This document shows positions 1 through 57,685 of a stretch of 57,685 nt of DNA, piece after piece. The notes beneath the pieces are model-generated. The model saw only the letters and a program-made list of their open reading frames with translations, searched no databases and was not told the DNA's origin. The DNA lies in assembly GCA_045046875.1 (NCBI GenBank), contig JASFYY010000113.1, positions 1-57,685 of the forward strand. Direction: 5' to 3'. Numbering within the stretch: position 1 is the first letter of the stretch; every line of letters begins with the position of its first letter. The translations under genes were made by a program, and so were the position numbers. This DNA comes from Verrucomicrobiota bacterium (lineage in GTDB: Bacteria > Verrucomicrobiota > Verrucomicrobiia > Verrucomicrobiales > DEV007).

Positions 1-50
1 CCCATCCGCGCCCATCCGCGCCCATCCGCGCCTATCCGCGCCTATCCGCG
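1..50. repeat. 10-bp tandem repeat (CCYATCCGCG)x5, cut by the window edge
   Basis: CCCATCCGCG x3 followed by CCTATCCGCG x2, read directly. Confidence 0.95.
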
Positions 51-140
51 GTCTATTCTAAAAGAATTTGAATATAGTCTAGAGAATACCTGAGTAGTTA
101 CCATCGTTGAAGTGAAGTAGGTACCCCTGAAGGGGTTAAC

Positions 141-779
141 TCATTCCTCCGCACTCTCCAATTCCGCCAGACGGTGAAACTCCTCATCGTTGATAGCTGA
201 TACGGAAGTATCGCAAAAACCCACCACCCGTCTGTTATTCTTAACCTCCGGTGACGCGATCAGCAGCGATCTCGGTTCACTGTTCACCGTTTTACCCGAA
301 AAATACATGTAGGGCTCAATCTGTCCAGAGTCACTGTTGATGTAACCCAACAGGCTTTCATCGCTAATAAAATCAGGTGACAACTCTTTCAGTGTGTCAG
401 GGTATTTCCCATCATGCTCAGCAGCAAAAGTCTGACAAGCCACCAACAGAATCCTGACGTCATTGGTTTGTTTGTTTTGCCGCGCCGCCTCTTGAACTCC
501 AACAAAAGCAGGCATCGCTATTGCCATTATAATAGCACTCACAAAAACCCCCATCCCCCCTGTCACGATTCCAGTTATAGCAAAACCCTTGCCTTTCAAC
601 TGCCCCTGCGACCCATTGATTTTCACCAGCGCCACAATGCCCAGAATCAACGCCGGAATCGTGCCAAATATAGACAAGCAGAAACTCAAAATACCAAAGA
701 TCATGGAAAATATGGCCGCCAACGATGTTTTGGGCGCTTCGGGATTGCTGGGGGCAGTGAATGGTGGAACTTGATTCAT
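141..779 (-). CDS. DUF4190-like membrane protein with a pilin-like C-terminal part
   Basis: TSLAAIFSMIFGILS...ALILGIVALVKI...KGKGFAITG (DUF4190-like), then AMPAF...EAARQ...GKYPDTL (pilin-like helix). Start moved to ATG 779. Confidence 0.7.
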   Translation of the reverse strand: MNQVPPFTAPSNPEAPKTSLAAIFSMIFGILSFCLSIFGTIPALILGIVALVKINGSQGQLKGKGFAITGIVTGGMGVFVSAIIMAIAMPAFVGVQEAARQNKQTNDVRILLVACQTFAAEHDGKYPDTLKELSPDFISDESLLGYINSDSGQIEPYMYFSGKTVNSEPRSLLIASPEVKNNRRVVGFCDTSVSAINDEEFHRLAELESAEE

Positions 780-880
780 ATAGTCCCACCATGGCAAAAT
801 CCCCCCTCCGTATCAATGGGAAATTTGTATCCACCGTTACTATTTGAGCATTGTCTCGAGCCGTGATAGATTTCCCTTCC

Positions 881-1609
881 ATGAAATTTTCCTCAATCTT
901 GCCTATCGCCGCCTTTTCGGTTTTTTTGCAGCTGCTCACCTGCCTGCCCGTCCACGCAGAGCAGCAAACTGTAAACTTCGAAAAACAACGGACCGGCACC
1001 GACCAGCTCGAATACCTGCTCGCCCTGCCCGAGGGCTACGACAAAGACCCGGCAAAAAAATGGCCGCTGGTCATCTTCCTGCATGGCTCGGGTGAACGCG
1101 GCAGTGACATCAAAAAAGTCAAAATCCACGGCCCCCCGATGCTGGTGGAACAGGGGAAAAAATTCCCTTTCATTCTGATCTCCCCCCAGTGCCCGAGCGG
1201 TTCCAACTGGTCGGTTCAACCGCTGATCGAAATGATCGAAGATGCGGAAAAACGTTATCAGGTTGACCCCAAACGCATCATCCTCACCGGGCTCAGCATG
1301 GGCGGTTACGGAACCTGGAACCTCGCCACCCGCCACCCGAAAAAATTCGCCGCACTGGTTCCACTCTGCGGCGGCGGCACCCCTTACCTCACGGCACTCA
1401 TCAAGGATACCCCCATCTGGGTCTTTCACGGAGCCAAAGACGGCGCAGTGGATATCGGCGAATCCCAACGCATGGTTGATGCCTTGAAGAAAAATGGTAG
1501 CAGCAAAGTGAAATTCACCATTTATCCGGAAGCCGGACACAACTGTTGGACCGAGACCTACAACAACGAAAAACTCTACACTTGGATGTTGGAGCAAAAA
1601 CTGCCATAA
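881..1609 (+). CDS. Secreted alpha/beta hydrolase (phospholipase/carboxylesterase, predicted peptidase)
   Basis: Signal peptide, FLHGSGE, GLSMGG nucleophile elbow, HGAKD, GHNCW. Confidence 0.85.
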   Translation: MKFSSILPIAAFSVFLQLLTCLPVHAEQQTVNFEKQRTGTDQLEYLLALPEGYDKDPAKKWPLVIFLHGSGERGSDIKKVKIHGPPMLVEQGKKFPFILISPQCPSGSNWSVQPLIEMIEDAEKRYQVDPKRIILTGLSMGGYGTWNLATRHPKKFAALVPLCGGGTPYLTALIKDTPIWVFHGAKDGAVDIGESQRMVDALKKNGSSKVKFTIYPEAGHNCWTETYNNEKLYTWMLEQKLP

Positions 1610-1636
1610 AACAAAGCCCCTGAAATTCCCTCGCGC

Positions 1637-2434
1637 ATGTTACACGTCATCCATTTTTCCGACACTCACCTCGGCGCCACGCCTGAGTTTTCCGTGCGTG
1701 AAGTAACGCCCTACAAACGGACTTTGAAATTAATCGGCAGCATCAATCAACTCGATTTCAAACCCGACCTCATCGTTCACACTGGCGATGTCACCAACGA
1801 TCCGCTGGCTGAAGCCTATCAACTGGCAGTAGAATGTTTTTCCTCACTCAAAGCCCCTATCTACTTCGCCACCGGCAACCATGATGACGCGCAACTGATC
1901 AAACAGCACCTGCCGGTCTCTCCGCATACCCGTTTGGTCGATGATCCTGACCGCTTGGCTTACCACTGGGACATGGGGCATCTGCGTTTTTACTGCCTCG
2001 ACGCCAAAGTGCCCGAAGAAGAAGGCCCCCACGGAGAAATCCCGCAAAACCAACTCGACGCGCTGCGCGAAGACATCGCCAGTCACGATCTTCCCTATGC
2101 CGTATTCCTGCACTTCCCGCCCTTCCGCATGGGCTCGATCTGGATGGATAAAAAACTCATCCTCACCAACGGCCCCGCTCTGCACCAGATTTTAAAAGAC
2201 TCCAGCCCTGATCGTTATCGCATCCGCGGGGTCTTTTTTGGACACACCCATCGCAGCATCCAGCTTTATCGGGAAGGCATCCTCTATTCCGGCGTCGCCA
2301 GTCCCGCATTTCAATTCAGCATGACACCCGAAGACGGCCCGCCCAGTATCGACGCGAGCTCTCCCCTTGTGTTTAATCACATCACTTTCCTGCCCAACTC
2401 CACCGCGATCAAAGAATACACCATTTCCCCCTGA
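1637..2434 (+). CDS. Metallophosphoesterase, CpdA/Icc-like
   Basis: SDTH, TGD, GNHD and GHTH calcineurin-like motifs. Confidence 0.88.
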   Translation: MLHVIHFSDTHLGATPEFSVREVTPYKRTLKLIGSINQLDFKPDLIVHTGDVTNDPLAEAYQLAVECFSSLKAPIYFATGNHDDAQLIKQHLPVSPHTRLVDDPDRLAYHWDMGHLRFYCLDAKVPEEEGPHGEIPQNQLDALREDIASHDLPYAVFLHFPPFRMGSIWMDKKLILTNGPALHQILKDSSPDRYRIRGVFFGHTHRSIQLYREGILYSGVASPAFQFSMTPEDGPPSIDASSPLVFNHITFLPNSTAIKEYTISP

Positions 2435-2520
2435 AACAAAAACTGTCCCCCGGACTTTGTTTTCCTCTGCAAATATTTATTTTGCTTTACTGGCAACAAA
2501 AGCCACCTTCTATATTCAAT

Positions 2521-3549
2521 ATGAAAAAATCCTCACTATTTCTCAACGGCTCTGCCATGCTGGCCTCGGCCACCTTGTTACTTTTTTCCAGCACCCATGC
2601 CCCTGCCGCCGATGAAGGCGTCAAAATCACCGACGGCGACGGCAAGTTGCGCATCGAGCTCGATGGCAAACTTTTCACCGAATATCTCTACAACAGTGGC
2701 AAGTCGGATTTTTTCCCTATCTTCTATCCTGTTCTTGGACCCGGCGAAGTGCTCATGACGCGCGACTATCCAATGAAAAAACGCGAGGGTGAAAGCAGTG
2801 ACCACCCCCATCACCGTTCATTATGGTTTGGTCATCATGATATCAACGGAGTTGATTTCTGGGCAGTGCAGGGAAACAACAAACAGCCACTAGGCAAAAC
2901 GGTTCACCAGAAATTCACCAACATCAAAAGCGGCAAAAACTCCGGCACCTTCACCAGTGAAAACAACTACGTCACCCCAGACGGAAAGATCGTGCTCACC
3001 GACGAGCGCACCATCGTCATTCACCAACGTGACCCGAAAACGGATGCGCGCATGCTGGATTTCACCATCAAATTCAAAGCCTCCCATGGCAAAGTGGTGT
3101 TCGGTGACAACAAAGACGGCTGCATGGCGATTCGCCTGCACCCCTCCATGCGCGTCGACCAACAGCGCAAGGATGTCGAAAACCCCATCAAAGCCGAAGG
3201 GCATATCCTCAACAGCGAAGGTGTGCGCGACAAACCCGCGTGGGGAAAACGGGCCAAATGGGTCGACATGACCGGCCCGGTTGACGGCAAGGCTGTCGGC
3301 GTTTCCATCTTTGATCACCCATCCAACCTGCGTCACCCTACCTGGTGGCACGCCCGCAGCTACGGCCTGGTCTCCGCTAATCCTTTTGGCAAACACCACT
3401 TTGAAGGGCTCAAAGATCAGCCCGAAGCAGGCAACTACACTTTGGATGAAGGCAAGACCCTCACCCTGCGCTACCGCTTCTATTTCCACCAGGGTGATGA
3501 AAAACAAGGGAAAGTAGCCGAACACTACGAAGCCTTCAGCAAGGAGTGA
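2521..3549 (+). CDS. Secreted protein of the so-called PmoA (DUF6807-like) family
   Basis: Signal peptide, DHPHHRSLWF, AWGKRAKW, DHPSN, WHARSYGL. Confidence 0.8.
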   Translation: MKKSSLFLNGSAMLASATLLLFSSTHAPAADEGVKITDGDGKLRIELDGKLFTEYLYNSGKSDFFPIFYPVLGPGEVLMTRDYPMKKREGESSDHPHHRSLWFGHHDINGVDFWAVQGNNKQPLGKTVHQKFTNIKSGKNSGTFTSENNYVTPDGKIVLTDERTIVIHQRDPKTDARMLDFTIKFKASHGKVVFGDNKDGCMAIRLHPSMRVDQQRKDVENPIKAEGHILNSEGVRDKPAWGKRAKWVDMTGPVDGKAVGVSIFDHPSNLRHPTWWHARSYGLVSANPFGKHHFEGLKDQPEAGNYTLDEGKTLTLRYRFYFHQGDEKQGKVAEHYEAFSKE

Positions 3550-4008
3550 GTGAGCACCTTGTGGATCAAGCTAGCCCTTATTCCGACAAGTAAAGAATGG
3601 CTGCATGAGCACCAGGAATTACTTGTCTGGCTGGGGTCGGCTTCCATCGTGACCTTCCTGCTGGGCTTGTTCATCACCCCGCTCATCATCGTAAAAATGA
3701 GTGAGGATTATTTCCTCAAGGATCACCCGGTACCAGACGACAGTTTCCGGGGAAAACACCCCGTCATCCGCTGGACCTCCCTGATCCTGAAAAACCTGCT
3801 TGGTTTCCTTCTTGTGCTTGCAGGCATAGCCATGCTCGCCCTGCCCGGCCAGGGTCTGCTCACCATCCTGCTCGGACTGGTGGTGATGAATTTTCCCGGC
3901 AAGCGCAAATTAGAATTACGCCTCATTCATTTCCCTGGAGTGCTACGCAGCATCAACTGGATTCGCGCCAAAGCAAAACACCTCCCGCTGCGCCTGCCTG
4001 ATAAATAA
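3550..4008 (+). CDS. PGPGW-family membrane protein
   Basis: Hydrophobic helices and KNLLG...MLALPGQGLLTIL...FPGKRKLE motif. Confidence 0.75.
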   Translation: MSTLWIKLALIPTSKEWLHEHQELLVWLGSASIVTFLLGLFITPLIIVKMSEDYFLKDHPVPDDSFRGKHPVIRWTSLILKNLLGFLLVLAGIAMLALPGQGLLTILLGLVVMNFPGKRKLELRLIHFPGVLRSINWIRAKAKHLPLRLPDK

Positions 4009-4032
4009 TTCCCCGCCTGGTAGGAAAAAAAC

Positions 4033-4518
4033 TCAGCGTTTGCGCTTGTGTTTGCCATCCCCCACCGACACCACTTCGACCCGTACCCTTGTCAGTCCCT
4101 GTTCCCTGAAACGCAACCGCGAAGCCACCTTCGGCGTCACATCCAGGATCCGGCCGTCGACAAAAGGTCCGCGGTCATTAAGTCGAATCACAGTCGAACG
4201 CCCGTTCTCCAGATTGGTCACCTTCACCCGGCATGGCAACGGCAGTGTGGTGTGAGCACCGGCCAGGGAATGAGGGCGAAATTTCTCCCCCAAAGCCGTT
4301 GTCCCACGTGACAAGCCCAACCAGCGCCGCTCGTCATACCACGACGCCAGCCCCTCTTCACTGTGATACAAAGCCGCCTCCACCGACATCGGTTGGTAAT
4401 GCCGCCCACGGATCTTATAAGACCCCATTTTATAACCGTGATAGCCCGCTGAAGAGCAACCCGTCAAAAACAGCATGACTGCTGAAACCCCTACCCGTTG
4501 ATATCTTTTTTTCCACAT
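4033..4518 (-). CDS. rlpA: Septal ring lytic transglycosylase RlpA family lipoprotein
   Basis: Lipobox LTGC, GLASWY, AHTTLPLP, VTNLENG, NDRGPF, RILDV. Confidence 0.9.
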   Translation of the reverse strand: MWKKRYQRVGVSAVMLFLTGCSSAGYHGYKMGSYKIRGRHYQPMSVEAALYHSEEGLASWYDERRWLGLSRGTTALGEKFRPHSLAGAHTTLPLPCRVKVTNLENGRSTVIRLNDRGPFVDGRILDVTPKVASRLRFREQGLTRVRVEVVSVGDGKHKRKR

Positions 4519-4759
4519 CGGTCCTTTGTATGAAGTCACACTACACGACAATTTTTGATAAAATGCCAATTTTTCAACTCTTCGTTTAGCGTTTTTATTG
4601 CTTCTCCTCAGTCTACATCATAAACTCCCCTCTTATCCGCGCCATCCCGGTTAAATTCTTCTTTCCTAATGGAATCTTAAACGCCTTCACCCCAGATCGC
4701 CAAAATCGCCCTTTGAAATCACGCCTATTTGCCCTTTATTGATCCAAAACCTGCACCTT

Positions 4760-5419
4760 ATGAAAACTCTACTCACCCCTATCCTCGCCGCCAGCGCAGC
4801 CCTGTTAATTGTCGCTTGCGAGCAAAAAACCGCCCCCCCCTCGGATCAATCACCGAACATGCCCAAGGGCTCCGCCCCTCAATCCCCACCTGAAAACAAA
4901 GGCTCATCACCACAAATGCCCACACCCAAGCCGTCCGGAAAGGAAAAAACCAGCAACTCTGAAAATAAACCACAAAGCTCGAAGATGCCCAGCAAAGAAG
5001 AACTTAGGGAAAAGCTAACGCCCATGCAATACCGGGTAGCGGTAGAAAGCGGAACCGAACCACCTCGCGCCAACGAATATTGGAACAATAAAAAAGCCGG
5101 CATTTACGTCGACATCATTTCCGGCAAAGCCCTGTTTGCCTCAACCACCAAATTTAAATCCGGCACCGGATGGCCCAGTTTTTTCCAACCCCTCGACAAA
5201 ACCGAAGTGCTCGAAATCGTCGATAAAACCCACGGCATGGTCCGCACCGAAGTGCGTTCAAAAACCGGTGACACCCACCTCGGCCACCTTTTTGACGACG
5301 GCCCCAAGCCCACCGGCCTGCGCTACTGCATCAACTCCGCCTCGCTACGCTTTGTCCCCGTCGAAAAACTCAAAGAAGAAGGCCTGGAACAATACGCCGA
5401 CCTCTTCACCAAAGAGTAA
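4760..5419 (+). CDS. msrB: Peptide-methionine (R)-S-oxide reductase with lipoprotein signal
   Basis: [29 protein letters not shown]-terminal LIVAC lipobox and Pro/Ser/Lys-rich linker. Confidence 0.95.
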
Positions 5420-5506
5420 AAAATACAGATCAGTGCTCATCAGTGGTTGTATTCCCCATTTAAAAAATGTCGTTTGACCTGACTAAAATCAGATTCCCAA
5501 AATAGC

Positions 5507-6127
5507 TCAGCCACCGGATCCGGCCGTTTGCCTGGCACCGGGGACCGGCTGAGCTATCCAAGTTCTTTTTTTCTTACTCCAGACCACTGCTTTATTTTCC
5601 CCCACCGCACAAAAGTTACCTTGGGAAACACTAAGATTCGTACCCGCCCGCAAATTCTCCTGATCCCACGATTGCGCTTGCACATCCCACACCGCCGCCG
5701 ATCCCGATCCCAGCACACAAAAGCTACCTTGCGAACTGATCATCTGACGGGCACCTCCTAGGTTCTGATAAGACCACTTCTGCGTCTTATCACTGAACAC
5801 CGCCGCCGAACCATTACCCAGTGCGCAAAAGTTACCATCAGACTCAATAATCTGGAAACCGCCCGAAAGTCTAGCGGTGATCCATTTCCCTGATCGATCG
5901 CTGAACACCGCCGCATTGGTATTGCCCACCACTCCCAGATTTTTTCCGCGCGAAAGAATCCGGTCAAAATCCGCCGACATTTGCGCAAACTGAGCCTCCA
6001 CCGTAGTCGGCGAATTTTGCGCCCTCACTTCCCCCACCGGCAAAGGAGAACGCCCTCCGACATACCAAGCTGTGGCAAAACCAGCAGCAAAAACAAACAA
6101 AAAGTGCGAAGATCGAGAATTTTTCAT
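5507..6127 (-). CDS. Exported hypothetical protein with four 36-aa beta-strand repeats
   Basis: Signal-like N-terminus; repeat consensus SxGNFCxLGxxxAAVW/FxxxxxxW. Confidence 0.7.
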   Translation of the reverse strand: MKNSRSSHFLFVFAAGFATAWYVGGRSPLPVGEVRAQNSPTTVEAQFAQMSADFDRILSRGKNLGVVGNTNAAVFSDRSGKWITARLSGGFQIIESDGNFCALGNGSAAVFSDKTQKWSYQNLGGARQMISSQGSFCVLGSGSAAVWDVQAQSWDQENLRAGTNLSVSQGNFCAVGENKAVVWSKKKRTWIAQPVPGARQTAGSGG

Positions 6128-6212
6128 AAGACCATTTAGGATTATTAGACTTCCCAACCCTATCATTTCTGATTCACTCGGGCGATGAAAAAATTATAAA
6201 GTGAACCGATGC

Positions 6213-6377
6213 GGGTGCAGGAAAAAAAAGTTAGCCATTGGCTATTGAAAGCTACCTTATCACACCCCAACCTCATTCCGCCTTTTTAGGGCTGGCAATA
6301 AAACCGATTTAACCCCAGCGCGAAGCGCTGGGTAAAAAATCCAATTCTTCCAGCCCTGCAAAGGGCGAAACGCATAG
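6213..6377. mobile_element. MITE copy A (internally deleted, right end missing)
   Basis: Aligns with 33491-33776 and 44015-44301; keeps the left end GGGTGCAGGAAAAAAAAGTTAG. Confidence 0.75.
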
Positions 6378-6425
6378 TGCGGGACGGCGTTCATTAGCGG
6401 TTCCCCGCTCCTTTTTGATCCACTC

Positions 6426-7898
6426 TTACGCCATCATCCCCTTCACCACATTACCCGCAACACCCGTCAAACGCATCCGCAGCCCTTGGAATTTATAAGA
6501 CAATCTCTCATGATCGATACCCAGCAGCTTCATCATCGTCGCGTGACAATCATGCACATGCACCGGATTTTCAGCAATGTTATAACCAAAATCATCCGTC
6601 TTGCCATAAACCGTTCCCGCCTTCACTCCACCACCAGCAAACCACATCGAAAAACAACGCGGGTGATGGTCCCTGCCAAAGTTATTCCCGCTAAGTTTGC
6701 CCTGAGAATAATTCGTCCGTCCAAACTCCCCGCCCGATACCACCAAGGTATCTTCCAACATGCCACGTTGTTTCAAATCCAATACCAACGCCGCCGAAGC
6801 CTGATCCGTCTCCTTGCATTGACGCTCCATGCTGCCCTTCACCCCGCCATGAGCATCCCAACCCTGATGGTAAAGTTGGGTGAATTTCACCCCTCTCTCT
6901 GCCATACGCCGAGCTAACAGACAATTATAAGCAAAGGTTCCCGGCTTTCTAGCCTCCTGCCCATAAAGATCATAAATGTAATCCGGCTCCCCACTGATAT
7001 CGGTCGCCTCGGGCACCGATGATTGCATTTTGTAAGCCATTTCATACTGCGCAATGCGAGTTTCCAATTCGGTATCACCCGTCTTTTGTAACTCCAACTG
7101 ATGCAACTCTCCCAGCCGATCGAGCATCTTACGACGACTCGAAGCACTCACTCCATCAGGATTACCCAGATACAAAACCGGATTTTTATCCGCCCGAAAA
7201 CGAACCCCCTGATAACGCGACGGCAAAAACCCACTGCCCCACAAGCGCGAATAAAGCGGCTGTCCGCCCTTATCCTTGGTGATCAATACCACAAAACTCG
7301 GCAGGTTTTTGTTATCACTGCCCAAACCATAATTCAACCAGGCCCCCATGCTCGGCCGCCCGGCAACCTGTGACCCCGTCTGCAAAAAAGTGATCGCCGG
7401 ATCGTGATTAATCGCCTCGGTGAACATCGAATTCACCACGCACAGTTCATCGACAATTTTCGCCGTATGCGGCAACACATCACTGATCCAAGTTCCCGCC
7501 TGCCCATGCTGATGAAACTCAAACGGCGAACCCGCCAACGGCAGACTCGACTGATTGCCCGACATCCCCGTTAACCTTTGCCCCTTACGCACACTATCAG
7601 GCAGCTCTTGACCATGCCGCTGATTCAACACCGGCTTGTAGTCATAGGAATCAATCTGCGACGGCCCACCCGCCTGAAACAAATAAATCACCCGCTTGGC
7701 CTTGGCTGGCGCATGAGTCCCCCCCAGTATCCCCCGATCCCCAGCTGCTTGCACCGCTGATGCAGGATTCATCATATCCGCCAAAGCCAGCCCGCCCAAG
7801 CCCATGCCGAACTTATTCAAAAAGCCCCGCCTCGACATCCCAAAACTCGACTCCGCCCCCGTACAAAGCCCCTCATTTCCAAAATTGTTCACACTCAT
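6426..7898 (-). CDS. DUF1501 domain protein (Tat-exported, sulfatase-like fold)
   Basis: SRRGFL Tat motif, KAKRVIYLFQAGGPSQ, GWDAH, GEFGRT, GRDHH. Confidence 0.92.
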   Translation of the reverse strand: MSVNNFGNEGLCTGAESSFGMSRRGFLNKFGMGLGGLALADMMNPASAVQAAGDRGILGGTHAPAKAKRVIYLFQAGGPSQIDSYDYKPVLNQRHGQELPDSVRKGQRLTGMSGNQSSLPLAGSPFEFHQHGQAGTWISDVLPHTAKIVDELCVVNSMFTEAINHDPAITFLQTGSQVAGRPSMGAWLNYGLGSDNKNLPSFVVLITKDKGGQPLYSRLWGSGFLPSRYQGVRFRADKNPVLYLGNPDGVSASSRRKMLDRLGELHQLELQKTGDTELETRIAQYEMAYKMQSSVPEATDISGEPDYIYDLYGQEARKPGTFAYNCLLARRMAERGVKFTQLYHQGWDAHGGVKGSMERQCKETDQASAALVLDLKQRGMLEDTLVVSGGEFGRTNYSQGKLSGNNFGRDHHPRCFSMWFAGGGVKAGTVYGKTDDFGYNIAENPVHVHDCHATMMKLLGIDHERLSYKFQGLRMRLTGVAGNVVKGMMA

Positions 7899-7929
7899 AA
7901 TTGCCTTCGTTCAGTATAGCTCCGGCTGT
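7898..7929 (-). repeat. 32-bp direct repeat, copy 1, abutting the DUF1501 start codon
   Basis: TAATTGCCTTCGTTCAGTATAGCTCCGGCTGT, identical to 12713-12744. Confidence 0.95.
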
Positions 7930-7963
7930 CTCGGCTTCGCCTCGGCTCTTAATTTTCTACCTT

Positions 7964-10900
7964 CTACCTCTTAGTAATCGTTTCATCAAAATTCAACATC
8001 GCTTCACACAGAATCGTCGTCGCTGCCAAATCATCCACCGCCAGTTTCGCATTCACTTTACGATCCCCGATCTTCAGCAACTTGGCAGCTTCCCCTGAAT
8101 GCTTGGCAAAATGCTCTTTCTGTTCTGCATAAAGTGCCTGCAAAATTTCCAACTCCCGCGCTTCTGGCTTGCGGCTGGTGCATTGGCGAAAACCTTGCAC
8201 AATTCGCGCCTTCACATCCGTGGCATTTTTTTCAATTAGGTGCTGTGCAAAGACCCGCGCCGCTTCCACATACTGCGGACCGTTCATCAACACCAAAGCC
8301 TGAAGCGGCGTCGAAGTGCGTTCACGTCTCACCAGACAGACCTCCCGCGCCGTCGCGTCGAAAGTCGACATCACTGGTGGTGGCGCGGTACGTTTCAAAA
8401 AAGTATACAGACTGCGCCGATACAAACCCTCGCCTTTATCCGGAGTCTGGCGCTTGAAAGCCGCTGCCAGCTCATAGGGCTTCACCGATATTCCGCCGAC
8501 TTTATTCACCAACAAGCCACTGACCGCCAAAGCATTGTCTCTCACCTGCTCCGCAGACAAACGGTGCCGCGGCCCGCGAGCCAATAAAAGGTTGTCCGGA
8601 TCTTCAGCAAAAGAACGTGGATCTTCGGGCGTCGAGTCCTGACGATAAACCGATGACAAAGCAATTTTTTTCATCATCGCTTTCACATCCCATCCGGAAT
8701 CCATGAAATCCCGCGCCATCCAATCCAACAAACGAGGATGAGTCGGCGGCACTCCCTGAGTTCCAAGATCCTCCGGAGTCGCCACGATGCCTCGTCCAAA
8801 AAATGTCTGCCACAAGCGGTTCACCGCCACCCGGGATACCAGCGGATTGCGCCCATCAATCATCCACTTGGCCAGACCTAAACGATTCTTAGGCCAATCC
8901 TTCTCCATCGGAAACAGACTCACGGGAGTCGCCGGATAAGCCTCCTCCCGCCGCTCGGCGTACTGTCCGCGATTCAAGCGATACGCTGCCCGCTGCCCCT
9001 TCATATCATGCATCGTCATGATCTGTTTCACCTGCGAGATCAGAGCATTTTCCTCTTCTCTCATCTTTTTAGCATCCACCTGAGCCTTGGCAAAAGGCGC
9101 GTCGTGCCTCAGCAAATAGTGATCAAACAAGGCCCCCTCCGATTTTGATTCTCCAACACCGGCTAGCAAAGCCGCTTCAACCGAAGTCAGCTGACGATCA
9201 AAAACCTGGAACTCGTCGATCGCTCCACCGGCAAAACCGATGTCACGAAAGCGTCCCGCCAGTTTCAGTTTGTTTTTCCCCACCCCGGAATCCCCCCACT
9301 CCTTTTTGTGATCAATATCACGAGTCAGTTTATCCTGCATCTTCACCAGATCAATGAGCTTACCATTCTGATAAACCTTCACTCCATCCGCTTGGCTGCT
9401 GCCGTCATAAGTAATCGTCAAATGAGTCCAGGCATTCAGCGGCAACGCCTTTTTCACCTGAACCCGCAGGGCATTACCCGGCCAGAAGTGAATCATTGAA
9501 AACGTCGGCTTGCCATCATAAAGCATCAATTCATAACCCCGGAAAGCCGAGTCCTCAGCCGCCCGTGATCGATGAAATATCACCTGACGGGATTTGAATG
9601 CCGAAGGTTTCAACCACAACGAAAAGCTGAACTCATCCGTGCGATGAAAAGCCGCGGTTTTTTCATCTGTCACGGCAAAAGGATCGTCCCCACTGAACTG
9701 AGCCGCTTTGCCCTGCTTGCCCGCAATCACCTTGGCCCCTTTGATCTTTTTCCCATCGTCAAAATTCAAACTCACCACCGCTTTGGGCAAGACCACCTTC
9801 GGCAACTCAGCCTGCCCCTGGCCCCCAGCCGCCTGCCAGTTGGCAAATCTCTGCTCCGCCGCCTTCGCCACCGTCTGGAGTTTTTTTTCGCTGTCAGCTA
9901 ACTTCTTCAGCAATTTTTTGTGCTTCAACTCCTGATCCCCACTATAGAGCAACAGCGTGGGAGTCGGCGCAGTCTCAGTGAAATGAGAATACAATCCCGA
10001 CTCATCAATATTATTAAAAAACGCGCTCATCTCAAAATAACCCTGCTGGGTCCATGGATCAAATTTGTGATCGTGACACTTGGAACAACCAATCGTAATC
10101 CCCAGAAAAGCCGTGCCATTGGTTTCGACCCGGTCCGACACATACTCGACACGAAATTCTTCATTGATGCTGCCGCCCTCGTTAGTCTGACGATTCAGAC
10201 GATTAAAAGTAGTCGCCAGTCGCTGGTCCAAAGTTGCATTGGGCAACAGATCCCCCGCCGTCTGCCACAGCACAAATTGATCGTAAGGCAGGTTGTCATT
10301 AAAAGCCCGGATCACCCAGTCCCGCCACGGCCACACATGCATCAGCCGGTCTGCCTGATAACCAAAAGTATCCGCATAACGCGCCGAATCGAGCCAGTCA
10401 GTGGCCATGCGTTCACCGTAAGCCTTGGAAGCCAGCAAGCGATCCACCACTTTTTCATAAGCTTTTTCCCCAGACGAATCCGCCACAAAAGCATCCAGCT
10501 CCGCCAGTGTCGGCGGTAGCCCCGTCAGATCAAAAGACACACGTCGCAACCAACGCTCGCGCGGAGCTTGCTGGGTGGGCTCGAGCTTTTTCTGTTGCAA
10601 ACGTGCCAGCACAAAAGCATCAATCTCATTGCGCCCCCAAGATGACTTGCCCTGCAATTTTGGCAGCTCCACCTTTTTAGGGACCTCAACAAAAGACCAG
10701 TGTGTTTTGTACTCCGCCCCCTGCTCAATCCAACGCTTCAGAATATCTTTTTCCTTTGCGCTCAAAGCCCCCAGCTTCGCTTCTGCAGGCGGCATCAACT
10801 CATCCGGATCATCATGGAAAAGACGCACCAAAAACTCACTCTTTTCCACATTGCCCGGCACAATCGCCCCAGCCTCAATCGCCGCTTCACGAACATCCAG

Positions 10901-11086
10901 GCGCAATTCCGCTTCGCGATGCTCTTTGTCCGGCCCGTGACAATGAAAACATTTGTCCGATAAAATCGGCATCACCTGCTGATTAAAATCCACTTTATCG
11001 TCTTCGGCCGCATATAACGAACCCAGCACTCCTGCCACAGTCACCACTGCCACCGTTTGTTTGAAAATTACTCCTCTTCTCATCAT
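7964..11086 (-). CDS. Planctomycete cytochrome c / DUF1549 / LamG / DUF1553 protein
   Basis: CFHCH and CSKCH haem motifs, WLDSARYADT, LamG-like WTHLTITYDG...IDEF, PTHPRLLDW, STPLQAL. Start set at ATG 11086. Confidence 0.92.
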   Translation of the reverse strand: MMRRGVIFKQTVAVVTVAGVLGSLYAAEDDKVDFNQQVMPILSDKCFHCHGPDKEHREAELRLDVREAAIEAGAIVPGNVEKSEFLVRLFHDDPDELMPPAEAKLGALSAKEKDILKRWIEQGAEYKTHWSFVEVPKKVELPKLQGKSSWGRNEIDAFVLARLQQKKLEPTQQAPRERWLRRVSFDLTGLPPTLAELDAFVADSSGEKAYEKVVDRLLASKAYGERMATDWLDSARYADTFGYQADRLMHVWPWRDWVIRAFNDNLPYDQFVLWQTAGDLLPNATLDQRLATTFNRLNRQTNEGGSINEEFRVEYVSDRVETNGTAFLGITIGCSKCHDHKFDPWTQQGYFEMSAFFNNIDESGLYSHFTETAPTPTLLLYSGDQELKHKKLLKKLADSEKKLQTVAKAAEQRFANWQAAGGQGQAELPKVVLPKAVVSLNFDDGKKIKGAKVIAGKQGKAAQFSGDDPFAVTDEKTAAFHRTDEFSFSLWLKPSAFKSRQVIFHRSRAAEDSAFRGYELMLYDGKPTFSMIHFWPGNALRVQVKKALPLNAWTHLTITYDGSSQADGVKVYQNGKLIDLVKMQDKLTRDIDHKKEWGDSGVGKNKLKLAGRFRDIGFAGGAIDEFQVFDRQLTSVEAALLAGVGESKSEGALFDHYLLRHDAPFAKAQVDAKKMREEENALISQVKQIMTMHDMKGQRAAYRLNRGQYAERREEAYPATPVSLFPMEKDWPKNRLGLAKWMIDGRNPLVSRVAVNRLWQTFFGRGIVATPEDLGTQGVPPTHPRLLDWMARDFMDSGWDVKAMMKKIALSSVYRQDSTPEDPRSFAEDPDNLLLARGPRHRLSAEQVRDNALAVSGLLVNKVGGISVKPYELAAAFKRQTPDKGEGLYRRSLYTFLKRTAPPPVMSTFDATAREVCLVRRERTSTPLQALVLMNGPQYVEAARVFAQHLIEKNATDVKARIVQGFRQCTSRKPEARELEILQALYAEQKEHFAKHSGEAAKLLKIGDRKVNAKLAVDDLAATTILCEAMLNFDETITKR

Positions 11087-11087
11087 T

Positions 11088-12710
11088 CTATTTTTGCGTT
11101 GCCGCATCCGGTCTTCCGACCTGGAAAATTTCATTCAACTCCTCATCGTTCAAGGCACGATTGAACAACATGAACTCGTCAATCCTACCATTAAAGTTAC
11201 GAATATTTGACGGCCCACGTTTTCCGGGCGGATTATAGTTACCCATCTCCATCGCTCCGAACTTCAGCGGCAGGCGCTTGTCCAGATTCACAATGTCTAC
11301 CTGGCTGACCAGGCGACCATCGATCAAATGCCGCACCTCCAGTTTGTCCGGATCAAACACCGTTGCCAAAAACATCCAACGGCCTAAATCATTAAAACCA
11401 ATTTCCCTGCCCGAATAATAATTTTGATTCCCTTCTTTTCCAAGCACGCCCAGTATCATTTCACCCGTGCGCTCAAATTGCCAATGCGGACTGCCCGGTT
11501 TCCAATCATCGGTCAGCAAAAGACTGCTCCACAAACGATCCATGCCGTCAATTCTCACCCAGGCTGCATAAGTCAGTGCCTTGAACTCACCCGGCAGGAT
11601 CAATCTCACCCGATCCGCCGGACTTTTAAAATCGAGTGCTTGTTTCCCTGGCCAGCGCCCCGACGTCCACTTCGCCCCGACAATCGCACCATTCAATCCC
11701 GGCTCTTCACTCTGCCCCTGATTGTGCAAAACCCGATCCCAGGATCGTTCCGGTTCAAAAGTGTAATAGGCAATCAAACTGCGATCATTCTTCAGCTCTT
11801 CAGAGAATGTTTTCCATCGTTGAAAACGCGATTCAGCGCGGGATCCATCCACATCATCCAACAACGAAGATTGCGGAAATGAAGCCGGATCCATATCAAT
11901 CGCCTCACCCGGTTCCGAACCTCCCAGACGCATCGCCTCCCCTTCCGACAAAGCTTTTGTGGTTTTCCCCACTGAGCGCAGTTCCACTTCGCCATCAAAA
12001 ACATGCACCTCCGACGAGCCATTTTCATCCACCGATATGCCAAACTCGGTGCCCAGATCCACCAGATCATAATCCGGAGTTTTTACCGTAAAACCAACCG
12101 CCTGGGGAGGAACATTACCGTGCACTTTTCCGTAGTGACAAAAAGCCTCGTTCGCCGAACGGATATCCAAATGCGCCGGCCCCTCCAGTATCACCGTCGC
12201 CCCACTGTAAAATTCAATCTGCACCGTACCTGCTGCGATCTTCACTTCTCCCGCCGGAATCCTGTCACCAGGACGGTACCGGGTCGCCCCCTCTACCCAC
12301 TGCAATCCCGACGCTCTTGTCAAAACCGCCACCCCGTCATCCTGAGCAATACTCGTCACACGAGTATTGTTATCCGAGCGTTGACCAAGTAACAACATGC
12401 CCAAAAATAAACCAGCCACCAAGGCCGCCGCCAACGACAATCGAGCTTTCCACGGCCAACGAATCTTCTCCCCCCGATCCGCAAATCCCACCAGCGCATC
12501 GCCGCCTTCCTCGCTCTCAAACTCACCCGCATACTCATGCAGGCTCGCCGACAAAGCCATCACCCTCACATAATGCCGCCGCGCCGCTTCATCATCCAGC
12601 AACCACTGCTGCAGTTCAGCATGCCTGTCCGCAGAAATAACCCCATCCACCAGTTCGTCACACAACGCACCAAGCTTCAAAACTTCCAAATCTGTAAGCG
12701 TTTCTCCCAT
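11088..12710 (-). CDS. FecR-like anti-sigma factor with C-terminal LamG domain
   Basis: N-terminal anti-sigma helices, one TM segment, LEGPA, VDLGTEFG, HVFDGEV, FNGRIDEFMLFNRAL. Confidence 0.88.
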   Translation of the reverse strand: MGETLTDLEVLKLGALCDELVDGVISADRHAELQQWLLDDEAARRHYVRVMALSASLHEYAGEFESEEGGDALVGFADRGEKIRWPWKARLSLAAALVAGLFLGMLLLGQRSDNNTRVTSIAQDDGVAVLTRASGLQWVEGATRYRPGDRIPAGEVKIAAGTVQIEFYSGATVILEGPAHLDIRSANEAFCHYGKVHGNVPPQAVGFTVKTPDYDLVDLGTEFGISVDENGSSEVHVFDGEVELRSVGKTTKALSEGEAMRLGGSEPGEAIDMDPASFPQSSLLDDVDGSRAESRFQRWKTFSEELKNDRSLIAYYTFEPERSWDRVLHNQGQSEEPGLNGAIVGAKWTSGRWPGKQALDFKSPADRVRLILPGEFKALTYAAWVRIDGMDRLWSSLLLTDDWKPGSPHWQFERTGEMILGVLGKEGNQNYYSGREIGFNDLGRWMFLATVFDPDKLEVRHLIDGRLVSQVDIVNLDKRLPLKFGAMEMGNYNPPGKRGPSNIRNFNGRIDEFMLFNRALNDEELNEIFQVGRPDAATQK

Positions 12711-12711
12711 T

Positions 12712-13314
12712 CTAATTGCCTTCGTTCAGTATAGCTCCGGCTGTTTGACTCCGTCTATCTCCATTACATTCCGGTTCGGCTTCTAACTTCTGAACTTCAT
12801 TCGTCACACAATCCAACAACAACTGGCGAATCCTCCCCAACGCCTTATACGCCGCCTGCACACTTCTGCCCGCCTGCGCCGCCGCCCGTCCCACCCCGCT
12901 ACCACTTTCATACCTCGTCAACACCATACGCCGGTCCCGTTCATTCAATTTTTTTAAACACGAACCCAGCGCCTCATGCCGCACATCCATCTCCTCCTGC
13001 ATCGTTCCCGCCGTCGCCACCACCGCCTCCATCACCTCTTCATTAAACACCACCTTCGATCGCGCAAATTTCTGCTGCGCCGCTTTCACCTTCCACCACG
13101 CAATGCGATTGGCCCAGGCGACAAAATCCGTACCCGATTCAAACTCAGCAAACTTCTCATAAACCGTCACCGAAGTTTCCTGCAAAATATCCTCCGCATC
13201 CGCCCGGTTGGGAACCAGCGTATAGATATAAGCAAAGATCTTGCGTTGATTGCGGGTCAGCAATCCAACCAGCTCCGCCCGGCTATCCTGATGATGGGGG
13301 TTTTCCAAATCCAT
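12712..13314 (-). CDS. ECF sigma-70 factor (Rhodopirellula/Verrucomicrobium type)
   Basis: DAEDILQET, FVAWANRIA, region 4 YKALGRIR..LLDCV. Confidence 0.93.
   Translation of the reverse strand: MDLENPHHQDSRAELVGLLTRNQRKIFAYIYTLVPNRADAEDILQETSVTVYEKFAEFESGTDFVAWANRIAWWKVKAAQQKFARSKVVFNEEVMEAVVATAGTMQEEMDVRHEALGSCLKKLNERDRRMVLTRYESGSGVGRAAAQAGRSVQAAYKALGRIRQLLLDCVTNEVQKLEAEPECNGDRRSQTAGAILNEGN
12713..12744 (-). repeat. 32-bp direct repeat, copy 2, encoding the sigma factor tail just upstream of the FecR start
   Basis: Identical to 7898-7929. Confidence 0.95.
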
Positions 13315-13565
13315 AAATTGATCCTGTCACCAATGTAATAACAAGAATTGACCACTTTAGGACATTTTTTATCAAAAAAATAATGCGACACAGCTTTGCA
13401 AACTGTGAATCACTGAAAACAAACGGATTCACCACCTGCTCCCACTTCGTAATAAATCCCAATTTGAATGAACTGCGAGCCGTGACGATGAATTCACTCA
13501 GGGCTTAAACCGAAAGATGCAAATCAGGTTGAAGGAAAAACGCCCGCAAGCTGAATAACGAAGAC

Positions 13566-15971
13566 TTACTTGCCCCTCAATTCCGACGCCTTCTTTCTCA
13601 AAGCCTGCGCCTCCAGGTGACTGCCCCTTTTTTCGTAAGCATCAGCCAGACTCGCCATTGATTTGAGTGTATCCGGGTGTTCTAAACCTAACACTTTTTT
13701 CCTCAACTCCATCGTCTCTTTCTTCAACCGCAAGGCCTCCTCAAAACGACCCGCTGCTCCGTAAGAACTGGCCAGGCTGCTCATCGAAGCGAGTGTGGAC
13801 GGATGCTCGGAACCCAGCACTTTTCTTTTCAATTCCAAGGTTTCCTCTTTCAACGCCAGGGCCTCCTCATGACGGCCTGCCAGACTGTACGAATAAGCGA
13901 GACTGGACATGGAAGCGAGTGTTGAGGGATGCTCGAAACCCAATACCTCTTTTTTCAATTTCAAGGTTTGTTCGTTCAAATCCAGCGCTTCTTCAACGCG
14001 ACCCACATTTCCGTACGAACTGGCCAGGCTGCCCATCGCCTGGATTATGTTCGGATGATTGGCCCCCAATACCTTAATCTTCAATTTTAATGTTTTTTCA
14101 TTAAAATCCAAGGCCTCCTCAAAACGACCCATGTTCCGATAATAAATGGCGACCTTCGCCATCTCCGCCAGCGTGTCCGGGTGCTCGGCACCCAATACCT
14201 TTTTTTTCAAGTTCAAAGTCTCTTCGCCCAGAGCCAGAGCCTTTTCATATTCACCCACAGCGCTGTAGGAATATGCCAGGCTACCCATTGTAGCAAGAGT
14301 GTCCGGGTGCTCGGAACCCAGCTCTTCCTTTCTCAATTCAAGAGCTCTCTCGCGCTGTGTAATGGCAGCCTTGTTATCCCCCAGATAGGAATAAGTATAA
14401 CCCAAGTCATGCCGGACAGTTGCTTCGATGATCGGTTGACCAACAAAGGATTCTCCTATTTTCGGCGCCGCTGCATCAATGGCCTCACGGATCGTCGCAT
14501 CAATTCCCAGTCCCCCCCCCAGTGATTTTGGCCTTGCTGCCGACAACACCTTATTCTCTAAAAAATCCAGTACCGCTTTCGATTCCTCGGCAGATTGCTC
14601 AGCCAGACTGCGCGCTGATTCGGCTTGAGCTTCTGCCTTAGTGGCACGAACGGCTTGCCATATACTTACCACCGTGCCTGCCACCATAACCGCGATTACC
14701 AAAGCCACTGTCGTCAGCACTGCCTTGTTTCGCCGGGCAAACTTGCCCATTCGATAACTCGCCGAGGGCGGACAGGCCGTCACCGGTTTATCAGTGAGGT
14801 AATGCCCAATATCAGCAGCAAACCCGTCCGCGGTTTCGTAACGGCGAGAACGATCTTTCTCCAGGGCCTTCATCACTATCCAATCGAGATCACCGCGAAT
14901 CTGACGACTCAACTTTTCAGGCGCCACCTTGTGCACTTTCGTTATCGACGTGTTTTCCTCACTGCTCAACGAATCAAGCCGCGTCGAGGGTTTGAGTGGT
15001 TCTTCCTCTCGAATCAAGCGATACATTTCCTCTATCCCCGCTTCGCGCAATTTTTTCAGACCCAACGGAGTCTTCCCTGTGAGCAATTCATAAAGCACCA
15101 CACCCAGAGAATAGATATCGCAGCGGGTATCAATATCGCTCCCTTGAGTAGCTGATTGCTCCGGACTCATATACTGCGGCGTACCGATCATCTGCCCAAT
15201 CGCTGTATACAAAGACTTTTCAGTGAGCTCCTGCTTGATCGCCTTGGCCACTCCAAAATCGATCACCTTGACTACCGGCCTTGCCTCATGATGAATCACC
15301 AGGATATTGGAAGGTTTCAGATCGCGGTGGATAATTCCTTTCTGATGGGCGTGCTGAACTGCCGAGCAGATATCCTGGAACAAAATCAGACGCTGCCTTG
15401 TATCGAGGCAATGTGTGTCACAATAATCTGTAACCGGCACCCCCTTCACCAGTTCCATGGCAAAGTAAGGTCGCCCGGTTTCGGTTGTTCCTGCATCAAT
15501 CACCTTGGAAATATTAGGGTGATCCATCAGAGCCAGCGCCTGACGCTCGATTTCAAAACGAGCGATCACTTCCCTGGTATCCATGCCCGGCTTGATAATT
15601 TTGAGAGCAACCATGCGCTTGATCGGCTCAAATTGTTCCACTATAAAAACCACGCCAAAACTACCTTCGCCCACTTTCTCTAGCAGCTTGTAAGGACCGA
15701 TCACATCTCCTGATTTCTCAGCCAGCGATACCCCATTTCCAACGGACGGAAGCTTCATTTTACCAGAAATCTTCCCGGACCCGTCCATGGAAATGGTAAC
15801 ATTATTGCCCTCAGCGAAAAATGCGTCCGCCTTCGCGGCGTCCTCCAGCATACTTTCCACCTCCGAATGCAATTCACCATCACCCCCGCAAGCCTCTTCC
15901 AGAAACGTCTCGCGCTCCTCGACCTCCAGTTCGTAAGCGCTGGCAAATAATTCTTTGGCTTGAGCGTTCAT
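13566..15971 (-). CDS. Membrane Ser/Thr protein kinase with 42-aa TPR repeats
   Basis: GEGSFG, VALK, HRDLKPSN, DFG, GTPQYMSPE, a TM helix, six LGxxHPxT-type repeats. Start is ATG 15971 or 15974. Confidence 0.95.
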   Translation of the reverse strand: MNAQAKELFASAYELEVEERETFLEEACGGDGELHSEVESMLEDAAKADAFFAEGNNVTISMDGSGKISGKMKLPSVGNGVSLAEKSGDVIGPYKLLEKVGEGSFGVVFIVEQFEPIKRMVALKIIKPGMDTREVIARFEIERQALALMDHPNISKVIDAGTTETGRPYFAMELVKGVPVTDYCDTHCLDTRQRLILFQDICSAVQHAHQKGIIHRDLKPSNILVIHHEARPVVKVIDFGVAKAIKQELTEKSLYTAIGQMIGTPQYMSPEQSATQGSDIDTRCDIYSLGVVLYELLTGKTPLGLKKLREAGIEEMYRLIREEEPLKPSTRLDSLSSEENTSITKVHKVAPEKLSRQIRGDLDWIVMKALEKDRSRRYETADGFAADIGHYLTDKPVTACPPSASYRMGKFARRNKAVLTTVALVIAVMVAGTVVSIWQAVRATKAEAQAESARSLAEQSAEESKAVLDFLENKVLSAARPKSLGGGLGIDATIREAIDAAAPKIGESFVGQPIIEATVRHDLGYTYSYLGDNKAAITQRERALELRKEELGSEHPDTLATMGSLAYSYSAVGEYEKALALGEETLNLKKKVLGAEHPDTLAEMAKVAIYYRNMGRFEEALDFNEKTLKLKIKVLGANHPNIIQAMGSLASSYGNVGRVEEALDLNEQTLKLKKEVLGFEHPSTLASMSSLAYSYSLAGRHEEALALKEETLELKRKVLGSEHPSTLASMSSLASSYGAAGRFEEALRLKKETMELRKKVLGLEHPDTLKSMASLADAYEKRGSHLEAQALRKKASELRGK

Positions 15972-15973
15972 CA

Positions 15974-16008
15974 TATTCCTACACGCTCAAATAGCCTAGA
16001 AAAACGAC
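15974..16008 (-). promoter_or_regulatory. Putative ECF-dependent promoter of the kinase gene
   Basis: Minus strand GTCGTTTTTCTAGGCTATTTGAGCGTGTAGGAATA, a near copy of 17191-17227. Confidence 0.6.
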
Positions 16009-16066
16009 CAGACTATTCAAGCATATTCATACAGCTTCTGAATGACCATTTCACCTCTGCCCAAGA

Positions 16067-17188
16067 TCACTTCTTAACTACCTTGGATATCTTGACCTTC
16101 CTCCCAATATCCGCCGGCGAAATCCCGGCAGCTGCCAACTGAGTCCTGACTTGTCCCAGTGCTATTTTAGAGACCCAAATCCCGTAGTACAACTCATTCC
16201 GGCGATCGAATGATAAGGATGAAATCGTCATGCCTTCAGCTTTATAACTTCCATCCATTTTCAGCAGATCTTTTTCAGAATCAAGCCAACCGATTTTGAA
16301 CTGCATTCCATCGGGTATGGCATCAAAAACTCCCCGTAGCTCCCGATCCTTGTTGTTTTCCACATAAACGGGATACCTGCCTTTGCTTTTCTCCACTTTA
16401 AGTAATTCGTTCCAATCATAAAAACTGAGCCACCCGGTAAAGGCCCCACTTTGCTGCTCAAGCTCCAGTTTTTCGCTTTCAGACTTTCGAGGTGCAGCAC
16501 TTAATTGTTTCAATAATTGCTGATCTTCCATACTCAGATCAGCAATTAAAAATGGAAACCTCCCTCCCCCTTTTTTTACCAGGATGATTTTATCACCGTC
16601 GATTCCATCCAGTGCCGCTTCAACAATCCTACCTGACTTATTCTTCCATTGACGGGTTTCCGTTGTTAGTGGTCCGGATTTTTGAGCAGGCTTAATCTGA
16701 ATTTTTGCAGGTATCACCCCCAGACCGAGCAGTTTCCCAACGGCTTGCTTGTATCCCTCCTTTTCTATCCAAACTGCACTGAAATCACTTTCTCCAGGAT
16801 TTTTACTCAAGAACAGAAGCTCGTAACCGTTTTTCTTTCGTTGAACATGGGTCACCAACAACTGCGATTCGGTTATAGCCGTCACATAGGACGCTTGCGT
16901 CCCACTCTTCTCAGGGAAATCAAAAACCGCTCTCACCTCACCATTGGAATTGCGTTCCACAATGAAAATAACTTTACCCGCGCCCGTTGCTCTCTTCAGC
17001 AATTCCGCCACCTGTGCCCTTGATCCCCATGGGGTGAAAATTGCCTCACGTTTCTTGTCAAAGCCACGCTTGAATTCAGATTCCTTAAAACTCCCTCTAA
17101 CTCTCTGGGAGTAGGCCGGGCAGATCCCCGACAGGGTGAGGGCAATAAGGGTAACGACGCTGAGTAAATTATTGGTTTGAGTGTTCAT
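16067..17188 (-). CDS. Exported protein: duplicated unknown domain flanking an SHD1-like domain
   Basis: Signal peptide; RQWKNKSG..VEA...LSMEDQ (SHD1-like); internal repeat FTPW...VERN...RAVFD and FTGW...VENN...RGVFD. Confidence 0.7.
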   Translation of the reverse strand: MNTQTNNLLSVVTLIALTLSGICPAYSQRVRGSFKESEFKRGFDKKREAIFTPWGSRAQVAELLKRATGAGKVIFIVERNSNGEVRAVFDFPEKSGTQASYVTAITESQLLVTHVQRKKNGYELLFLSKNPGESDFSAVWIEKEGYKQAVGKLLGLGVIPAKIQIKPAQKSGPLTTETRQWKNKSGRIVEAALDGIDGDKIILVKKGGGRFPFLIADLSMEDQQLLKQLSAAPRKSESEKLELEQQSGAFTGWLSFYDWNELLKVEKSKGRYPVYVENNKDRELRGVFDAIPDGMQFKIGWLDSEKDLLKMDGSYKAEGMTISSLSFDRRNELYYGIWVSKIALGQVRTQLAAAGISPADIGRKVKISKVVKK

Positions 17189-17190
17189 CT

Positions 17191-17227
17191 TATTACTACA
17201 CGCGCAATAAGGCTGAAAAACCGGACA
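17191..17227 (-). promoter_or_regulatory. Putative ECF-dependent promoter immediately downstream of the sigma gene
   Basis: Minus strand TGTCCGGTTTTTCAGCCTTATTGCGCGTGTAGTAATA, a few nt before the ATG at 17188. Confidence 0.6.
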
Positions 17228-17233
17228 TTTTTT

Positions 17234-17782
17234 TTAAGATTCTTCCTGGAGAGCCCGGTAGAGCCAGACTTTAGCCACTGTCCAATGCCGTCGAACAGTC
17301 TTTTCATTCACTTCCAATAGCGCTGCAATCTCGTCATTATTCATGCCGCCAAAAAAGCGCAATTTGACGATGCGGGCGTTCAACTCGTCCTCCTTCTCCA
17401 ACTGATCAAGCACTTCGTGTACGGCGAGCAGTCGTTCGTCCGGAATCGGAGCCGAGATATCAATCTCGCTCTCGGGTATGGTCGCCTCACCACTGCCGCG
17501 CTTGCCCGAAAGTCGGCGCCGCGCCGCTTCGACCAGAATCCGCCTCATCGCTTCGGAAACGGCAGCAAAAAACTGCTTTCGGTCCCGCCACTCATCCGGA
17601 GCACTTTTTTCCAACCTCAACCAGGCTTCGTGAACTAGAGCCGTCGCGTTGAGAGTGTGATCCGGCCTTTCTCCGGCCATACGCGATGCCGCAATGCGCT
17701 TGAGCTCCCCGTAGAGCCCGACAAATAACTCGTCGTCACGAGTTTCGTTGGAGGCGTTCAGCCAGCGAGTAAATTCAGGCAT
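17234..17782 (-). CDS. ECF sigma factor, TIGR02999-type (kinase-associated)
   Basis: LYGELKRIA, HTLNATALVHEAWLRL, AMRRILVE.ARRR..KRG, VKLRFFGG, VRRHW..AK.WL. Confidence 0.93.
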   Translation of the reverse strand: MPEFTRWLNASNETRDDELFVGLYGELKRIAASRMAGERPDHTLNATALVHEAWLRLEKSAPDEWRDRKQFFAAVSEAMRRILVEAARRRLSGKRGSGEATIPESEIDISAPIPDERLLAVHEVLDQLEKEDELNARIVKLRFFGGMNNDEIAALLEVNEKTVRRHWTVAKVWLYRALQEES

Positions 17783-17882
17783 GGTGAGGACTAGAAGTAT
17801 CACCTGTTTGGATTAAGCAGGTCAAGCAGGAAAGTCTTCCCCTCTTTCCGGCACCTAGAAAGCGCCGCACCTTGTAAAAATA

Positions 17883-19007
17883 TCACTTCCTGCTTACTTC
17901 CTTACTGCTGCGCGGCACTCCCAGACAAACCCGGAAACCATCCCGCGAATCCGAATAGCTGACACTGTGAATCCCCAGCCGCACCGCACAGCGCGCATTG
18001 CCCGGAACATCGATATAATTTCCGCCTCGACACACAGGACGTTTTACCGAAAGGGTTTGAGCGTCTTCATAATACACTTCCTCATGCCCTCCCTCGGGAT
18101 CAAAGTGATCCAGGACAAATTCCCACACACCCCCACACATATCGGCCAGACCAAAACCATTGCGGCCACGCTCTCCATAATGATCAACCGGTGACACCAT
18201 CGCGTAACCATCGCTCCATGGCAGAGTGCCTCCCGTCCAGACGTGATCAGTGTTTGGCAGAAAATCGATCGCAGAAATATTCAAGCGCCCCTTGCCCTCA
18301 TACATATTGTCTCCCCACCAGAAAGCGGTGCTGTCGCTGCGGCCTCCGCGACACGCATAAGCCCACTCGGCCTCGGTCGGTAGTCGATAGACCAGACCCT
18401 CCCGAAGTGTGCCTGCAGCTTGCTCCTTTTTATTGAGCCAGTCACAAAATGCCTTCATGTCATTATAGCTCACACAAACCACCGGAAAATCATCCTGTTC
18501 AGGAACTCCGTGATTGGGATCCCGCCAGCTTTTACCCTCCATCGATAACCAAGACATCTCGTCCTTCCTCGTCAGTGGTCCCCATTTAGGATTGAAACAC
18601 TGACTTTTCCCACCTGGTTTTTCAGCATCCGTCACATACCCTGTTTCATCCGCAAATTTGCGGAACTGCTTCACAGTGACTTCCGTGCGCCCCATCCAGA
18701 ATCCCTCTTTCACCTGCATCGCACGCGGCGCGCCTTCATACGCCTCACGCCTGCCTCCACCCGAAGAAAACGAAGCCCCGCCCTCCTGACTGACCGCCCA
18801 TTTTTTTTCTTCCGCCGAACTACCCATGATGAATTTTCCAGGCGGGATATAGACCATTTCGAGGGAAATATCTTTATCCGATTTTATCTGTTTACTTGCT
18901 CCGTTCACCGGATCTTCGGCCCAGGTCGCACTGGGCATGAGCCCTATAATAGTCGCCATCAGCAGCAGAGCCAATGCTGGTTTGGGGGTTTTTTTTTGTT
19001 CACGCAT
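17883..19007 (-). CDS. SUMF1/FGE-sulfatase domain protein (non-canonical)
   Basis: Signal peptide, TEVT, PVVCVS, RLPTEAEW, NGFGLADM.G.VWE, RGG, GFR. Confidence 0.88.
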   Translation of the reverse strand: MREQKKTPKPALALLLMATIIGLMPSATWAEDPVNGASKQIKSDKDISLEMVYIPPGKFIMGSSAEEKKWAVSQEGGASFSSGGGRREAYEGAPRAMQVKEGFWMGRTEVTVKQFRKFADETGYVTDAEKPGGKSQCFNPKWGPLTRKDEMSWLSMEGKSWRDPNHGVPEQDDFPVVCVSYNDMKAFCDWLNKKEQAAGTLREGLVYRLPTEAEWAYACRGGRSDSTAFWWGDNMYEGKGRLNISAIDFLPNTDHVWTGGTLPWSDGYAMVSPVDHYGERGRNGFGLADMCGGVWEFVLDHFDPEGGHEEVYYEDAQTLSVKRPVCRGGNYIDVPGNARCAVRLGIHSVSYSDSRDGFRVCLGVPRSSKEVSRK

Positions 19008-19100
19008 AATTTTTCCAATGGTTGATTCAATATTACCTCTTGGGGTGTCTCCCTAAGTTCATCAATTTTCCACATTCAAGCGAACCCATCCCCACATAAC

Positions 19101-19190
19101 GGCCTGAAAAGCCAACCCTATAACAGCCCAGGGAGAAACCCTGGGTAAATTGGTTAAAATATCCCCAAGCCCTGAAAGGGCGGCTCTATA
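19101..19190. repeat. REP-like palindrome cluster
   Basis: GGCCTGAAAAGCC, CCCAGGGAGAAACCCTGGG and GCCCTGAAAGGGC hairpins in an intergenic gap. Confidence 0.7.
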
Positions 19191-19211
19191 AACTCAAGCC
19201 TACAGACTGCC

Positions 19212-20549
19212 TCACGAAAGCTTCCAAGGCGCGCGATACGGCAAAGCCACCAGCTTCTTCTGCGCTTCAGCGTCCCCAATCACTTCTTCCTTCGCCGGAT
19301 CCCATTTCAGTTTCCGTCCCAGTGCTTGTGAGACATAAGCAATATGCCCTGGTGTGATCGATCGATGCGCAGTCTCGGCCGGCGCCACACACTCCGTCCG
19401 GGTTTTCACTCCGTCGATAAAGTTACGATGATGTTCAGGCGCTTTGTAAGCCCGCTTCGGCCCCGGATTAAACCCCTTTTTCACCCATTCCGGATTCGAT
19501 GCTTCCAATTGGCCGCGGTTCACATACACCCAGCCGTTTTCACCAGTCCACTTGGTACCCATCGGGTTCACCGATCCGATACTGCTCTCGATTCCACCGG
19601 CGTAAGTGCAGCGCACTTCATAATCCACCGGTGAATTATAAACATCCGTTTCAGGGTAAGTCCAACCCACGGCTTCCACCGTCTGCGGCCCGCTTTTATC
19701 CATCCCGAGCGCCCAGTGATTGATGTCATTGTGGTGCCCGATCCAGTCCATCAACTGACCACCACCATAAGCCAAATGCCAGCGCCAGTTCCAGTGACTG
19801 CGCGCTTTCATGTAAGGCAACATCTCACTCGGCCCGGTCCAAAAATCGTAATCCAAATGATCCGGAGGCGTGGTGTTTTTTGTATCCCCCAAAGGTTGGT
19901 TGTGCCCCTTGGGCAAACCCACTTCCACCTTTCTCACCTTGCCAATCACTCCGTTCTGGATCAGCTCCACCGCCTGATGAAAATTAGCCGTCGACCTTTG
20001 TTGCGATCCTGTCTGAAAAATCGCTTTCCGTTTGGCCACCTCTTTATACAAAGCCTGACCTTCGGCAAACAAATGAGTTACCGGCTTTTCACAATAAACA
20101 TCCTTGCCGTGTTTCAAAGCTTCCATTCCAGCCAGCGCGTGCCAGTTATCCTGTGTCGCCACCAACACCGCATCGATGTCATCCCGGGCACACAGTTCAC
20201 GATAATCGGAATAAGCATCACAGCCTTTGAAGTCGCTGCCCTTCTGTTTCCCGTAATAACCTTCCACCGCAACCTTCGCCGCGTCACGGCCATAGGCCCT
20301 GCCCTTACGTCCCTCGTGTTTCCCGTAGTGCAATGTATCCACATCACAAACCGCCACGACCTGAACATCCGCCAATTTCAAAAAAGCGTCCATGTTGGCA
20401 AACCCCCGCCCGCCGACTCCGATCATCCCCATGGTGATGCGTTCACTGGGTGCGGCTTTGTTCACTCCTCCAAAAATCGAAGATGGCATAATAGCCGGAG
20501 CACTCACTGCAGCCGCAGCGGTAGAGATAAATTGACGACGGGTTTTCAT
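19212..20549 (-). CDS. Tat-exported Gfo/Idh/MocA oxidoreductase
   Basis: TRRQFI, GVGGRG, VCDVD, YCEKP, GSQQRS, DWIGHH.D. Confidence 0.92.
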   Translation of the reverse strand: MKTRRQFISTAAAAVSAPAIMPSSIFGGVNKAAPSERITMGMIGVGGRGFANMDAFLKLADVQVVAVCDVDTLHYGKHEGRKGRAYGRDAAKVAVEGYYGKQKGSDFKGCDAYSDYRELCARDDIDAVLVATQDNWHALAGMEALKHGKDVYCEKPVTHLFAEGQALYKEVAKRKAIFQTGSQQRSTANFHQAVELIQNGVIGKVRKVEVGLPKGHNQPLGDTKNTTPPDHLDYDFWTGPSEMLPYMKARSHWNWRWHLAYGGGQLMDWIGHHNDINHWALGMDKSGPQTVEAVGWTYPETDVYNSPVDYEVRCTYAGGIESSIGSVNPMGTKWTGENGWVYVNRGQLEASNPEWVKKGFNPGPKRAYKAPEHHRNFIDGVKTRTECVAPAETAHRSITPGHIAYVSQALGRKLKWDPAKEEVIGDAEAQKKLVALPYRAPWKLS

Positions 20550-20739
20550 AGCTAGGGAAAATAAGGGGTTCAAGAACAGCGTATTTTACGCACGAATACA
20601 AACTCAAGCACAGTATCGCCTCATCGACAAGTCATGTGGCACCAACTTCCTGCATCTCTTTGACCAACGATCTCCATTTACAAATCGTCCCACAGTGCCT
20701 ATTTTCCCTCCTACCCTGCCACTTCAAGCCTCCTTCCCC

Positions 20740-23700
20740 ATGCAACGATTACTCTACCTTCTTCTAATCTCTTTATTACTTCCCTCCCAGCAATCGCAAG
20801 CCGGTGACTGGCCTACTTTCCGCGGTGACATCCAGAGGCGCGGGATCGCTGATGAAAAAATAAATCCGGCCTCCTTAAAAAACCAATGGACCTGGCGCAG
20901 CAACTCTCCCCCACAAACAGCCTGGGCGGCTCCAGCGAGATGGGACGCTTACGCAAATATTGTAAATCTGCGGGCGATGAGAAATTACGACGCAGCCTTT
21001 GGAGTAGCCGTCGTCGGACAATCAGCCTTCGTGGCTTCTTCGAGCGAAGATTCGGTGATCTGTCTGGATCTTAACTCGGGCAAGGTGCGTTGGAGGTTCT
21101 GGACGGACGGCCCAGTGCGAATCACACCCACCGTCACTGAAGGCCGAGTCTTTTTCGGTTCGGATGATGGTCAGGCCTATTGCATTGATGCCAACACCGG
21201 CAAACTGATATGGAAATTCCGTCCCCCTGTGGAGGAACCCCTGGTGATTCACAACGGTCGCATGATCTCCCGTTGGCCCTGCCGCACTGGCGTATTGGTC
21301 AAAGACGGAAAAGCTTACTGCGGCTTTTCAATGTTACCCTGGGACCCCTCGTTCATCTGCGCCCTCGATACCAAAACAGGTAAAACAGACGCACCAGGCT
21401 GTTTTGTTCGCAAGCTGAATAGCGCCACCATCGAAGGCGCAATGGCAGCCTCCGACAATCTGCTGATAGCTCCCCAGGGGCGCATCCCCCCCATGCTGCT
21501 TAATCTTTCCGATGGCTCTGACAAAGGATCGTTGAAAGGTTACGACGGGAAAAAGAAAGGCGGCGGCGGAAGTTTTGTGATGATAGCAGATGATCAAACC
21601 CTCTGTCATGGTCCGGGCAATCAAACCGGATGGATCACCGTCAGCGACCTCAAAGCGGGGAAGGTTTTGTCCATGCATGAAGGGTTTAATTCCAGCGTTC
21701 ACAGCAGCGAGACGGCCTACCGCCTGTCAGACAATCAAGTCAGCGCCATTGATCGTAAAACTCAAAAAACCCTCTGGAAAAGTAAAATCCCTCAGGCCCA
21801 CGAACTGATTCTAAATGGCAAAACATTGTTCATCGCTGCACGCGACAAAGTGATCGCTTTGGATGTGAATAAAGGCAAACAAGTGTGGAGCGCTCCGGTT
21901 GAGGGCGACGCCCGTTTATTACTGGTGGCCGGAGGCTCCCTGCTGGTCAGCACCGACGAAGGCGTCATCCATTGTTTTAACGCCAAGGGAACAAGTGAGC
22001 CCTCGGCAGCAAAAGCTAAAGCTAAAAAAACAACTCCGATCATTGAAACCCCACAAAAACTCGAAGCTCCCCGCATCCCCGGCCTGGCCGGGCACTGGGC
22101 TTTTCACACCGGCATGAGCGACCGTGCCAAACGCCGCGGACTGACTGACGTGGAACGGCGGGTAGTGGATCTGGGCGGACGCATTGATGGCACCATTCTA
22201 GGCGAAGTGAACCTGCGTCAAGCCGGCGGGATTGAAGCCTTGTTATTGGACGGCATTGGCAACAGCGTGATCCTGGCTGAGGATCACAGTAAGGTCAAAC
22301 TGCCTCAGAAACAGATAACAGCCGAAGCCTGGGTTCGCGTGGACAAACCGACCAAATGGGGCGGAATCATCGGAGCGATCCAGGATAATGGTTCCTACGA
22401 AAAAGGATGGATCCTAGGCTACAATGACTCAAAATTCTCCTTCACGATCAATGGCAAAGGTGGGGATGACAGATTGACCTACCTGCAGAGCACCAGCAAT
22501 TTCAAAAACGAAACCTGGTATCACGTCGTGGGGACCTACGACGGCAAAACCCAGCGGATCTACGTCAACGGCGTGCTCGAGAATTCTTCGACCGAGCAGT
22601 CGGGAGATATCAACTACCCACCGCAGGCTTTTTTTGAAATCGGTGCCTACCATGACAAGGATGAACTCCACCGGATGAAGGGCCAGGTGCATGAAGTCCG
22701 TCTTTATTCAAGAGCACTGGATCAAAATGAATTACTGACCAACTATCAAAACAAAAAAAGCGCCTTACCCAAACCCATTTTCCTCCCCGTCGGTCCCTAC
22801 GCTCGTTTTGTTGATCGACAAACCGTGGAGGTAAGCTGGCAGACTGACGAAGCCTCGCCCAGCACCTTGATCCTCAATACGGAAAATGGAAAACGGAAGG
22901 TAACGGATGCAAAACCCAAAACCAAACACCGACTGCGCATCGGAGGGCTGAAGCGTAATCGCATTTATCACTATCAGATCGCAACCGGAACTTCAGGGAT
23001 CAGCCCTGCCTTTGAACTGGATACCACCTTTAATTTCACCCAGCCCTCCCTACCCAAACGACCAAACCCTTACCCTCAAAACAACGATGGCAAGGCAATA
23101 GAAAAAACCGCAAAAACCCTGCTCACCCAATCCAATATCACCACCGGTATTTGCCTGATAATGGGAGCCGGAGACGGGCACTTGATGTATGAACTCGCTC
23201 GCCAGTCCAATTTGACCGTGATCGGACTTGAGACCGATGAGGCAAAAGTCTCCAAGGCACGAGCCGCGCTGACTCAAGCCGGCATTTACGGACGCCGGGT
23301 AACGATCCGCAAAGTCGAGTCGCTCGATCACATCCCCTACACCGGGGAATTTGCTAACCTGATTGTTTACGGTCAACTGTTAAAAGATGGCAAGATCGCA
23401 GGAAACAGCAAAGAAGTGCTGCGCTTGCTACGACCCGATGGCGGCCTGGCATTGATCGGACAAAACAGCGGTTCCTCCCCGCAGGTAACAGCTGCGCAAC
23501 TCACTGCCTGGAGCGGTAAAGTTGACAGCAAAGTGACTACAACAAAACAAGGCGCCTGGGCTCGAATCACCCGAGCTCCCCTGCAAGGGGCCGGCGAATG
23601 GTCGCATTTGTATGGACGTGCCGACAATTCAGCCTACGGCGGAGAAAACCTGGGTGGCGCCCGCAAAACCGACGACCTGCGGGTGCAGTGGCTGGGACGT

Positions 23701-24891
23701 CCCGGCCCGCGCGCACAGCCTGACCGCAACGGGCGCAAACCTTCCCCGCTGTCAGCAGGGGGACGTTTATTTGTCCAGGGATTGCACCGCGTGATTGCTA
23801 TCGACGCCTACAACGGCACCATTTTATGGTCACTGGAAATCCCCCCGATGCAGCGATTCAACGTGCCGCGTGACAGCAGCAACTGGTGTGCCGACAAAAA
23901 TCATGTCTTCGTAGCCATCAAAGATGCCCTCTGGCAAATCAACGCCCAAACCGGCAAGGTCGAATCCATCACCCCCGTTCACCCCGGTGATCACAAGGAC
24001 TGGAAATACGACTGGTCTTACATCGCCCGCCACCAGGACAAGGTGATCGGCAGCGCGGTCAAAAGCGGATCGTCCTATATCGAATTCTGGGGAGGCTCGG
24101 GAGCGGGCTGGTACGATGATCGCAAAGGCCCTATAACCTTTAAAGTGTGCAGCGATAATATTTTTGCCCGGGACAAAAAAACCGGAAGGCAACTGTGGAC
24201 TTATGCAAATGGAGTCATACTCAATTCGACCATCACCGTAGCAGGCACGCAGGTGTTTTTTGTCGAAAGCCGCAACCCCAAAGTGCTCGCTTCACAATCG
24301 CGGCGCATCGGCATCCCCGAACTGTGGCAGGATCAATACCTCGTCGCACTCGACCTCGAGACCGGCAGCATCATCTGGGAGCAAGAGATGAAAATCAACA
24401 AAGGCACGGTGATGGTTCACATGGCCCAGGGGGAAGGCACCCTGGTCATCGCCGCGTCAGGGGAAACAAAATACAACATCTACGGGCTGGATCAAAATAC
24501 TGGCAAAAAGCTCTGGCATCGTGAACTGGACTGGATCAAAGAAAAAGGAGATCACGGGATGGCAATGTCACGACCTGGGATTGCCAGCGGCCGTTTGTAC
24601 ATGCGCCCCCATGTGCTGGATATAAAAAGCGGTGAAACCGTCGGAACCATGCCCGCCGGTCATTGCGGAACCTATGCCCTGACCAGCAACACCGCCATCT
24701 ACCGTAAAGGCAATGTCACCATGTGGGACCGCGAGGATAATAAATTAAGTAGTTGGAAACGTCTGCGACCGGGCTGTTGGTTGAGCACCATACCCGCCGC
24801 TGGCATGCTGCTCTCACCCGAAGCCGGAGGTGGTTGCAGTTGCGGCATCTGGATCGAAACCTCACTTGGATTTATCCCCAGGCAAAAATAA
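20740..24891 (+). CDS. Large multidomain protein: PQQ-like propeller, LamG, FN3-like, SAM-methyltransferase-like, PQQ-like propeller
   Basis: DWPTFRGD, W-rich propeller repeats, WYHVVGTYDG, VSWQTD, GAGDG motif, EWSHLYG, C-terminal RPGCW...GCSC. Confidence 0.85.
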   Translation: MQRLLYLLLISLLLPSQQSQAGDWPTFRGDIQRRGIADEKINPASLKNQWTWRSNSPPQTAWAAPARWDAYANIVNLRAMRNYDAAFGVAVVGQSAFVASSSEDSVICLDLNSGKVRWRFWTDGPVRITPTVTEGRVFFGSDDGQAYCIDANTGKLIWKFRPPVEEPLVIHNGRMISRWPCRTGVLVKDGKAYCGFSMLPWDPSFICALDTKTGKTDAPGCFVRKLNSATIEGAMAASDNLLIAPQGRIPPMLLNLSDGSDKGSLKGYDGKKKGGGGSFVMIADDQTLCHGPGNQTGWITVSDLKAGKVLSMHEGFNSSVHSSETAYRLSDNQVSAIDRKTQKTLWKSKIPQAHELILNGKTLFIAARDKVIALDVNKGKQVWSAPVEGDARLLLVAGGSLLVSTDEGVIHCFNAKGTSEPSAAKAKAKKTTPIIETPQKLEAPRIPGLAGHWAFHTGMSDRAKRRGLTDVERRVVDLGGRIDGTILGEVNLRQAGGIEALLLDGIGNSVILAEDHSKVKLPQKQITAEAWVRVDKPTKWGGIIGAIQDNGSYEKGWILGYNDSKFSFTINGKGGDDRLTYLQSTSNFKNETWYHVVGTYDGKTQRIYVNGVLENSSTEQSGDINYPPQAFFEIGAYHDKDELHRMKGQVHEVRLYSRALDQNELLTNYQNKKSALPKPIFLPVGPYARFVDRQTVEVSWQTDEASPSTLILNTENGKRKVTDAKPKTKHRLRIGGLKRNRIYHYQIATGTSGISPAFELDTTFNFTQPSLPKRPNPYPQNNDGKAIEKTAKTLLTQSNITTGICLIMGAGDGHLMYELARQSNLTVIGLETDEAKVSKARAALTQAGIYGRRVTIRKVESLDHIPYTGEFANLIVYGQLLKDGKIAGNSKEVLRLLRPDGGLALIGQNSGSSPQVTAAQLTAWSGKVDSKVTTTKQGAWARITRAPLQGAGEWSHLYGRADNSAYGGENLGGARKTDDLRVQWLGRPGPRAQPDRNGRKPSPLSAGGRLFVQGLHRVIAIDAYNGTILWSLEIPPMQRFNVPRDSSNWCADKNHVFVAIKDALWQINAQTGKVESITPVHPGDHKDWKYDWSYIARHQDKVIGSAVKSGSSYIEFWGGSGAGWYDDRKGPITFKVCSDNIFARDKKTGRQLWTYANGVILNSTITVAGTQVFFVESRNPKVLASQSRRIGIPELWQDQYLVALDLETGSIIWEQEMKINKGTVMVHMAQGEGTLVIAASGETKYNIYGLDQNTGKKLWHRELDWIKEKGDHGMAMSRPGIASGRLYMRPHVLDIKSGETVGTMPAGHCGTYALTSNTAIYRKGNVTMWDREDNKLSSWKRLRPGCWLSTIPAAGMLLSPEAGGGCSCGIWIETSLGFIPRQK

Positions 24892-24897
24892 CCAGAA

Positions 24898-25683
24898 CTA
24901 TTTAGGAGAATTGACCAGGGCCTCTGTGCGGCAGTCCTTCAACACAATACCCCCGTCTACCCGCAAAACGGATCCAGTGATGTAGTCCGCATCATCCGAA
25001 GCGAGAAAAGCCGCCGCCTTGCCAATATCCGCAGGCACCCCCAAACGTCCCCAGGGCATATTCGCAGCCTCCTCCTTCATTCGCTCTTCCCCGAAAGCCT
25101 TGCGCTCACCGGGAGTATCGATCCAACCCGGTTCAATCACATTCACATTGATCCGGTGCTGCGACAGCTCCGTCGCTATCGTGCGCGCCATGTGATTCAA
25201 TCCCGCTTTGGCGGTATTGTATGCCGTGCTCAAGCCATAAGGCATGTAGGCATGCACACTCGAAATAAACACAATCTTGCCACCACCATTTTCCACCATG
25301 TGTCGAGCCACTAACTGGCTCATATGAAAACCACTCGTCAAAGCTCCATTGATCACAAACTCAAAATCCTCTGGTTTGATATCAAGAAACTCACAGCGCC
25401 GACTGGCCGCCGGGTTGCTCACGAGAATATCTATTTTCCCCAGCGCAGCGACCGCTTCCGTTACCAGCCTCACACATTCATCACGCTCAAAGATATTAGC
25501 CGTGATCACCCGGCATTCCCTACCTAAAGCTCTGATTTCTTCCGCGGTCTGTTCCACCTCCTCGCTGCCAGGACGATCATTGATCACCAAGTCAGCTCCA
25601 GCCCGAGCTAACTCCAAAGCACAACCTTTCCCTATCCCTTGTCCCGCCCCTGTCACCAGAGCATTTTTACCTGATAAGTTCAT
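24898..25683 (-). CDS. Short-chain dehydrogenase/reductase (glucose 1-dehydrogenase-like)
   Basis: TGAGQGIG, SSVH, YNTAK, PGWIDT, VDGG. Confidence 0.92.
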   Translation of the reverse strand: MNLSGKNALVTGAGQGIGKGCALELARAGADLVINDRPGSEEVEQTAEEIRALGRECRVITANIFERDECVRLVTEAVAALGKIDILVSNPAASRRCEFLDIKPEDFEFVINGALTSGFHMSQLVARHMVENGGGKIVFISSVHAYMPYGLSTAYNTAKAGLNHMARTIATELSQHRINVNVIEPGWIDTPGERKAFGEERMKEEAANMPWGRLGVPADIGKAAAFLASDDADYITGSVLRVDGGIVLKDCRTEALVNSPK

Positions 25684-25699
25684 CTGTATCGAATTGAAT

Positions 25700-26473
25700 T
25701 TAGTCAGCGTAAACTTTAGCTAATTTTTGCCCATGGTCATCAAGCATATTCTTCAGCGTCATGAAGTCCCCTCCAAAAGCAAGCAGTTGCGCCCCTTTCT
25801 CCTTCAATCTCTCCACGGCTTCAATACTGCCCGCCGGACAACCCCAGGCTTTGCCCTCACGAGCTGCTGCTGCCGCCACCTTGTCATAGACCTCTTCCAA
25901 CTGCAACGATCCGGCTCCAGGTTGACGCAAACGCAAACCCAGATCCCCTGGCCCAATAAATAGTCCATCCACCCCGGGCACCGCCGCGATCTCATCGACA
26001 TTATTCACCGCCTCGATCGTCTCAATTTGAACCACCAGAAAAGTTTCACGGTTAGCTTCTTCGGTAAAATTCTCGCCACCTTGCAGAATAAAGTCGCTAT
26101 CCAAACCTGCTCCATCCAAACCGCGATCCCCCAAAGGAGGGAACTTCACCGCATCCACCAAAGCCTGCGCTTTCTCCACCGTCGACACATGGGGAATCAT
26201 CAAACCCGTCGCTCCATCTTCCAAATAACGATAGAGGCTGGTTTTTTCCACTGTCGCCGGACGTAACATGCAATCGATGTCAGCCAGATGAAAATGCGTC
26301 AACAGAGCAGCGATTTCCCTATCACTGAAAGTGCGGTGCTCCATGTCCAACCAAATCAAATCAAATCCAGCATTCGCCGCATGGTGAATATAAGAAGGAA
26401 TAAAATGCCCCAAAACGCACATCCGTGCGGGTTGGCCTTCTTTTATTCTTGTCAGGGTTTTACTTTTTCTCAT
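25700..26473 (-). CDS. HpcH/HpaI family class II aldolase
   Basis: WLDMEH, KFPPLGDRG, VQIET, LFIGPGDL. Confidence 0.9.
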   Translation of the reverse strand: MRKSKTLTRIKEGQPARMCVLGHFIPSYIHHAANAGFDLIWLDMEHRTFSDREIAALLTHFHLADIDCMLRPATVEKTSLYRYLEDGATGLMIPHVSTVEKAQALVDAVKFPPLGDRGLDGAGLDSDFILQGGENFTEEANRETFLVVQIETIEAVNNVDEIAAVPGVDGLFIGPGDLGLRLRQPGAGSLQLEEVYDKVAAAAAREGKAWGCPAGSIEAVERLKEKGAQLLAFGGDFMTLKNMLDDHGQKLAKVYAD

Positions 26474-26581
26474 AGAATATCTCGATTGAGCTGAGTTCAC
26501 CTTACGCCGTTTTTTTCATTTCGACAGCATAATTGCAGAGCCTCCCGCTTTTCATTTCGAAAAGCCTCCTGCACCGCCCGG

Positions 26582-26651
26582 TAATAATTCGATTCACTAA
26601 TAATTCGATAAATTCATACGGTCTTGACAGAAGCAATCAGATTTATAACTT
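26582..26651 (+). promoter_or_regulatory. Direct repeat TAATAATTCGAT x2 plus a sigma70-like promoter
   Basis: 12-mers at 26582-26593 and 26598-26609; TTGACA at 26624-26629; TAACTT at 26646-26651. Confidence 0.5.
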
Positions 26652-26721
26652 TCCTAGATTTCCAATGACTGTCGAATCCAAATCCAGCTCTACAGGCGCG
26701 ACAGAAAGAATTGCTTCTCCA

Positions 26722-27904
26722 ATGACAACACCGAACAAAAAAGAAGCCAACCGTGGACAACCCGCAGCACTGCGCCGGATAAACATCGACTCCATTGTGC
26801 GAAAAATCCAAACCGACGCTCCCATCAGTCGCGCCGATCTCGCACGCTCTACCAAGCTGAGCTATCCCACGGTGATGAAAATCGGCAACATGCTGCTGGA
26901 TAGCCGGATTGCAGAGTGGCTGCCTGATGAAATCCAGGAATCCAGCGGACGGGGACGCCCGGCTTCATTCATGCAAATGGCCCGCACCCAATCACATGTG
27001 ATTGCCCTCTCCTTCCGCCCCACCCACCATTCTGGCCGCCACTGCCGGCCTCGACGGGCGGACACTACAGGAAATCACTGCACCCATTCCGCAAAGTTAC
27101 CCGGAGATCCTACAGACCAGCCAGCAATTGATCAAAAAATTACAACAAGGCAATGCCTCGCGCACTCTAGGAATCGGGCTCTCTGTGCCAGGCCAGATCG
27201 ACACGGGCTGCAACGATTTGATCCTGCAATCCCCCAACATACCCTGCATGGAAGGGCAGCGCATCAGCACGGATTTGAGTAAGCTCACCCAACTACCAAC
27301 TGTAGCGGTCAGTACCATGCGAGCTCTTTACAACTCGGAAATCATACGTGGACAAGCGACCTCTTACGATAACTTCGTCGTGCTGAGCTATTTTTCCGGT
27401 ATGGCTCTCTCCATGTCATGCAACGGAAACTATGTCACAGGTGCCAATGGCATGGCGGGTGAACTAGGCCACTTCATCGTCGACCCGAAAGGCGAGCTCT
27501 GTGGCTGCGGTAACCGCGGTTGCATCGAAACCCTCGCCACCGATCTCGCGCTTTCACAAGCCATATCGCGTAATCTCGGGCGCAAAGTCGAGGTAGAAGA
27601 AATGCTCGAACTGATACGCAAATCCCCTGAACGTTTTGCGCCCGAAATCGACCACATGCTCAGCTACCTCGCTATCGCCATCGGCGCCACGATTAATATT
27701 TTTAATCCTGAAGCCATATTCCTCTACGGCCGCCTGCTTGAGGTCAACGACACTTTCATCGTTAAACTAAGGAAAAAAATCCCTGATAAATGCCTCAAAA
27801 GCCTGGCTTCCAAATGTTTAGTGAAACGCTCTAAGTCCACTATGATCCAAGGCGCCGCTCTCGCCATTGCCAAGCAACTCACCGGTGAACTCAGTACCAA
27901 CTAG
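26722..27904 (+). pseudogene. ROK family transcriptional regulator split by a one-base insertion (or sequencing error)
   Basis: ORF 26533-27282 has the HTH up to SFRPT and ORF 27002-27904 has the ROK domain (GELGH, CGCGNRGC). Both are colinear with the paralog at 27996; the extra base lies in the C-rich tract 27019-27028. Confidence 0.85.
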
Positions 27905-27995
27905 CAGCATGTGCCTATTCGCATATAAGCTACCACCTATGTCCACCTGATCCGCCCTTGACAAGCACACAAGATTTTACAACGTTTTCACTGCA

Positions 27996-29201
27996 ATGAG
28001 TAATAATCCGGAAACCACCCACAATAAAAGTAACAAAGAGGTTAACCCCGGGCAACCAGGATCTCTACGCCGCATCAATATTGAGCGCATTGTGCGCAAG
28101 ATCCAGACCGACTCCCCCATCACCCGCTCGGATTTGGTACGCTCCACTGGATTGAGCTACCCCACCGTGATGAAAATTGCCGATTTCCTGCTGGAAAAAA
28201 ACATGGTGGAATGGGATCTGGATGAAAACAACGAAACCGGCGGTCGCGGACGTCCCGCTTCCTACATGCAAATGGCAGGCAACTCGGCCCATGTGATCGC
28301 CATCTCTTTCCGTCCTACTTACATCCATGGCGCGATATCCTCCCTTGATGGCAAGATCATCAAAGAAATGGAGTGCCCCATCCCCTCAACTTACCCGGAA
28401 ATACTCGAAGCCAGTGTCCGATTAATCAAGGACTTGCAACAAGGCAGTAAGTCACGAACACTGGGAGTAGGACTGGCCAGTCCCGGCCTGCTGGAAATAG
28501 GCAAGCACTCGAAACTCACCATCTCAGCAAATATTCCCGCCCTCACCGAACACTTCATCGCGGAAGATCTTGCTGAACTCATCAACCTACCGACGGTCAT
28601 CGTCGGCACAATGCGCTCCTTGTACAATTCCGAAATCATACGCGGCCATGCCGTCGATCACAAAAACTTTGCCATTTTGAACTACTACGCAGGAATGGGG
28701 CTCGCCGTTTCAAGTAACGGCAACTACATTGATGGTGCCCACGGAATGGCTGGCGAGTTGGGACACATCGTCGTCGAAGTCGGCGGAGAACTTTGCGGTT
28801 GTGGCAACCGGGGTTGCTTGGAAACCCGTGCCACCGACCACGCCCTGGCTAAATCCATCTCCAAGAAAATGGAGCGCACCATCAGCGTCGATGAAATGAG
28901 CGAATTGATTCGTAAATCTCCCAGCCGTTTCGAAGACGAAATCGACCAGATGCTCAACTTCCTGGCGATCTCCATCGGCATGACGATCAATATCTTCAAC
29001 CCTGAAACGGTACTGCTCTACGGAAGGCTGCTCGACATCCACCCTTCTTTTTTCGACAAATTACAGAAAAAAGTTCCCGCCACCTGCCTCAGCAGCCTGG
29101 CCGCCACCTGCACTTTGAAAAAATCCAATTCACGCACCATCGAAGGAGCCGCCCTGGCCATCGTTGAAGAACTGACCAACAAGTTAAGCTCAAAAAACTA
29201 A
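27996..29201 (+). CDS. ROK family transcriptional regulator (NagC/XylR-like)
   Basis: ITRSDL...LSYPTV HTH, GRGRP, GMAGELGH, CGCGNRGCLE. Confidence 0.93.
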   Translation: MSNNPETTHNKSNKEVNPGQPGSLRRINIERIVRKIQTDSPITRSDLVRSTGLSYPTVMKIADFLLEKNMVEWDLDENNETGGRGRPASYMQMAGNSAHVIAISFRPTYIHGAISSLDGKIIKEMECPIPSTYPEILEASVRLIKDLQQGSKSRTLGVGLASPGLLEIGKHSKLTISANIPALTEHFIAEDLAELINLPTVIVGTMRSLYNSEIIRGHAVDHKNFAILNYYAGMGLAVSSNGNYIDGAHGMAGELGHIVVEVGGELCGCGNRGCLETRATDHALAKSISKKMERTISVDEMSELIRKSPSRFEDEIDQMLNFLAISIGMTINIFNPETVLLYGRLLDIHPSFFDKLQKKVPATCLSSLAATCTLKKSNSRTIEGAALAIVEELTNKLSSKN

Positions 29202-29212
29202 AAACAAATCCA

Positions 29213-30211
29213 TCAGCGCGAACCCGCCAACTTTTTCATTTCGTCATAAACCAGCGCATCATCCTCCCGCCCTTCAAACTCAAACGGCTGCTTTTGATTT
29301 TTCTCCAGGTGCATAAATCCCCACGAAGCGCCATTCTCCACGCAAAGCCGTAAAGCTTGCACCGCCGCCGCACCCAATTTCTGGTCTTCATTGCAGATGA
29401 TCGCTTTACCTGATTTTTTAAGTTCAAACAACCTCTCTGGTATATCGGTGAGCTTTGTGACATTAAAGTGAATCAGCAAAAAATCGCTGTGGGCAATCAC
29501 TTGTGGACTCAAACGCCCATCTCCAAGACCACTGGAAGAAACCAGTAACCCGGGTGTCGCCTCCCTCGCCAAATCAATCAGCGACGCCATGCCTGCATCC
29601 GATTTCAGAACCGGGTGATCAAAACCACGGATTCCGTATTCATTGGCAATTTCCAACAGCACATTTTTAAACTCCCTTTTTCTGATCCATCTTGCCACAT
29701 TCACCACTGCTTTTTTCACCGCTGTTTCATCACTGAGGATTTGATCCTGGCGTTGATAAAAACACCCCAGAATCACCACCACCCCCTGCTCATCACAGGC
29801 TTCAATGACACGCTGCACCCGTTGCATATAAGGTTTCATCAGCGACCCATCCTGCGCAAAAGCCGAATTCACCGCCCCTTCATAACCCGGCACCCCTCCC
29901 TGTAAATTCAAGGTGAAAGCCCGCACCCCCTGAGCCACGTAGCCCGGAATCGCCCGAATAAAACGTTGCGATATTTCATTCGGATCAATCTGCGGTTTTT
30001 TGCGATCTTCAAACACCGCATTGACCATGCGCACATTCATCAGCAAACCCTCGGCGGGCGTCCCCTGATAAGTAGGTTTTTTATTAATCATCCACCGCCC
30101 CTGCTGCAGCGAAACTTCTGTCTGCGCTGAAAACGGAATCTGTTCTGATCTGGAAATCCAGAGCAGCACCAGTACCACTAGAAAAACAAAAGTTATTTTT
30201 ACCGCCTTCAT
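29213..30211 (-). CDS. Putative clan GH-A-like glycoside hydrolase
   Basis: N-terminal anchor; EIANE (acid/base-like) and ICNED (nucleophile-like) motifs in an alpha/beta pattern. Confidence 0.55.
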   Translation of the reverse strand: MKAVKITFVFLVVLVLLWISRSEQIPFSAQTEVSLQQGRWMINKKPTYQGTPAEGLLMNVRMVNAVFEDRKKPQIDPNEISQRFIRAIPGYVAQGVRAFTLNLQGGVPGYEGAVNSAFAQDGSLMKPYMQRVQRVIEACDEQGVVVILGCFYQRQDQILSDETAVKKAVVNVARWIRKREFKNVLLEIANEYGIRGFDHPVLKSDAGMASLIDLAREATPGLLVSSSGLGDGRLSPQVIAHSDFLLIHFNVTKLTDIPERLFELKKSGKAIICNEDQKLGAAAVQALRLCVENGASWGFMHLEKNQKQPFEFEGREDDALVYDEMKKLAGSR

Positions 30212-31317
30212 TCTACCGCCTCCAGTAACAATTTCATCGCTTGATTAGTAGGGTTCTGCTTCCCATTCACCCACTGTTCCATTTTTGCTCCATTATAACA
30301 CACCACCATATCAAGACTCGGAATCACCCACAAAGCCCGTGGTCCGCCATGGCCAAAAGCTCCATACAGATCCAACGGAGCATCCGGGAACATCCGCTGC
30401 CCCTCTCTATCCTCTCCATTGATCCACCACAACCAACTGTAACTACCAAAGTGATCACTCTGATTATCAGGCACTTCCTCCGAACCGATCGTGCGCTGAC
30501 CAGCGATCACCTCTGCCAACTGCCCCTCACTCTGAGCAACAGACTTTGCTACCGGATCCGCCACCGCCCGGCAGGCGTATAGAGAATCAATCAAGGTTTC
30601 ATCTCCCCACTTTCCCTGATTCAAATACAATAAACCAAAACGCGCAAAATCCCTGACAGACATCGCTACCCGACCTGGCAAATGCTGCTGGCCAAACGAC
30701 AGCATCGTCGGTTCATCCTGGCAGCCCATCGGCTCCGCCAGCAATGCGCGAAACACTTTTTCATCCACCTCTTCGTAACTGGATTGATACACTTGCAAAA
30801 AAAGCGTATCCCAAAACAAAGCCATCTGCCAATCATTATAGTTAAACGCACTACCTGGTTGCTCCCCCACTTGATAACAGGATGTCTGGTTGGCCAAATG
30901 CCGCCAGGTGATCAAGCGGTCTTTATAGGACAACGCGGAATTAAGTCCCTGCAAACGAGGCTCCCATTTCACCACCTTTTCATCCAACGACGAAATACGA
31001 CCATCCTGCACCGCCTTGAACAGAAAATGAGAATAAATCGGCTTGGCCGCAGAGGCTATATCCTGACGCCTGCTGATATCACCCCAACTATAAACCAAAT
31101 AACCTTTGCGAATCACGCAGCCACGCCCTCCGACAAACTGCCTGAACGCCTTCAGACGAACTTTATCCAGTCCGATCTCACCGGGCTTTTTCTGTTGCCA
31201 ATGTTCTCCCGGGAATACGGACTCAACTGCTTCCACAGGATCCACCTGACGCTCACAGCTTATTAGCCACAGGCAAAGCAGTGAAAACCAGACCCATCGC
31301 CAGCGCACTCTATTCAC
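30208..31317 (-). CDS. Serine hydrolase, beta-lactamase class C/AmpC-like lipoprotein
   Basis: LISC lipobox, SAAK (SxxK), FNYND, DFARFGLLYL..GKW, GHGG. Confidence 0.85.
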   Translation of the reverse strand: MNRVRWRWVWFSLLCLWLISCERQVDPVEAVESVFPGEHWQQKKPGEIGLDKVRLKAFRQFVGGRGCVIRKGYLVYSWGDISRRQDIASAAKPIYSHFLFKAVQDGRISSLDEKVVKWEPRLQGLNSALSYKDRLITWRHLANQTSCYQVGEQPGSAFNYNDWQMALFWDTLFLQVYQSSYEEVDEKVFRALLAEPMGCQDEPTMLSFGQQHLPGRVAMSVRDFARFGLLYLNQGKWGDETLIDSLYACRAVADPVAKSVAQSEGQLAEVIAGQRTIGSEEVPDNQSDHFGSYSWLWWINGEDREGQRMFPDAPLDLYGAFGHGGPRALWVIPSLDMVVCYNGAKMEQWVNGKQNPTNQAMKLLLEAVE

Positions 31318-32624
31318 TTACCAATGCAATACAGATTATCGAAAGTTCGTAAAAAAATCTGCCCATCGGAAAAAGCGGGAGTTGAGTTGCTGCGTTCGTC
31401 GATAGTATTTTTCCCCACCACCTCCAGCTTTTCAGGATTGGGTTTGATCACAAAAGTGGTTCCGCCCTGATTGGTCACAAACAGATGCCCATCAGCATAA
31501 ACCATCGAGCCCCAGTGCGCTGGCCCGCCGGATCGCTCCTGCCATAGCTCCTCACCGGTTTTTGGATCAATACATTGGAAAGTATTTGGCCCGGCATTAG
31601 CCAGATACAAATAACCGTCCACCACCACCCCCGAACCAATCCGCTGCGGACTTTTCTCCACCCGCCACAGCTGATTCTTAGCCGTGACATTACCCTTACC
31701 ACCCAACTTGATACCTATACTCGGCCCACCAAAACCCGCAAAACCCACACAAACATTCCCCGCTACCAACGGCGAGGCGTAAGACAGATCCCCTTTTTTA
31801 CCGCTCAGGCCTTCACAAGTCCAAATGATATTCCCATTCTCAGGATCGTAAGCATTCACCCGGGTGGTCATGCTGCAGACGATCTGCTCCGTTCCATCCA
31901 CCGTGACCACAATCGGTGTGCTCCACGATCCCATATATTTTTTATTTTCATTTTTTTCGCCATTACCCTTTTGAGGTTCATCGGCCTGCCACAAGGTTTT
32001 TCCCGTCTCAAGGTCAATGGCCGTCACAAACACCTTCGCTCCTGGAGCCGCATGAAGGTAAATTTTACCCTTGTGCAACAATGGAGAACCGCCGTAACCC
32101 CACATGTGTTTGAACTCACCCAAATCACGTTTCCACAATTGCTTGCCCTTAAAGTCATAACAATACAAACCCGCCGAACTGTGCCAGACCACCACCTTTT
32201 CACCATCCGCCGCTGCCGTCGAGCTGCCAAAAGGATTGGTTTTGTGGGTGGCTTCCTTTTGATCATAACTCACCGATTGCTGCCACAAAGACTTGCCCGA
32301 TTTGCGGTCAAAACACAACAAACTGCGTTTTTTGCCATCCTTATCCGCACTAACCACAAACACCCGCCCATTGGAAACAATCGGACTGCCATTGCCTTTG
32401 TCCGGCAAGGCCACCTTCCATTTCACATTTTTTTCAGCATCCCAAGTGAGCGGCACCCCTTTTTCCTGGGAAACCCCATTACCCGTCGGACCACGAAACA
32501 TCGGCCAATCCTCTGCCAGCAAATTCCATTGCCCTACCACACAGAACAAACAAACAAAAATCCCCTTGCCCCAAGCGAACCCACGCAGAGGCTTCAACAC
32601 ACTTCTTTTTTCTGACGACATCAT
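31314..32624 (-). CDS. PQQ-binding-like beta-propeller protein (BamB-like, PVC family)
   Basis: DWPMFRGP, SPIV, SWSTP, STPAFSDG.IFLRT..LYCIG. Confidence 0.9.
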   Translation of the reverse strand: MMSSEKRSVLKPLRGFAWGKGIFVCLFCVVGQWNLLAEDWPMFRGPTGNGVSQEKGVPLTWDAEKNVKWKVALPDKGNGSPIVSNGRVFVVSADKDGKKRSLLCFDRKSGKSLWQQSVSYDQKEATHKTNPFGSSTAAADGEKVVVWHSSAGLYCYDFKGKQLWKRDLGEFKHMWGYGGSPLLHKGKIYLHAAPGAKVFVTAIDLETGKTLWQADEPQKGNGEKNENKKYMGSWSTPIVVTVDGTEQIVCSMTTRVNAYDPENGNIIWTCEGLSGKKGDLSYASPLVAGNVCVGFAGFGGPSIGIKLGGKGNVTAKNQLWRVEKSPQRIGSGVVVDGYLYLANAGPNTFQCIDPKTGEELWQERSGGPAHWGSMVYADGHLFVTNQGGTTFVIKPNPEKLEVVGKNTIDERSNSTPAFSDGQIFLRTFDNLYCIGK

Positions 32625-32834
32625 AGCTAAATAACTTTGCACTGAACCAATTAACCAAGGCCAAGCCCTACTGTCCAGAAATAACCATCCCTACATTCAC
32701 TTCCAGATAAAGAAAAATGAGCGACGTAGGATGAGTGTCCTCACTCGTCGAGAGCGGCCGGGGGCGAAGACAAACTCTATATTTACCCGCAAAGGCAAAG
32801 TGGCCGGTTCGAATATCAAATCCCCCCGCTAACA

Positions 32835-32977
32835 AACCCAAGGAGCCGGCTCTATGACATCCTGGGGTAGAAACCCTGGGTATCCGCATTCCCATCCGCC
32901 AAAACCCCAACGGGGCGACCCTAATAACTAATCTATTAAGCCCCCCATTCCCGCTTGCGGCGGACTGAAAAGTCCGC
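32835..32977. repeat. Degenerate REP-like palindrome cluster
   Basis: ...GAAACCCTGGGT, CCCCAACGGGG and GCGGACTGAAAAGTCCGC; layout similar to 19101-19190. Confidence 0.55.
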
Positions 32978-33009
32978 GCTCCCGGGCAAAAAAGTGTACC
33001 AAAATCCCC

Positions 33010-33414
33010 CTACTGTTGAGGACGACGGAAAATGAAAAAATTCCCGCCTTGGGTTCCTTCAACCGCCAATAACTTCCAACCGTCTTTTTGAACTTCTTCC
33101 AAAGTGCGGGGCATGATGGCTTGAATGACCACTTTTTCCCGAGGCAAAGTCATTTTGCCTTCTTCATCCGGCTCGATGCCTTCATCAGCCGCCACCGCTT
33201 TGTAGCCGATTTCATCCATTTCTTGAGCACTCATCACCTTGTAATCCCACGAGGCCGATGAAGCAGCAGAAGAAGATCCACCTCCACCCAGCACGCCGAG
33301 AGAAGCCAACAAATTGAGCACAGCCACCACCAAAACGGCGGCCAGTAATAACATAGGTCCAGATTTCATAAAATTGATCTTAAATAGTTTTTTTGAATCC
33401 CGCGTCATCATCAT
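33010..33414 (-). CDS. Small membrane-anchored hypothetical protein (DUF4177-like)
   Basis: TM helix followed by WDYKV...GWKLLAV...FIFRRP. Confidence 0.6.
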   Translation of the reverse strand: MMMTRDSKKLFKINFMKSGPMLLLAAVLVVAVLNLLASLGVLGGGGSSSAASSASWDYKVMSAQEMDEIGYKAVAADEGIEPDEEGKMTLPREKVVIQAIMPRTLEEVQKDGWKLLAVEGTQGGNFFIFRRPQQ

Positions 33415-33490
33415 TGTTGACCACGGAACGCTGATTCTTACAGGATTGCTGCTTTTTAGTAAAGAAGTTTCTCAAGAGTCCAAGCCAAAA

Positions 33491-33776
33491 GGGGTGCAGG
33501 ACAAAAAAGTTAACCATTGTTTATTGAAAGCTACCGTATCACCCCTCAACATCATTCCGCCCTTTTAGGGCTGGCAATAAAAACGATCTAACCCCACGCT
33601 TCGCACCGGGCTATCACATTTTGTCCTTACAGGACAGTTTGCTTTCATCTCTTTTGCACCAACGGTGCTCAATGAGACAGCCAGTGCGAAGCGCTGGGTA
33701 AAAAATCCAATTCTTCCAGCCCTGCATGGGCGAAACGCGCAGCTGTCAGCAGCTTAACTATTCTGTCTTGCACCCC
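33491..33776. mobile_element. MITE copy B (full length) with ~23-bp TIRs and ~9-bp flanking direct repeat
   Basis: Left GGGGTGCAGGACAAAAAAGTTAA, right TTAACTATTCTGTCTTGCACCCC (3 mismatches); CAAGCCAAA on both flanks. Confidence 0.85.
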
Positions 33777-33787
33777 CAAGCCAAAGC

Positions 33788-35827
33788 TCAATGCACCCGC
33801 TGTCCCGGAACCGCTCCTTCATCAGGCGATAACAGATAAATGTCCTCCCCACCCGGCCCCGACGCAATGACCATTCCCTCCGAAACTCCAAACTTCATTT
33901 TCCTCGGCGCGAGATTGGCCACCAGAACCACCAATCTACCCTGCAAAGCATCCACCTCGTAGGCACTCTTGATCCCGGCAAACACATTGCGGGTTTCCTC
34001 TCCTCCCAAACTGAGCGTCAACTGCACCAGCTTCCTTGCCTCCGGCACCGCTTTCGCTTCAACAATACGCGCCACCCGCAGGTCTACCTTGGCAAAATCA
34101 TCAATCGTGATTTGCTCCGCAATCGGCTCAGCCTGCAAAGCCGCAGCGCCATCCTGATAAGAATGTTTCGCCACCGGTGCCTGCTCTTCCTGCGCCTGTT
34201 CTTCACGACTCTCCTCGATCATCTTATTGATTTTTTTAGGATCGATGCGCTGCATCATATGCTCAAACTTATTCAGCTGATTACCCAGCAAAGGACTCGC
34301 CGCTTCATCCCACGAGGTGATCGGCGCATTGAGCAAATCCCCCGCCTGCTGCGCCAAACGTGGTAAAACCGGAGCCAGATACACCGCCAGTTGACGAAAC
34401 AGATTCAAAGCCACCGTGCACACCGCTTGCAGCTCGTCCGCCTTTTCTTCATCCTTGCGCAATTCCCACGGTGCATTTTCTTCCACGTAAGGATTGGCTT
34501 TGTCCGCCAATTCCATGATCAAACGCATCGCTTTGTTAAAATCTCCCGCTTCATAAGCGGCCGCAATTTTCTCCCCCTGCGCCGCGCCGGCTGCAAACAA
34601 CCCGCCATCGTCGGGGTACTCCGTCGCCAACCCGACATCCTTGACAAAACGCGCGGTGCGGCTGGCCAGGTTCACCACCTTGCCGACCAAATCCGAATTC
34701 ACCTTGCTGGCGAACTCTTCCAGATTCAGATCGAGATCATTCACCTTGCTCGACAACTTGCTGGCGTAATAATATCGCAAAGCTGCCGGATCGAGATGTT
34801 TGAGATAGGTCGATGCCTGAATAAAAGTACCACGGCTCTTGGACATTTTCTCCCCATCCACCTGCAGAAAACCATGGATATGCACCTTGGTTGGCAGAGT
34901 AAAACCAGCCGTTTTTAACATCGCCGGCCAGAACAGGGTATGAAAATATTGGATGTCCTTGCCGATAAAATGATGGATCTCAGTATCCGCACTGCGCCAC
35001 CAGTCAGCAAAATTCTCGCCATTCAAATCACACCACTTCTTAGTCGTGCCCATGTAACCAATCGGCGCATCGAACCACACATACCAGTAATTGCCCGGAC
35101 TGTCCGGAATCTCAAAACCAAAATACGGTGCCGGACGTGAAATATCCCAATCGCGCAACGGCTCGTTGAGGAAAAAATTCTTCAAATAATTGGCGCTCTC
35201 CGAAGGCAGGGTTCCCGACTGGGTCCACTCATCGAGAAAATCGTGCATCTGCTCGATCTGGACAAACAAATGCAGCGCCTTACGCACCTCGGGACAAGTG
35301 CCCGACAACGTGCTCACCGGATCAACCAGCTCAACCGGAGAATACGTTTCCCCGCAGTTGCCACAGTTATCGCCGGGTTGATTCTCCGACTGACACTTCG
35401 GACAAGTGCCACGGACAAAACGATCTGCCAAAAAAGCACCCTTCTCGACATCGAACAACTGCTCGATCTCCTTCTCCACCACCATATCCGCCTTGCGCAA
35501 AGCCGACCAAATCTCGCCGCACAGCTCCCGATTCTCCTCGCTGTTGGTGCTGCCATAAAGATCGAACTCAATCCCAAAACCAGTGAAATCCCGCACATGA
35601 TCCTGCTGCATTTCAGCAATAATCTGCTCCTCCGTGCGCCCCTCCTTCTGCGCCCGGATACTGATCGCCGTGCCATGGGTATCATCGGCACAGATGTAAA
35701 TGCAACGGTTGCCTCTCAGCTTCTGAAACCGCACCCAGATATCCGTCTGCAAATACTCGACCAAATGGCCGATATGAATATGCCCGTTGGCATAAGGCAA
35801 AGCTGAAGTAACAAGAATCTGTCGCAC
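33788..35827 (-). CDS. metG: Methionine--tRNA ligase
   Basis: HIGH, KMSKS, CPKC/CGNC zinc knuckle, C-terminal tRNA-binding domain. Confidence 0.98.
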
Positions 35828-35905
35828 GATCTCAAACGGTTAATAGAAAATCTCCGGAACCCATGCCCCGACCAAAACAAAAGCCCGGCACGGGTCTAAA
35901 CACGA

Positions 35906-37435
35906 CTAACTCTGGGGAGGAGCAACCCGGCTTGAGCGCTGCGGTTTGGCCTCCGCTCTCTTTTGCAAAAACCAAGCCTGATACAAAGTCCGGGAGTCCA
36001 TATAACTCAACTGCCCCTTGATCATGTCCTTGCGCTGCTGCTCTTCCGCACTCTTATAGATCACTTTTTTATCCACGTAAACCAACATCGCCCCAGTCGG
36101 TGTATTCACAATACCGCTCAGCTCTTTGATCTTCAGTCCGGTCGCCGTTTCGACGATCAAACGCGCATTTTCAGTTTCTTTAGGCGGCTCCTTGCTCGAA
36201 AACGCTTTCAGCTTCACCGTTTTGACCGCTGCTTTTTTAGCTGCCTCGGCGAAAGATTTGCCCGCAGTCAGAGCCTCGTTGATCGTTGCCTGCGCCTTGG
36301 CCGCTGCTGCTTGCAACTGCTCACCGCTTTTACGCGTCTTCAGAACTTTAACAATCGCTTCCTTCGCATCCGCCAAAGGCTGCGGCTCAGGAGCATTGAG
36401 CTCATCCAGATGCACGATGTAATAACTGCCGTCTTGTTGTTGAATCGGAGAGCTCAAGGGCTGCTCTATTTTCACTCCAAACACCGCACGCAACACATCG
36501 TTTTTATCCTCAAGCTCCTTGGGAACATCGGTCAAAGAAATGAGCCCTGTCGGCACCACTTTGAGCTGGTGTTTTTTCGCCACCTTTTTGAAATCCGCTT
36601 TGTCTGCCGCCATTTCTTCATAAACCGCAGCCACCTTTTTATTAAATTCCAAGGCGCGTTTGTTTTGCTCTGCGGCAAATTCCGCCTGCTGCTCTTTGGT
36701 TGCCCCCTCTTTCAGCTTGTCCGCCGAATTAACCATATGAACATAAGAACCACTGCGTTTTTCCTGTGACAACAGCTTCTCTTTATTCTCCTCGTAATAA
36801 GTCTCGATCTCTTTATCGGAAACTTTCAGCGCCTTCTCTTCATCCTCCCGCGAAAAAGTGACCACCGACGCATCGATGCGCTGGTAGTTGCGAGTATAAA
36901 TCTGATCAATTTCCTGCGGCGACGCTTCGATGCCCGAAGCCAGCAGTTCGTGAATCTGCTGCCAACTCAGATAGTCCTTCACCAGTTGATAAAGATCCGC
37001 ATCAGTGAAACCCAACGGCCCGGTGATATTGTTGCGAATGTACTCCTCGCCCGCCCAGGACTGAATTTTGAAAATCGGCAGGTTTGGAATCGCTTTTTTC
37101 ACCTCTTCCGCCGAAGGCTGCACTCCCAGCCTCTTGGCCTCTTCCCGCAAAATAACCAGATTTAATATATAATCAGTGCGGTCATCATCCTGACGGCCTT
37201 CACCAAAAAGCGAGCGCAGGAAATCATACATACCCAATTTTATCGCCACATCGAAACTATTGCTCAAAGCCCGGGCCTCCTTCTGTCGATAACCTTTGCC
37301 GTAAACCACGAAAGACGTATTGGCATTGCCGCCCGTGCTATCGTAATCGCTGTAAAGAAATGCGAAGGCTATGATGATGATGACGCAAACAACAATAAGA
37401 ACGCCCTTTTGAATATGTCTAATTTGGCTTAACAT
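35906..37435 (-). CDS. SurA/PpiD-like periplasmic chaperone
   Basis: N-terminal TM anchor, EAKRLGV.PS.EEV, VSDKEIETYYEENK, SFAEAAK. Confidence 0.75.
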   Translation of the reverse strand: MLSQIRHIQKGVLIVVCVIIIIAFAFLYSDYDSTGGNANTSFVVYGKGYRQKEARALSNSFDVAIKLGMYDFLRSLFGEGRQDDDRTDYILNLVILREEAKRLGVQPSAEEVKKAIPNLPIFKIQSWAGEEYIRNNITGPLGFTDADLYQLVKDYLSWQQIHELLASGIEASPQEIDQIYTRNYQRIDASVVTFSREDEEKALKVSDKEIETYYEENKEKLLSQEKRSGSYVHMVNSADKLKEGATKEQQAEFAAEQNKRALEFNKKVAAVYEEMAADKADFKKVAKKHQLKVVPTGLISLTDVPKELEDKNDVLRAVFGVKIEQPLSSPIQQQDGSYYIVHLDELNAPEPQPLADAKEAIVKVLKTRKSGEQLQAAAAKAQATINEALTAGKSFAEAAKKAAVKTVKLKAFSSKEPPKETENARLIVETATGLKIKELSGIVNTPTGAMLVYVDKKVIYKSAEEQQRKDMIKGQLSYMDSRTLYQAWFLQKRAEAKPQRSSRVAPPQS

Positions 37436-37602
37436 GGCAGATATATAAAATTTACTGAATTAAAAAAATCACAGGTTCAACAAAACACCCTGATCGGTGA
37501 TCTCTTTGTCGCCCCCTTCTTGGCAAGGGACTGGAAGGTAGGGAGAAGTGGCCACAGATTCAACGATTTTCTACTCATCTTGAAGAAAAGTGCCCTTTAC
37601 CC

Positions 37603-39978
37603 TCAACTATTGAGCACTTCTTCGATCTTGGCGTCCCGTGGCAAACCCAGATTAAGCGCTTTTTTGTAGTGTTTGTCCGCTTTTTTGCGATTTGGTTTTT
37701 CCCCGCTGGTATAGAGAATTGACAGATTAAAGTGCGCATCCGCATAGTCCGGATCGATGTCCACTGCCTTGGTGAAGGATTCTTCCGCCCGTTTCACCCA
37801 CCCCTTCTTACTGGAAATCACCCCCACACAGTTGAGCGCCTTGGCATTCTTGGGGTTGATTTGCAGCCCCTCGTCGAAGTGTTTCAACGCATCATCAAGT
37901 TTGCCTTGCTCAAAATACACCACCCCCAGTAAATAATAAGTGCGCCCATTGCCCGTTTCCAAGCTCAGAGACTTTTTCAGCAATTCCTCGGCCGCCGCGT
38001 ATTCCTTGAGCTGCAGCTTCACCGTTGCCAGATTACAAATACCTTCCACGTTTTTAGGGGCATAACTCAAAAATTTCGAATAAGCCCGTTCGGCATCCTT
38101 GTAACGTCCATGACTAAAATCAAACTGCCCCACCTTTTGCAACTGCTCCAACTCCTCCTCCAAGTCCTGCACCGACACCGCCCGTTGCTCTTCCGATCGG
38201 CCGCCTTTTTTACCACCCTCCACTATAATCGCCCCCTGCAAGGAGGCCCCGCTGTTGCTACCCATGCCTCGCACCAGATCCGCCACCTGCGGTTGACGGA
38301 ACAACTGCTTCTCGTCCTCAGTCAAACCCGGGGTGACCGAAATCACATCCAAACTCTTCAACAGCGCATCCGACTCCACCCCCAGTTCAGCCAACTGGGT
38401 CAGGATCATCTCCCTCGCCTGCTTGATCTGGGCCTGACGCCGCAACTGACGCAAAACCACTCCGCGCAACAAGCGGTTCTCTTCGACCATTTCCGGCGAA
38501 GCCGTTGCGGCTTCCGTATCCGCCCCATCTTCCGCCGCCATTTGCACCAGCCCTTTGGCACTTTGTTTCAAACGTTTTTCCAATTGCGAAATGCGCGCTT
38601 CGTGAAGCTCGTTGGCCTCCATCAGCTCCTTACGATGCTCGGCAATCTCGGCGATTTTCTCCCTCAGCATCTCCACTTCGATCTGCTTGTCCCCGTTGGA
38701 CTTGGCCAGAGTCTCCGCATAAGCCCTCGCTTCAGTGAGATCCTCACGTAGCTTGGCGTTGATCTTGGTCAAGCGTGCCACCGCCTTCGATCCATCCCCG
38801 CTGCTCTCGATGATCTCCGCCAATTGATTGCGCTCTTTCTCCAACTCGTCACGCTCGTTCTGCAAATCATTCCGGTTGCCCTTCAATAAATCATACTCCC
38901 CTTGCAGCGTAGCCAATTGCTCCCGGGTATTTTTCAACTCTCCTAAAATTGCCCGGTTCTGTTTGTTCACCTTCTCCAGCGCATCGATCGCAGCGGATAG
39001 TTGTTTTTTTAATATTACAACCTGAGCCACCGCATTATCAGCCGTTGCCTGCTCCTTTTGCAACAATTGGGAACGCCCTTTCAAATCCTGCTCGCGCCGC
39101 TGGGCTTCCGACATTTGACGCTGCAAATCCTTCTCCCTGCGCTGCGCTTCCGCCATCTGCTGCTTTAAATTCTGCAAACCCGCCTCCCTTGAGGCCACCG
39201 CATCATTCAGGCTTTTGTTCTTCGCTTCCAGTTGTTTGATCTTCTGCCCCATCTGGGTAAATTGTTGCTGAATCAACAGCGTGGGATCCGTAAAACCCGA
39301 TGCTCCCGCAACCGGTTGAGGACTCGGTGGACTCACTTGTTTTGGCTGGGGAGGACGAATCGCCGCATTGGGACGCGCGCTGCCCCGGCCATTTGATACC
39401 TGTCCATTCGGGACACCTCTCGGAATACCAGGCGCAGCGTCTTCACTGGGCATGGTATTGGCAAATTCCGGATCCCAGCTAGGCAATGCCCTGTTGGCTC
39501 CACCTTGCGGTGTAGTCGGAGCAGGCTTGGCCGCCCCTCCCGCCCCTCCATTAACCGGATTATTCGGCACCTCTCCCGTTTGCACCCCGCTCGCGCCACC
39601 TGCTTGAGGCATCGCTCCGGATGAAGCTCCTCCATTTCTTAAAAAAGTCTTCAACGAGGCAATTTTATCCCCGAGTTCCTTACGGCGGTAACGCACAATG
39701 CTTGGATGGAAATCCGGATGATCACGAGCCACCGCATCGAACAAACGTTTGGATTCGACAAACATATTCATCGCCGCCAGCGCCTTTTGCTCGCGCTCCT
39801 TCGCCTCCCCCTCCTTCATCCGCACAAAAGCGGTGTACCAAAGATCCGACGGGTCAATCTCCTGCGCTTCGACATTCGACAAAATAGAACCCGCTGCAAC
39901 AGCCCACAACAATAAGACCACCACTGAAAAAAGCGGTAGCCGTCCCGAAAACAGTTTTTTCCTGTGTTTCGTGTGCAT
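37603..39978 (-). CDS. Exported coiled-coil protein with C-terminal TPR repeats
   Basis: Signal/TM segment, Pro/Gly linker, long heptad region, TPRs (DPDYADAHFNL). Confidence 0.85.
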   Translation of the reverse strand: MHTKHRKKLFSGRLPLFSVVVLLLWAVAAGSILSNVEAQEIDPSDLWYTAFVRMKEGEAKEREQKALAAMNMFVESKRLFDAVARDHPDFHPSIVRYRRKELGDKIASLKTFLRNGGASSGAMPQAGGASGVQTGEVPNNPVNGGAGGAAKPAPTTPQGGANRALPSWDPEFANTMPSEDAAPGIPRGVPNGQVSNGRGSARPNAAIRPPQPKQVSPPSPQPVAGASGFTDPTLLIQQQFTQMGQKIKQLEAKNKSLNDAVASREAGLQNLKQQMAEAQRREKDLQRQMSEAQRREQDLKGRSQLLQKEQATADNAVAQVVILKKQLSAAIDALEKVNKQNRAILGELKNTREQLATLQGEYDLLKGNRNDLQNERDELEKERNQLAEIIESSGDGSKAVARLTKINAKLREDLTEARAYAETLAKSNGDKQIEVEMLREKIAEIAEHRKELMEANELHEARISQLEKRLKQSAKGLVQMAAEDGADTEAATASPEMVEENRLLRGVVLRQLRRQAQIKQAREMILTQLAELGVESDALLKSLDVISVTPGLTEDEKQLFRQPQVADLVRGMGSNSGASLQGAIIVEGGKKGGRSEEQRAVSVQDLEEELEQLQKVGQFDFSHGRYKDAERAYSKFLSYAPKNVEGICNLATVKLQLKEYAAAEELLKKSLSLETGNGRTYYLLGVVYFEQGKLDDALKHFDEGLQINPKNAKALNCVGVISSKKGWVKRAEESFTKAVDIDPDYADAHFNLSILYTSGEKPNRKKADKHYKKALNLGLPRDAKIEEVLNS

Positions 39979-40074
39979 TTACTGGGTCAATGGTTCCAAT
40001 TCACCTGCCTCTAGTCACGAAATTGTCACAACAAGTTCGCGATACAACTAATAAGGGTAAGTTTACCACCTTTT

Positions 40075-41055
40075 TCACAGCTTGTCTTCTGCTAATTTCA
40101 AGGGCCAGGTGACGCACAGCAAAGAGCTCACTTGCTCTGTATCTTCCACCACGGACCGCATCACCATCCCCTCGGATTCATTTGCCGGAAGCATAAAATA
40201 ATCCCCCGCAGTGAAGGACTGATCCCCACAAGCGATTTTTCCAGACACCAGCGCCATAACAAAAAAACCGACCGGCATCCTGATTGCTTGCCCCTTCTCT
40301 AGACAAATTTTCTGAATCTGAAAACCCGGCCCATCCACCCGCTCACCCGGAGCAAGTCGGCTTTTGCCGCAGCCTTCGTCATCGAAATCGATGCACTTCA
40401 GCGCCTTGTCGATATGCAGTTCACGCTTCGGCCTGTCTGCCTCGGACCGTTTCCAATCATAAACCCGGTAGGTGGTATCGCTGTTTTCCTGAATCTCAAA
40501 AATCATCTGCCCACCACCCAAAGCATGCACCCGTCCCGAAGGCACCCACAGACAATCCCCTTCGCTCACCGGTAACTGCCTCACACAATCGGGAGTCGTT
40601 CCCCGCTCCACTCCACCAATAAAATTCTCCCGCGTGACATCCGGCTTGAGTCCGGCAAACCACAGCGCTCCCGGATCCGCTTGCGCCGCGTACCAGAACT
40701 CCGATTTTGGCTCACCTCCCAATTCTTGCGCCAAAGCCGCCGGAGGATGCACCTGAATAGAAAGATTGGTGCGGGCATCCAAAATTTTGCATAACAAAGG
40801 AAATCGTTTGCTCTCGGGCGCTGCTTCCCCAAAAATCTCCACCCGGTGCTGCTTCCACAGATCCCCCAGACTCAAGCCGTCATACAGCCCCCCCCGCACC
40901 ACACTCTGCGCTTCCGGCCGATCCACCACATCCCACGATTCGCCAATCGCCATTGAATCATCGCCAGGCAAATCCCGCCCATACAAAGTCGCCAGAGTCC
41001 GCCATCCCCACACTCGAGTCTGATATACAGGCTGTAAGACAATCGGGTTTCTCAT
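40075..41055 (-). CDS. manA: Type I phosphomannose isomerase
   Basis: IGESW, FPLL.KILDA, LSIQVHP, K.EFW, GRVHA, EIQENSDTTYRVYDW. Confidence 0.9.
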   Translation of the reverse strand: MRNPIVLQPVYQTRVWGWRTLATLYGRDLPGDDSMAIGESWDVVDRPEAQSVVRGGLYDGLSLGDLWKQHRVEIFGEAAPESKRFPLLCKILDARTNLSIQVHPPAALAQELGGEPKSEFWYAAQADPGALWFAGLKPDVTRENFIGGVERGTTPDCVRQLPVSEGDCLWVPSGRVHALGGGQMIFEIQENSDTTYRVYDWKRSEADRPKRELHIDKALKCIDFDDEGCGKSRLAPGERVDGPGFQIQKICLEKGQAIRMPVGFFVMALVSGKIACGDQSFTAGDYFMLPANESEGMVMRSVVEDTEQVSSLLCVTWPLKLAEDKL

Positions 41056-41383
41056 TCAAAAAATTTAATTTATTCGCTGAACAGCCAGAAATTGAGGTGC
41101 GTTCAGCTCAAATCTATCGCAAGATATTTTCTTGTAATCTAATTATATTTACAAACAAACTCTTTTGTCTAGCCCCGCGAATATTATTTGCTTGGCATTA
41201 GGCTTTGAGCTTGAAAATTTCATTAAGTTTATAAATAAGAATAATTGAGAGAAATGTATCATTTTTGAGAAAATTTGGAACAGATTGAATGATCCGTTCC
41301 TTCGAGGTCTAAAAATTCACGAAATACCATTCCGATCAGAACATGTTAAATACTAAATCCTCTACGCTAAATGAAGTCCTTGC

Positions 41384-41644
41384 CTATCCCATTCCGAAGC
41401 GTCTCAAATAGGAATAATCCGCTTTGAACAGACAGTACACAGCATACACTGGCGGGCCGGCAATGGGAATAAATGTCACCAGCAAAAATCATGTGAATTT
41501 GCCAAGCCAATGCATTTCCTGAGAGCGAATGGAAAACCAGGTGATGATGACCAAGAGTCCATAAATCAAAAAGGCGAAGGTATAAACCCCCGGTATCGCA
41601 TTCAATGCATCAAACTTCAAAAACCTTGTGACTACAGCACGCAT
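41384..41644 (-). pseudogene. Small two-helix membrane protein (PLDc_N-like) with an in-frame TGA at codon 52
   Basis: Manual translation: MRAVVTRFLKFDALNAIPGVYTFAFLIYGLLVIITWFSIRSQEMHWLGKFT*FLLVTFIPIAGPPVYAVYCLFKADYSYLRRFGMG. Confidence 0.7.
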
Positions 41645-41741
41645 AACACTTTATTTCAAAATCCCTCCTAGACTATCAAACTGCAAAAACATACGACCAA
41701 AGAAGGGTCAAGAATCTTGTAAATAGCCCCTCCTCAGCTCC

Positions 41742-42185
41742 TCAACGATGATATGGCTCCCCCCGCATCACCGTATGCACCCGGTAGAGCTGCTCCAAAA
41801 ATACCAACAAAGCCAGCTCGTGCTGCAAGGTCAATTTACTCAAATTCAACACCATATCTGCCTGCGCCCTGGTCTCATCAGAGTGCCCGTCCGCTCCCCC
41901 GATCAACACCGCAACCTGCTTCACCACCCCGTCCATCGTCCGCTCCTGCACCCAATCCACCAATTGCCCAGTCGTCAGCGATTTCCCGCGCTCATCAAGC
42001 ACCAAGCGCAAACAGCCCTCACTCGCTGCCAACAAACGCCTGGCATTGCCCTCCACCGAGCCCGCATCCTTCAAATGCAGCAACTCCACTGGCGCATAAT
42101 GTTTCAAGCGCGACACATAGTCCGCAATGCCCGCCCGGGCATAAACCAAAGCCGGCTTGCCTATCACCACCACTTTCCATTTCAT
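41742..42185 (-). CDS. rlmH: 23S rRNA (pseudouridine1915-N3)-methyltransferase
   Basis: LDERGK, IGGADG, LSKLTLQH, EQLYR, GEPYHR. Confidence 0.96.
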   Translation of the reverse strand: MKWKVVVIGKPALVYARAGIADYVSRLKHYAPVELLHLKDAGSVEGNARRLLAASEGCLRLVLDERGKSLTTGQLVDWVQERTMDGVVKQVAVLIGGADGHSDETRAQADMVLNLSKLTLQHELALLVFLEQLYRVHTVMRGEPYHR

Positions 42186-42186
42186 C

Positions 42187-42243
42187 CAATTAAGTCAAAT
42201 TAGGGTCAAATTAGGGGGGTCAAATTAGGGGTCAGGCAACAAT
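42187..42243. repeat. Stuttered CAAATTAG(n)T repeat ending in GGGGTCAGGCAACAAT
   Basis: G-runs of 3, 6 and 4; the final 23 bp are identical to 47305-47327. Confidence 0.8.
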
Positions 42244-42310
42244 TCTCATCATTCTCAATAAGCACTGCCCTGACACTTCATCAGGGCAAAACTGCTCACC
42301 AGCATGGGCT

Positions 42311-43897
42311 CTACCGGATTTTCTCCAGCAAAAACATCGGCAGATCCTTGATCGCGATGCGTTCCTGCTTCATCGAATCACGCTCGCGTATGGTCACGGT
42401 GTCTTTTAAATCAGGGTTTTCTTCACCCAGCGTATCAAAGTCGATGGTCACTCCGTAAGGCGTGCCGATCTCATCCTGACGCCGATAACGGCGGCCAATC
42501 GCACCGCCTTCGTCATAAAACACATTCATCAGAGGCGTCAGCATCTTCTGCACTTCCCGTGCTTTGGCCACCAGCTCGGGTTTGTTTTTCAGCAGTGGAA
42601 AAATACCACATTTCACCGGCGCCATGCGCGGTTGAAAACGCAGCACCGTGCGAATTTCCTCTTTGCCCTTGTCATTGGTGATGGTTTCCTCTTCGTAGGC
42701 TTCACAGATCAACGCAAGGATGGTGCGGTCACAGCCTGCACTCGGCTCCACCACATGCGGCAGGAACTTCTCCTTGGTCTCCTCATCGTAATATTCCAAG
42801 GGCTTGCGGCTGTGTTCTGCATGTTTGCCCAAGTCATAATCGCTACGGTAAGCGACCCCTTCGAGTTCCTGCTGTCCAAAAGGAAAGTCATACTCAATGT
42901 CGTAAGTCTTGGACGAATAGTGAGCCCGCTCCCCATCCGGTATATCAAGCACGTGCAACTTGTCCCGATCGAGTCCCACTTCTTCGTAGAAGGAAAGGCG
43001 TTGTTTCAGCCAGTAATCGGTGAGTTCGAGCCCATCTTTAGGATGGCAAAAATACTCAATTTCCATCTGTTCGAACTCGCGCGAGCGAAAAGTGTAATTA
43101 CGTGGATTGATCTCATTGCGGAAGGCCTTGCCGATCTGGGCAATACCAAATGGCAATTTCACCCGATTGGAGTCCATTACATTTTTATACTGGACAAAAA
43201 TAGACTGTGCCGTTTCGGGCCTAAGATACGCCACCGCATTCGCATCATCCTCGTCCGCGCTCGCTCCGATGCGTGTCTCGAACATCAGATTGAAATCCTT
43301 GGGCTCGGTCAGCAAAGAACCGTTCTCCGGGTTGAAGCGAATCGAGTCAATCACCTGCTCGGATCGTTCACCGGCCAACTCGAGCGTCTTCGGAGAAATC
43401 TGTCCGTTTTTAAGGAACTGCGCATAGAACTGCCGCGCCGTCTTACGCGCCTTGTTCTCATTCTCTCCTTCACTGAGCAATACGGCAAACTCGCGCTCCA
43501 CGGACCATCCACTCTCCTCATGGCTGGCACCGGAATACCAGTAAGCAGTTCCAGACTGGGCGGGAATCTGATCCGATCGCAACCGCGCCTTGCTCAGCAG
43601 GCAATCACTCATCGGGTCGGAAAACCCACCGACGTGGCCAGAAGCTTTTAATACATCCTGATGGGTCAAAATCGATCCGTCCAGACCGACGATATCATCA
43701 CGTTCCTGCACATTGCGGCGCCACCAGTAATCTTTTAAATTACGCTTCAGCTCAACTCCCAAAGGGCCGTAATCCCAGCAACCGTTCAAACCACCGTAAA
43801 TCTCCGCCGACTGAAAAATGAACCCACGTCGCTTACAAAGACTGACGATTTTTTCCATCGCCACCACGCCGTCACTCTGTTTATCCTTGTTGCTCAT
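42311..43897 (-). CDS. glyQS: Glycine--tRNA ligase (alpha2 type)
   Basis: SLCKRRGF, DYGPLG, YLRPETAQ, FRNEI, FRSREFEQME, IGRRYRRQDEIG. Confidence 0.97.
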   Translation of the reverse strand: MSNKDKQSDGVVAMEKIVSLCKRRGFIFQSAEIYGGLNGCWDYGPLGVELKRNLKDYWWRRNVQERDDIVGLDGSILTHQDVLKASGHVGGFSDPMSDCLLSKARLRSDQIPAQSGTAYWYSGASHEESGWSVEREFAVLLSEGENENKARKTARQFYAQFLKNGQISPKTLELAGERSEQVIDSIRFNPENGSLLTEPKDFNLMFETRIGASADEDDANAVAYLRPETAQSIFVQYKNVMDSNRVKLPFGIAQIGKAFRNEINPRNYTFRSREFEQMEIEYFCHPKDGLELTDYWLKQRLSFYEEVGLDRDKLHVLDIPDGERAHYSSKTYDIEYDFPFGQQELEGVAYRSDYDLGKHAEHSRKPLEYYDEETKEKFLPHVVEPSAGCDRTILALICEAYEEETITNDKGKEEIRTVLRFQPRMAPVKCGIFPLLKNKPELVAKAREVQKMLTPLMNVFYDEGGAIGRRYRRQDEIGTPYGVTIDFDTLGEENPDLKDTVTIRERDSMKQERIAIKDLPMFLLEKIR

Positions 43898-44014
43898 AGC
43901 TAAAATATTATTCCTCCCTGCTCCGAATCCATCCATCCGCCCGAATCCAAGGGACGTTTCCCTACAGTCGAATAGCAGAAAATTCAAGCCCTATGCCACC
44001 CGACCCTCAAAATC

Positions 44015-44301
44015 GGGTGCAAGACAAAAAAGTTAGCCATTGATTATTGAAAGCTAGCTTATCACACATCAACATCATTCCGCCCTTTTAGGGCTGGTTA
44101 TAAAACCGATTTAGTCCCAGCGCTGCGCACCGGGCTATCACATTTTGTCCTTACAGGACGGTTTGCTTTCATCTCTTTTGCACCAACGGTGATCAATGAT
44201 ATAGCCCAGTGCGAAGCGCTGGGTAAAAAACCCAATTCTTCCAGCCCTACAAGGGGCGGAATGCATAGCGGTCAGCAGCTTGCCTATTTTGTCTTACGCC
44301 C
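44015..44301. mobile_element. MITE copy C (full length)
   Basis: Left GGGTGCAAGACAAAAAAGTTAG, right TTGCCTATTTTGTCTTACGCCC; flanks CTCAAAATC and CTCTAAATC; colinear with copy B. Confidence 0.85.
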
Positions 44302-44376
44302 CTCTAAATCCTAGCCTTGCAAGAGACCTGCCATGTTTGATATCATTTCCCGCCTGTTCTCCTACCGCTCGCTCTC

Positions 44377-44400
44377 GGCGGGTGGGGACACCCGCCCTAC
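44377..44400. repeat. GTAG-family REP-like hairpin
   Basis: GGCGGGTG-GGGA-CACCCGCC followed by CTAC. Confidence 0.55.
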
Positions 44401-44450
44401 GTCGCTCTCCCTCCCCCTCCCATTTTCCGCCTTATTCGTGGCTTCCTCTT

Positions 44451-45620
44451 CTATAACTTGCCGCAAAACCTCTCGATTCGCTCCAAGCCCTTTTCCAACT
44501 GCTCCATGCTGGTCGCGTAGCTCAAGCGGAAATAGTCATCCGCACCAAAAGCAATGCCTGGCACCGCTGCCACCTGCTCGTCCTCGAGCAATTTGGCGCA
44601 GAACTCCGAGGACTTGAGGCCGGTCTCTGCAATGTTGGGGAAAAGATAAAAGGCCCCCTCGGATTTATAACAGCTCAGCCCCTTGCACTCACTCAAACGA
44701 GCGTGAGCGAACTCACGCCGCTTGGCAAACTCGGTCATCCAAGCAGGTAAATGGGACATCGGTTGGGTCATCGCCGCCACCCCGCCGATTTGAGCAAAAG
44801 AAGTCGGATTACTGGTGCTGTGGCTTTGAAAGGCTGCGATCTTTTTAGCAATCGGCAAGGGTGCCGCCATGAAACCCAGGCGCCAACCCGTCATGCTCCA
44901 GGCTTTGGCAAAACCATGCACAATAATCGTATGCGCTTGATGCTGCTCGGAGCAAGTGGCCACACTTTTATGCACCGCTCCGTCGTAGAGCAAGTGCTCG
45001 TAAATTTCGTCGCTCAAGATCAATACCCCCCGCTGCACACAAACATCCCCCAAGGCCCTGATCTCATCCGGGCTGTAAACCACCCCGGTGGGATTGCTCG
45101 GTGAGTTGAGAATAAAAATCCGCGTATTCTCATTGATCGCTGCACGTAACTGATCCGGAGTGACCTTGAAATGAGTCTCGTCTCCCGTCTCCAAAATCAC
45201 CGGTGTGGCCCCCGCCATGCGCACCATTTCAGGATAACTCAACCAGTATGGGGCCGGCACGATCACTTCGTCCCCTTGCTCACACAGAGCCATCATCACA
45301 TTAAAACAAGAATGTTTTCCTCCGCAGGAAACCACGATCTGTCCGGCTTCATATTTCAAACCATTCTCACGCTCGAACTTATCCGCAATCGCCTGCCGCA
45401 ACTCAGGGATACCTGCCGCCGGAGTGTATTTGGTGAAGCCCTCATCCAGTGCTTTTTTGGCTGCATCCTTAACAAAATCCGGGGTGTCAAAATCCGGCTG
45501 ACCGGTTCCAAAACCCACCACATCGATCCCGGCTGCTTTCATTTCCCTGGCTTTGCCATCGATCGCCAATGTCACTGAGGGAGTCAATGAAGCCGCCCGC
45601 TCCGAAAATTTGTATTCCAT
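44451..45620 (-). CDS. PLP-dependent aminotransferase class I (aspartate aminotransferase type)
   Basis: GQPDF, TKYT, NSPSNPTG, SDEIY, AKAWSMTGWRLG, PGIAFG, RLSYA. Confidence 0.95.
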   Translation of the reverse strand: MEYKFSERAASLTPSVTLAIDGKAREMKAAGIDVVGFGTGQPDFDTPDFVKDAAKKALDEGFTKYTPAAGIPELRQAIADKFERENGLKYEAGQIVVSCGGKHSCFNVMMALCEQGDEVIVPAPYWLSYPEMVRMAGATPVILETGDETHFKVTPDQLRAAINENTRIFILNSPSNPTGVVYSPDEIRALGDVCVQRGVLILSDEIYEHLLYDGAVHKSVATCSEQHQAHTIIVHGFAKAWSMTGWRLGFMAAPLPIAKKIAAFQSHSTSNPTSFAQIGGVAAMTQPMSHLPAWMTEFAKRREFAHARLSECKGLSCYKSEGAFYLFPNIAETGLKSSEFCAKLLEDEQVAAVPGIAFGADDYFRLSYATSMEQLEKGLERIERFCGKL

Positions 45621-45650
45621 AATTTCTAATTAAAAATTCTTAATTTACTG

Positions 45651-46361
45651 CTACCAGGCACCAGCTCTTTTCCAGCCCAAATGAGGCTGGAAGGCCTCCG
45701 CCGCCACAACCCCCGCCTGATTCCCCCGCGCACTCGTCTGATCTCGCATGATGTCCGCCAAAGGAGAAAAATCAGCGTTGTCACCGCGCGCCAGCTGGCT
45801 TTTATGACAGTCCAGCATGGACAATTTTAGATCAAGGTGATCACTGACATCAAGAAAAAATCCCGGTTCAAAACGAGTCATATTGATCGTATCCATCCAC
45901 CACAGAGTTGGTGGAGATGCCATCGCCGCCGAATCGGTCACATGCCCGGCCGAAGCACAAAACCACGACGAGGCCTCGGCCAAAGCGGAAGCCTGCTGAT
46001 GATCGGGGTGGTAATCTTTGCACGAGTGCGCCAATACCAAAGTGGGTTTGAATTTCCTGAAAATCTCGATCAATACCTTGCGTGACTGGTAATCATCAAA
46101 CAATTCGCCATCAGCAAAACCTGCCTCATAAAACACCGCCCCCAACAGCTCTGCAGCAGCTTGCATCTCAGCGCTTCGCACTTCACCCAGGTCATCCCGC
46201 GGCGGATCACTCTGCCCCTTGTCCCCCCGGCACATCACACAAACCGCAATCGCCGCTCCATCCGCCTTGGCTCGCGCCAGAGTCCCGGCACACAATAGTT
46301 CAGCATCATCCGGATGCGCCACCACGGCAATCACTCGATCATTTTCAAAGTTAAACTTCAT
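45651..46361 (-). CDS. PIG-L/LmbE family N-deacetylase
   Basis: AHPDD, GDKG, R..E, DYHPDH, CHKSQ, AEAF. Confidence 0.92.
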   Translation of the reverse strand: MKFNFENDRVIAVVAHPDDAELLCAGTLARAKADGAAIAVCVMCRGDKGQSDPPRDDLGEVRSAEMQAAAELLGAVFYEAGFADGELFDDYQSRKVLIEIFRKFKPTLVLAHSCKDYHPDHQQASALAEASSWFCASAGHVTDSAAMASPPTLWWMDTINMTRFEPGFFLDVSDHLDLKLSMLDCHKSQLARGDNADFSPLADIMRDQTSARGNQAGVVAAEAFQPHLGWKRAGAW

Positions 46362-46373
46362 CTTTATAAAAAT

Positions 46374-47234
46374 TTATCTTAAACCAATGTCCGGCAATGC
46401 CGCAACATATTCTGCCACCGTCAGCTTGGCGTCCGGGTGATCTTGCATCAGAGAAGCCGGACAGGCCGCACTCACTGAATCGTGCAGAACCCGTCTAACC
46501 ACGGCACTCTGCCACAGTCGATTGCAATAAAAACGCAACTTCTTCGCTCCCAGAATCTCCTTCATACCCACCGTGATCGCGCGTCGGGGAATCACCGACA
46601 AACCACCTCCAACCGTCACTGAATTGATCGTGATCGTTTCACGACTCAAGTTCAAATTACGTGTCGGGCGCGCGGCAAATTCCTCCACCGAACAGACTTC
46701 GCCGGGTTCCGGAGGTTCATTAAAAGCCATGTGACCATTGATACCGATGCCCCCAAAACAAGCATCCAGTCCCCCACGCAATTCAATCAAATCCTGAATT
46801 CCCGCTAAATCCGCCGGATCTGGAAATACCCGGTTTTTTGCCAGAGGAGCCAAGTCAGGGTCGATCAGATCATAAAACTTCCGGTTCATGTAACCACGAA
46901 AGCTCAGTGGATGATCCGCTGGGATCCACTGCTCATCCTCGCTGAGGTATTCGTCCATATTGATCAAAACCACCTGCCGCCAATCCCGTTTTTCACGATT
47001 GATGATCTCAGCCAAAACCGAAAATTGATCTACCGGACCTACCGGAATAATCATCGTCGCCGAACGCCCCTGCGCCAAAGCCTCGTCCACCACCGCCATC
47101 ATCTCCGCCGCCATGTTCGCCGCAATCTCATCCATCCCCTTCACCACCGCCACCGACACCGAAGTCCCCTTCCCCAAATCAGCCTCAGGCACCTTCAAAT
47201 ACTCCGGATATAGTGAGCTCTCCATCTCAATCAT
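46374..47234 (-). CDS. Glucosamine-6-phosphate deaminase/isomerase (NagB)-like protein with an atypical phosphate loop
   Basis: NMDEY, HPLSF, GGIGINGHMAFNEP, AITVGMKEIL, PASL; IPVGPVDQ stands where NagB has LPTGGTP. Confidence 0.88.
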   Translation of the reverse strand: MIEMESSLYPEYLKVPEADLGKGTSVSVAVVKGMDEIAANMAAEMMAVVDEALAQGRSATMIIPVGPVDQFSVLAEIINREKRDWRQVVLINMDEYLSEDEQWIPADHPLSFRGYMNRKFYDLIDPDLAPLAKNRVFPDPADLAGIQDLIELRGGLDACFGGIGINGHMAFNEPPEPGEVCSVEEFAARPTRNLNLSRETITINSVTVGGGLSVIPRRAITVGMKEILGAKKLRFYCNRLWQSAVVRRVLHDSVSAACPASLMQDHPDAKLTVAEYVAALPDIGLR

Positions 47235-47304
47235 GAGTGGATTTTTCACACGCCACCCAACAATTGTCAACCCTTTTATTCCATTATTAGAATAAACCTG
47301 CACC

Positions 47305-47535
47305 CAAATTAGGGGTCAGGCAACAATAATCAAAAACGTGTTGTGAACGAATAGCTCTACTTCAAGCGGCAGGACACTTTGCAGATATCTTATAATTTTT
47401 ACCGCGGATTTCACGGATGTACGCGGATAATATTAATGAAGTCAGGAAATGAAGGAAATGGGGGGAAATGGGGTCAGGGGAAATGGGGTCAGGCAACAAC
47501 AGGGGAAATGGGGTCAGGCAACAATAATCAAAAAC
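47305..47535. repeat. GGGGTCAGGCAACA repeat copies including a G-quadruplex-type tract
   Basis: GGGGTCAGGCAACAATAATCAAAAAC at 47312-47337 and 47510-47535; G6-N4-G4-N3-G4-N4-G4 at 47460-47488. Confidence 0.8.
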
Positions 47536-47667
47536 TGTATTCTCTCTTGAAATAGATAAAACCGATAATGTTAGAATTTTCCTAATCCTTGTCAGCGTAA
47601 ATCGCCCTAGGACTTCGACTCAACGTCAGGTTTCCGCAGGGCCCTATTAGATAAATCTAAAAAAAAT

Positions 47668-47711
47668 TTGACCCATCACATTAAAAGTGATTATTATGTT
47701 ATCATAAATAA
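47668..47711 (+). promoter_or_regulatory. Putative sigma70 promoter with overlapping palindromes (candidate ROK operator)
   Basis: TTGACC at 47668-47673, TATTAT at 47692-47697; ATCAC-N7-GTGAT and TTATG-N4-CATAA inverted repeats. Confidence 0.5.
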
Positions 47712-47752
47712 ACGTCGCGCTTATCGATGTTTATTTTGAAAGCAGATTAAAT

Positions 47753-48988
47753 ATGCATCCACGTCCGAGAGAAACCAAGTTAATTGCGAAAAAAAATCGC
47801 ATCTTGAACGAAATTTTTCGCTCGGGCCGTTGCTCGCGTTTTGATCTCGCCAGACGTCTCAATATCAATGCGACCATGGTAGGCAACTACGTCGACGGCT
47901 TTCTCGCCGAAGGGATCCTAGTCGAAGATAAACCGGTCGCCTCGGGCCCTGGACGTGTGCCCGTTCCGCTCAGACTCAATCCGCACCACGGTTGCCTGTT
48001 GGGCGTCGAGTTCGAAGCTTTGCGAGCGCGTGCGGTGTTATGTGATTTTTCCGGCAAAGTGATCGAAGAAAGACAAATCCCCTTCCACGCCGGCATCCAA
48101 CGTGAAGAGGTCATCACGCAGATCATTTCGCTCTGCAAAGAGCTCATCGCCGCCGCTCAACACCCCCTGATATCCCTCGGAGTGGCCGCCCCCGGTCAAG
48201 TGGATTGCGAAAAGGGGCGCATCCTGCACTACGAACTTTTACCCGACTTCAGTGAAGTTCCCCTGCTGGAACGTTTCCAGGCAGAGATCGACATCCCCAC
48301 CTTCGTCGAAGACAACATCCGCACGGTTGCTTTTGGTGAATTGCTAAGAGGCAATGGCCGGGGCAGTCAGAACTTCCTCTGTCTGGCCGCTCGTTCGGGA
48401 GTCGGACTGGGCATCGTCATCGATGGAAAAATCCACAGTGGCAGCTACGCCATGGCCGGCGAAGCAGGGCACATGGTCTTCCCCACTGCGGACGGGGTGA
48501 AAAACATGACCGAACTGGTTTCCGCCACGGGCTTTGTCAACCACATCCGGTCTTTGCTGAAAACGAAACAAAGCGATCCCACCCACAAAGAGCTGTTCAA
48601 CAAGGGCAAGCATTTGTCCCTACGGGACATCGTCGAAGCTGCAGAAAATGGTGATGATTTTTTTCAACAACAGCTCAGCCAACTCGGCTCCAACCTCGGC
48701 TTACTCACCGCCAACCTCGCCAACCTCTTCGCTCCCGAAAAAATCGTCTTGGCTGGTGAAGTCCCCAACTGCTCCGCTCTAGTGCGTCAATCGATGGAAC
48801 TAACTTTCAGCAAATACACGCTGCCCCAAATCCTAAAAACGGTTCAGCTGGAAGACGGCGCCTTGGGGGAAATGGCTGGTGCCATGGGCGCGGCCTGGAT
48901 GGGATTTGGCCGCCACCTGCCGGAAGACGAAATAACTGTCAGTCGCAAAATAGATAATACCAAGATTTATTCCCAACCAAACCCTTAG
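47753..48988 (+). CDS. ROK family transcriptional regulator
   Basis: SRFDLARRL HTH, GPGR, APGQVD, EDNIR, GVGLG, AGEAGH. Confidence 0.92.
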   Translation: MHPRPRETKLIAKKNRILNEIFRSGRCSRFDLARRLNINATMVGNYVDGFLAEGILVEDKPVASGPGRVPVPLRLNPHHGCLLGVEFEALRARAVLCDFSGKVIEERQIPFHAGIQREEVITQIISLCKELIAAAQHPLISLGVAAPGQVDCEKGRILHYELLPDFSEVPLLERFQAEIDIPTFVEDNIRTVAFGELLRGNGRGSQNFLCLAARSGVGLGIVIDGKIHSGSYAMAGEAGHMVFPTADGVKNMTELVSATGFVNHIRSLLKTKQSDPTHKELFNKGKHLSLRDIVEAAENGDDFFQQQLSQLGSNLGLLTANLANLFAPEKIVLAGEVPNCSALVRQSMELTFSKYTLPQILKTVQLEDGALGEMAGAMGAAWMGFGRHLPEDEITVSRKIDNTKIYSQPNP

Positions 48989-49000
48989 ACCTTTATAACC

Positions 49001-49780
49001 ATGAACTCAAGAGACATCACTGATATCAAAAGCGCCGACATGCTGCGAGCGGATGACTGGAAATTCGAATACCAGCAGAAGTGCAATCCGGAGAATTCCA
49101 ATCTCGATCTGATCACCTACGGCAGCTACCGCATCGCCCCCGGAGCAAACAGCGACGAACTTTATCACCGCAACGAAGAAGCGCTGCTGTTCTGCATGAG
49201 CGGAAAACAAACGATCGAAGTCGAAGGAGAAAAATTCACCCTATCCCATTACGACACGCTCTACATCCCTTTGCAGACCAGCTACCGGATCACAGAGAAT
49301 TCTGACGAGGAAGGCCACATCATCATTTGCCGCGCACCTGCTGAAAATCAGCATCAAGTGTTCTACTCCGAGTGGGAAAAAATCCGCGTCGATGAGGAAC
49401 GCATCCGCCACTTGGATAAAAAAGAAGTCTATATGATGTTCGACGTTAGCGAGAACGCGGACAAACTGGTCGCCGGCTACACCGTTTACGAACCTTTCAC
49501 CCGCGCCTGGCCGCCTCACAACCACACCGACCAGGAGGAAGTTTATATTTTCACCCAAGGCCAGGGTTCCATCGAAGTTTACCCGGACGAAGCTAATAAA
49601 ACCTTTGTTCACAGCATGAACACCATGGATGCAGCGACCATCCCAGTGCTCAACTACCACCCCGTTTACAGTCAGGGCGAAGAACTGCATTTCATCTGGT
49701 GTCTCGCCGGTGAGCGCTACTGGGTCGGCGACAAACACCAATCTTTCATGGATGCCTCGGTTGATGAACTGACCACCTGA
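49001..49780 (+). CDS. KduI/IolB-family cupin isomerase (candidate sulfoquinovose isomerase)
   Basis: Bicupin pattern with YDTLYIP, WPPHNH..QEEVY and YHP metal-binding motifs. Confidence 0.8.
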   Translation: MNSRDITDIKSADMLRADDWKFEYQQKCNPENSNLDLITYGSYRIAPGANSDELYHRNEEALLFCMSGKQTIEVEGEKFTLSHYDTLYIPLQTSYRITENSDEEGHIIICRAPAENQHQVFYSEWEKIRVDEERIRHLDKKEVYMMFDVSENADKLVAGYTVYEPFTRAWPPHNHTDQEEVYIFTQGQGSIEVYPDEANKTFVHSMNTMDAATIPVLNYHPVYSQGEELHFIWCLAGERYWVGDKHQSFMDASVDELTT

Positions 49781-49821
49781 TTTTCTTTAAACTCCAATTA
49801 ATACTAAATCGAATTAATTAT

Positions 49822-51267
49822 ATGGACACTACCACAGACTCAATACGCCCCATTTATCTTAATGGCGAATGGAATGACCAGGGGCCAGCTCTGCAAGTGA
49901 GCAATCCCTCGACAGGCGAAGTTTTTGCCAGCGTCAGCACGATTGACCGCGCGGGTACCAAACAAGCCATCGCTGACGCAGAAGCCTCCTGGAAAGCCTG
50001 GCGCGATCTGACTGGCAAAGAACGCGGTGCCTACTTGCACGCCATCGCTGATGGTATCGAAAAACGCAGCGATGAAATCGCCCGCACTATTTCCCAGGAA
50101 AACGGTAAACCGCTGGCTCAGGGAAAAGGCGAAGTCGGCATGACCATTGATCACTTCCGCTGGTTCGCCGAAGAAGCCCGACGCGCTTACGGGCGGGTCA
50201 TCCCCCATCAAATGGAAGGCAAACGCCATCTCGCCATCCGTCAATCGGTCGGCGTGGTGGGAGCGATCGCACCGTGGAATTTTCCGCTGGTGCTGGCGGT
50301 GCGAAAAGTCGCACCCGCTCTGGCCGCCGGTTGTCCAGTGTTACTCAAACCTGCGAGTGCCACCCCGCTGAGCTCGGTGCTTTTAGCCGAAGCGGTGCAC
50401 GAAGCCGGACTGCCCAAAGGAGTGTTCCAATTACTGGTCGGCAATGCTCGTGAGATCGGTGCGGAGATGATGGAAAACCCAGCCTGCCGCAAAATCACCT
50501 TCACCGGTTCAACCGAAGTCGGCCGCGAACTCATTCGCCAAAGCGCCGACCAGGTCAAAAAACTGTCGATGGAACTCGGCGGCCACGCCCCCCTGATTAT
50601 CTTCGATGATGCCAATCTCGACAACGCAGTGGAAGGTGCCCTGATCACTAAATTCCGCAACGGCGGGCAATCCTGCATCGCCTCTAACCGCATTTATGTG
50701 CAACGCGGCATCTATGAAAAATTTCTCGATCTATTTGTCGAAAAAGCCAAAGCCATGAAGATCGGCGACGGCTTGCAAGACGGCGTCGACATCGGCCCAC
50801 TGATCGATAGCGCAGCGGTCGATACCGCCATCGCCCACATCGAAGCTGCCACCGCATCCGGCGCACGCATCCTCTGCGGCGGCAAACGTGCCGACGGACT
50901 CGGGCCGAGTTTTCTCCAAGCCACCGTCCTGGCCGATGTGCCTGAAGACACCCTGTGCATGAACGAAGAAACCTTCGCCCCGGTCGCCCCGGTGTCAGTG
51001 TTTGACGAAGAAGACGAAGTCATCCAACGCGCCAACGACACCGACTACGGTCTGGCCGCTTATGTTTTCACCGAAAACCTTAACCGCGCCTGGCGTGTCG
51101 CCGAAGCCCTCGAAGCGGGCACCGTCGGTGTCAACGACGCCGTGCCCTCCACCAGTCAATGCCCCTTCGGTGGCATGAAACAAAGCGGCCTCGGCCGCGA
51201 ACTCGGCAGCGAAGGCCTCGACGGCTTTTTAGAAACCAAACATATCTCGTTTGGGGGAATCGGTTGA
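49822..51267 (+). CDS. NAD(P)-dependent aldehyde dehydrogenase, GabD-like (candidate sulfolactaldehyde dehydrogenase SlaB/SftD)
   Basis: PWNFP, FTGSTEVG, MELGG, GQSC, EETF, PFGG.KQSG.GRE; located beside the SqvA-like transaldolase. Confidence 0.9.
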   Translation: MDTTTDSIRPIYLNGEWNDQGPALQVSNPSTGEVFASVSTIDRAGTKQAIADAEASWKAWRDLTGKERGAYLHAIADGIEKRSDEIARTISQENGKPLAQGKGEVGMTIDHFRWFAEEARRAYGRVIPHQMEGKRHLAIRQSVGVVGAIAPWNFPLVLAVRKVAPALAAGCPVLLKPASATPLSSVLLAEAVHEAGLPKGVFQLLVGNAREIGAEMMENPACRKITFTGSTEVGRELIRQSADQVKKLSMELGGHAPLIIFDDANLDNAVEGALITKFRNGGQSCIASNRIYVQRGIYEKFLDLFVEKAKAMKIGDGLQDGVDIGPLIDSAAVDTAIAHIEAATASGARILCGGKRADGLGPSFLQATVLADVPEDTLCMNEETFAPVAPVSVFDEEDEVIQRANDTDYGLAAYVFTENLNRAWRVAEALEAGTVGVNDAVPSTSQCPFGGMKQSGLGRELGSEGLDGFLETKHISFGGIG

Positions 51268-51688
51268 GAATACAGAAGTTAGGAGTTAGGAGTTAGAATG
51301 AGAGAACCTGCAAGAACATTCGAAGATCTTATTGTCTGGCAGAAGGCGCACTCATTTGTGCTTTCTGTCTATCGACTAACACGATCATTCCCTAAGTCAG
51401 AAACCTATGGTCTGACTTCGCAATTCCGGCGTGCCGCCGTTTCAATCCCTGCAAATATCGCCGAAGGTTTCCGCAAGCGAGGCAAAGCAGGTAAAGCCCG
51501 TTATTTCAACATCGCAGAAGGCTCCGCCGAAGAATGCCAATACTATCTAATCTTAACCAAAGACCTTGAATACGGTGACGTTTCCGAACTCTCACCATTA
51601 CATGAAGAAGTTCGCAAATTACTAAACGCCTACTCCCAAACTCTCCGAACCTAAAATTCTAACTCCTCAATTCTAACTTCTAACTACT
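51267..51688. mobile_element. Four-helix-bundle gene cassette bounded by inverted heptamer arrays
   Basis: AGAAGTT/AGGAGTT repeats upstream and AACTCCT/AACTTCT downstream give a ~26-bp stem (51274-51299 with 51656-51681). Confidence 0.6.
51298..51654 (+). CDS. Four helix bundle protein (23S rRNA IVS protein / Avd-like family)
   Basis: FEDLIVWQKA, FPKSETYGLTSQFRRAAVSIPANIAEG, IAEGS..E. Confidence 0.95.
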   Translation: MREPARTFEDLIVWQKAHSFVLSVYRLTRSFPKSETYGLTSQFRRAAVSIPANIAEGFRKRGKAGKARYFNIAEGSAEECQYYLILTKDLEYGDVSELSPLHEEVRKLLNAYSQTLRT

Positions 51689-51689
51689 T

Positions 51690-52352
51690 ATGAAATTATT
51701 CCTCGATAGCGCAATAACAGAAGAGATCGCCTATGCCCTTGAACACTGGGACATGGACGGACTGACCACTAACCCCCGCCATGTGATGGTATCGGGAAAA
51801 CCTTTCCGCACCGTCATCGCCGAGGTCGCCGAATTGGTAAAAGGCACCGACAAACCGGTGAGCGTGGAAGTGAACCCCCACTTCACCGAATGTAAAGAAA
51901 TCGTCGAACAAGGACGCGAACTCGCCGCTCTATCACCCAACTTTGTGATCAAAGTCGGAGCCTGCGAAGGTGGATTCACCGCCATCCGCGAGCTCTCCAA
52001 GGACGGCATCAAAACCAATGCCACCCTCATCATGTCCGTCGCCCAGGCCTGGCATGCCGCCCGTGCCGGAGCGTCATTCATCAGCCCCTTCCTCGGTTGG
52101 AAAGATCAGTTCGGCGATTCTCCCGACGCCCTGATCGGCGAAGTCCGCGCAATGCTGGACGAACACGATTACAAATCTGAAATCATCGCCGCTGCGGTTC
52201 GCAACGCCAGACAAATAGGCGATGTCGCCATCAGCGGAGCACATTGCATCACCGCCGGTCTTGCGGTTTACAAAGAAAGTTTTGGTAACCCCTACACCAC
52301 CATGGGCGAAGGCATCTTCCAAAGCGCCTGGGACCAAACCCCCGAATCCTAA
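51690..52352 (+). CDS. sqvA: Sulfofructose transaldolase (6-deoxy-6-sulfo-D-fructose transaldolase, SqvA/SftT-like)
   Basis: TalC/FSA-type sequence (D6, K88) with TTNPRH (R30), SPFLGWK (W137 instead of the usual R) and AAAVR (R171). This matches the sulfonate pocket I recall for Bacillus SqvA. Confidence 0.85.
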   Translation: MKLFLDSAITEEIAYALEHWDMDGLTTNPRHVMVSGKPFRTVIAEVAELVKGTDKPVSVEVNPHFTECKEIVEQGRELAALSPNFVIKVGACEGGFTAIRELSKDGIKTNATLIMSVAQAWHAARAGASFISPFLGWKDQFGDSPDALIGEVRAMLDEHDYKSEIIAAAVRNARQIGDVAISGAHCITAGLAVYKESFGNPYTTMGEGIFQSAWDQTPES

Positions 52353-52372
52353 ATTCTGAATCCTTCTTCAAC

Positions 52373-53617
52373 ATGCCAAACACAAATTCCAACGACAACC
52401 TCACCACCGATCGCCCCACTTTCGTCACCCATCTCGAATGTGGACTCGAAGGCGATCATTACGAGAGCGATGTCATTCACGAGCTCTCCAAAGCCGGCCG
52501 CCCCTTGTTAGTAAAATACGATCTCGATGCGATCAAAAACGCAGTCAGCAAAGAAGATCTTGCTGCCCGTCCGGCTGATCTGTGGCGTTACCGCGAATTC
52601 CTGCCAGTGCGCAAAACCGAAAACATCGTCAGCCTCGGAGAAATCCAGACTCCACTGGTGCACATGTCAAAATTACAAACTGGCAGCGGAGATCTAATCG
52701 TCAAAGACGAAGGCCGCCTACCCACCGGATCCTTCAAAGCCCGCGGACTCTGTCTCGCGGTCTGCATGGCCAAGGAACTCGGCATCAACAAAATCGCCAT
52801 GCCAACCAATGGCAACGCTGGCGCCGCACTCGCCGCTTACGCCACCCGCGCAGGAATCAGCACCTACGTCTTCTGTCCCGACGACACCCCGGAAATCAAC
52901 GTGCGGGAAATCGCCGCCCAGGGAGCGAAGGTTTGGCGGGTCAACGGCCTGATCAATGACTGTGGAAAAATCGTCGGTCAAGGCAAAGAGCCAATGGGCT
53001 GGTTTGATCTCTCAACACTAAAAGAACCCTACCGCATCGAAGGTAAAAAAACCATGGGACTCGAACTCGCCGACCAACTTGGCTGGAAAGTTCCCGACGT
53101 GATTTTTTACCCCACCGGTGGTGGAACCGGCTTGATCGGTATGTGGAAGGCCTTCAACGAACTGAAAGAAATCGGCTGGCTGCAAGGCAAACTGCCACGC
53201 ATGGTGGCGGTGCAAGCCAGTGGCTGCGCACCGATCGTGAAAGCTTGGCAGGAAGGCAAACGCCACGCCGAACTGTGGCAAGACGCCCACACTGTAGCCG
53301 CCGGAATTCGCGTGCCGGTAGCGGTCGGCGACTTCCTGATTCTGGATGCCGTGCGTGAAAGTGACGGATTCGCCATCGCCATCGACGATGACGCCATCAT
53401 CGCCGCCGGTGAAGAAGTGTCGCAAAAAGAAGGTTTCCTGATGTGCCCCGAAGGCGCCGCCACCTACGCCGCTTACAAACAAGCCCTCGCCGAAGGCACC
53501 GTCAGCCCGGATGAAAGTGCCGTATTATACAACTGCGCCACCGGATTAAAATACGAACTGCCCAGAGCCGACGCCACCCTCGACTGCACGCAGGAAATTG
53601 ATTACAGCAAGCTGTAG
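52373..53617 (+). CDS. Threonine synthase-like fold-type II PLP enzyme (candidate cysteate desulfonating enzyme)
   Basis: LWRY, SLGE..TPL, PTGSFKARG (PLP lysine), TNGNAG, EGKKTMG, PTGGGTG, CPEGAA. Confidence 0.88.
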   Translation: MPNTNSNDNLTTDRPTFVTHLECGLEGDHYESDVIHELSKAGRPLLVKYDLDAIKNAVSKEDLAARPADLWRYREFLPVRKTENIVSLGEIQTPLVHMSKLQTGSGDLIVKDEGRLPTGSFKARGLCLAVCMAKELGINKIAMPTNGNAGAALAAYATRAGISTYVFCPDDTPEINVREIAAQGAKVWRVNGLINDCGKIVGQGKEPMGWFDLSTLKEPYRIEGKKTMGLELADQLGWKVPDVIFYPTGGGTGLIGMWKAFNELKEIGWLQGKLPRMVAVQASGCAPIVKAWQEGKRHAELWQDAHTVAAGIRVPVAVGDFLILDAVRESDGFAIAIDDDAIIAAGEEVSQKEGFLMCPEGAATYAAYKQALAEGTVSPDESAVLYNCATGLKYELPRADATLDCTQEIDYSKL

Positions 53618-53899
53618 AGGCTGTAGCGATTTAGGCTGTAGGCTGTAGGATTCTAATTTGAAAGTTAATTTGGAAATATAGTCGCTCGACTTTGAATATT
53701 TTTCATAAAAACATCGAAAGCGCAAACCTACGACTCACGCCAACACCCTGTCAAACTGCTCACAAAAAATCCAAGAAACCAAAAAAGTCCTCGGTGCCCT
53801 CGTCCGCTCCATGCGTTAGCCCTCCTCTCACTTCAGCACTACCAAAGTGCGCCAAACACACAACCCTACAGTCTACAGCCCAAACACCTACAGCCCTCT
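53616..53899 (+). pseudogene. Decayed four-helix-bundle cassette between inverted GGCTGTA/CTACAGY arrays
   Basis: 53616-53649 pairs with 53865-53899; the internal frame ends SNCSQKIQETKKVLGALVRSMR* (stop 53817-53819), resembling a four-helix-bundle C-terminus. Confidence 0.6.
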
Positions 53900-53903
53900 T
53901 CCC

Positions 53904-54866
53904 ATGATCCTAATCACAGAAAACATCACCGGCACAGCCATGGACCAACTCCGAAAGGATATGGACGTGACTTTTGAACCCGAACTCTGGGCCCACCCCG
54001 AGAAACTCAAAGAGGCGCTCAAAGGAGTCAAAGCGCTCATCGTGCGCAACCAAACCCAGGTGACGGCAGACATCATCGCCGCAGCGGACGGACTGCAAAT
54101 CATCGCTCGTGCCGGAGCCGGGCTGGACAACATCGATATCAAAGCCGCTAGCGACGCCGGCATCGTGGTCACTTCCACTCCCCAGGCCAATTCCATCTCG
54201 GTGGCCGAGCTTGCCGTTGGGCTGATGATCAGCCTGGCGCGACAAATCCCCTCCGCTGACTGGGACACTCGCGCCGGAGGCTGGAACCGCCAGATTTTCA
54301 CCGGTGGAGAGCTATCCGGAAAAACCCTCGGAGTGGTTGGCTTTGGCCGCATCGGCGTGCTCACCGCAACCCGGGCCAAAGTTTTCGGGATGAACATTGT
54401 CGGTCACGATGACTACGTCGATCCTGAGTCCGACGCAGTGAAAGAACTCGACGCCAACATGCTCAGCTTGGATAATTTATTATTCCAGGCCGACTTCATC
54501 ACCTGCCACGTGCCGCTCACCGATGGCACCCGCGAAATGTTCAACGACGACTTATTTAAAAAAATGAAATCAAGCGCGTTTTTCATCAACACCTCGCGTG
54601 GCGAAGTGGTCGACGAAAACGCCCTCGCACGAGCTTTGCAAAATGACCAGATCGGCGGAGCCGCGCTCGACGTGCGGCAAGTCGAACCTCCCGACGCCAG
54701 CAGCCCGCTCAACGGCCTTGGCAATGTCATCCTCACTCCTCACATCGCCGCTTTCACCCGCGAGGCCCAAACCCGGGTCGTCGATGCCGTTTGCCGCGAC
54801 GTCAAAGCCATCCTCAACGGCGAATCCGCCACCGATTTCTTTAATTTCCCCCAACCCCAACTGTAG
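53904..54866 (+). CDS. D-isomer-specific 2-hydroxyacid dehydrogenase, (S)-sulfolactate dehydrogenase SlcC-like
   Basis: ALIVRNQTQVT, RAGAGLDNID, GFGRIG, NTSRG, LDV, TPHIA; no ACT domain, so not a full-length SerA. Confidence 0.85.
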   Translation: MILITENITGTAMDQLRKDMDVTFEPELWAHPEKLKEALKGVKALIVRNQTQVTADIIAAADGLQIIARAGAGLDNIDIKAASDAGIVVTSTPQANSISVAELAVGLMISLARQIPSADWDTRAGGWNRQIFTGGELSGKTLGVVGFGRIGVLTATRAKVFGMNIVGHDDYVDPESDAVKELDANMLSLDNLLFQADFITCHVPLTDGTREMFNDDLFKKMKSSAFFINTSRGEVVDENALARALQNDQIGGAALDVRQVEPPDASSPLNGLGNVILTPHIAAFTREAQTRVVDAVCRDVKAILNGESATDFFNFPQPQL

Positions 54867-54916
54867 GGCGAGCGCCCCGCTTGCCCACCCTCTTCTTTCA
54901 CCCCGCTTGCCCCTAC
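54863..54916. repeat. GTAG...CTAC REP-like pair
   Basis: GTAGGGCGAGCGCCCCGCTTGCCC followed by CCCCGCTTGCCCCTAC. Confidence 0.55.
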
Positions 54917-54937
54917 AAACTCAACTCAATAAAAATC

Positions 54938-55399
54938 ATGTCCATAGAATCCAAACTCGAACAACTCGGCCTCAGCTTGCCGGAAGCCCCCAAACCCGTC
55001 GCCGCCTACATCCCTGCCGTCACCAGCGGCAAACAAGTGATCGTCAGCGGCCAGCTACCGATGCAAAACGGTGAACTCATCAGCACTGGAAAGATCCCCA
55101 GCCAAGTATCGATCGAAGACGCCCAGGCCGCCGCCCGCCAATGTGTGCTCAATGCTCTGGCGGTGCTAAAAGCTGAACTTCAAGGCGACCTCAGCCGCCT
55201 GGTTCGTGTGCTGCGCATCGGTGCTTTTGTGCAAAGCGACGACGACTTTTACGGCCAGCCTCAGGTCGCCAATGGAGCCAGTGAATTTCTGTTGGAACTG
55301 CTCGGCGACGCCGGCCGCCACGCCCGTGCCGCCGTCGGAGTCAACGCCTTGCCACTCAACGCCTCGGTCGAGGTCGAATTCACCTTTGAGGTGGACTAA
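54938..55399 (+). CDS. Rid (YjgF/YER057c/UK114) family imine/enamine deaminase
   Basis: PKPVAAY, SGQLP, ANGASE, GRHARAAVG (catalytic Arg present), LPLNASVEVE. Confidence 0.92.
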   Translation: MSIESKLEQLGLSLPEAPKPVAAYIPAVTSGKQVIVSGQLPMQNGELISTGKIPSQVSIEDAQAAARQCVLNALAVLKAELQGDLSRLVRVLRIGAFVQSDDDFYGQPQVANGASEFLLELLGDAGRHARAAVGVNALPLNASVEVEFTFEVD

Positions 55400-55453
55400 A
55401 TAAACAGGTAAGATCCTTGCATTCATTCAATGCTTCTGGTCTGGTAGCGTTGA

Positions 55454-56917
55454 ATGAAACGATCCGGTCTTCTCTATCTCATCACGCCTATTGCAGGTTT
55501 GTTCCTCACTGCCTGCCCGAAAGTAGGCATCGACTACACCTCGCCCACCCTGAAAGCTCCCGATGCCTGGAGCCAAAACGTGGTGCGTGACCTCAAAGGC
55601 GGGCAAGGCGGAATCGAAAACTGGTGGAAAAAATTCAACGATTCCACCCTCAACCAACTGATCGAGCTAGCCCGCAAAGCAAATCCCAATCTGGAGATCG
55701 CCTACCAACAGATCAATGAAGCTCGCGCCCGCCGCGGAGTAGCTTACAGCCAACTCTTCCCGGATGCCGCGGCCACTGCCGACTATCAACGCACCCGCGC
55801 CAGCGAATCACTATTTTTTCCTCCTCCCACCAATCCCAATAATTCTTTCTCGATTGGATTTGATTCTGGATGGGAGATCGATGTTTTTGGCGGGATACAA
55901 CGTTCGGTCGAATCTGCACAAGCCAGTGTCGAAGCAGCGGTCGAAGCTTACCGTGACGTGCTGGTTTCGCTCGAAGCAGAAGTCGCCCTCAACTACATCG
56001 AGATGCGCACCCTGCAAAAAAGAATCCGCCTAGCCTATGAAAACATCGAACGCCAGAAGGATTCACACAAACTCACCAAGGATCGCTTTGACGCCGGACT
56101 GGTACCTGAAATCGATGTCACCCAGGCCGAAACCAATCTTTATAATACTGAAGCGGTTGTTCCAGCACTGGAAATCCAACTGGCCTTCGCCCGCAACCGC
56201 CTAGCCTCGCTATTAGGAAATTACGCAGGCAGCCTTGACAAAAAACTGGGGCGCTCAACCACGATCCCCCTACCTCCGCGCAGTCTGGCCATAGGGCTGC
56301 CCGCCAATTTGCTGCGCAGTCGTCCCGACGTGCGTCAAGCCGAACGGGAACTGGCCGCGCAAACCGCCCGGGTCGGCGTCGCCACCGCCGATCTCTATCC
56401 TCGTTTTTCCCTATTGGGCAATCTGAACTTACAAGCCCTCGATACCGATGATTTATTAAAATCCTCCAGCCGGGCATTCGGAATCGCCCCATCTGTGCGC
56501 TGGCAAATCTTCGCAGCCGGAGGCATCCGCAACAATATCCGCATCGAAAAAACCCGCGTCCAGCAGGCTTACAAGGTTTACGAAAATGCGATCTTGCTCG
56601 CCGTCGAAGAAAACGAAAACAGCCTGATCTCAATCAGCAAGGAACGGGTGCGTTTTGCCAAACTCCGTCAGTCAGTCAAAGCTACCGAAAAAACCGTCAA
56701 ACTGGTGAAAGACAACTACCAGAATGGCTTGGTTGATTTCCAAAATGTACTCGACGCCGAACGCTCCTTGTTCACCGCACAAGACGATTCGGCGATCAGT
56801 GAGGGCAGCGTATCTGCTAATTACGTTCGCCTGTTCAAATCTCTGGGCGGAGGCACTGAAACCGTTTTAGCTCCACCAGCAGAAAAAGAAAAAAACTCTG
56901 CCAAAAAGAAAAAATAG
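55454..56917 (+). CDS. Efflux outer-membrane lipoprotein, NodT/OprM family
   Basis: LTAC lipobox, WW..FND..L, WEIDVFG, RPDVRQAER, LYPRFSL, LFKSLGGG. Confidence 0.95.
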   Translation: MKRSGLLYLITPIAGLFLTACPKVGIDYTSPTLKAPDAWSQNVVRDLKGGQGGIENWWKKFNDSTLNQLIELARKANPNLEIAYQQINEARARRGVAYSQLFPDAAATADYQRTRASESLFFPPPTNPNNSFSIGFDSGWEIDVFGGIQRSVESAQASVEAAVEAYRDVLVSLEAEVALNYIEMRTLQKRIRLAYENIERQKDSHKLTKDRFDAGLVPEIDVTQAETNLYNTEAVVPALEIQLAFARNRLASLLGNYAGSLDKKLGRSTTIPLPPRSLAIGLPANLLRSRPDVRQAERELAAQTARVGVATADLYPRFSLLGNLNLQALDTDDLLKSSSRAFGIAPSVRWQIFAAGGIRNNIRIEKTRVQQAYKVYENAILLAVEENENSLISISKERVRFAKLRQSVKATEKTVKLVKDNYQNGLVDFQNVLDAERSLFTAQDDSAISEGSVSANYVRLFKSLGGGTETVLAPPAEKEKNSAKKKK

Positions 56918-56935
56918 CCACAGCGCTCCGACACG

Positions 56936-57616
56936 ATGCCATCCGTGGATACAGTGCAAAACCCGCACCCCTTTCACCGTCGCCATAAAAATGCGATTCT
57001 GTTAGCGACGCTGCTGAGCTTGATCCTGATATCACCATTAGGCCAGCTGTTCAAAGACAGCAAACTGCTTGATATGATACTGGTCACAGTGGTCATGGCG
57101 GCTTCTCTCAATGCGGTTTCCTACCGCAAACGCTCAACCCTTCTCATTGCAATTGGACTGGCAATACTGGCTGTCATTTCCGGTTGGACCCAGGCTTTTG
57201 ATAGCTCCGGGCCGCATGAAAACCACCCGATCTACTTGATTCTCACTCATTCTTTTGGTGCCGCTTTATACATCTTCATCGCAACGCTTTTATTCAAAGT
57301 CATCCTGGCTGAAGATGAGATCACTTTTGATCAGATATTTGCTGGAGTAGTAATCTATATCTTCATTGGCTTGGCTTGGGCCCACTTTTACGGACTGGGT
57401 GAGGTTTTCCACCCAGGCTCGATCACCAGCAGCAATGGCGCCGATCCTAATTTCATCTACTTCAGCTTCGTCACCCTCACCACCCTCGGTTATGGCGATA
57501 TGCTCCCCATCACTCCTATGGCCAAAGCCCTCGTCATTGTCGAAGCCATCACCGGGGTCATGTTTGTCGCCATTCTGGTCTCCACGCTGGTCGGTCGAGT
57601 AAATAGAATGCGCTGA
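56936..57616 (+). CDS. Potassium channel family protein
   Basis: Multiple TM helices; YFSFVTLTTLGYGD selectivity filter. Confidence 0.9.
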   Translation: MPSVDTVQNPHPFHRRHKNAILLATLLSLILISPLGQLFKDSKLLDMILVTVVMAASLNAVSYRKRSTLLIAIGLAILAVISGWTQAFDSSGPHENHPIYLILTHSFGAALYIFIATLLFKVILAEDEITFDQIFAGVVIYIFIGLAWAHFYGLGEVFHPGSITSSNGADPNFIYFSFVTLTTLGYGDMLPITPMAKALVIVEAITGVMFVAILVSTLVGRVNRMR

Positions 57617-57685
57617 TTTTCATCCCATGCCGAGCTACCAAAAATCCGCCTTTGGCGAACAAATCACCGGACACTCCGGCATCCG

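Follow-up and report, generated by a model that had tools for sequence, protein, structure and literature searches.

Among described systems, the sulfo-TAL (sulfo-SFT) pathway, known from Priestia megaterium and P. aryabhattai (PMC7491151; PDB 8BC2-4), is close to the locus analysed here, and the main text of PMC7491151 mentions neither Verrucomicrobiota nor Planctomycetota. The residues of its sulfofructose transaldolase, including the W-A-R sulfonate site, are given in section 3.4 of PMC11659671. Complete mineralisation of a sulfosugar by one cell is described, in the portion of PMC12421959 used here, for Paracoccus wurundjeri, which combines sulfofucose Entner-Doudoroff degradation in tandem with SlcC, ComC and SuyAB. 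For cysteate dissimilation, the sections of PMC11193023 considered here state that CuyA prefers D-cysteate and that the B. wadsworthia protein E5Y294, annotated as a threonine synthase, is without cysteate sulfo-lyase activity (given there as data not shown).

The window analysed here is a stretch of 57,685 nucleotides of verrucomicrobial DNA (contig JASFYY010000113.1), in which a first-pass annotation had described a divergent, ROK-associated locus. The open reading frames that it named all match in position and orientation, and profile searches agree with their families; its gene list lacked the four-helix-bundle gene given below.

44451-45620, minus strand: class I (AspC-like) aminotransferase (PF00155), an extra paralogue
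45651-46361, minus strand: PIG-L family zinc de-N-acetylase (PF02585)
46374-47234, minus strand: NagB-fold deaminase/isomerase without the canonical phosphate site
47235-47752, no strand: region between the two divergent arms, carrying short direct repeats rich in G
47753-48988, plus strand: ROK-family repressor (PF00480; NagC/Mlc models below cut-off)
49001-49780, plus strand: KduI/IolB-family cupin isomerase (PF04962; weak matches to KduI structures)
49822-51267, plus strand: GabD/SSADH-type aldehyde dehydrogenase, candidate sulfolactaldehyde dehydrogenase
51298-51654, plus strand: four-helix-bundle (IVP) gene (TIGR02436, PF05635), found in only 2 of 57 loci
51690-52352, plus strand: SqvA/SftT-clade sulfofructose transaldolase
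52373-53617, plus strand: PRK08197 threonine-synthase-like PLP enzyme (NF006050, 654 bits against a cut-off of 303)
53904-54866, plus strand: short SerA-like D-2-hydroxyacid dehydrogenase, candidate (S)-sulfolactate dehydrogenase (SlcC-like)
54938-55399, plus strand: Rid-family imine deaminase (PF14588, PF01042)

The start of the NagB-like gene near 47234 was placed by means of homologues, the open reading frame itself extending to 47303. Gaps within each arm are mostly 12-71 bp, while about 290 bp rich in repeats lie between the ThrC-like and SerA-like genes. The IVP gene is a passenger insert. A promoter and terminator scan gave hits at chance level (10 against 8.0 expected, 19 against 18.2), and no common operator was evident across the four intergenic regions compared. 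An unrelated cluster at 27002-29201 holds two further ROK-family genes. In 57 related loci, counting any match at E≤1e-8, the same neighbours recur near the transaldolase, namely ROK (24), aldehyde dehydrogenase (22), NagB-like (22), PIG-L (17), ThrC (14), SerA-like (12), IolB (10) and Rid (9) genes, and the clustering therefore exceeds chance, all comparative samples being from related genomes. Co-occurrence in other genomes had been named beforehand as a check on the locus, and this recurrence bears it out. The earlier remark that sugar kinase and PTS genes are missing also holds, as kinase, PTS and importer are all absent from 44451-55399, and the genome, which is 94.7% complete, gave no match to GH31, SftI/SqvD or CuyA.

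We read the cluster as one that breaks down a 6-deoxy-6-sulfohexose under ROK control, ending in pyruvate, ammonia and sulfite, with a probability of roughly 0.55. Strong homology makes it very probable that its transaldolase would catalyse the second step, in which sulfofructose and GAP give F6P and sulfolactaldehyde. The protein scores 235 bits to BmSF-TAL and 137 to the next structure, and it keeps the triad D6, E60 and K88, N110 and S132, and the W-A-R site (W137, A169, R171); the corresponding reference residues are D6/K89/E61, N111/S133 and W-A-R, with the W, A and R positions read from the alignment. Scores and residues together support the SqvA-like assignment made in the first-pass annotation. 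The same transaldolase clade, at 85-89% identity, adjoins an SftI/SqvD-like isomerase gene in eight Opitutales loci. Because housekeeping talAB, thrC and nagB genes are present elsewhere in the genome, each above cut-off, the transaldolase, ThrC and NagB-like genes of the locus are extra copies, and housekeeping roles for them are ruled out.

In the third step, homology and context suggest that the aldehyde dehydrogenase would oxidise sulfolactaldehyde to (S)-sulfolactate; its W152-N153-F154, R161, E251, R279 and C285 are the residues of RlGabD, the arginines being common to SSADH, which scores higher. From its context, the SerA-like enzyme is predicted to convert sulfolactate to sulfopyruvate, as orthologues at 53-63% occur in five SuyAB loci, four of which also hold a ComC-like gene. 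The earlier label SlcC-like draws on this gene context and not on phylogeny: the protein is 40-44% identical to both SlcC and SerA, and a tree with long branches, for which SlcC references were picked by gene context, does not set it apart from SerA at that node. The AspC-like enzyme is a candidate transaminase for the fifth step, sulfopyruvate to L-cysteate, which either this paralogue or a housekeeping one might perform. A second AspC, 52% identical to it, is encoded on another contig (C2); orthologues at ≥77% occur in 5 of the 15 transaldolase-bearing Verrucomicrobiota genomes, and the gene lies beside the cluster in loci L003, L010 and L015. A sulfolactate-sulfopyruvate-cysteate route reportedly operates in Roseovarius nubinhibens.

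For the last step, gene swapping suggests that the PRK08197 enzyme would eliminate sulfite from L-cysteate, after which Rid would clear the aminoacrylate, leaving pyruvate and ammonia; sulfite export and oxidation would be encoded away from the locus by TauE, YeiH and sulfite-oxidase-family genes. As CuyA prefers D-cysteate, a lyase specific for the L-form is required if a transaminase supplies the cysteate and there is no racemase. The protein falls short of the housekeeping threonine synthase model (TIGR00260, 159.8 against 167.1), which the true thrC on contig C9 passes with 282.5, and of the cysteate synthase model (TIGR03844, 81 against 324.9). The genome has no TIGR01275 match of the CuyA D-cysteate sulfo-lyase type, no Xsc above cut-off and no orthologue of ComC or SuyB; the Xsc branch is ruled out (best match 277 against 676). 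Of the 15 Verrucomicrobiota genomes that carry the transaldolase, 14 have the ThrC-like gene, compared with 8 of 300 in the background; the corresponding counts are 25 of 35 for the other genomes with the transaldolase and 37 of 250 for Planctomycetota. Among 137 loci, 24 carry the PRK08197 gene, 12 carry SuyAB and none carries both. These exit modules swap among relatives, with an exclusion that is statistically weak (p=0.13 by locus; p=0.045 by genome, resting on two related genomes, one of them unpublished). ThrC homologues are found in ssu, Ldh_2 and SqvD-like contexts, and in homologous loci the gene adjoins YeiH exporters, a sulfite-oxidase-family gene or ssuABCD. The complete chromosome L166 carries a run of sulfite-oxidase-family, ROK, SqvD-like, ThrC, SerA-like, YeiH and ABC genes. 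Among the background Verrucomicrobiota copies, 5 of 8 have no adjoining YeiH or SDF symporter gene. Kolteria novifilia (L016), a cultured host of the cluster with neither SuyB nor the ThrC-type gene, would be expected to excrete the C3 sulfonate. Close plasmid relatives of the SuyB-like gene adjoin YeiH/HpsN-like or TauE genes, and altronate dehydratases score lower. The proposal that the ThrC-like PLP enzyme is the desulfonase accordingly gains from its alternation with SuyAB and its sulfite exporter neighbours, and has to be modified in that the protein belongs neither with CuyA nor with cysteate synthase. We consider sulfite release via this enzyme reasonably probable, which would make the PRK08197 'threonine synthase' an L-cysteate sulfo-lyase.

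In the first step, sulfofructose would be made without a kinase, by the cupin from sulfoquinovose, by PIG-L together with the NagB-like enzyme, or by both; the substrate of the pair would be an N-acetylated 2-amino-6-sulfosugar, with acetate and ammonia released. The NagB-like protein keeps the catalytic D94, H168, E173 and R192 in 91 of 91 close homologues, and its model (pLDDT 93.7) has GlcN6P deaminases as nearest structures (TM about 0.76). The positions that are T41, G43, T44 and K208 in E. coli NagB are V65, P67, V68 and Q242 here; the protein lacks the phosphate-binding loop and lysine of a GlcN6P deaminase and scores 90 bits with the NagB model, whose cut-off is 236.9. The altered loop is found next to kinases as well, outside sulfonate contexts, and relatives in Vibrio, Haloarcula and the genome itself rule it out as a sulfonate signature. 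In PIG-L, H16, D120 and H121 are kept in 64 of 64 homologues and D19 in 63; of 80 NagB loci, 58 also hold this gene, always directly after the NagB-like one and within 600 bp downstream of it. The cupin, whose metal-site motif is conserved across all 10 homologues compared, is present in 11 of 50 transaldolase genomes, none of which has a close SqvD-like gene, and no plasmid match to it was found. It is a plausible candidate sulfoquinovose/sulfofructose isomerase, the only one among the entry genes. Across the 50 genomes, an SqvD-like isomerase (160 against a cut-off of 700) occurs in 11, the NagB-like/PIG-L pair, counted by its PIG-L gene, in 37 and both in two; these entry modules swap among relatives. 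Sulfoquinovose, the food originally proposed, is plausible through the cupin; the pair, for its part, suggests not this sugar but an N-acylated amino-sulfosugar, an entry route that we put forward tentatively, at slightly less than even odds. Our literature search found no paper on amino-sulfoquinovose, and one review counts just two C-sulfo monosaccharides (PMC11407970).

Two other readings leave the sulfo-transaldolase core in place. The NagB-fold enzyme could be a plain sulfoquinovose aldose-ketose isomerase, with PIG-L separate and no amino-sulfosugar involved, a reading that coincides with ours from the second step onwards and that we think unlikely. Sulfoquinovose is abundant whereas the amino sugar was not found in the literature search, 35 of the 37 genomes with the pair lack SqvD, and, in the Haloarcula and Vibrio relatives, no deacetylase is annotated close by; yet PIG-L directly follows the NagB-like gene, a separate IolB-like isomerase is present in the window, GH31 is missing, and the linked Gfo/Idh/MocA oxidoreductase (locus L057) is only a distant relative of 8QC2 (81 bits, below unrelated reductases), which rules it out as a GH188 sulfoquinovosidase. 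At the other end, PRK08197 could act on a different sulfur amino acid or catalyse a replacement reaction, the C3 sulfonate being excreted or cleaved otherwise. Tight linkage to SqvD-like, SerA-like and YeiH genes and the missing ComC and SuyB orthologues render this distinctly unlikely, against the negative E5Y294 assay, the TauE gene in the genome, a Natribaculum plasmid with ThrC-like copies and a split UxaA pair, a complete genome (G315) in which the transaldolase and entry genes are present and ThrC-type and SuyB matches absent, and the spread of the family, which is found in 37 of 250 sampled Planctomycetota where the close transaldolase is found in 2.

The remaining readings change the substrate. 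Serine-O-sulfate readily undergoes PLP-dependent elimination, and the locus might process a sulfate ester, from GlcNAc-6-O-sulfate via fructose-6-sulfate, its cleavage, glycerate-3-sulfate and serine-O-sulfate to pyruvate, ammonia and sulfate. GlcNAc-6-sulfate is known as a building block of glycans (PMC10570127), a close sulfatase adjoins the cluster in 10 of 80 NagB loci, and a second transaldolase clade (clade B) keeps both arginines. Such a sulfatase would, however, make the route needless, the W-A-R site is described as sulfonate-orienting (PMC11659671), sulfite-oxidase-family genes occur in L166 and L006, and the SuyAB, ComC and ssuD contexts are sulfonate contexts; we regard this reading as improbable. 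We give a similarly small chance to a carboxylate substrate, in which hexuronates, N-acetyl-hexosaminuronates or an inositol-derived keto-deoxy acid would yield a ketose acid to be split by the transaldolase. Bacterial glycans often contain amino-uronates, uronates are substrates of KduI/IolB enzymes, and the UxaA and Ldh_2 families include sugar-acid enzymes; but the ThrC, YeiH, TauE and sulfite-oxidase links would be left unexplained, the nearest relatives examined of the split UxaA pair sit in sulfonate contexts, and the best IolD match in the genome (223.8 against 715) rules out the inositol route. Very improbable, finally, is a neutral, non-phosphorylative GlcNAc route through glucosamine, fructose, glyceraldehyde, glycerate, hydroxypyruvate and serine to pyruvate: NagB-like relatives adjoin ketohexokinase and FGGY kinase genes, suggesting unphosphorylated sugars, but anion-binding arginines are kept in both transaldolase clades, a standard nagB is present in the genome, and the sulfite exporters would have no explanation.

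If the sulfohexose reading is right, sulfoglycolysis would extend to Verrucomicrobiota and Planctomycetota, neither of which is mentioned in the main text of two 2026 papers on aquatic sulfoquinovose turnover, and surveys demanding a sulfoquinovose isomerase together with the transaldolase would overlook such loci. Such a pathway is rare, the close transaldolase being present in 2 of the 250 Planctomycetota sampled. The organosulfur cycle would gain two activities, a sulfo-aminosugar deaminase, which would imply a natural amino-sulfosugar that has been overlooked, and an L-cysteate sulfo-lyase concealed by the threonine synthase label in thousands of proteins (the PRK08197 family holds at least 8000). 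A broader version seems doubtful to us, namely that PVC bacteria mineralise a natural, so far unrecognised N-acetyl-2-amino-6-sulfohexose, PIG-L and a phosphate-independent NagB feeding it into sulfo-transaldolase glycolysis, with a second transaldolase lineage recruited from TalC for this task and PRK08197 as the L-cysteate sulfo-lyase so far missing from bacteria and haloarchaea.

Compared with sulfo-TAL, the locus shares a transaldolase of the SqvA clade, catalytic and W-A-R residues included, and a PF00171 aldehyde dehydrogenase, and a kinase is found in neither, as far as the part of PMC7491151 used here goes. It differs in having no SftI/SqvD, GH31 or exporter, in its entry by an IolB-like cupin and the NagB-like/PIG-L pair, in the extra downstream dehydrogenase, aminotransferase, PLP enzyme and Rid, and in the hosts of such loci (Verrucomicrobiota, Planctomycetota and Acidobacteriota). 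The NagB-like protein has the fold and the catalytic Asp, His, Glu and Arg of glucosamine-6-phosphate deaminase, at about 22-24% identity in structural alignments, whereas its phosphate-loop threonines and lysine are replaced, its partner is PIG-L and not NagA, and there is no kinase. With CuyA/CuyB (PMC11193023, same sections), a PF00291 PLP enzyme and a Rid neighbour are shared, and a YeiH/CuyZ-type exporter and an SDF symporter adjoin some homologues of the ThrC-like gene; here, the enzyme is threonine-synthase-like rather than DcyD-like, predicted to be L-specific, and without a racemase in the locus. Judged by the portion of PMC12421959 used above, P. wurundjeri and, by prediction, the organism studied here both take a sulfosugar via sulfolactate to pyruvate and sulfite in one cell, the former by an Entner-Doudoroff-type pathway with a racemase pair and SuyAB, the latter by a transaldolase-type pathway apparently via cysteate. 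Single-cell mineralisation, which the first-pass annotation had put forward together with an undescribed route, is thus not new in itself; the transaldolase assignment, the co-occurrence and the candidate desulfonase of that annotation are supported. Going by homology and gene context, a known transaldolase and two candidate additions, a deacetylase/deaminase pair and a ThrC-like desulfonase, may allow complete breakdown of the sugar in one cell by a route not yet described.

The locus comprises two divergent gene runs flanking a ROK regulator, as the first-pass annotation had described, and additionally contains a four-helix-bundle gene that was absent from its gene list. The genes discussed here by position are:

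45651-46361, minus strand: PIG-L deacetylase
49822-51267, plus strand: GabD/SSADH-type aldehyde dehydrogenase (ALDH)
51298-51654: four-helix-bundle gene (insert)
52373-53617, plus strand: threonine-synthase-like PLP enzyme (ThrC-like)
53904-54866, plus strand: SerA-like dehydrogenase

Based on gene content, residues and co-occurrence, from which all reactions are inferred, we propose with a probability slightly above even (about 55%) that the locus encodes a sulfo-transaldolase route through cysteate to pyruvate, ammonia and sulfite. Sulfofructose and GAP would be converted to F6P and sulfolactaldehyde, which would be oxidised in two steps via sulfolactate to sulfopyruvate and transaminated to L-cysteate. 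A PLP-dependent beta-elimination would then release sulfite and aminoacrylate, and the latter would be converted to pyruvate and ammonia by Rid. Housekeeping thrC, talAB and nagB genes score above cut-off elsewhere in the window's genome (94.7% complete), which also has a second AspC, indicating that the locus copies are extra. Searches of this genome yielded zero matches for SftI/SqvD, GH31 and CuyA, none above cut-off for IolD and Xsc, and no close SuyB or ComC.

The closest structural relative of the transaldolase is the P. megaterium sulfofructose transaldolase (235 bits vs 137 for the next). The catalytic triad and sugar-orienting residues described for sulfofructose transaldolase in section 3.4 of PMC11659671 are all kept, and W137, A169 and R171 correspond in the alignment to the W-A-R sulfonate site; W137 is present in 67/67 SqvA-clade members, A169 and R171 in 66. 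Rival substrates would be a sulfate ester, a carboxylate or a neutral sugar. A second transaldolase clade, nearest to TalC, retains the TalC arginine and shares H31 and a Ser-to-Ala change with SqvA (19/19 sequences); a similar change is reported for sulfo-transketolase. L128:5887-6549 and 18 further members of this clade are found in NagB/PIG-L/ALDH clusters with SuyAB or ThrC, and the member in locus L171 adjoins an SqvD-like gene. This TalC-derived clade is possibly a second origin of sulfofructose transaldolase.

A genome scan with the transaldolase gave 57 loci (55-97% identity), distributed over Verrucomicrobiota, Planctomycetota and Acidobacteriota. The genomes behind every count are related to one another and in many cases incomplete. 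The neighbourhood conservation raised by the first-pass annotation was borne out, as the window genes recur around the transaldolase in shuffled order. In eight Opitutales loci with a transaldolase of the window's clade, an SftI/SqvD-like isomerase (score 160, cut-off 700) replaces the NagB-like gene. Whole-genome searches covered 50 of the 57 loci (leaving out L014, L046, L048, L051, L054, L056 and L057): an SqvD-like gene (at least 64%) is present in 11, a PIG-L orthologue in 37, both in two and neither in four. The nine SqvD-only genomes all belong to the Opitutales, so that the alternation amounts to hardly more than one event. Among 250 evenly sampled Planctomycetota, two have a close transaldolase and both carry the PIG-L orthologue, which is found in three overall.

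Among the best 80 of 243 metagenome matches to the NagB-like protein, PIG-L is present in 58 loci, in every case directly downstream, and a transaldolase in 32 of the 50 loci of at least 5 kb (14 SqvA clade, 18 TalC-nearest clade). The predicted NagB-like structure is closest to GlcN6P deaminases. The catalytic residues are intact in 91/91 close homologues, and the threonines and lysine of the phosphate loop are lost. By way of control, the altered loop was found in three other settings: a nucleoside cluster of Vibrio, a Haloarcula cluster that includes ketohexokinase, and a paralogue from the window's own genome adjoining an FGGY kinase (L168:8258-10920, contig C36). The loop is therefore a sign that the usual phosphate site has been lost, and these same three cases rule it out as a sulfonate site. 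Because a deacetylase and a deaminase would supply the sulfofructose transaldolase, the pair points to an N-acetyl amino-sulfosugar as putative substrate. An amino-hexose-6-sulfonate is said, in an old report, to occur in Halococcus walls. We found no amino-sulfosugar of this kind in the literature searched, and a review lists no more than two C-sulfo monosaccharides (PMC11407970). Alternatively, the NagB fold might simply isomerise sulfoquinovose. The IolB-like cupin is present in 11/50 genomes, none of which has a close SqvD-like gene (26-27% relatives in two); in locus L039, it is the sole recognised isomerase-family gene adjoining the transaldolase, and the PIG-L orthologue is missing from that genome.

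NagB-like genes also occur in other settings. Two Haloarcula plasmids (L161:9995-14711 and L163) carry two NagB-like paralogues, ketohexokinase, class I aldolase, GlpR, an ABC transporter and split UxaA genes, possibly an EMP-type version of the NagB-like entry. On a Vibrio plasmid (L162:6872-14098), the NagB-like protein is encoded in a nucleoside salvage cluster with a hydrolase, SAH hydrolase, deaminase, ribokinase and NupC.

The PLP enzyme belongs to family PRK08197. Its gene is found in 39/50 transaldolase genomes, including 14/15 Verrucomicrobiota, against a background of 8/300 Verrucomicrobiota (profile search) and 37/250 Planctomycetota. Of 18 plasmid homologues, six were inspected: five sit in clusters of a sulfonate-like or sulfosugar-like kind, the sixth elsewhere; among the eight background Verrucomicrobiota copies, YeiH adjoins two and an SDF symporter two, one having both. 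On one complete chromosome (locus L166), genes for a sulfite-oxidase-family protein, ROK, SqvD-like, ThrC, SerA-like, YeiH and an ABC transporter follow in a row; in the window's genome, an orthologue of this oxidase gene (64%) is present away from the locus, as are TauE and YeiH genes. Among 137 loci, 24 have the ThrC-like gene and 12 a split UxaA pair, none both (p=0.13). This pair, 29-34% to altronate dehydratases, is read by context as SuyAB: a ComC-like gene lies alongside in five loci, an orthologue of the window's SerA-like gene in five, and two of the closest plasmid relatives adjoin YeiH and an HpsN-like gene, or TauE. SuyB is present in 2/50 genomes, both ThrC-negative (1/49 without the unpublished G333).

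A rival to the cysteate route is that the C3 sulfonate is excreted, or that the ThrC-like enzyme has another role. Evidence against the proposed route includes the complete genome G315, in which entry genes and transaldolase are present and neither ThrC-type nor SuyB is matched. The key residues of the ALDH are common to SSADH, the SerA/SlcC tree does not separate the SerA-like enzyme from either group, and an AspC orthologue is found in only 5/15 Verrucomicrobiota genomes. According to PMC11193023, a B. wadsworthia protein labelled 'threonine synthase' lacks cysteate sulfo-lyase activity, and CuyA favours D-cysteate 50- to 100-fold, so that an L-specific lyase would fit a locus without racemase. 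In locus L033, the transaldolase cluster includes a LarA C-terminal domain (17568-18089), a possible racemase module.

Related genes were also seen on other replicons. A Natribaculum luteum plasmid (L063, L177) groups an enolase-family dehydratase, DHDPS-family aldolase, ALDH, Gfo6, ThrC-like and FAD/FeS dehydrogenase; TauE, a further ThrC-like gene and a split UxaA pair are close by. The arrangement is reminiscent of a haloarchaeal cluster for sulfo-ED and mineralisation. One region of a Ca. Chlorohelix plasmid (L062) has an SqvD-like isomerase, sugar ABC, Gfo/Idh/MocA, TIM barrel, SerA-like, ThrC-like and TauE genes. In Haloarcula pelagica (L178), YeiH, a split UxaA pair, an HpsN-like 'histidinol dehydrogenase' and a TRAP transporter look like an archaeal DHPS degradation cluster.

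Three places in the window probably bear scars of mobile inserts: the divergent gap, with short direct repeats rich in G (47312-47535), the repeat-like flanks around the insert (51268-51690), and the interval between ThrC and SerA, with similar short repeats (53610-53900; a small ORF at that place in locus L003). An outer-membrane efflux protein and a small potassium channel after Rid (55454-57616), present in 3/57 and 2/57 loci, closest relatives only, are probably outside the pathway. Elsewhere in the genome, L172:4144-8998 on contig C57 (ROK, Gfo/Idh/MocA, MFS transporter, TauE) is a candidate import and export locus; its MFS transporter has 50% identity to one linked with the cluster in relatives, and locus L173 has a second (53%). 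A third ThrC-like protein (L169:5785-6861, contig C133) lies amid peptidase, SDR and RraA-like genes.

Taken together, the locus is a modular variant of sulfo-transaldolase catabolism that is both real and rare, and it holds candidates for two new enzyme activities. In mostly open-access literature, whose supplements may list such clusters, we found no paper tying sulfoglycolysis to NagB, PIG-L, IolB, a threonine-synthase-like lyase or PVC hosts, nor did term checks in the main texts of PMC13372026 and PMC13436972 reveal such a link. The earlier suggestion that one cell could fully mineralise a sulfosugar is retained, without its novelty, as PMC12421959 already describes complete single-cell sulfosugar breakdown. 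The sulfo-TAL pathway itself has been described from Firmicutes and a few other phyla (PMC7491151, PMC12890257).

Follow-up and report, generated by a model that had tools for sequence, protein, structure and literature searches.

Genes of the locus

The window, by which we mean the whole 57,685-nucleotide stretch of DNA that was analyzed, holds two divergently oriented groups of genes around a candidate sulfosugar pathway (Table 1). As the initial annotation had described, three co-directional open reading frames follow the transaldolase gene, encoding a pyridoxal phosphate (PLP) enzyme resembling threonine synthase (ThrC), a D-2-hydroxyacid dehydrogenase, and a YjgF/Rid protein, and a class I aminotransferase gene closes the divergent operon, whose order is NagB-like, PIG-L, AspC-like. 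Judging by ortholog lengths, the dehydrogenase most likely starts at the ATG at 53904 (320 amino acids), the longest reading frame beginning at a GTG at 53847, and the Rid protein at the ATG at 54938 (153 amino acids). The 286-bp gap 3' of the ThrC-like gene contains the remnant of a four-helix-bundle gene, which matches, at 85% over 27 amino acids, an intact copy that occupies this site in a related locus (L007); the complete four-helix-bundle gene upstream of the transaldolase is missing from the corresponding position in another (L006). Promoter and terminator scans of the locus returned hits at chance level.

Table 1. Coordinates and assignments of features at the locus.
Feature	Position	Strand	Remarks
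Class I (AspC-type) aminotransferase	44451..45620	-	Extra paralog; candidate sulfopyruvate/L-cysteate transaminase
PIG-L-family de-N-acetylase	45651..46361	-	PF02585
NagB-like deaminase/isomerase	46374..47303	-	Altered phosphate loop (IPVGPV); TIGR00502 90 bits, below cut-off
ROK (NagC-like) regulator	47753..48988	+	PF00480 and HTH_24
KduI/IolB-family cupin	49001..49780	+	PF04962
GabD/SSADH-type aldehyde dehydrogenase	49822..51267	+	TIGR01780 568 bits, below cut-off of 646; candidate SlaB role
Four-helix-bundle (23S IVP) gene	51298..51654	+	TIGR02436; operon insertion, outside the pathway
SqvA-type sulfofructose transaldolase	51690..52352	+	235 bits to BmSF-TAL (8BC3)
PRK08197/NF006050 ThrC-like fold-type II PLP enzyme	52373..53617	+	414 amino acids; candidate L-cysteate sulfo-lyase
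Second four-helix-bundle gene, 3' remnant	53736..53816	+	Between the ThrC-like and SlcC-like genes
SlcC-type D-2-hydroxyacid dehydrogenase	53904..54866	+	PF02826/PF00389; candidate (S)-sulfolactate dehydrogenase
Rid protein, PF14588 type	54938..55399	+	PF14588 81 bits; Arg130; candidate accessory imine/enamine deaminase

The gene identities given here rest on homology, paralogy, active-site divergence, co-occurrence, and the absence of known lyases. We identify the transaldolase of the locus as an SqvA ortholog, since it scores 235 bits to BmSF-TAL and 137 to the next transaldolase, an ordinary one. It carries the TTNPRH, LGWKD, and VRNAR motifs of sulfofructose transaldolases, GW and RN included, and we take the residues behind these motifs to be Arg30, Trp138, and Arg172. 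From its context, the GabD/SSADH-type protein is a candidate sulfolactaldehyde dehydrogenase (a second paralog lies on contig C54), and the KduI/IolB cupin is a candidate sulfoquinovose isomerase that would replace SqvD/SftI. The D-2-hydroxyacid dehydrogenase was the best genome match of two SlcC proteins, at 238 bits versus 181 for the SerA on contig C42. It groups with Rhodococcus SlcC (support, only 93/92) at an identity of only 40 to 44%, both SlcC references being defined by gene context rather than by characterization. SlcC itself has been placed within the SerA clade or next to it (PMC6303947).

Several of the remaining genes follow SqvA across genomes. Orthologs of the AspC-type aminotransferase (77 to 92%), which has a second copy at 51% on contig C2, were identified in 5 of 44 further genomes, each of them an SqvA carrier, and in none of 10 Verrucomicrobiae without a close ThrC-like gene; of the 20 PVC SqvA carriers searched, no more than 5 yielded a dedicated aminotransferase. 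Among 49 other genomes, 8 encode an ortholog of the NagB-like protein; every one of these carries SqvA, and none has an SftI match. The PIG-L gene adjoins NagB-like and sqvA genes in three Planctomycetaceae regions (L123, L124, and L127). The ROK gene recurs in 13 of 80 related loci. As for the Rid protein, it scores 48 bits against TIGR00004 (cut-off, 106) and is not RidA; its translation contains RHAR130AAVGV, with the catalytic Arg of Rid1 to Rid3 imine deaminases. We take Arg130 to be the equivalent of Arg105 and proteins of the PF14588 type to be Rid1-like. Among 41 other genomes, Rid orthologs occur in 7, each an SqvA carrier (7/21 of such carriers), and in Opitutales the gene follows sqvA, not the lyase gene. 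On these grounds, to count Rid as part of the module, as had been done initially, was an overstatement; it is accessory to the pathway.

A divergent paralog of threonine synthase

The PLP enzyme belongs to the PRK08197/NF006050 family, with a profile score of 654 bits (cut-off, 303). It narrowly misses the threonine synthase profile TIGR00260 (159 bits; cut-off, 167) and falls far short of the cysteate synthase profile TIGR03844 (81 bits; cut-off, 325). Structure comparison revealed a threonine-synthase fold, the closest solved folds being threonine synthases of the short bacterial and plant types (6CGQ, 1V7C, and 2C2B; Z, 43 to 49; rmsd, 2.0 to 2.3), with which the enzyme shares the PLP lysine motif, including the Schiff-base Lys122, and Arg221. 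Identity to threonine synthases is 30 to 33% at best, and the enzyme differs from ThrC in having SFKARG for SFKDRG, TNGNAG for STGNTS, STLKEPYR for NSVNPYR, EGKKT for EGQKT, and PTGGGTG for PVGNAGN. It is also a paralog of a housekeeping gene: a hom-thrC-ask operon on contig C9 encodes a ThrC that scores 282 bits against TIGR00260, so the enzyme is not the sole ThrC of this genome, and all five other carriers tested possess an additional, higher-scoring ThrC.

The substrate site of threonine synthase is largely replaced. The phosphohomoserine-binding set of Thermus thermophilus ThrC, which we take to be Thr88, Lys116, Asn154, Ser155, Arg160, and Asn187, corresponds to A149, N176, S214, T215, R221, and G250, with Arg alone identical, although a second alignment shifts the NS pair of this set one residue later. 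The replaced positions presumably bind phosphate in threonine synthases. Across an alignment of 124 homologs, A149, K225, and G250 are present in 124/124 and N176 in 119/124, an inserted K217-E218 is found in 123 to 124 of the 124, and R221 is kept. That the active site varies so little suggests that the whole PRK08197 family shares one activity. By its sequence, the enzyme is a spare, differently built vitamin B6 enzyme that is misnamed threonine synthase in databases.

Known desulfonating enzymes and neighborhoods in relatives

SuyAB, CuyA, Xsc, and ComDE, reported earlier as lacking from the window, were not recognized by profile and homology searches anywhere in the genome (assembly completeness, 94.7%). 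The CuyA/DcyD profile TIGR01275 gave at best 30 bits (cut-off, 289) on another contig, the ThrC-like gene not being reported at all. The best Xsc score (277 versus 676 bits) came from an acetolactate synthase, a ComE-like match on contig C48 is the phosphonopyruvate decarboxylase of phosphonate biosynthesis, and the best SuyB match is a fused UxaA at 32 to 33%. Searches of the genome for a PF01177 (Asp/Glu) racemase, SftI (NF048012), and GH31 were likewise negative, and the best GH188-like protein reaches only 30%, with no close GH188 sulfoquinovosidase. The searches thus recovered neither the SqvD/SftI isomerase nor the sulfoquinovosidase expected of the Sulfo-TAL pathway, which leaves sulfoquinovose as a candidate entry substrate. 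A SorAB-like sulfite dehydrogenase is present.

As for the proposed check of co-occurrence with slcC and sqvA, an SlcC-type gene is present at 31 of 80 related loci and an independent sulfonate marker (SqvA, SftI-like, TauE, or companions) at 33; SuyB, ComC, and HpsN were found at none. SqvA is encoded by 12 of 15 Verrucomicrobiota carriers of the ThrC-like gene versus 0 of 300 sampled Verrucomicrobiota. Of 21 SqvA carriers, 1 has a CuyA family gene, 9 have an SftI-like gene, and 5 lack an SlcC-type ortholog (at least 52% identity), where gaps in the metagenome-assembled genomes are possible. No SuyB match above 35% was detected in 56 carriers; four SqvA genomes have UxaA-like genes as split pairs, but these show only 29 to 34% to SuyB and were not accepted as SuyAB. 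Because a CuyA/DcyD family gene is also encoded by 12 of 50 carriers of the ThrC-like gene, and by 3 of 5 alphaproteobacteria with sulfonate linkage, the ThrC-like gene is not a strict CuyA replacement.

In several phyla, the ThrC-like gene comes after genes of a sulfo-TAL, sulfo-EMP-like, or sulfo-EMP2-like pathway and has TauE, YeiH, SorA-like, or sulfite-reductase genes as neighbors. The pairing with an SlcC-type gene occurs beside sulfo-EMP-like genes and a GH188-like gene both in Actinomycetota and in one alphaproteobacterium (L164), and in Chlorohelix the ThrC-like gene lies with SftI-like, PfkA-type, SSADH-type, and sulfite-reductase genes. In the lyase tree, from which a length filter removed three short ThrC outgroups, sulfonate linkage appears in four separate parts, and the dehydrogenase tree indicates that SlcC was recruited from two different lineages. 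The Chlorohelix dehydrogenase, on a long branch, groups with neither SlcC reference, and that of L047 forms a separate grouping and was excluded from the SlcC count. Plasmid homologs lie in ssu/sulfur-scavenging clusters or adjoin a ComC-family gene, cysteine-ABC and M81/AstE/M20 peptidase neighbors recur in other lineages, and no sulfonate genes were found at the Sphingomonas and Fuerstiella loci. When Alphaproteobacteria were sampled evenly, sulfonate genes lay within ∼5 kb at only 5 of the 34 loci of the family; a GH31 gene adjoining one homolog (L166) resembles YicI rather than YihQ and was left out of the count.

A proposed desulfonating route and its alternatives

The ThrC-like, SlcC-like, and Rid genes are a candidate desulfonating tail of a sulfo-transaldolase pathway. 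We consider it probable that this tail leads from sulfolactate through sulfopyruvate and L-cysteate to pyruvate, ammonium, and sulfite, the PRK08197 enzyme being a nonorthologous CuyA replacement that needs no racemase. SqvA would release (S)-sulfolactaldehyde from sulfofructose, the GabD-type enzyme would oxidize it to (S)-sulfolactate, and the SlcC-type dehydrogenase would yield sulfopyruvate, which the extra AspC (a housekeeping transaminase in relatives) would convert to L-cysteate. The PRK08197 enzyme would then bind L-cysteate as a PLP aldimine and eliminate sulfite from the beta position; the released 2-aminoacrylate would hydrolyze to pyruvate and ammonium, with Rid assisting where present, and sulfite would be oxidized or exported. 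We infer every substrate in this scheme, as well as the L-specificity and the role of Rid. The original idea of a sulfite-eliminating ThrC paralog has thus kept its core, given the second ThrC, the replaced substrate residues, the SqvA, GabD, and SlcC-type neighbors, and the extra aminotransferase, and has lost Rid as a component of the module.

CuyA, the D-cysteate sulfo-lyase of the DcyD/ACC-deaminase family that is accompanied by a CuyB racemase and RidA in Bilophila (PMC11193023), shares the proposed reaction via 2-aminoacrylate, the PLP fold type II, and a Rid neighbor; it belongs to another family (TIGR01275), whereas here there is no CuyB, L-specificity is predicted, and the gene is joined to sulfoglycolysis operons. 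With the Sulfo-TAL pathway of Bacillus and relatives (SqvD/SftI, SqvA, and SlaB), the locus has in common an SqvA ortholog and a GabD-type dehydrogenase, and relatives in Opitutales encode SftI-like isomerases. The known versions, according to the available portions of two reports (PMC9594981, PMC12890257), excrete sulfolactate or DHPS as the end product; the Verrucomicrobiota locus instead continues into the desulfonating tail and has a KduI-type gene and NagB/PIG-L in SqvD's place. The SlcC-type first step also opens SlcC/ComC-SuyAB sulfolactate mineralization in Chromohalobacter, but ComC and SuyAB are absent here, and an aminotransferase and a PLP lyase are proposed in their stead. Complete sulfosugar mineralization in one cell, as we propose, is known from the tandem pathway of Paracoccus wurundjeri (PMC12421959).

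In 2024, the specificity of CuyA was revised to D-cysteate, a result that puzzles the authors since the L form is expected to be the more abundant one (PMC11193023). An L-cysteate lyase that needs no racemase would close this gap. If so, a single bacterium could break down the algal sulfur-sugar sulfoquinovose completely, and marine PVC bacteria along with some Actinomycetota, Alphaproteobacteria, and Chloroflexota would desulfonate alone, by means of a gene overlooked when surveys look for cuyA, suyAB, and xsc. More tentatively, PRK08197 may be the missing true L-cysteate sulfo-lyase and close one-cell sulfo-TAL mineralization in marine Verrucomicrobiota and Planctomycetota, with an N-acetylated 6-deoxy-6-sulfo amino sugar entering alongside sulfoquinovose through PIG-L and the NagB-like deaminase. 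Our literature search, with most subscription journals outside its scope, found neither a sulfo-lyase function assigned to any ThrC-like or PRK08197 protein nor a catabolic pathway for such an amino sugar.

Two unlikely alternatives concern what the enzyme acts on. PRK08197 could be a beta/gamma-lyase of broad or other specificity, acting for example on S-substituted cysteines or homocysteate, and its link to sulfoglycolysis would then be secondary. The 29 of 34 alphaproteobacterial loci without a clear sulfonate neighbor and the recurring transporter and peptidase genes fit that idea, as would the finding that Bilophila wadsworthia E5Y294, annotated as threonine synthase, was inactive as a cysteate sulfo-lyase (PMC11193023, which does not display the data), which counts against our reading if E5Y294 belongs to PRK08197. 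Repeated independent placement beside SlcC-type and sulfite-handling genes argues against a broad lyase, as does the near-invariance of the active site. The second is nearly as plausible: the immediate substrate could be D-cysteate, or sulfopyruvate taken directly via the pyridoxamine form, and a dedicated transaminase would therefore be unnecessary. This would suit the scarcity of cluster aminotransferases among PVC SqvA carriers and the fact that the most constant neighbor is the SlcC-type gene, not an aminotransferase; CuyA, also of fold type II, can prefer D-cysteate (PMC11193023). The absence of an Asp/Glu racemase from the genome and the retention of Lys122 and the threonine-synthase fold weigh against it, and the amidohydrolase and peptidase neighbors in other lineages point to an amino acid as substrate.

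Other chemistries are less probable still. An operon for an O-sulfate ester, running from GlcNAc-6-sulfate through fructose-6-sulfate to serine-O-sulfate, from which the enzyme would eliminate sulfate instead of sulfite, seems improbable to us; PIG-L and NagB-like genes do travel with sqvA, a sulfatase follows sqvA in Planctomycetaceae, and neither sulfoquinovosidase nor SftI was found in the genome, yet relatives pair the enzyme with SftI-like isomerases and GH188-like, TauE, SorA-like, and sulfite-reductase genes, which fits sulfite. The initial annotation had left open a biosynthetic direction, in which phosphoserine supplied by SerA-like and AspC-like proteins and sulfite would give L-cysteate. 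There is precedent in that the archaeal cysteate synthase evolved from threonine synthase, as the title of a paper states, and the scaffold and the proposed handling of L-cysteate and aminoacrylate are shared with the methanogen (TIGR03844) and Bacteroidota enzymes, the latter (CapA2, 9K3C) having the same fold (Z, 41.0; rmsd, 2.6; 371 residues aligned). We nevertheless regard this direction as very unlikely because of the low TIGR03844 score and the sulfite exporter, dehydrogenase, reductase, and sulfur-scavenging genes of relatives; moreover, identity to CapA2 is 20%, the presumed phosphate-binding positions are replaced, the dehydrogenase groups with SlcC-type proteins and not SerA, and the gene contexts are catabolic. 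That the enzyme is a redundant true threonine synthase, as its NF006050 label and closest solved folds would have it, is hardly credible beside a separate thr operon, the low identity, and family-wide replacement of substrate-site residues.

PRK08197 is a large family, with thousands of proteins annotated as threonine synthase. Of 251 Alphaproteobacteria sampled, 35 have a member, and no fewer than 8000 proteins in the database matched at E ≤ 1e-50, a figure in which more distant relatives may be counted. Names among these records include Thalassoroseus pseudoceratinae and Opitutia ISCC 51. In NCBIfam, NF006050 bears the label "threonine synthase," and the ESM Atlas clusters are all "putative threonine synthase."

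Gene layout and relation of the PLP enzyme to threonine synthase

The initial annotation placed a PLP enzyme, an SlcC-type dehydrogenase and a Rid protein after the transaldolase, and all three ORFs proved to be real, on the same strand as the ROK, KduI-type, aldehyde dehydrogenase and transaldolase genes. Only 20 bp separate the transaldolase stop from the start of the PLP enzyme gene, and the two downstream genes most likely begin at the ATG codons in the table, in line with the lengths of their orthologues. The gap 3' of the PLP gene holds a four-helix-bundle gene remnant, of which relative L007 has an intact copy and L006 none. Both four-helix-bundle insertions are missing from the 97%-identical L006, which suggests that they are mobile cassettes; each is flanked by inverted-orientation short tandem repeats. 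The nearest relatives are Verrucomicrobiota MAGs (88-97% identity).

Coordinates of the features discussed
Location	Position	Strand	Feature
window	25700-29201		HpcH/HpaI aldolase and SDR divergent from two ROK genes; second small sugar-catabolic locus
window	45651-47303	-	PIG-L deacetylase and NagB-like deaminase
window	49001-49780	+	KduI/IolB-type cupin
window	51270-51690, 53618-53903		four-helix-bundle genes (one intact, one remnant) between operon genes
window	52373-53617	+	PLP enzyme
window	53904	+	SlcC-type dehydrogenase, most likely start
window	54938	+	Rid, most likely start
L003 (contig C133)	1417-2493		third ThrC-like paralogue of the genome
L090 (contig C115)	5775-7595		SorA-like Mo enzyme and small cytochrome c
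L212 (contig C48)	2562-5784		phosphonate biosynthesis trio: PEP mutase, phosphonopyruvate decarboxylase, aminoethylphosphonate transaminase
L118; L119 (Opitutales)	5114-6501; 4281-5695		split UxaA-like A/B pair, ~30% to SuyB; FAD-dependent oxidoreductase-like ORF next

The PLP enzyme belongs to NF006050/PRK08197 (654 bits), narrowly misses the TIGR00260 cut-off (159 against 167) and falls far short of that of the cysteate-synthase model (81 against 325). A separate housekeeping thrC, which the initial annotation had left to be looked for, lies in a hom-thrC-ask operon on contig C9, and a higher-scoring ThrC was also present in 5/5 other carriers tested; the PLP enzyme very probably does not serve as threonine synthase. 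Its predicted structure (pLDDT 93.6) has the threonine-synthase fold, matching 2C2B (Z 48.6, rmsd 2.3, 398 aligned), 6CGQ (Z 43.5) and CapA2 (Z 41.0), yet for all this likeness of build it fails the ThrC features tested. When 124 family members were aligned with four housekeeping ThrCs, the substrate-site motifs were changed nearly throughout the family, with A149, N176 and K225 standing in place of the ThrC Thr, Lys and Gln, and GGG in place of the GNA loop; K217-E218 is inserted and R221 retained. The replaced residues presumably bind phosphate in ThrC, a role on which our literature search yielded no paper. A different anion, for example a sulfonate, could be accommodated by K217, R221 and K225. 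The C133 paralogue scores under all cut-offs and shares an operon with SDR, AstE/AspA-like and MlrC-like genes (labels from translations); M81/MlrC and AstE neighbours also repeatedly adjoin PRK08197 genes in Alphaproteobacteria.

Operon enzymes and proposed pathway

The operon is probably sulfoglycolytic. Its transaldolase scores 235 bits against BmSF-TAL (8BC3), compared to 137 for the next transaldolase, its aldehyde dehydrogenase is GabD-type, and its short 2-hydroxyacid dehydrogenase is paralogous to the SerA of contig C42. This dehydrogenase was the best match in the genome to two SlcC queries, both defined by gene context (the Rhodococcus suyAB...slcC-comC and Paracoccus hpsN...slcC-comC-tauE clusters), and groups with the Rhodococcus SlcC at moderate support (93/92). 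The divergent-operon aminotransferase is an extra copy; 77-92% orthologues were confined to SqvA carriers (5/44 other genomes), and 0/10 control Verrucomicrobiae had one. We consider it rather probable that sulfofructose would be converted to sulfolactaldehyde, this to (S)-sulfolactate, then sulfopyruvate and L-cysteate, from which the PLP enzyme would release sulfite, pyruvate and ammonium.

That CuyA, SuyAB, ComDE and Xsc are lacking, as initially noted for the window, holds genome-wide (94.7% complete): no CuyA/DcyD member, Xsc, ComDE, SuyB or ComC orthologue, or PF01177 racemase was found. The proposed function resembles that of CuyA, but the PLP enzyme is not a CuyA. The SorA-like enzyme and cytochrome c on C115 are homologous to a pair adjoining the candidate lyase gene in Opitutaceae, the Mo enzyme being 64% identical to its counterpart there and falling under the SorA cut-off; TauE-family genes occur here and in 13/14 control genomes.

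Rid, initially proposed as part of the module, is PF14588-type rather than RidA, has three paralogues in the genome and retains an arginine in the catalytic position. Because its orthologues occur in 7/41 other genomes, all SqvA carriers, it stands as a cluster member and falls as an indispensable one. A precedent is the RidA gene adjoining Bilophila cuyAB (PMC11193023).

The cupin, a candidate new sulfoquinovose isomerase, is present in 5/80 related loci, one of them L009, which comes from a genome lacking both SftI and NagB-like matches. PIG-L and NagB-like genes accompany sqvA here and in L123, L124, L127 and L125; NagB-like orthologues occur in 8/49 other genomes, every one an SqvA carrier and none with an SftI match. 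By analogy with NagA/NagB, the pair could convert N-acetylated 6-deoxy-6-sulfo glucosamine to sulfofructose. Halococcus contains a natural amino-dideoxy-sulfohexose, on whose catabolism our literature search found no paper.

Sulfonate genes near related candidate lyase genes

Co-occurrence with slcC-type genes and with sqvA, which the initial annotation had listed for checking, was seen in part of the relatives. Among the best 80 of 480 GTDB relatives, an SlcC-type neighbour occurs in 31/80 loci and an independent sulfonate marker in 33/80 (SqvA 15, SftI-like 16, TauE 9; among these 33, YeiH 7 and SorA-like 4), with SuyB, ComC and HpsN in 0/80. Genome-wide searches of 50 of these 80 carriers found SqvA in 21/50, and in 12/15 among Verrucomicrobiota compared to 0/300 sampled Verrucomicrobiota, a contrast between sets from differing habitats in which kin are not independent. 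The CuyA family occurs in 1/21 SqvA carriers and 12/50 carriers overall, and a search of 56 genomes, run without a positive control, gave no SuyB match >35%.

The sulfonate linkage recurs outside PVC bacteria and turns up at four separate places on the lyase tree. Actinomycetota loci, and one alphaproteobacterium (L164) with the same gene set, combine the lyase and SlcC-type genes with PfkB, a LacD-type aldolase, an SftI-like gene and one at 351 bits to 8QC3, which we take to be a GH188 sulfoquinovosidase; the actinobacterial dehydrogenases group with Paracoccus SlcC (100/100), a lineage other than the PVC ones. The Chlorohelix locus has SSADH-type, sulfite/nitrite reductase, sirohaem, PfkA-type kinase, 2-hydroxyacid dehydrogenase and lyase genes, TauE nearby, and an SftI-like gene at 343 bits (cut-off 700). 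This sulfo-EMP2-like cluster lies on a plasmid of the phototroph Ca. Chlorohelix allophototropha (L211, L132), suggesting use of sulfoquinovose as a sulfur source.

Alternative readings and novelty

Several results count against the L-cysteate route. No sulfoquinovosidase or SftI was recognisable in the genome, and SqvA was found in none of eight distant Verrucomicrobiae family members. In an even sample of Alphaproteobacteria (the class of genome G342), 35/251 had the PRK08197 family, and 34 loci searched by reference tblastn (~5 kb each side) and Pfam (122/128 nearest ORFs) gave a sulfonate neighbour in only 5, with an NMT1/SsuA-type binding protein in 2 more; 3/5 sulfonate-linked genomes had CuyA-family genes. 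The most important contrary result is that B. wadsworthia E5Y294, annotated as threonine synthase and either inside or outside PRK08197, lacked cysteate sulfo-lyase activity (PMC11193023, section 4, data not shown there).

A broader or different lyase is unlikely rather than negligible, and D-cysteate or sulfopyruvate as direct substrate is about as unlikely, by a shade more; an O-sulfate ester route is less plausible again. Cysteate synthesis is highly improbable. On plasmids of Azospirillum and Aliarcobacter, the gene is found within ssu-type sulfur-scavenging clusters or next to a ComC-family gene, a setting that speaks for the release of sulfite over its consumption. A true ThrC, despite the shared fold, is scarcely credible. 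Taking the L-cysteate route and these odds together, elimination at C-S or of a related anion in this operon is likely, more so than any single substrate.

A route via sulfopyruvate and cysteate is reportedly known in Roseovarius. For mineralisation of sulfosugars by a tandem pathway, a version that uses SuyAB is already known (PMC12421959). Verrucomicrobia are not mentioned in the available portions of two 2026 reviews (PMC13436972, PMC12890257), and our literature search found no paper giving a ThrC-like/PRK08197 protein a sulfo-lyase role. What would be new is the enzyme family, its predicted L-specificity without a racemase, and its coupling to sulfo-TAL in PVC bacteria.
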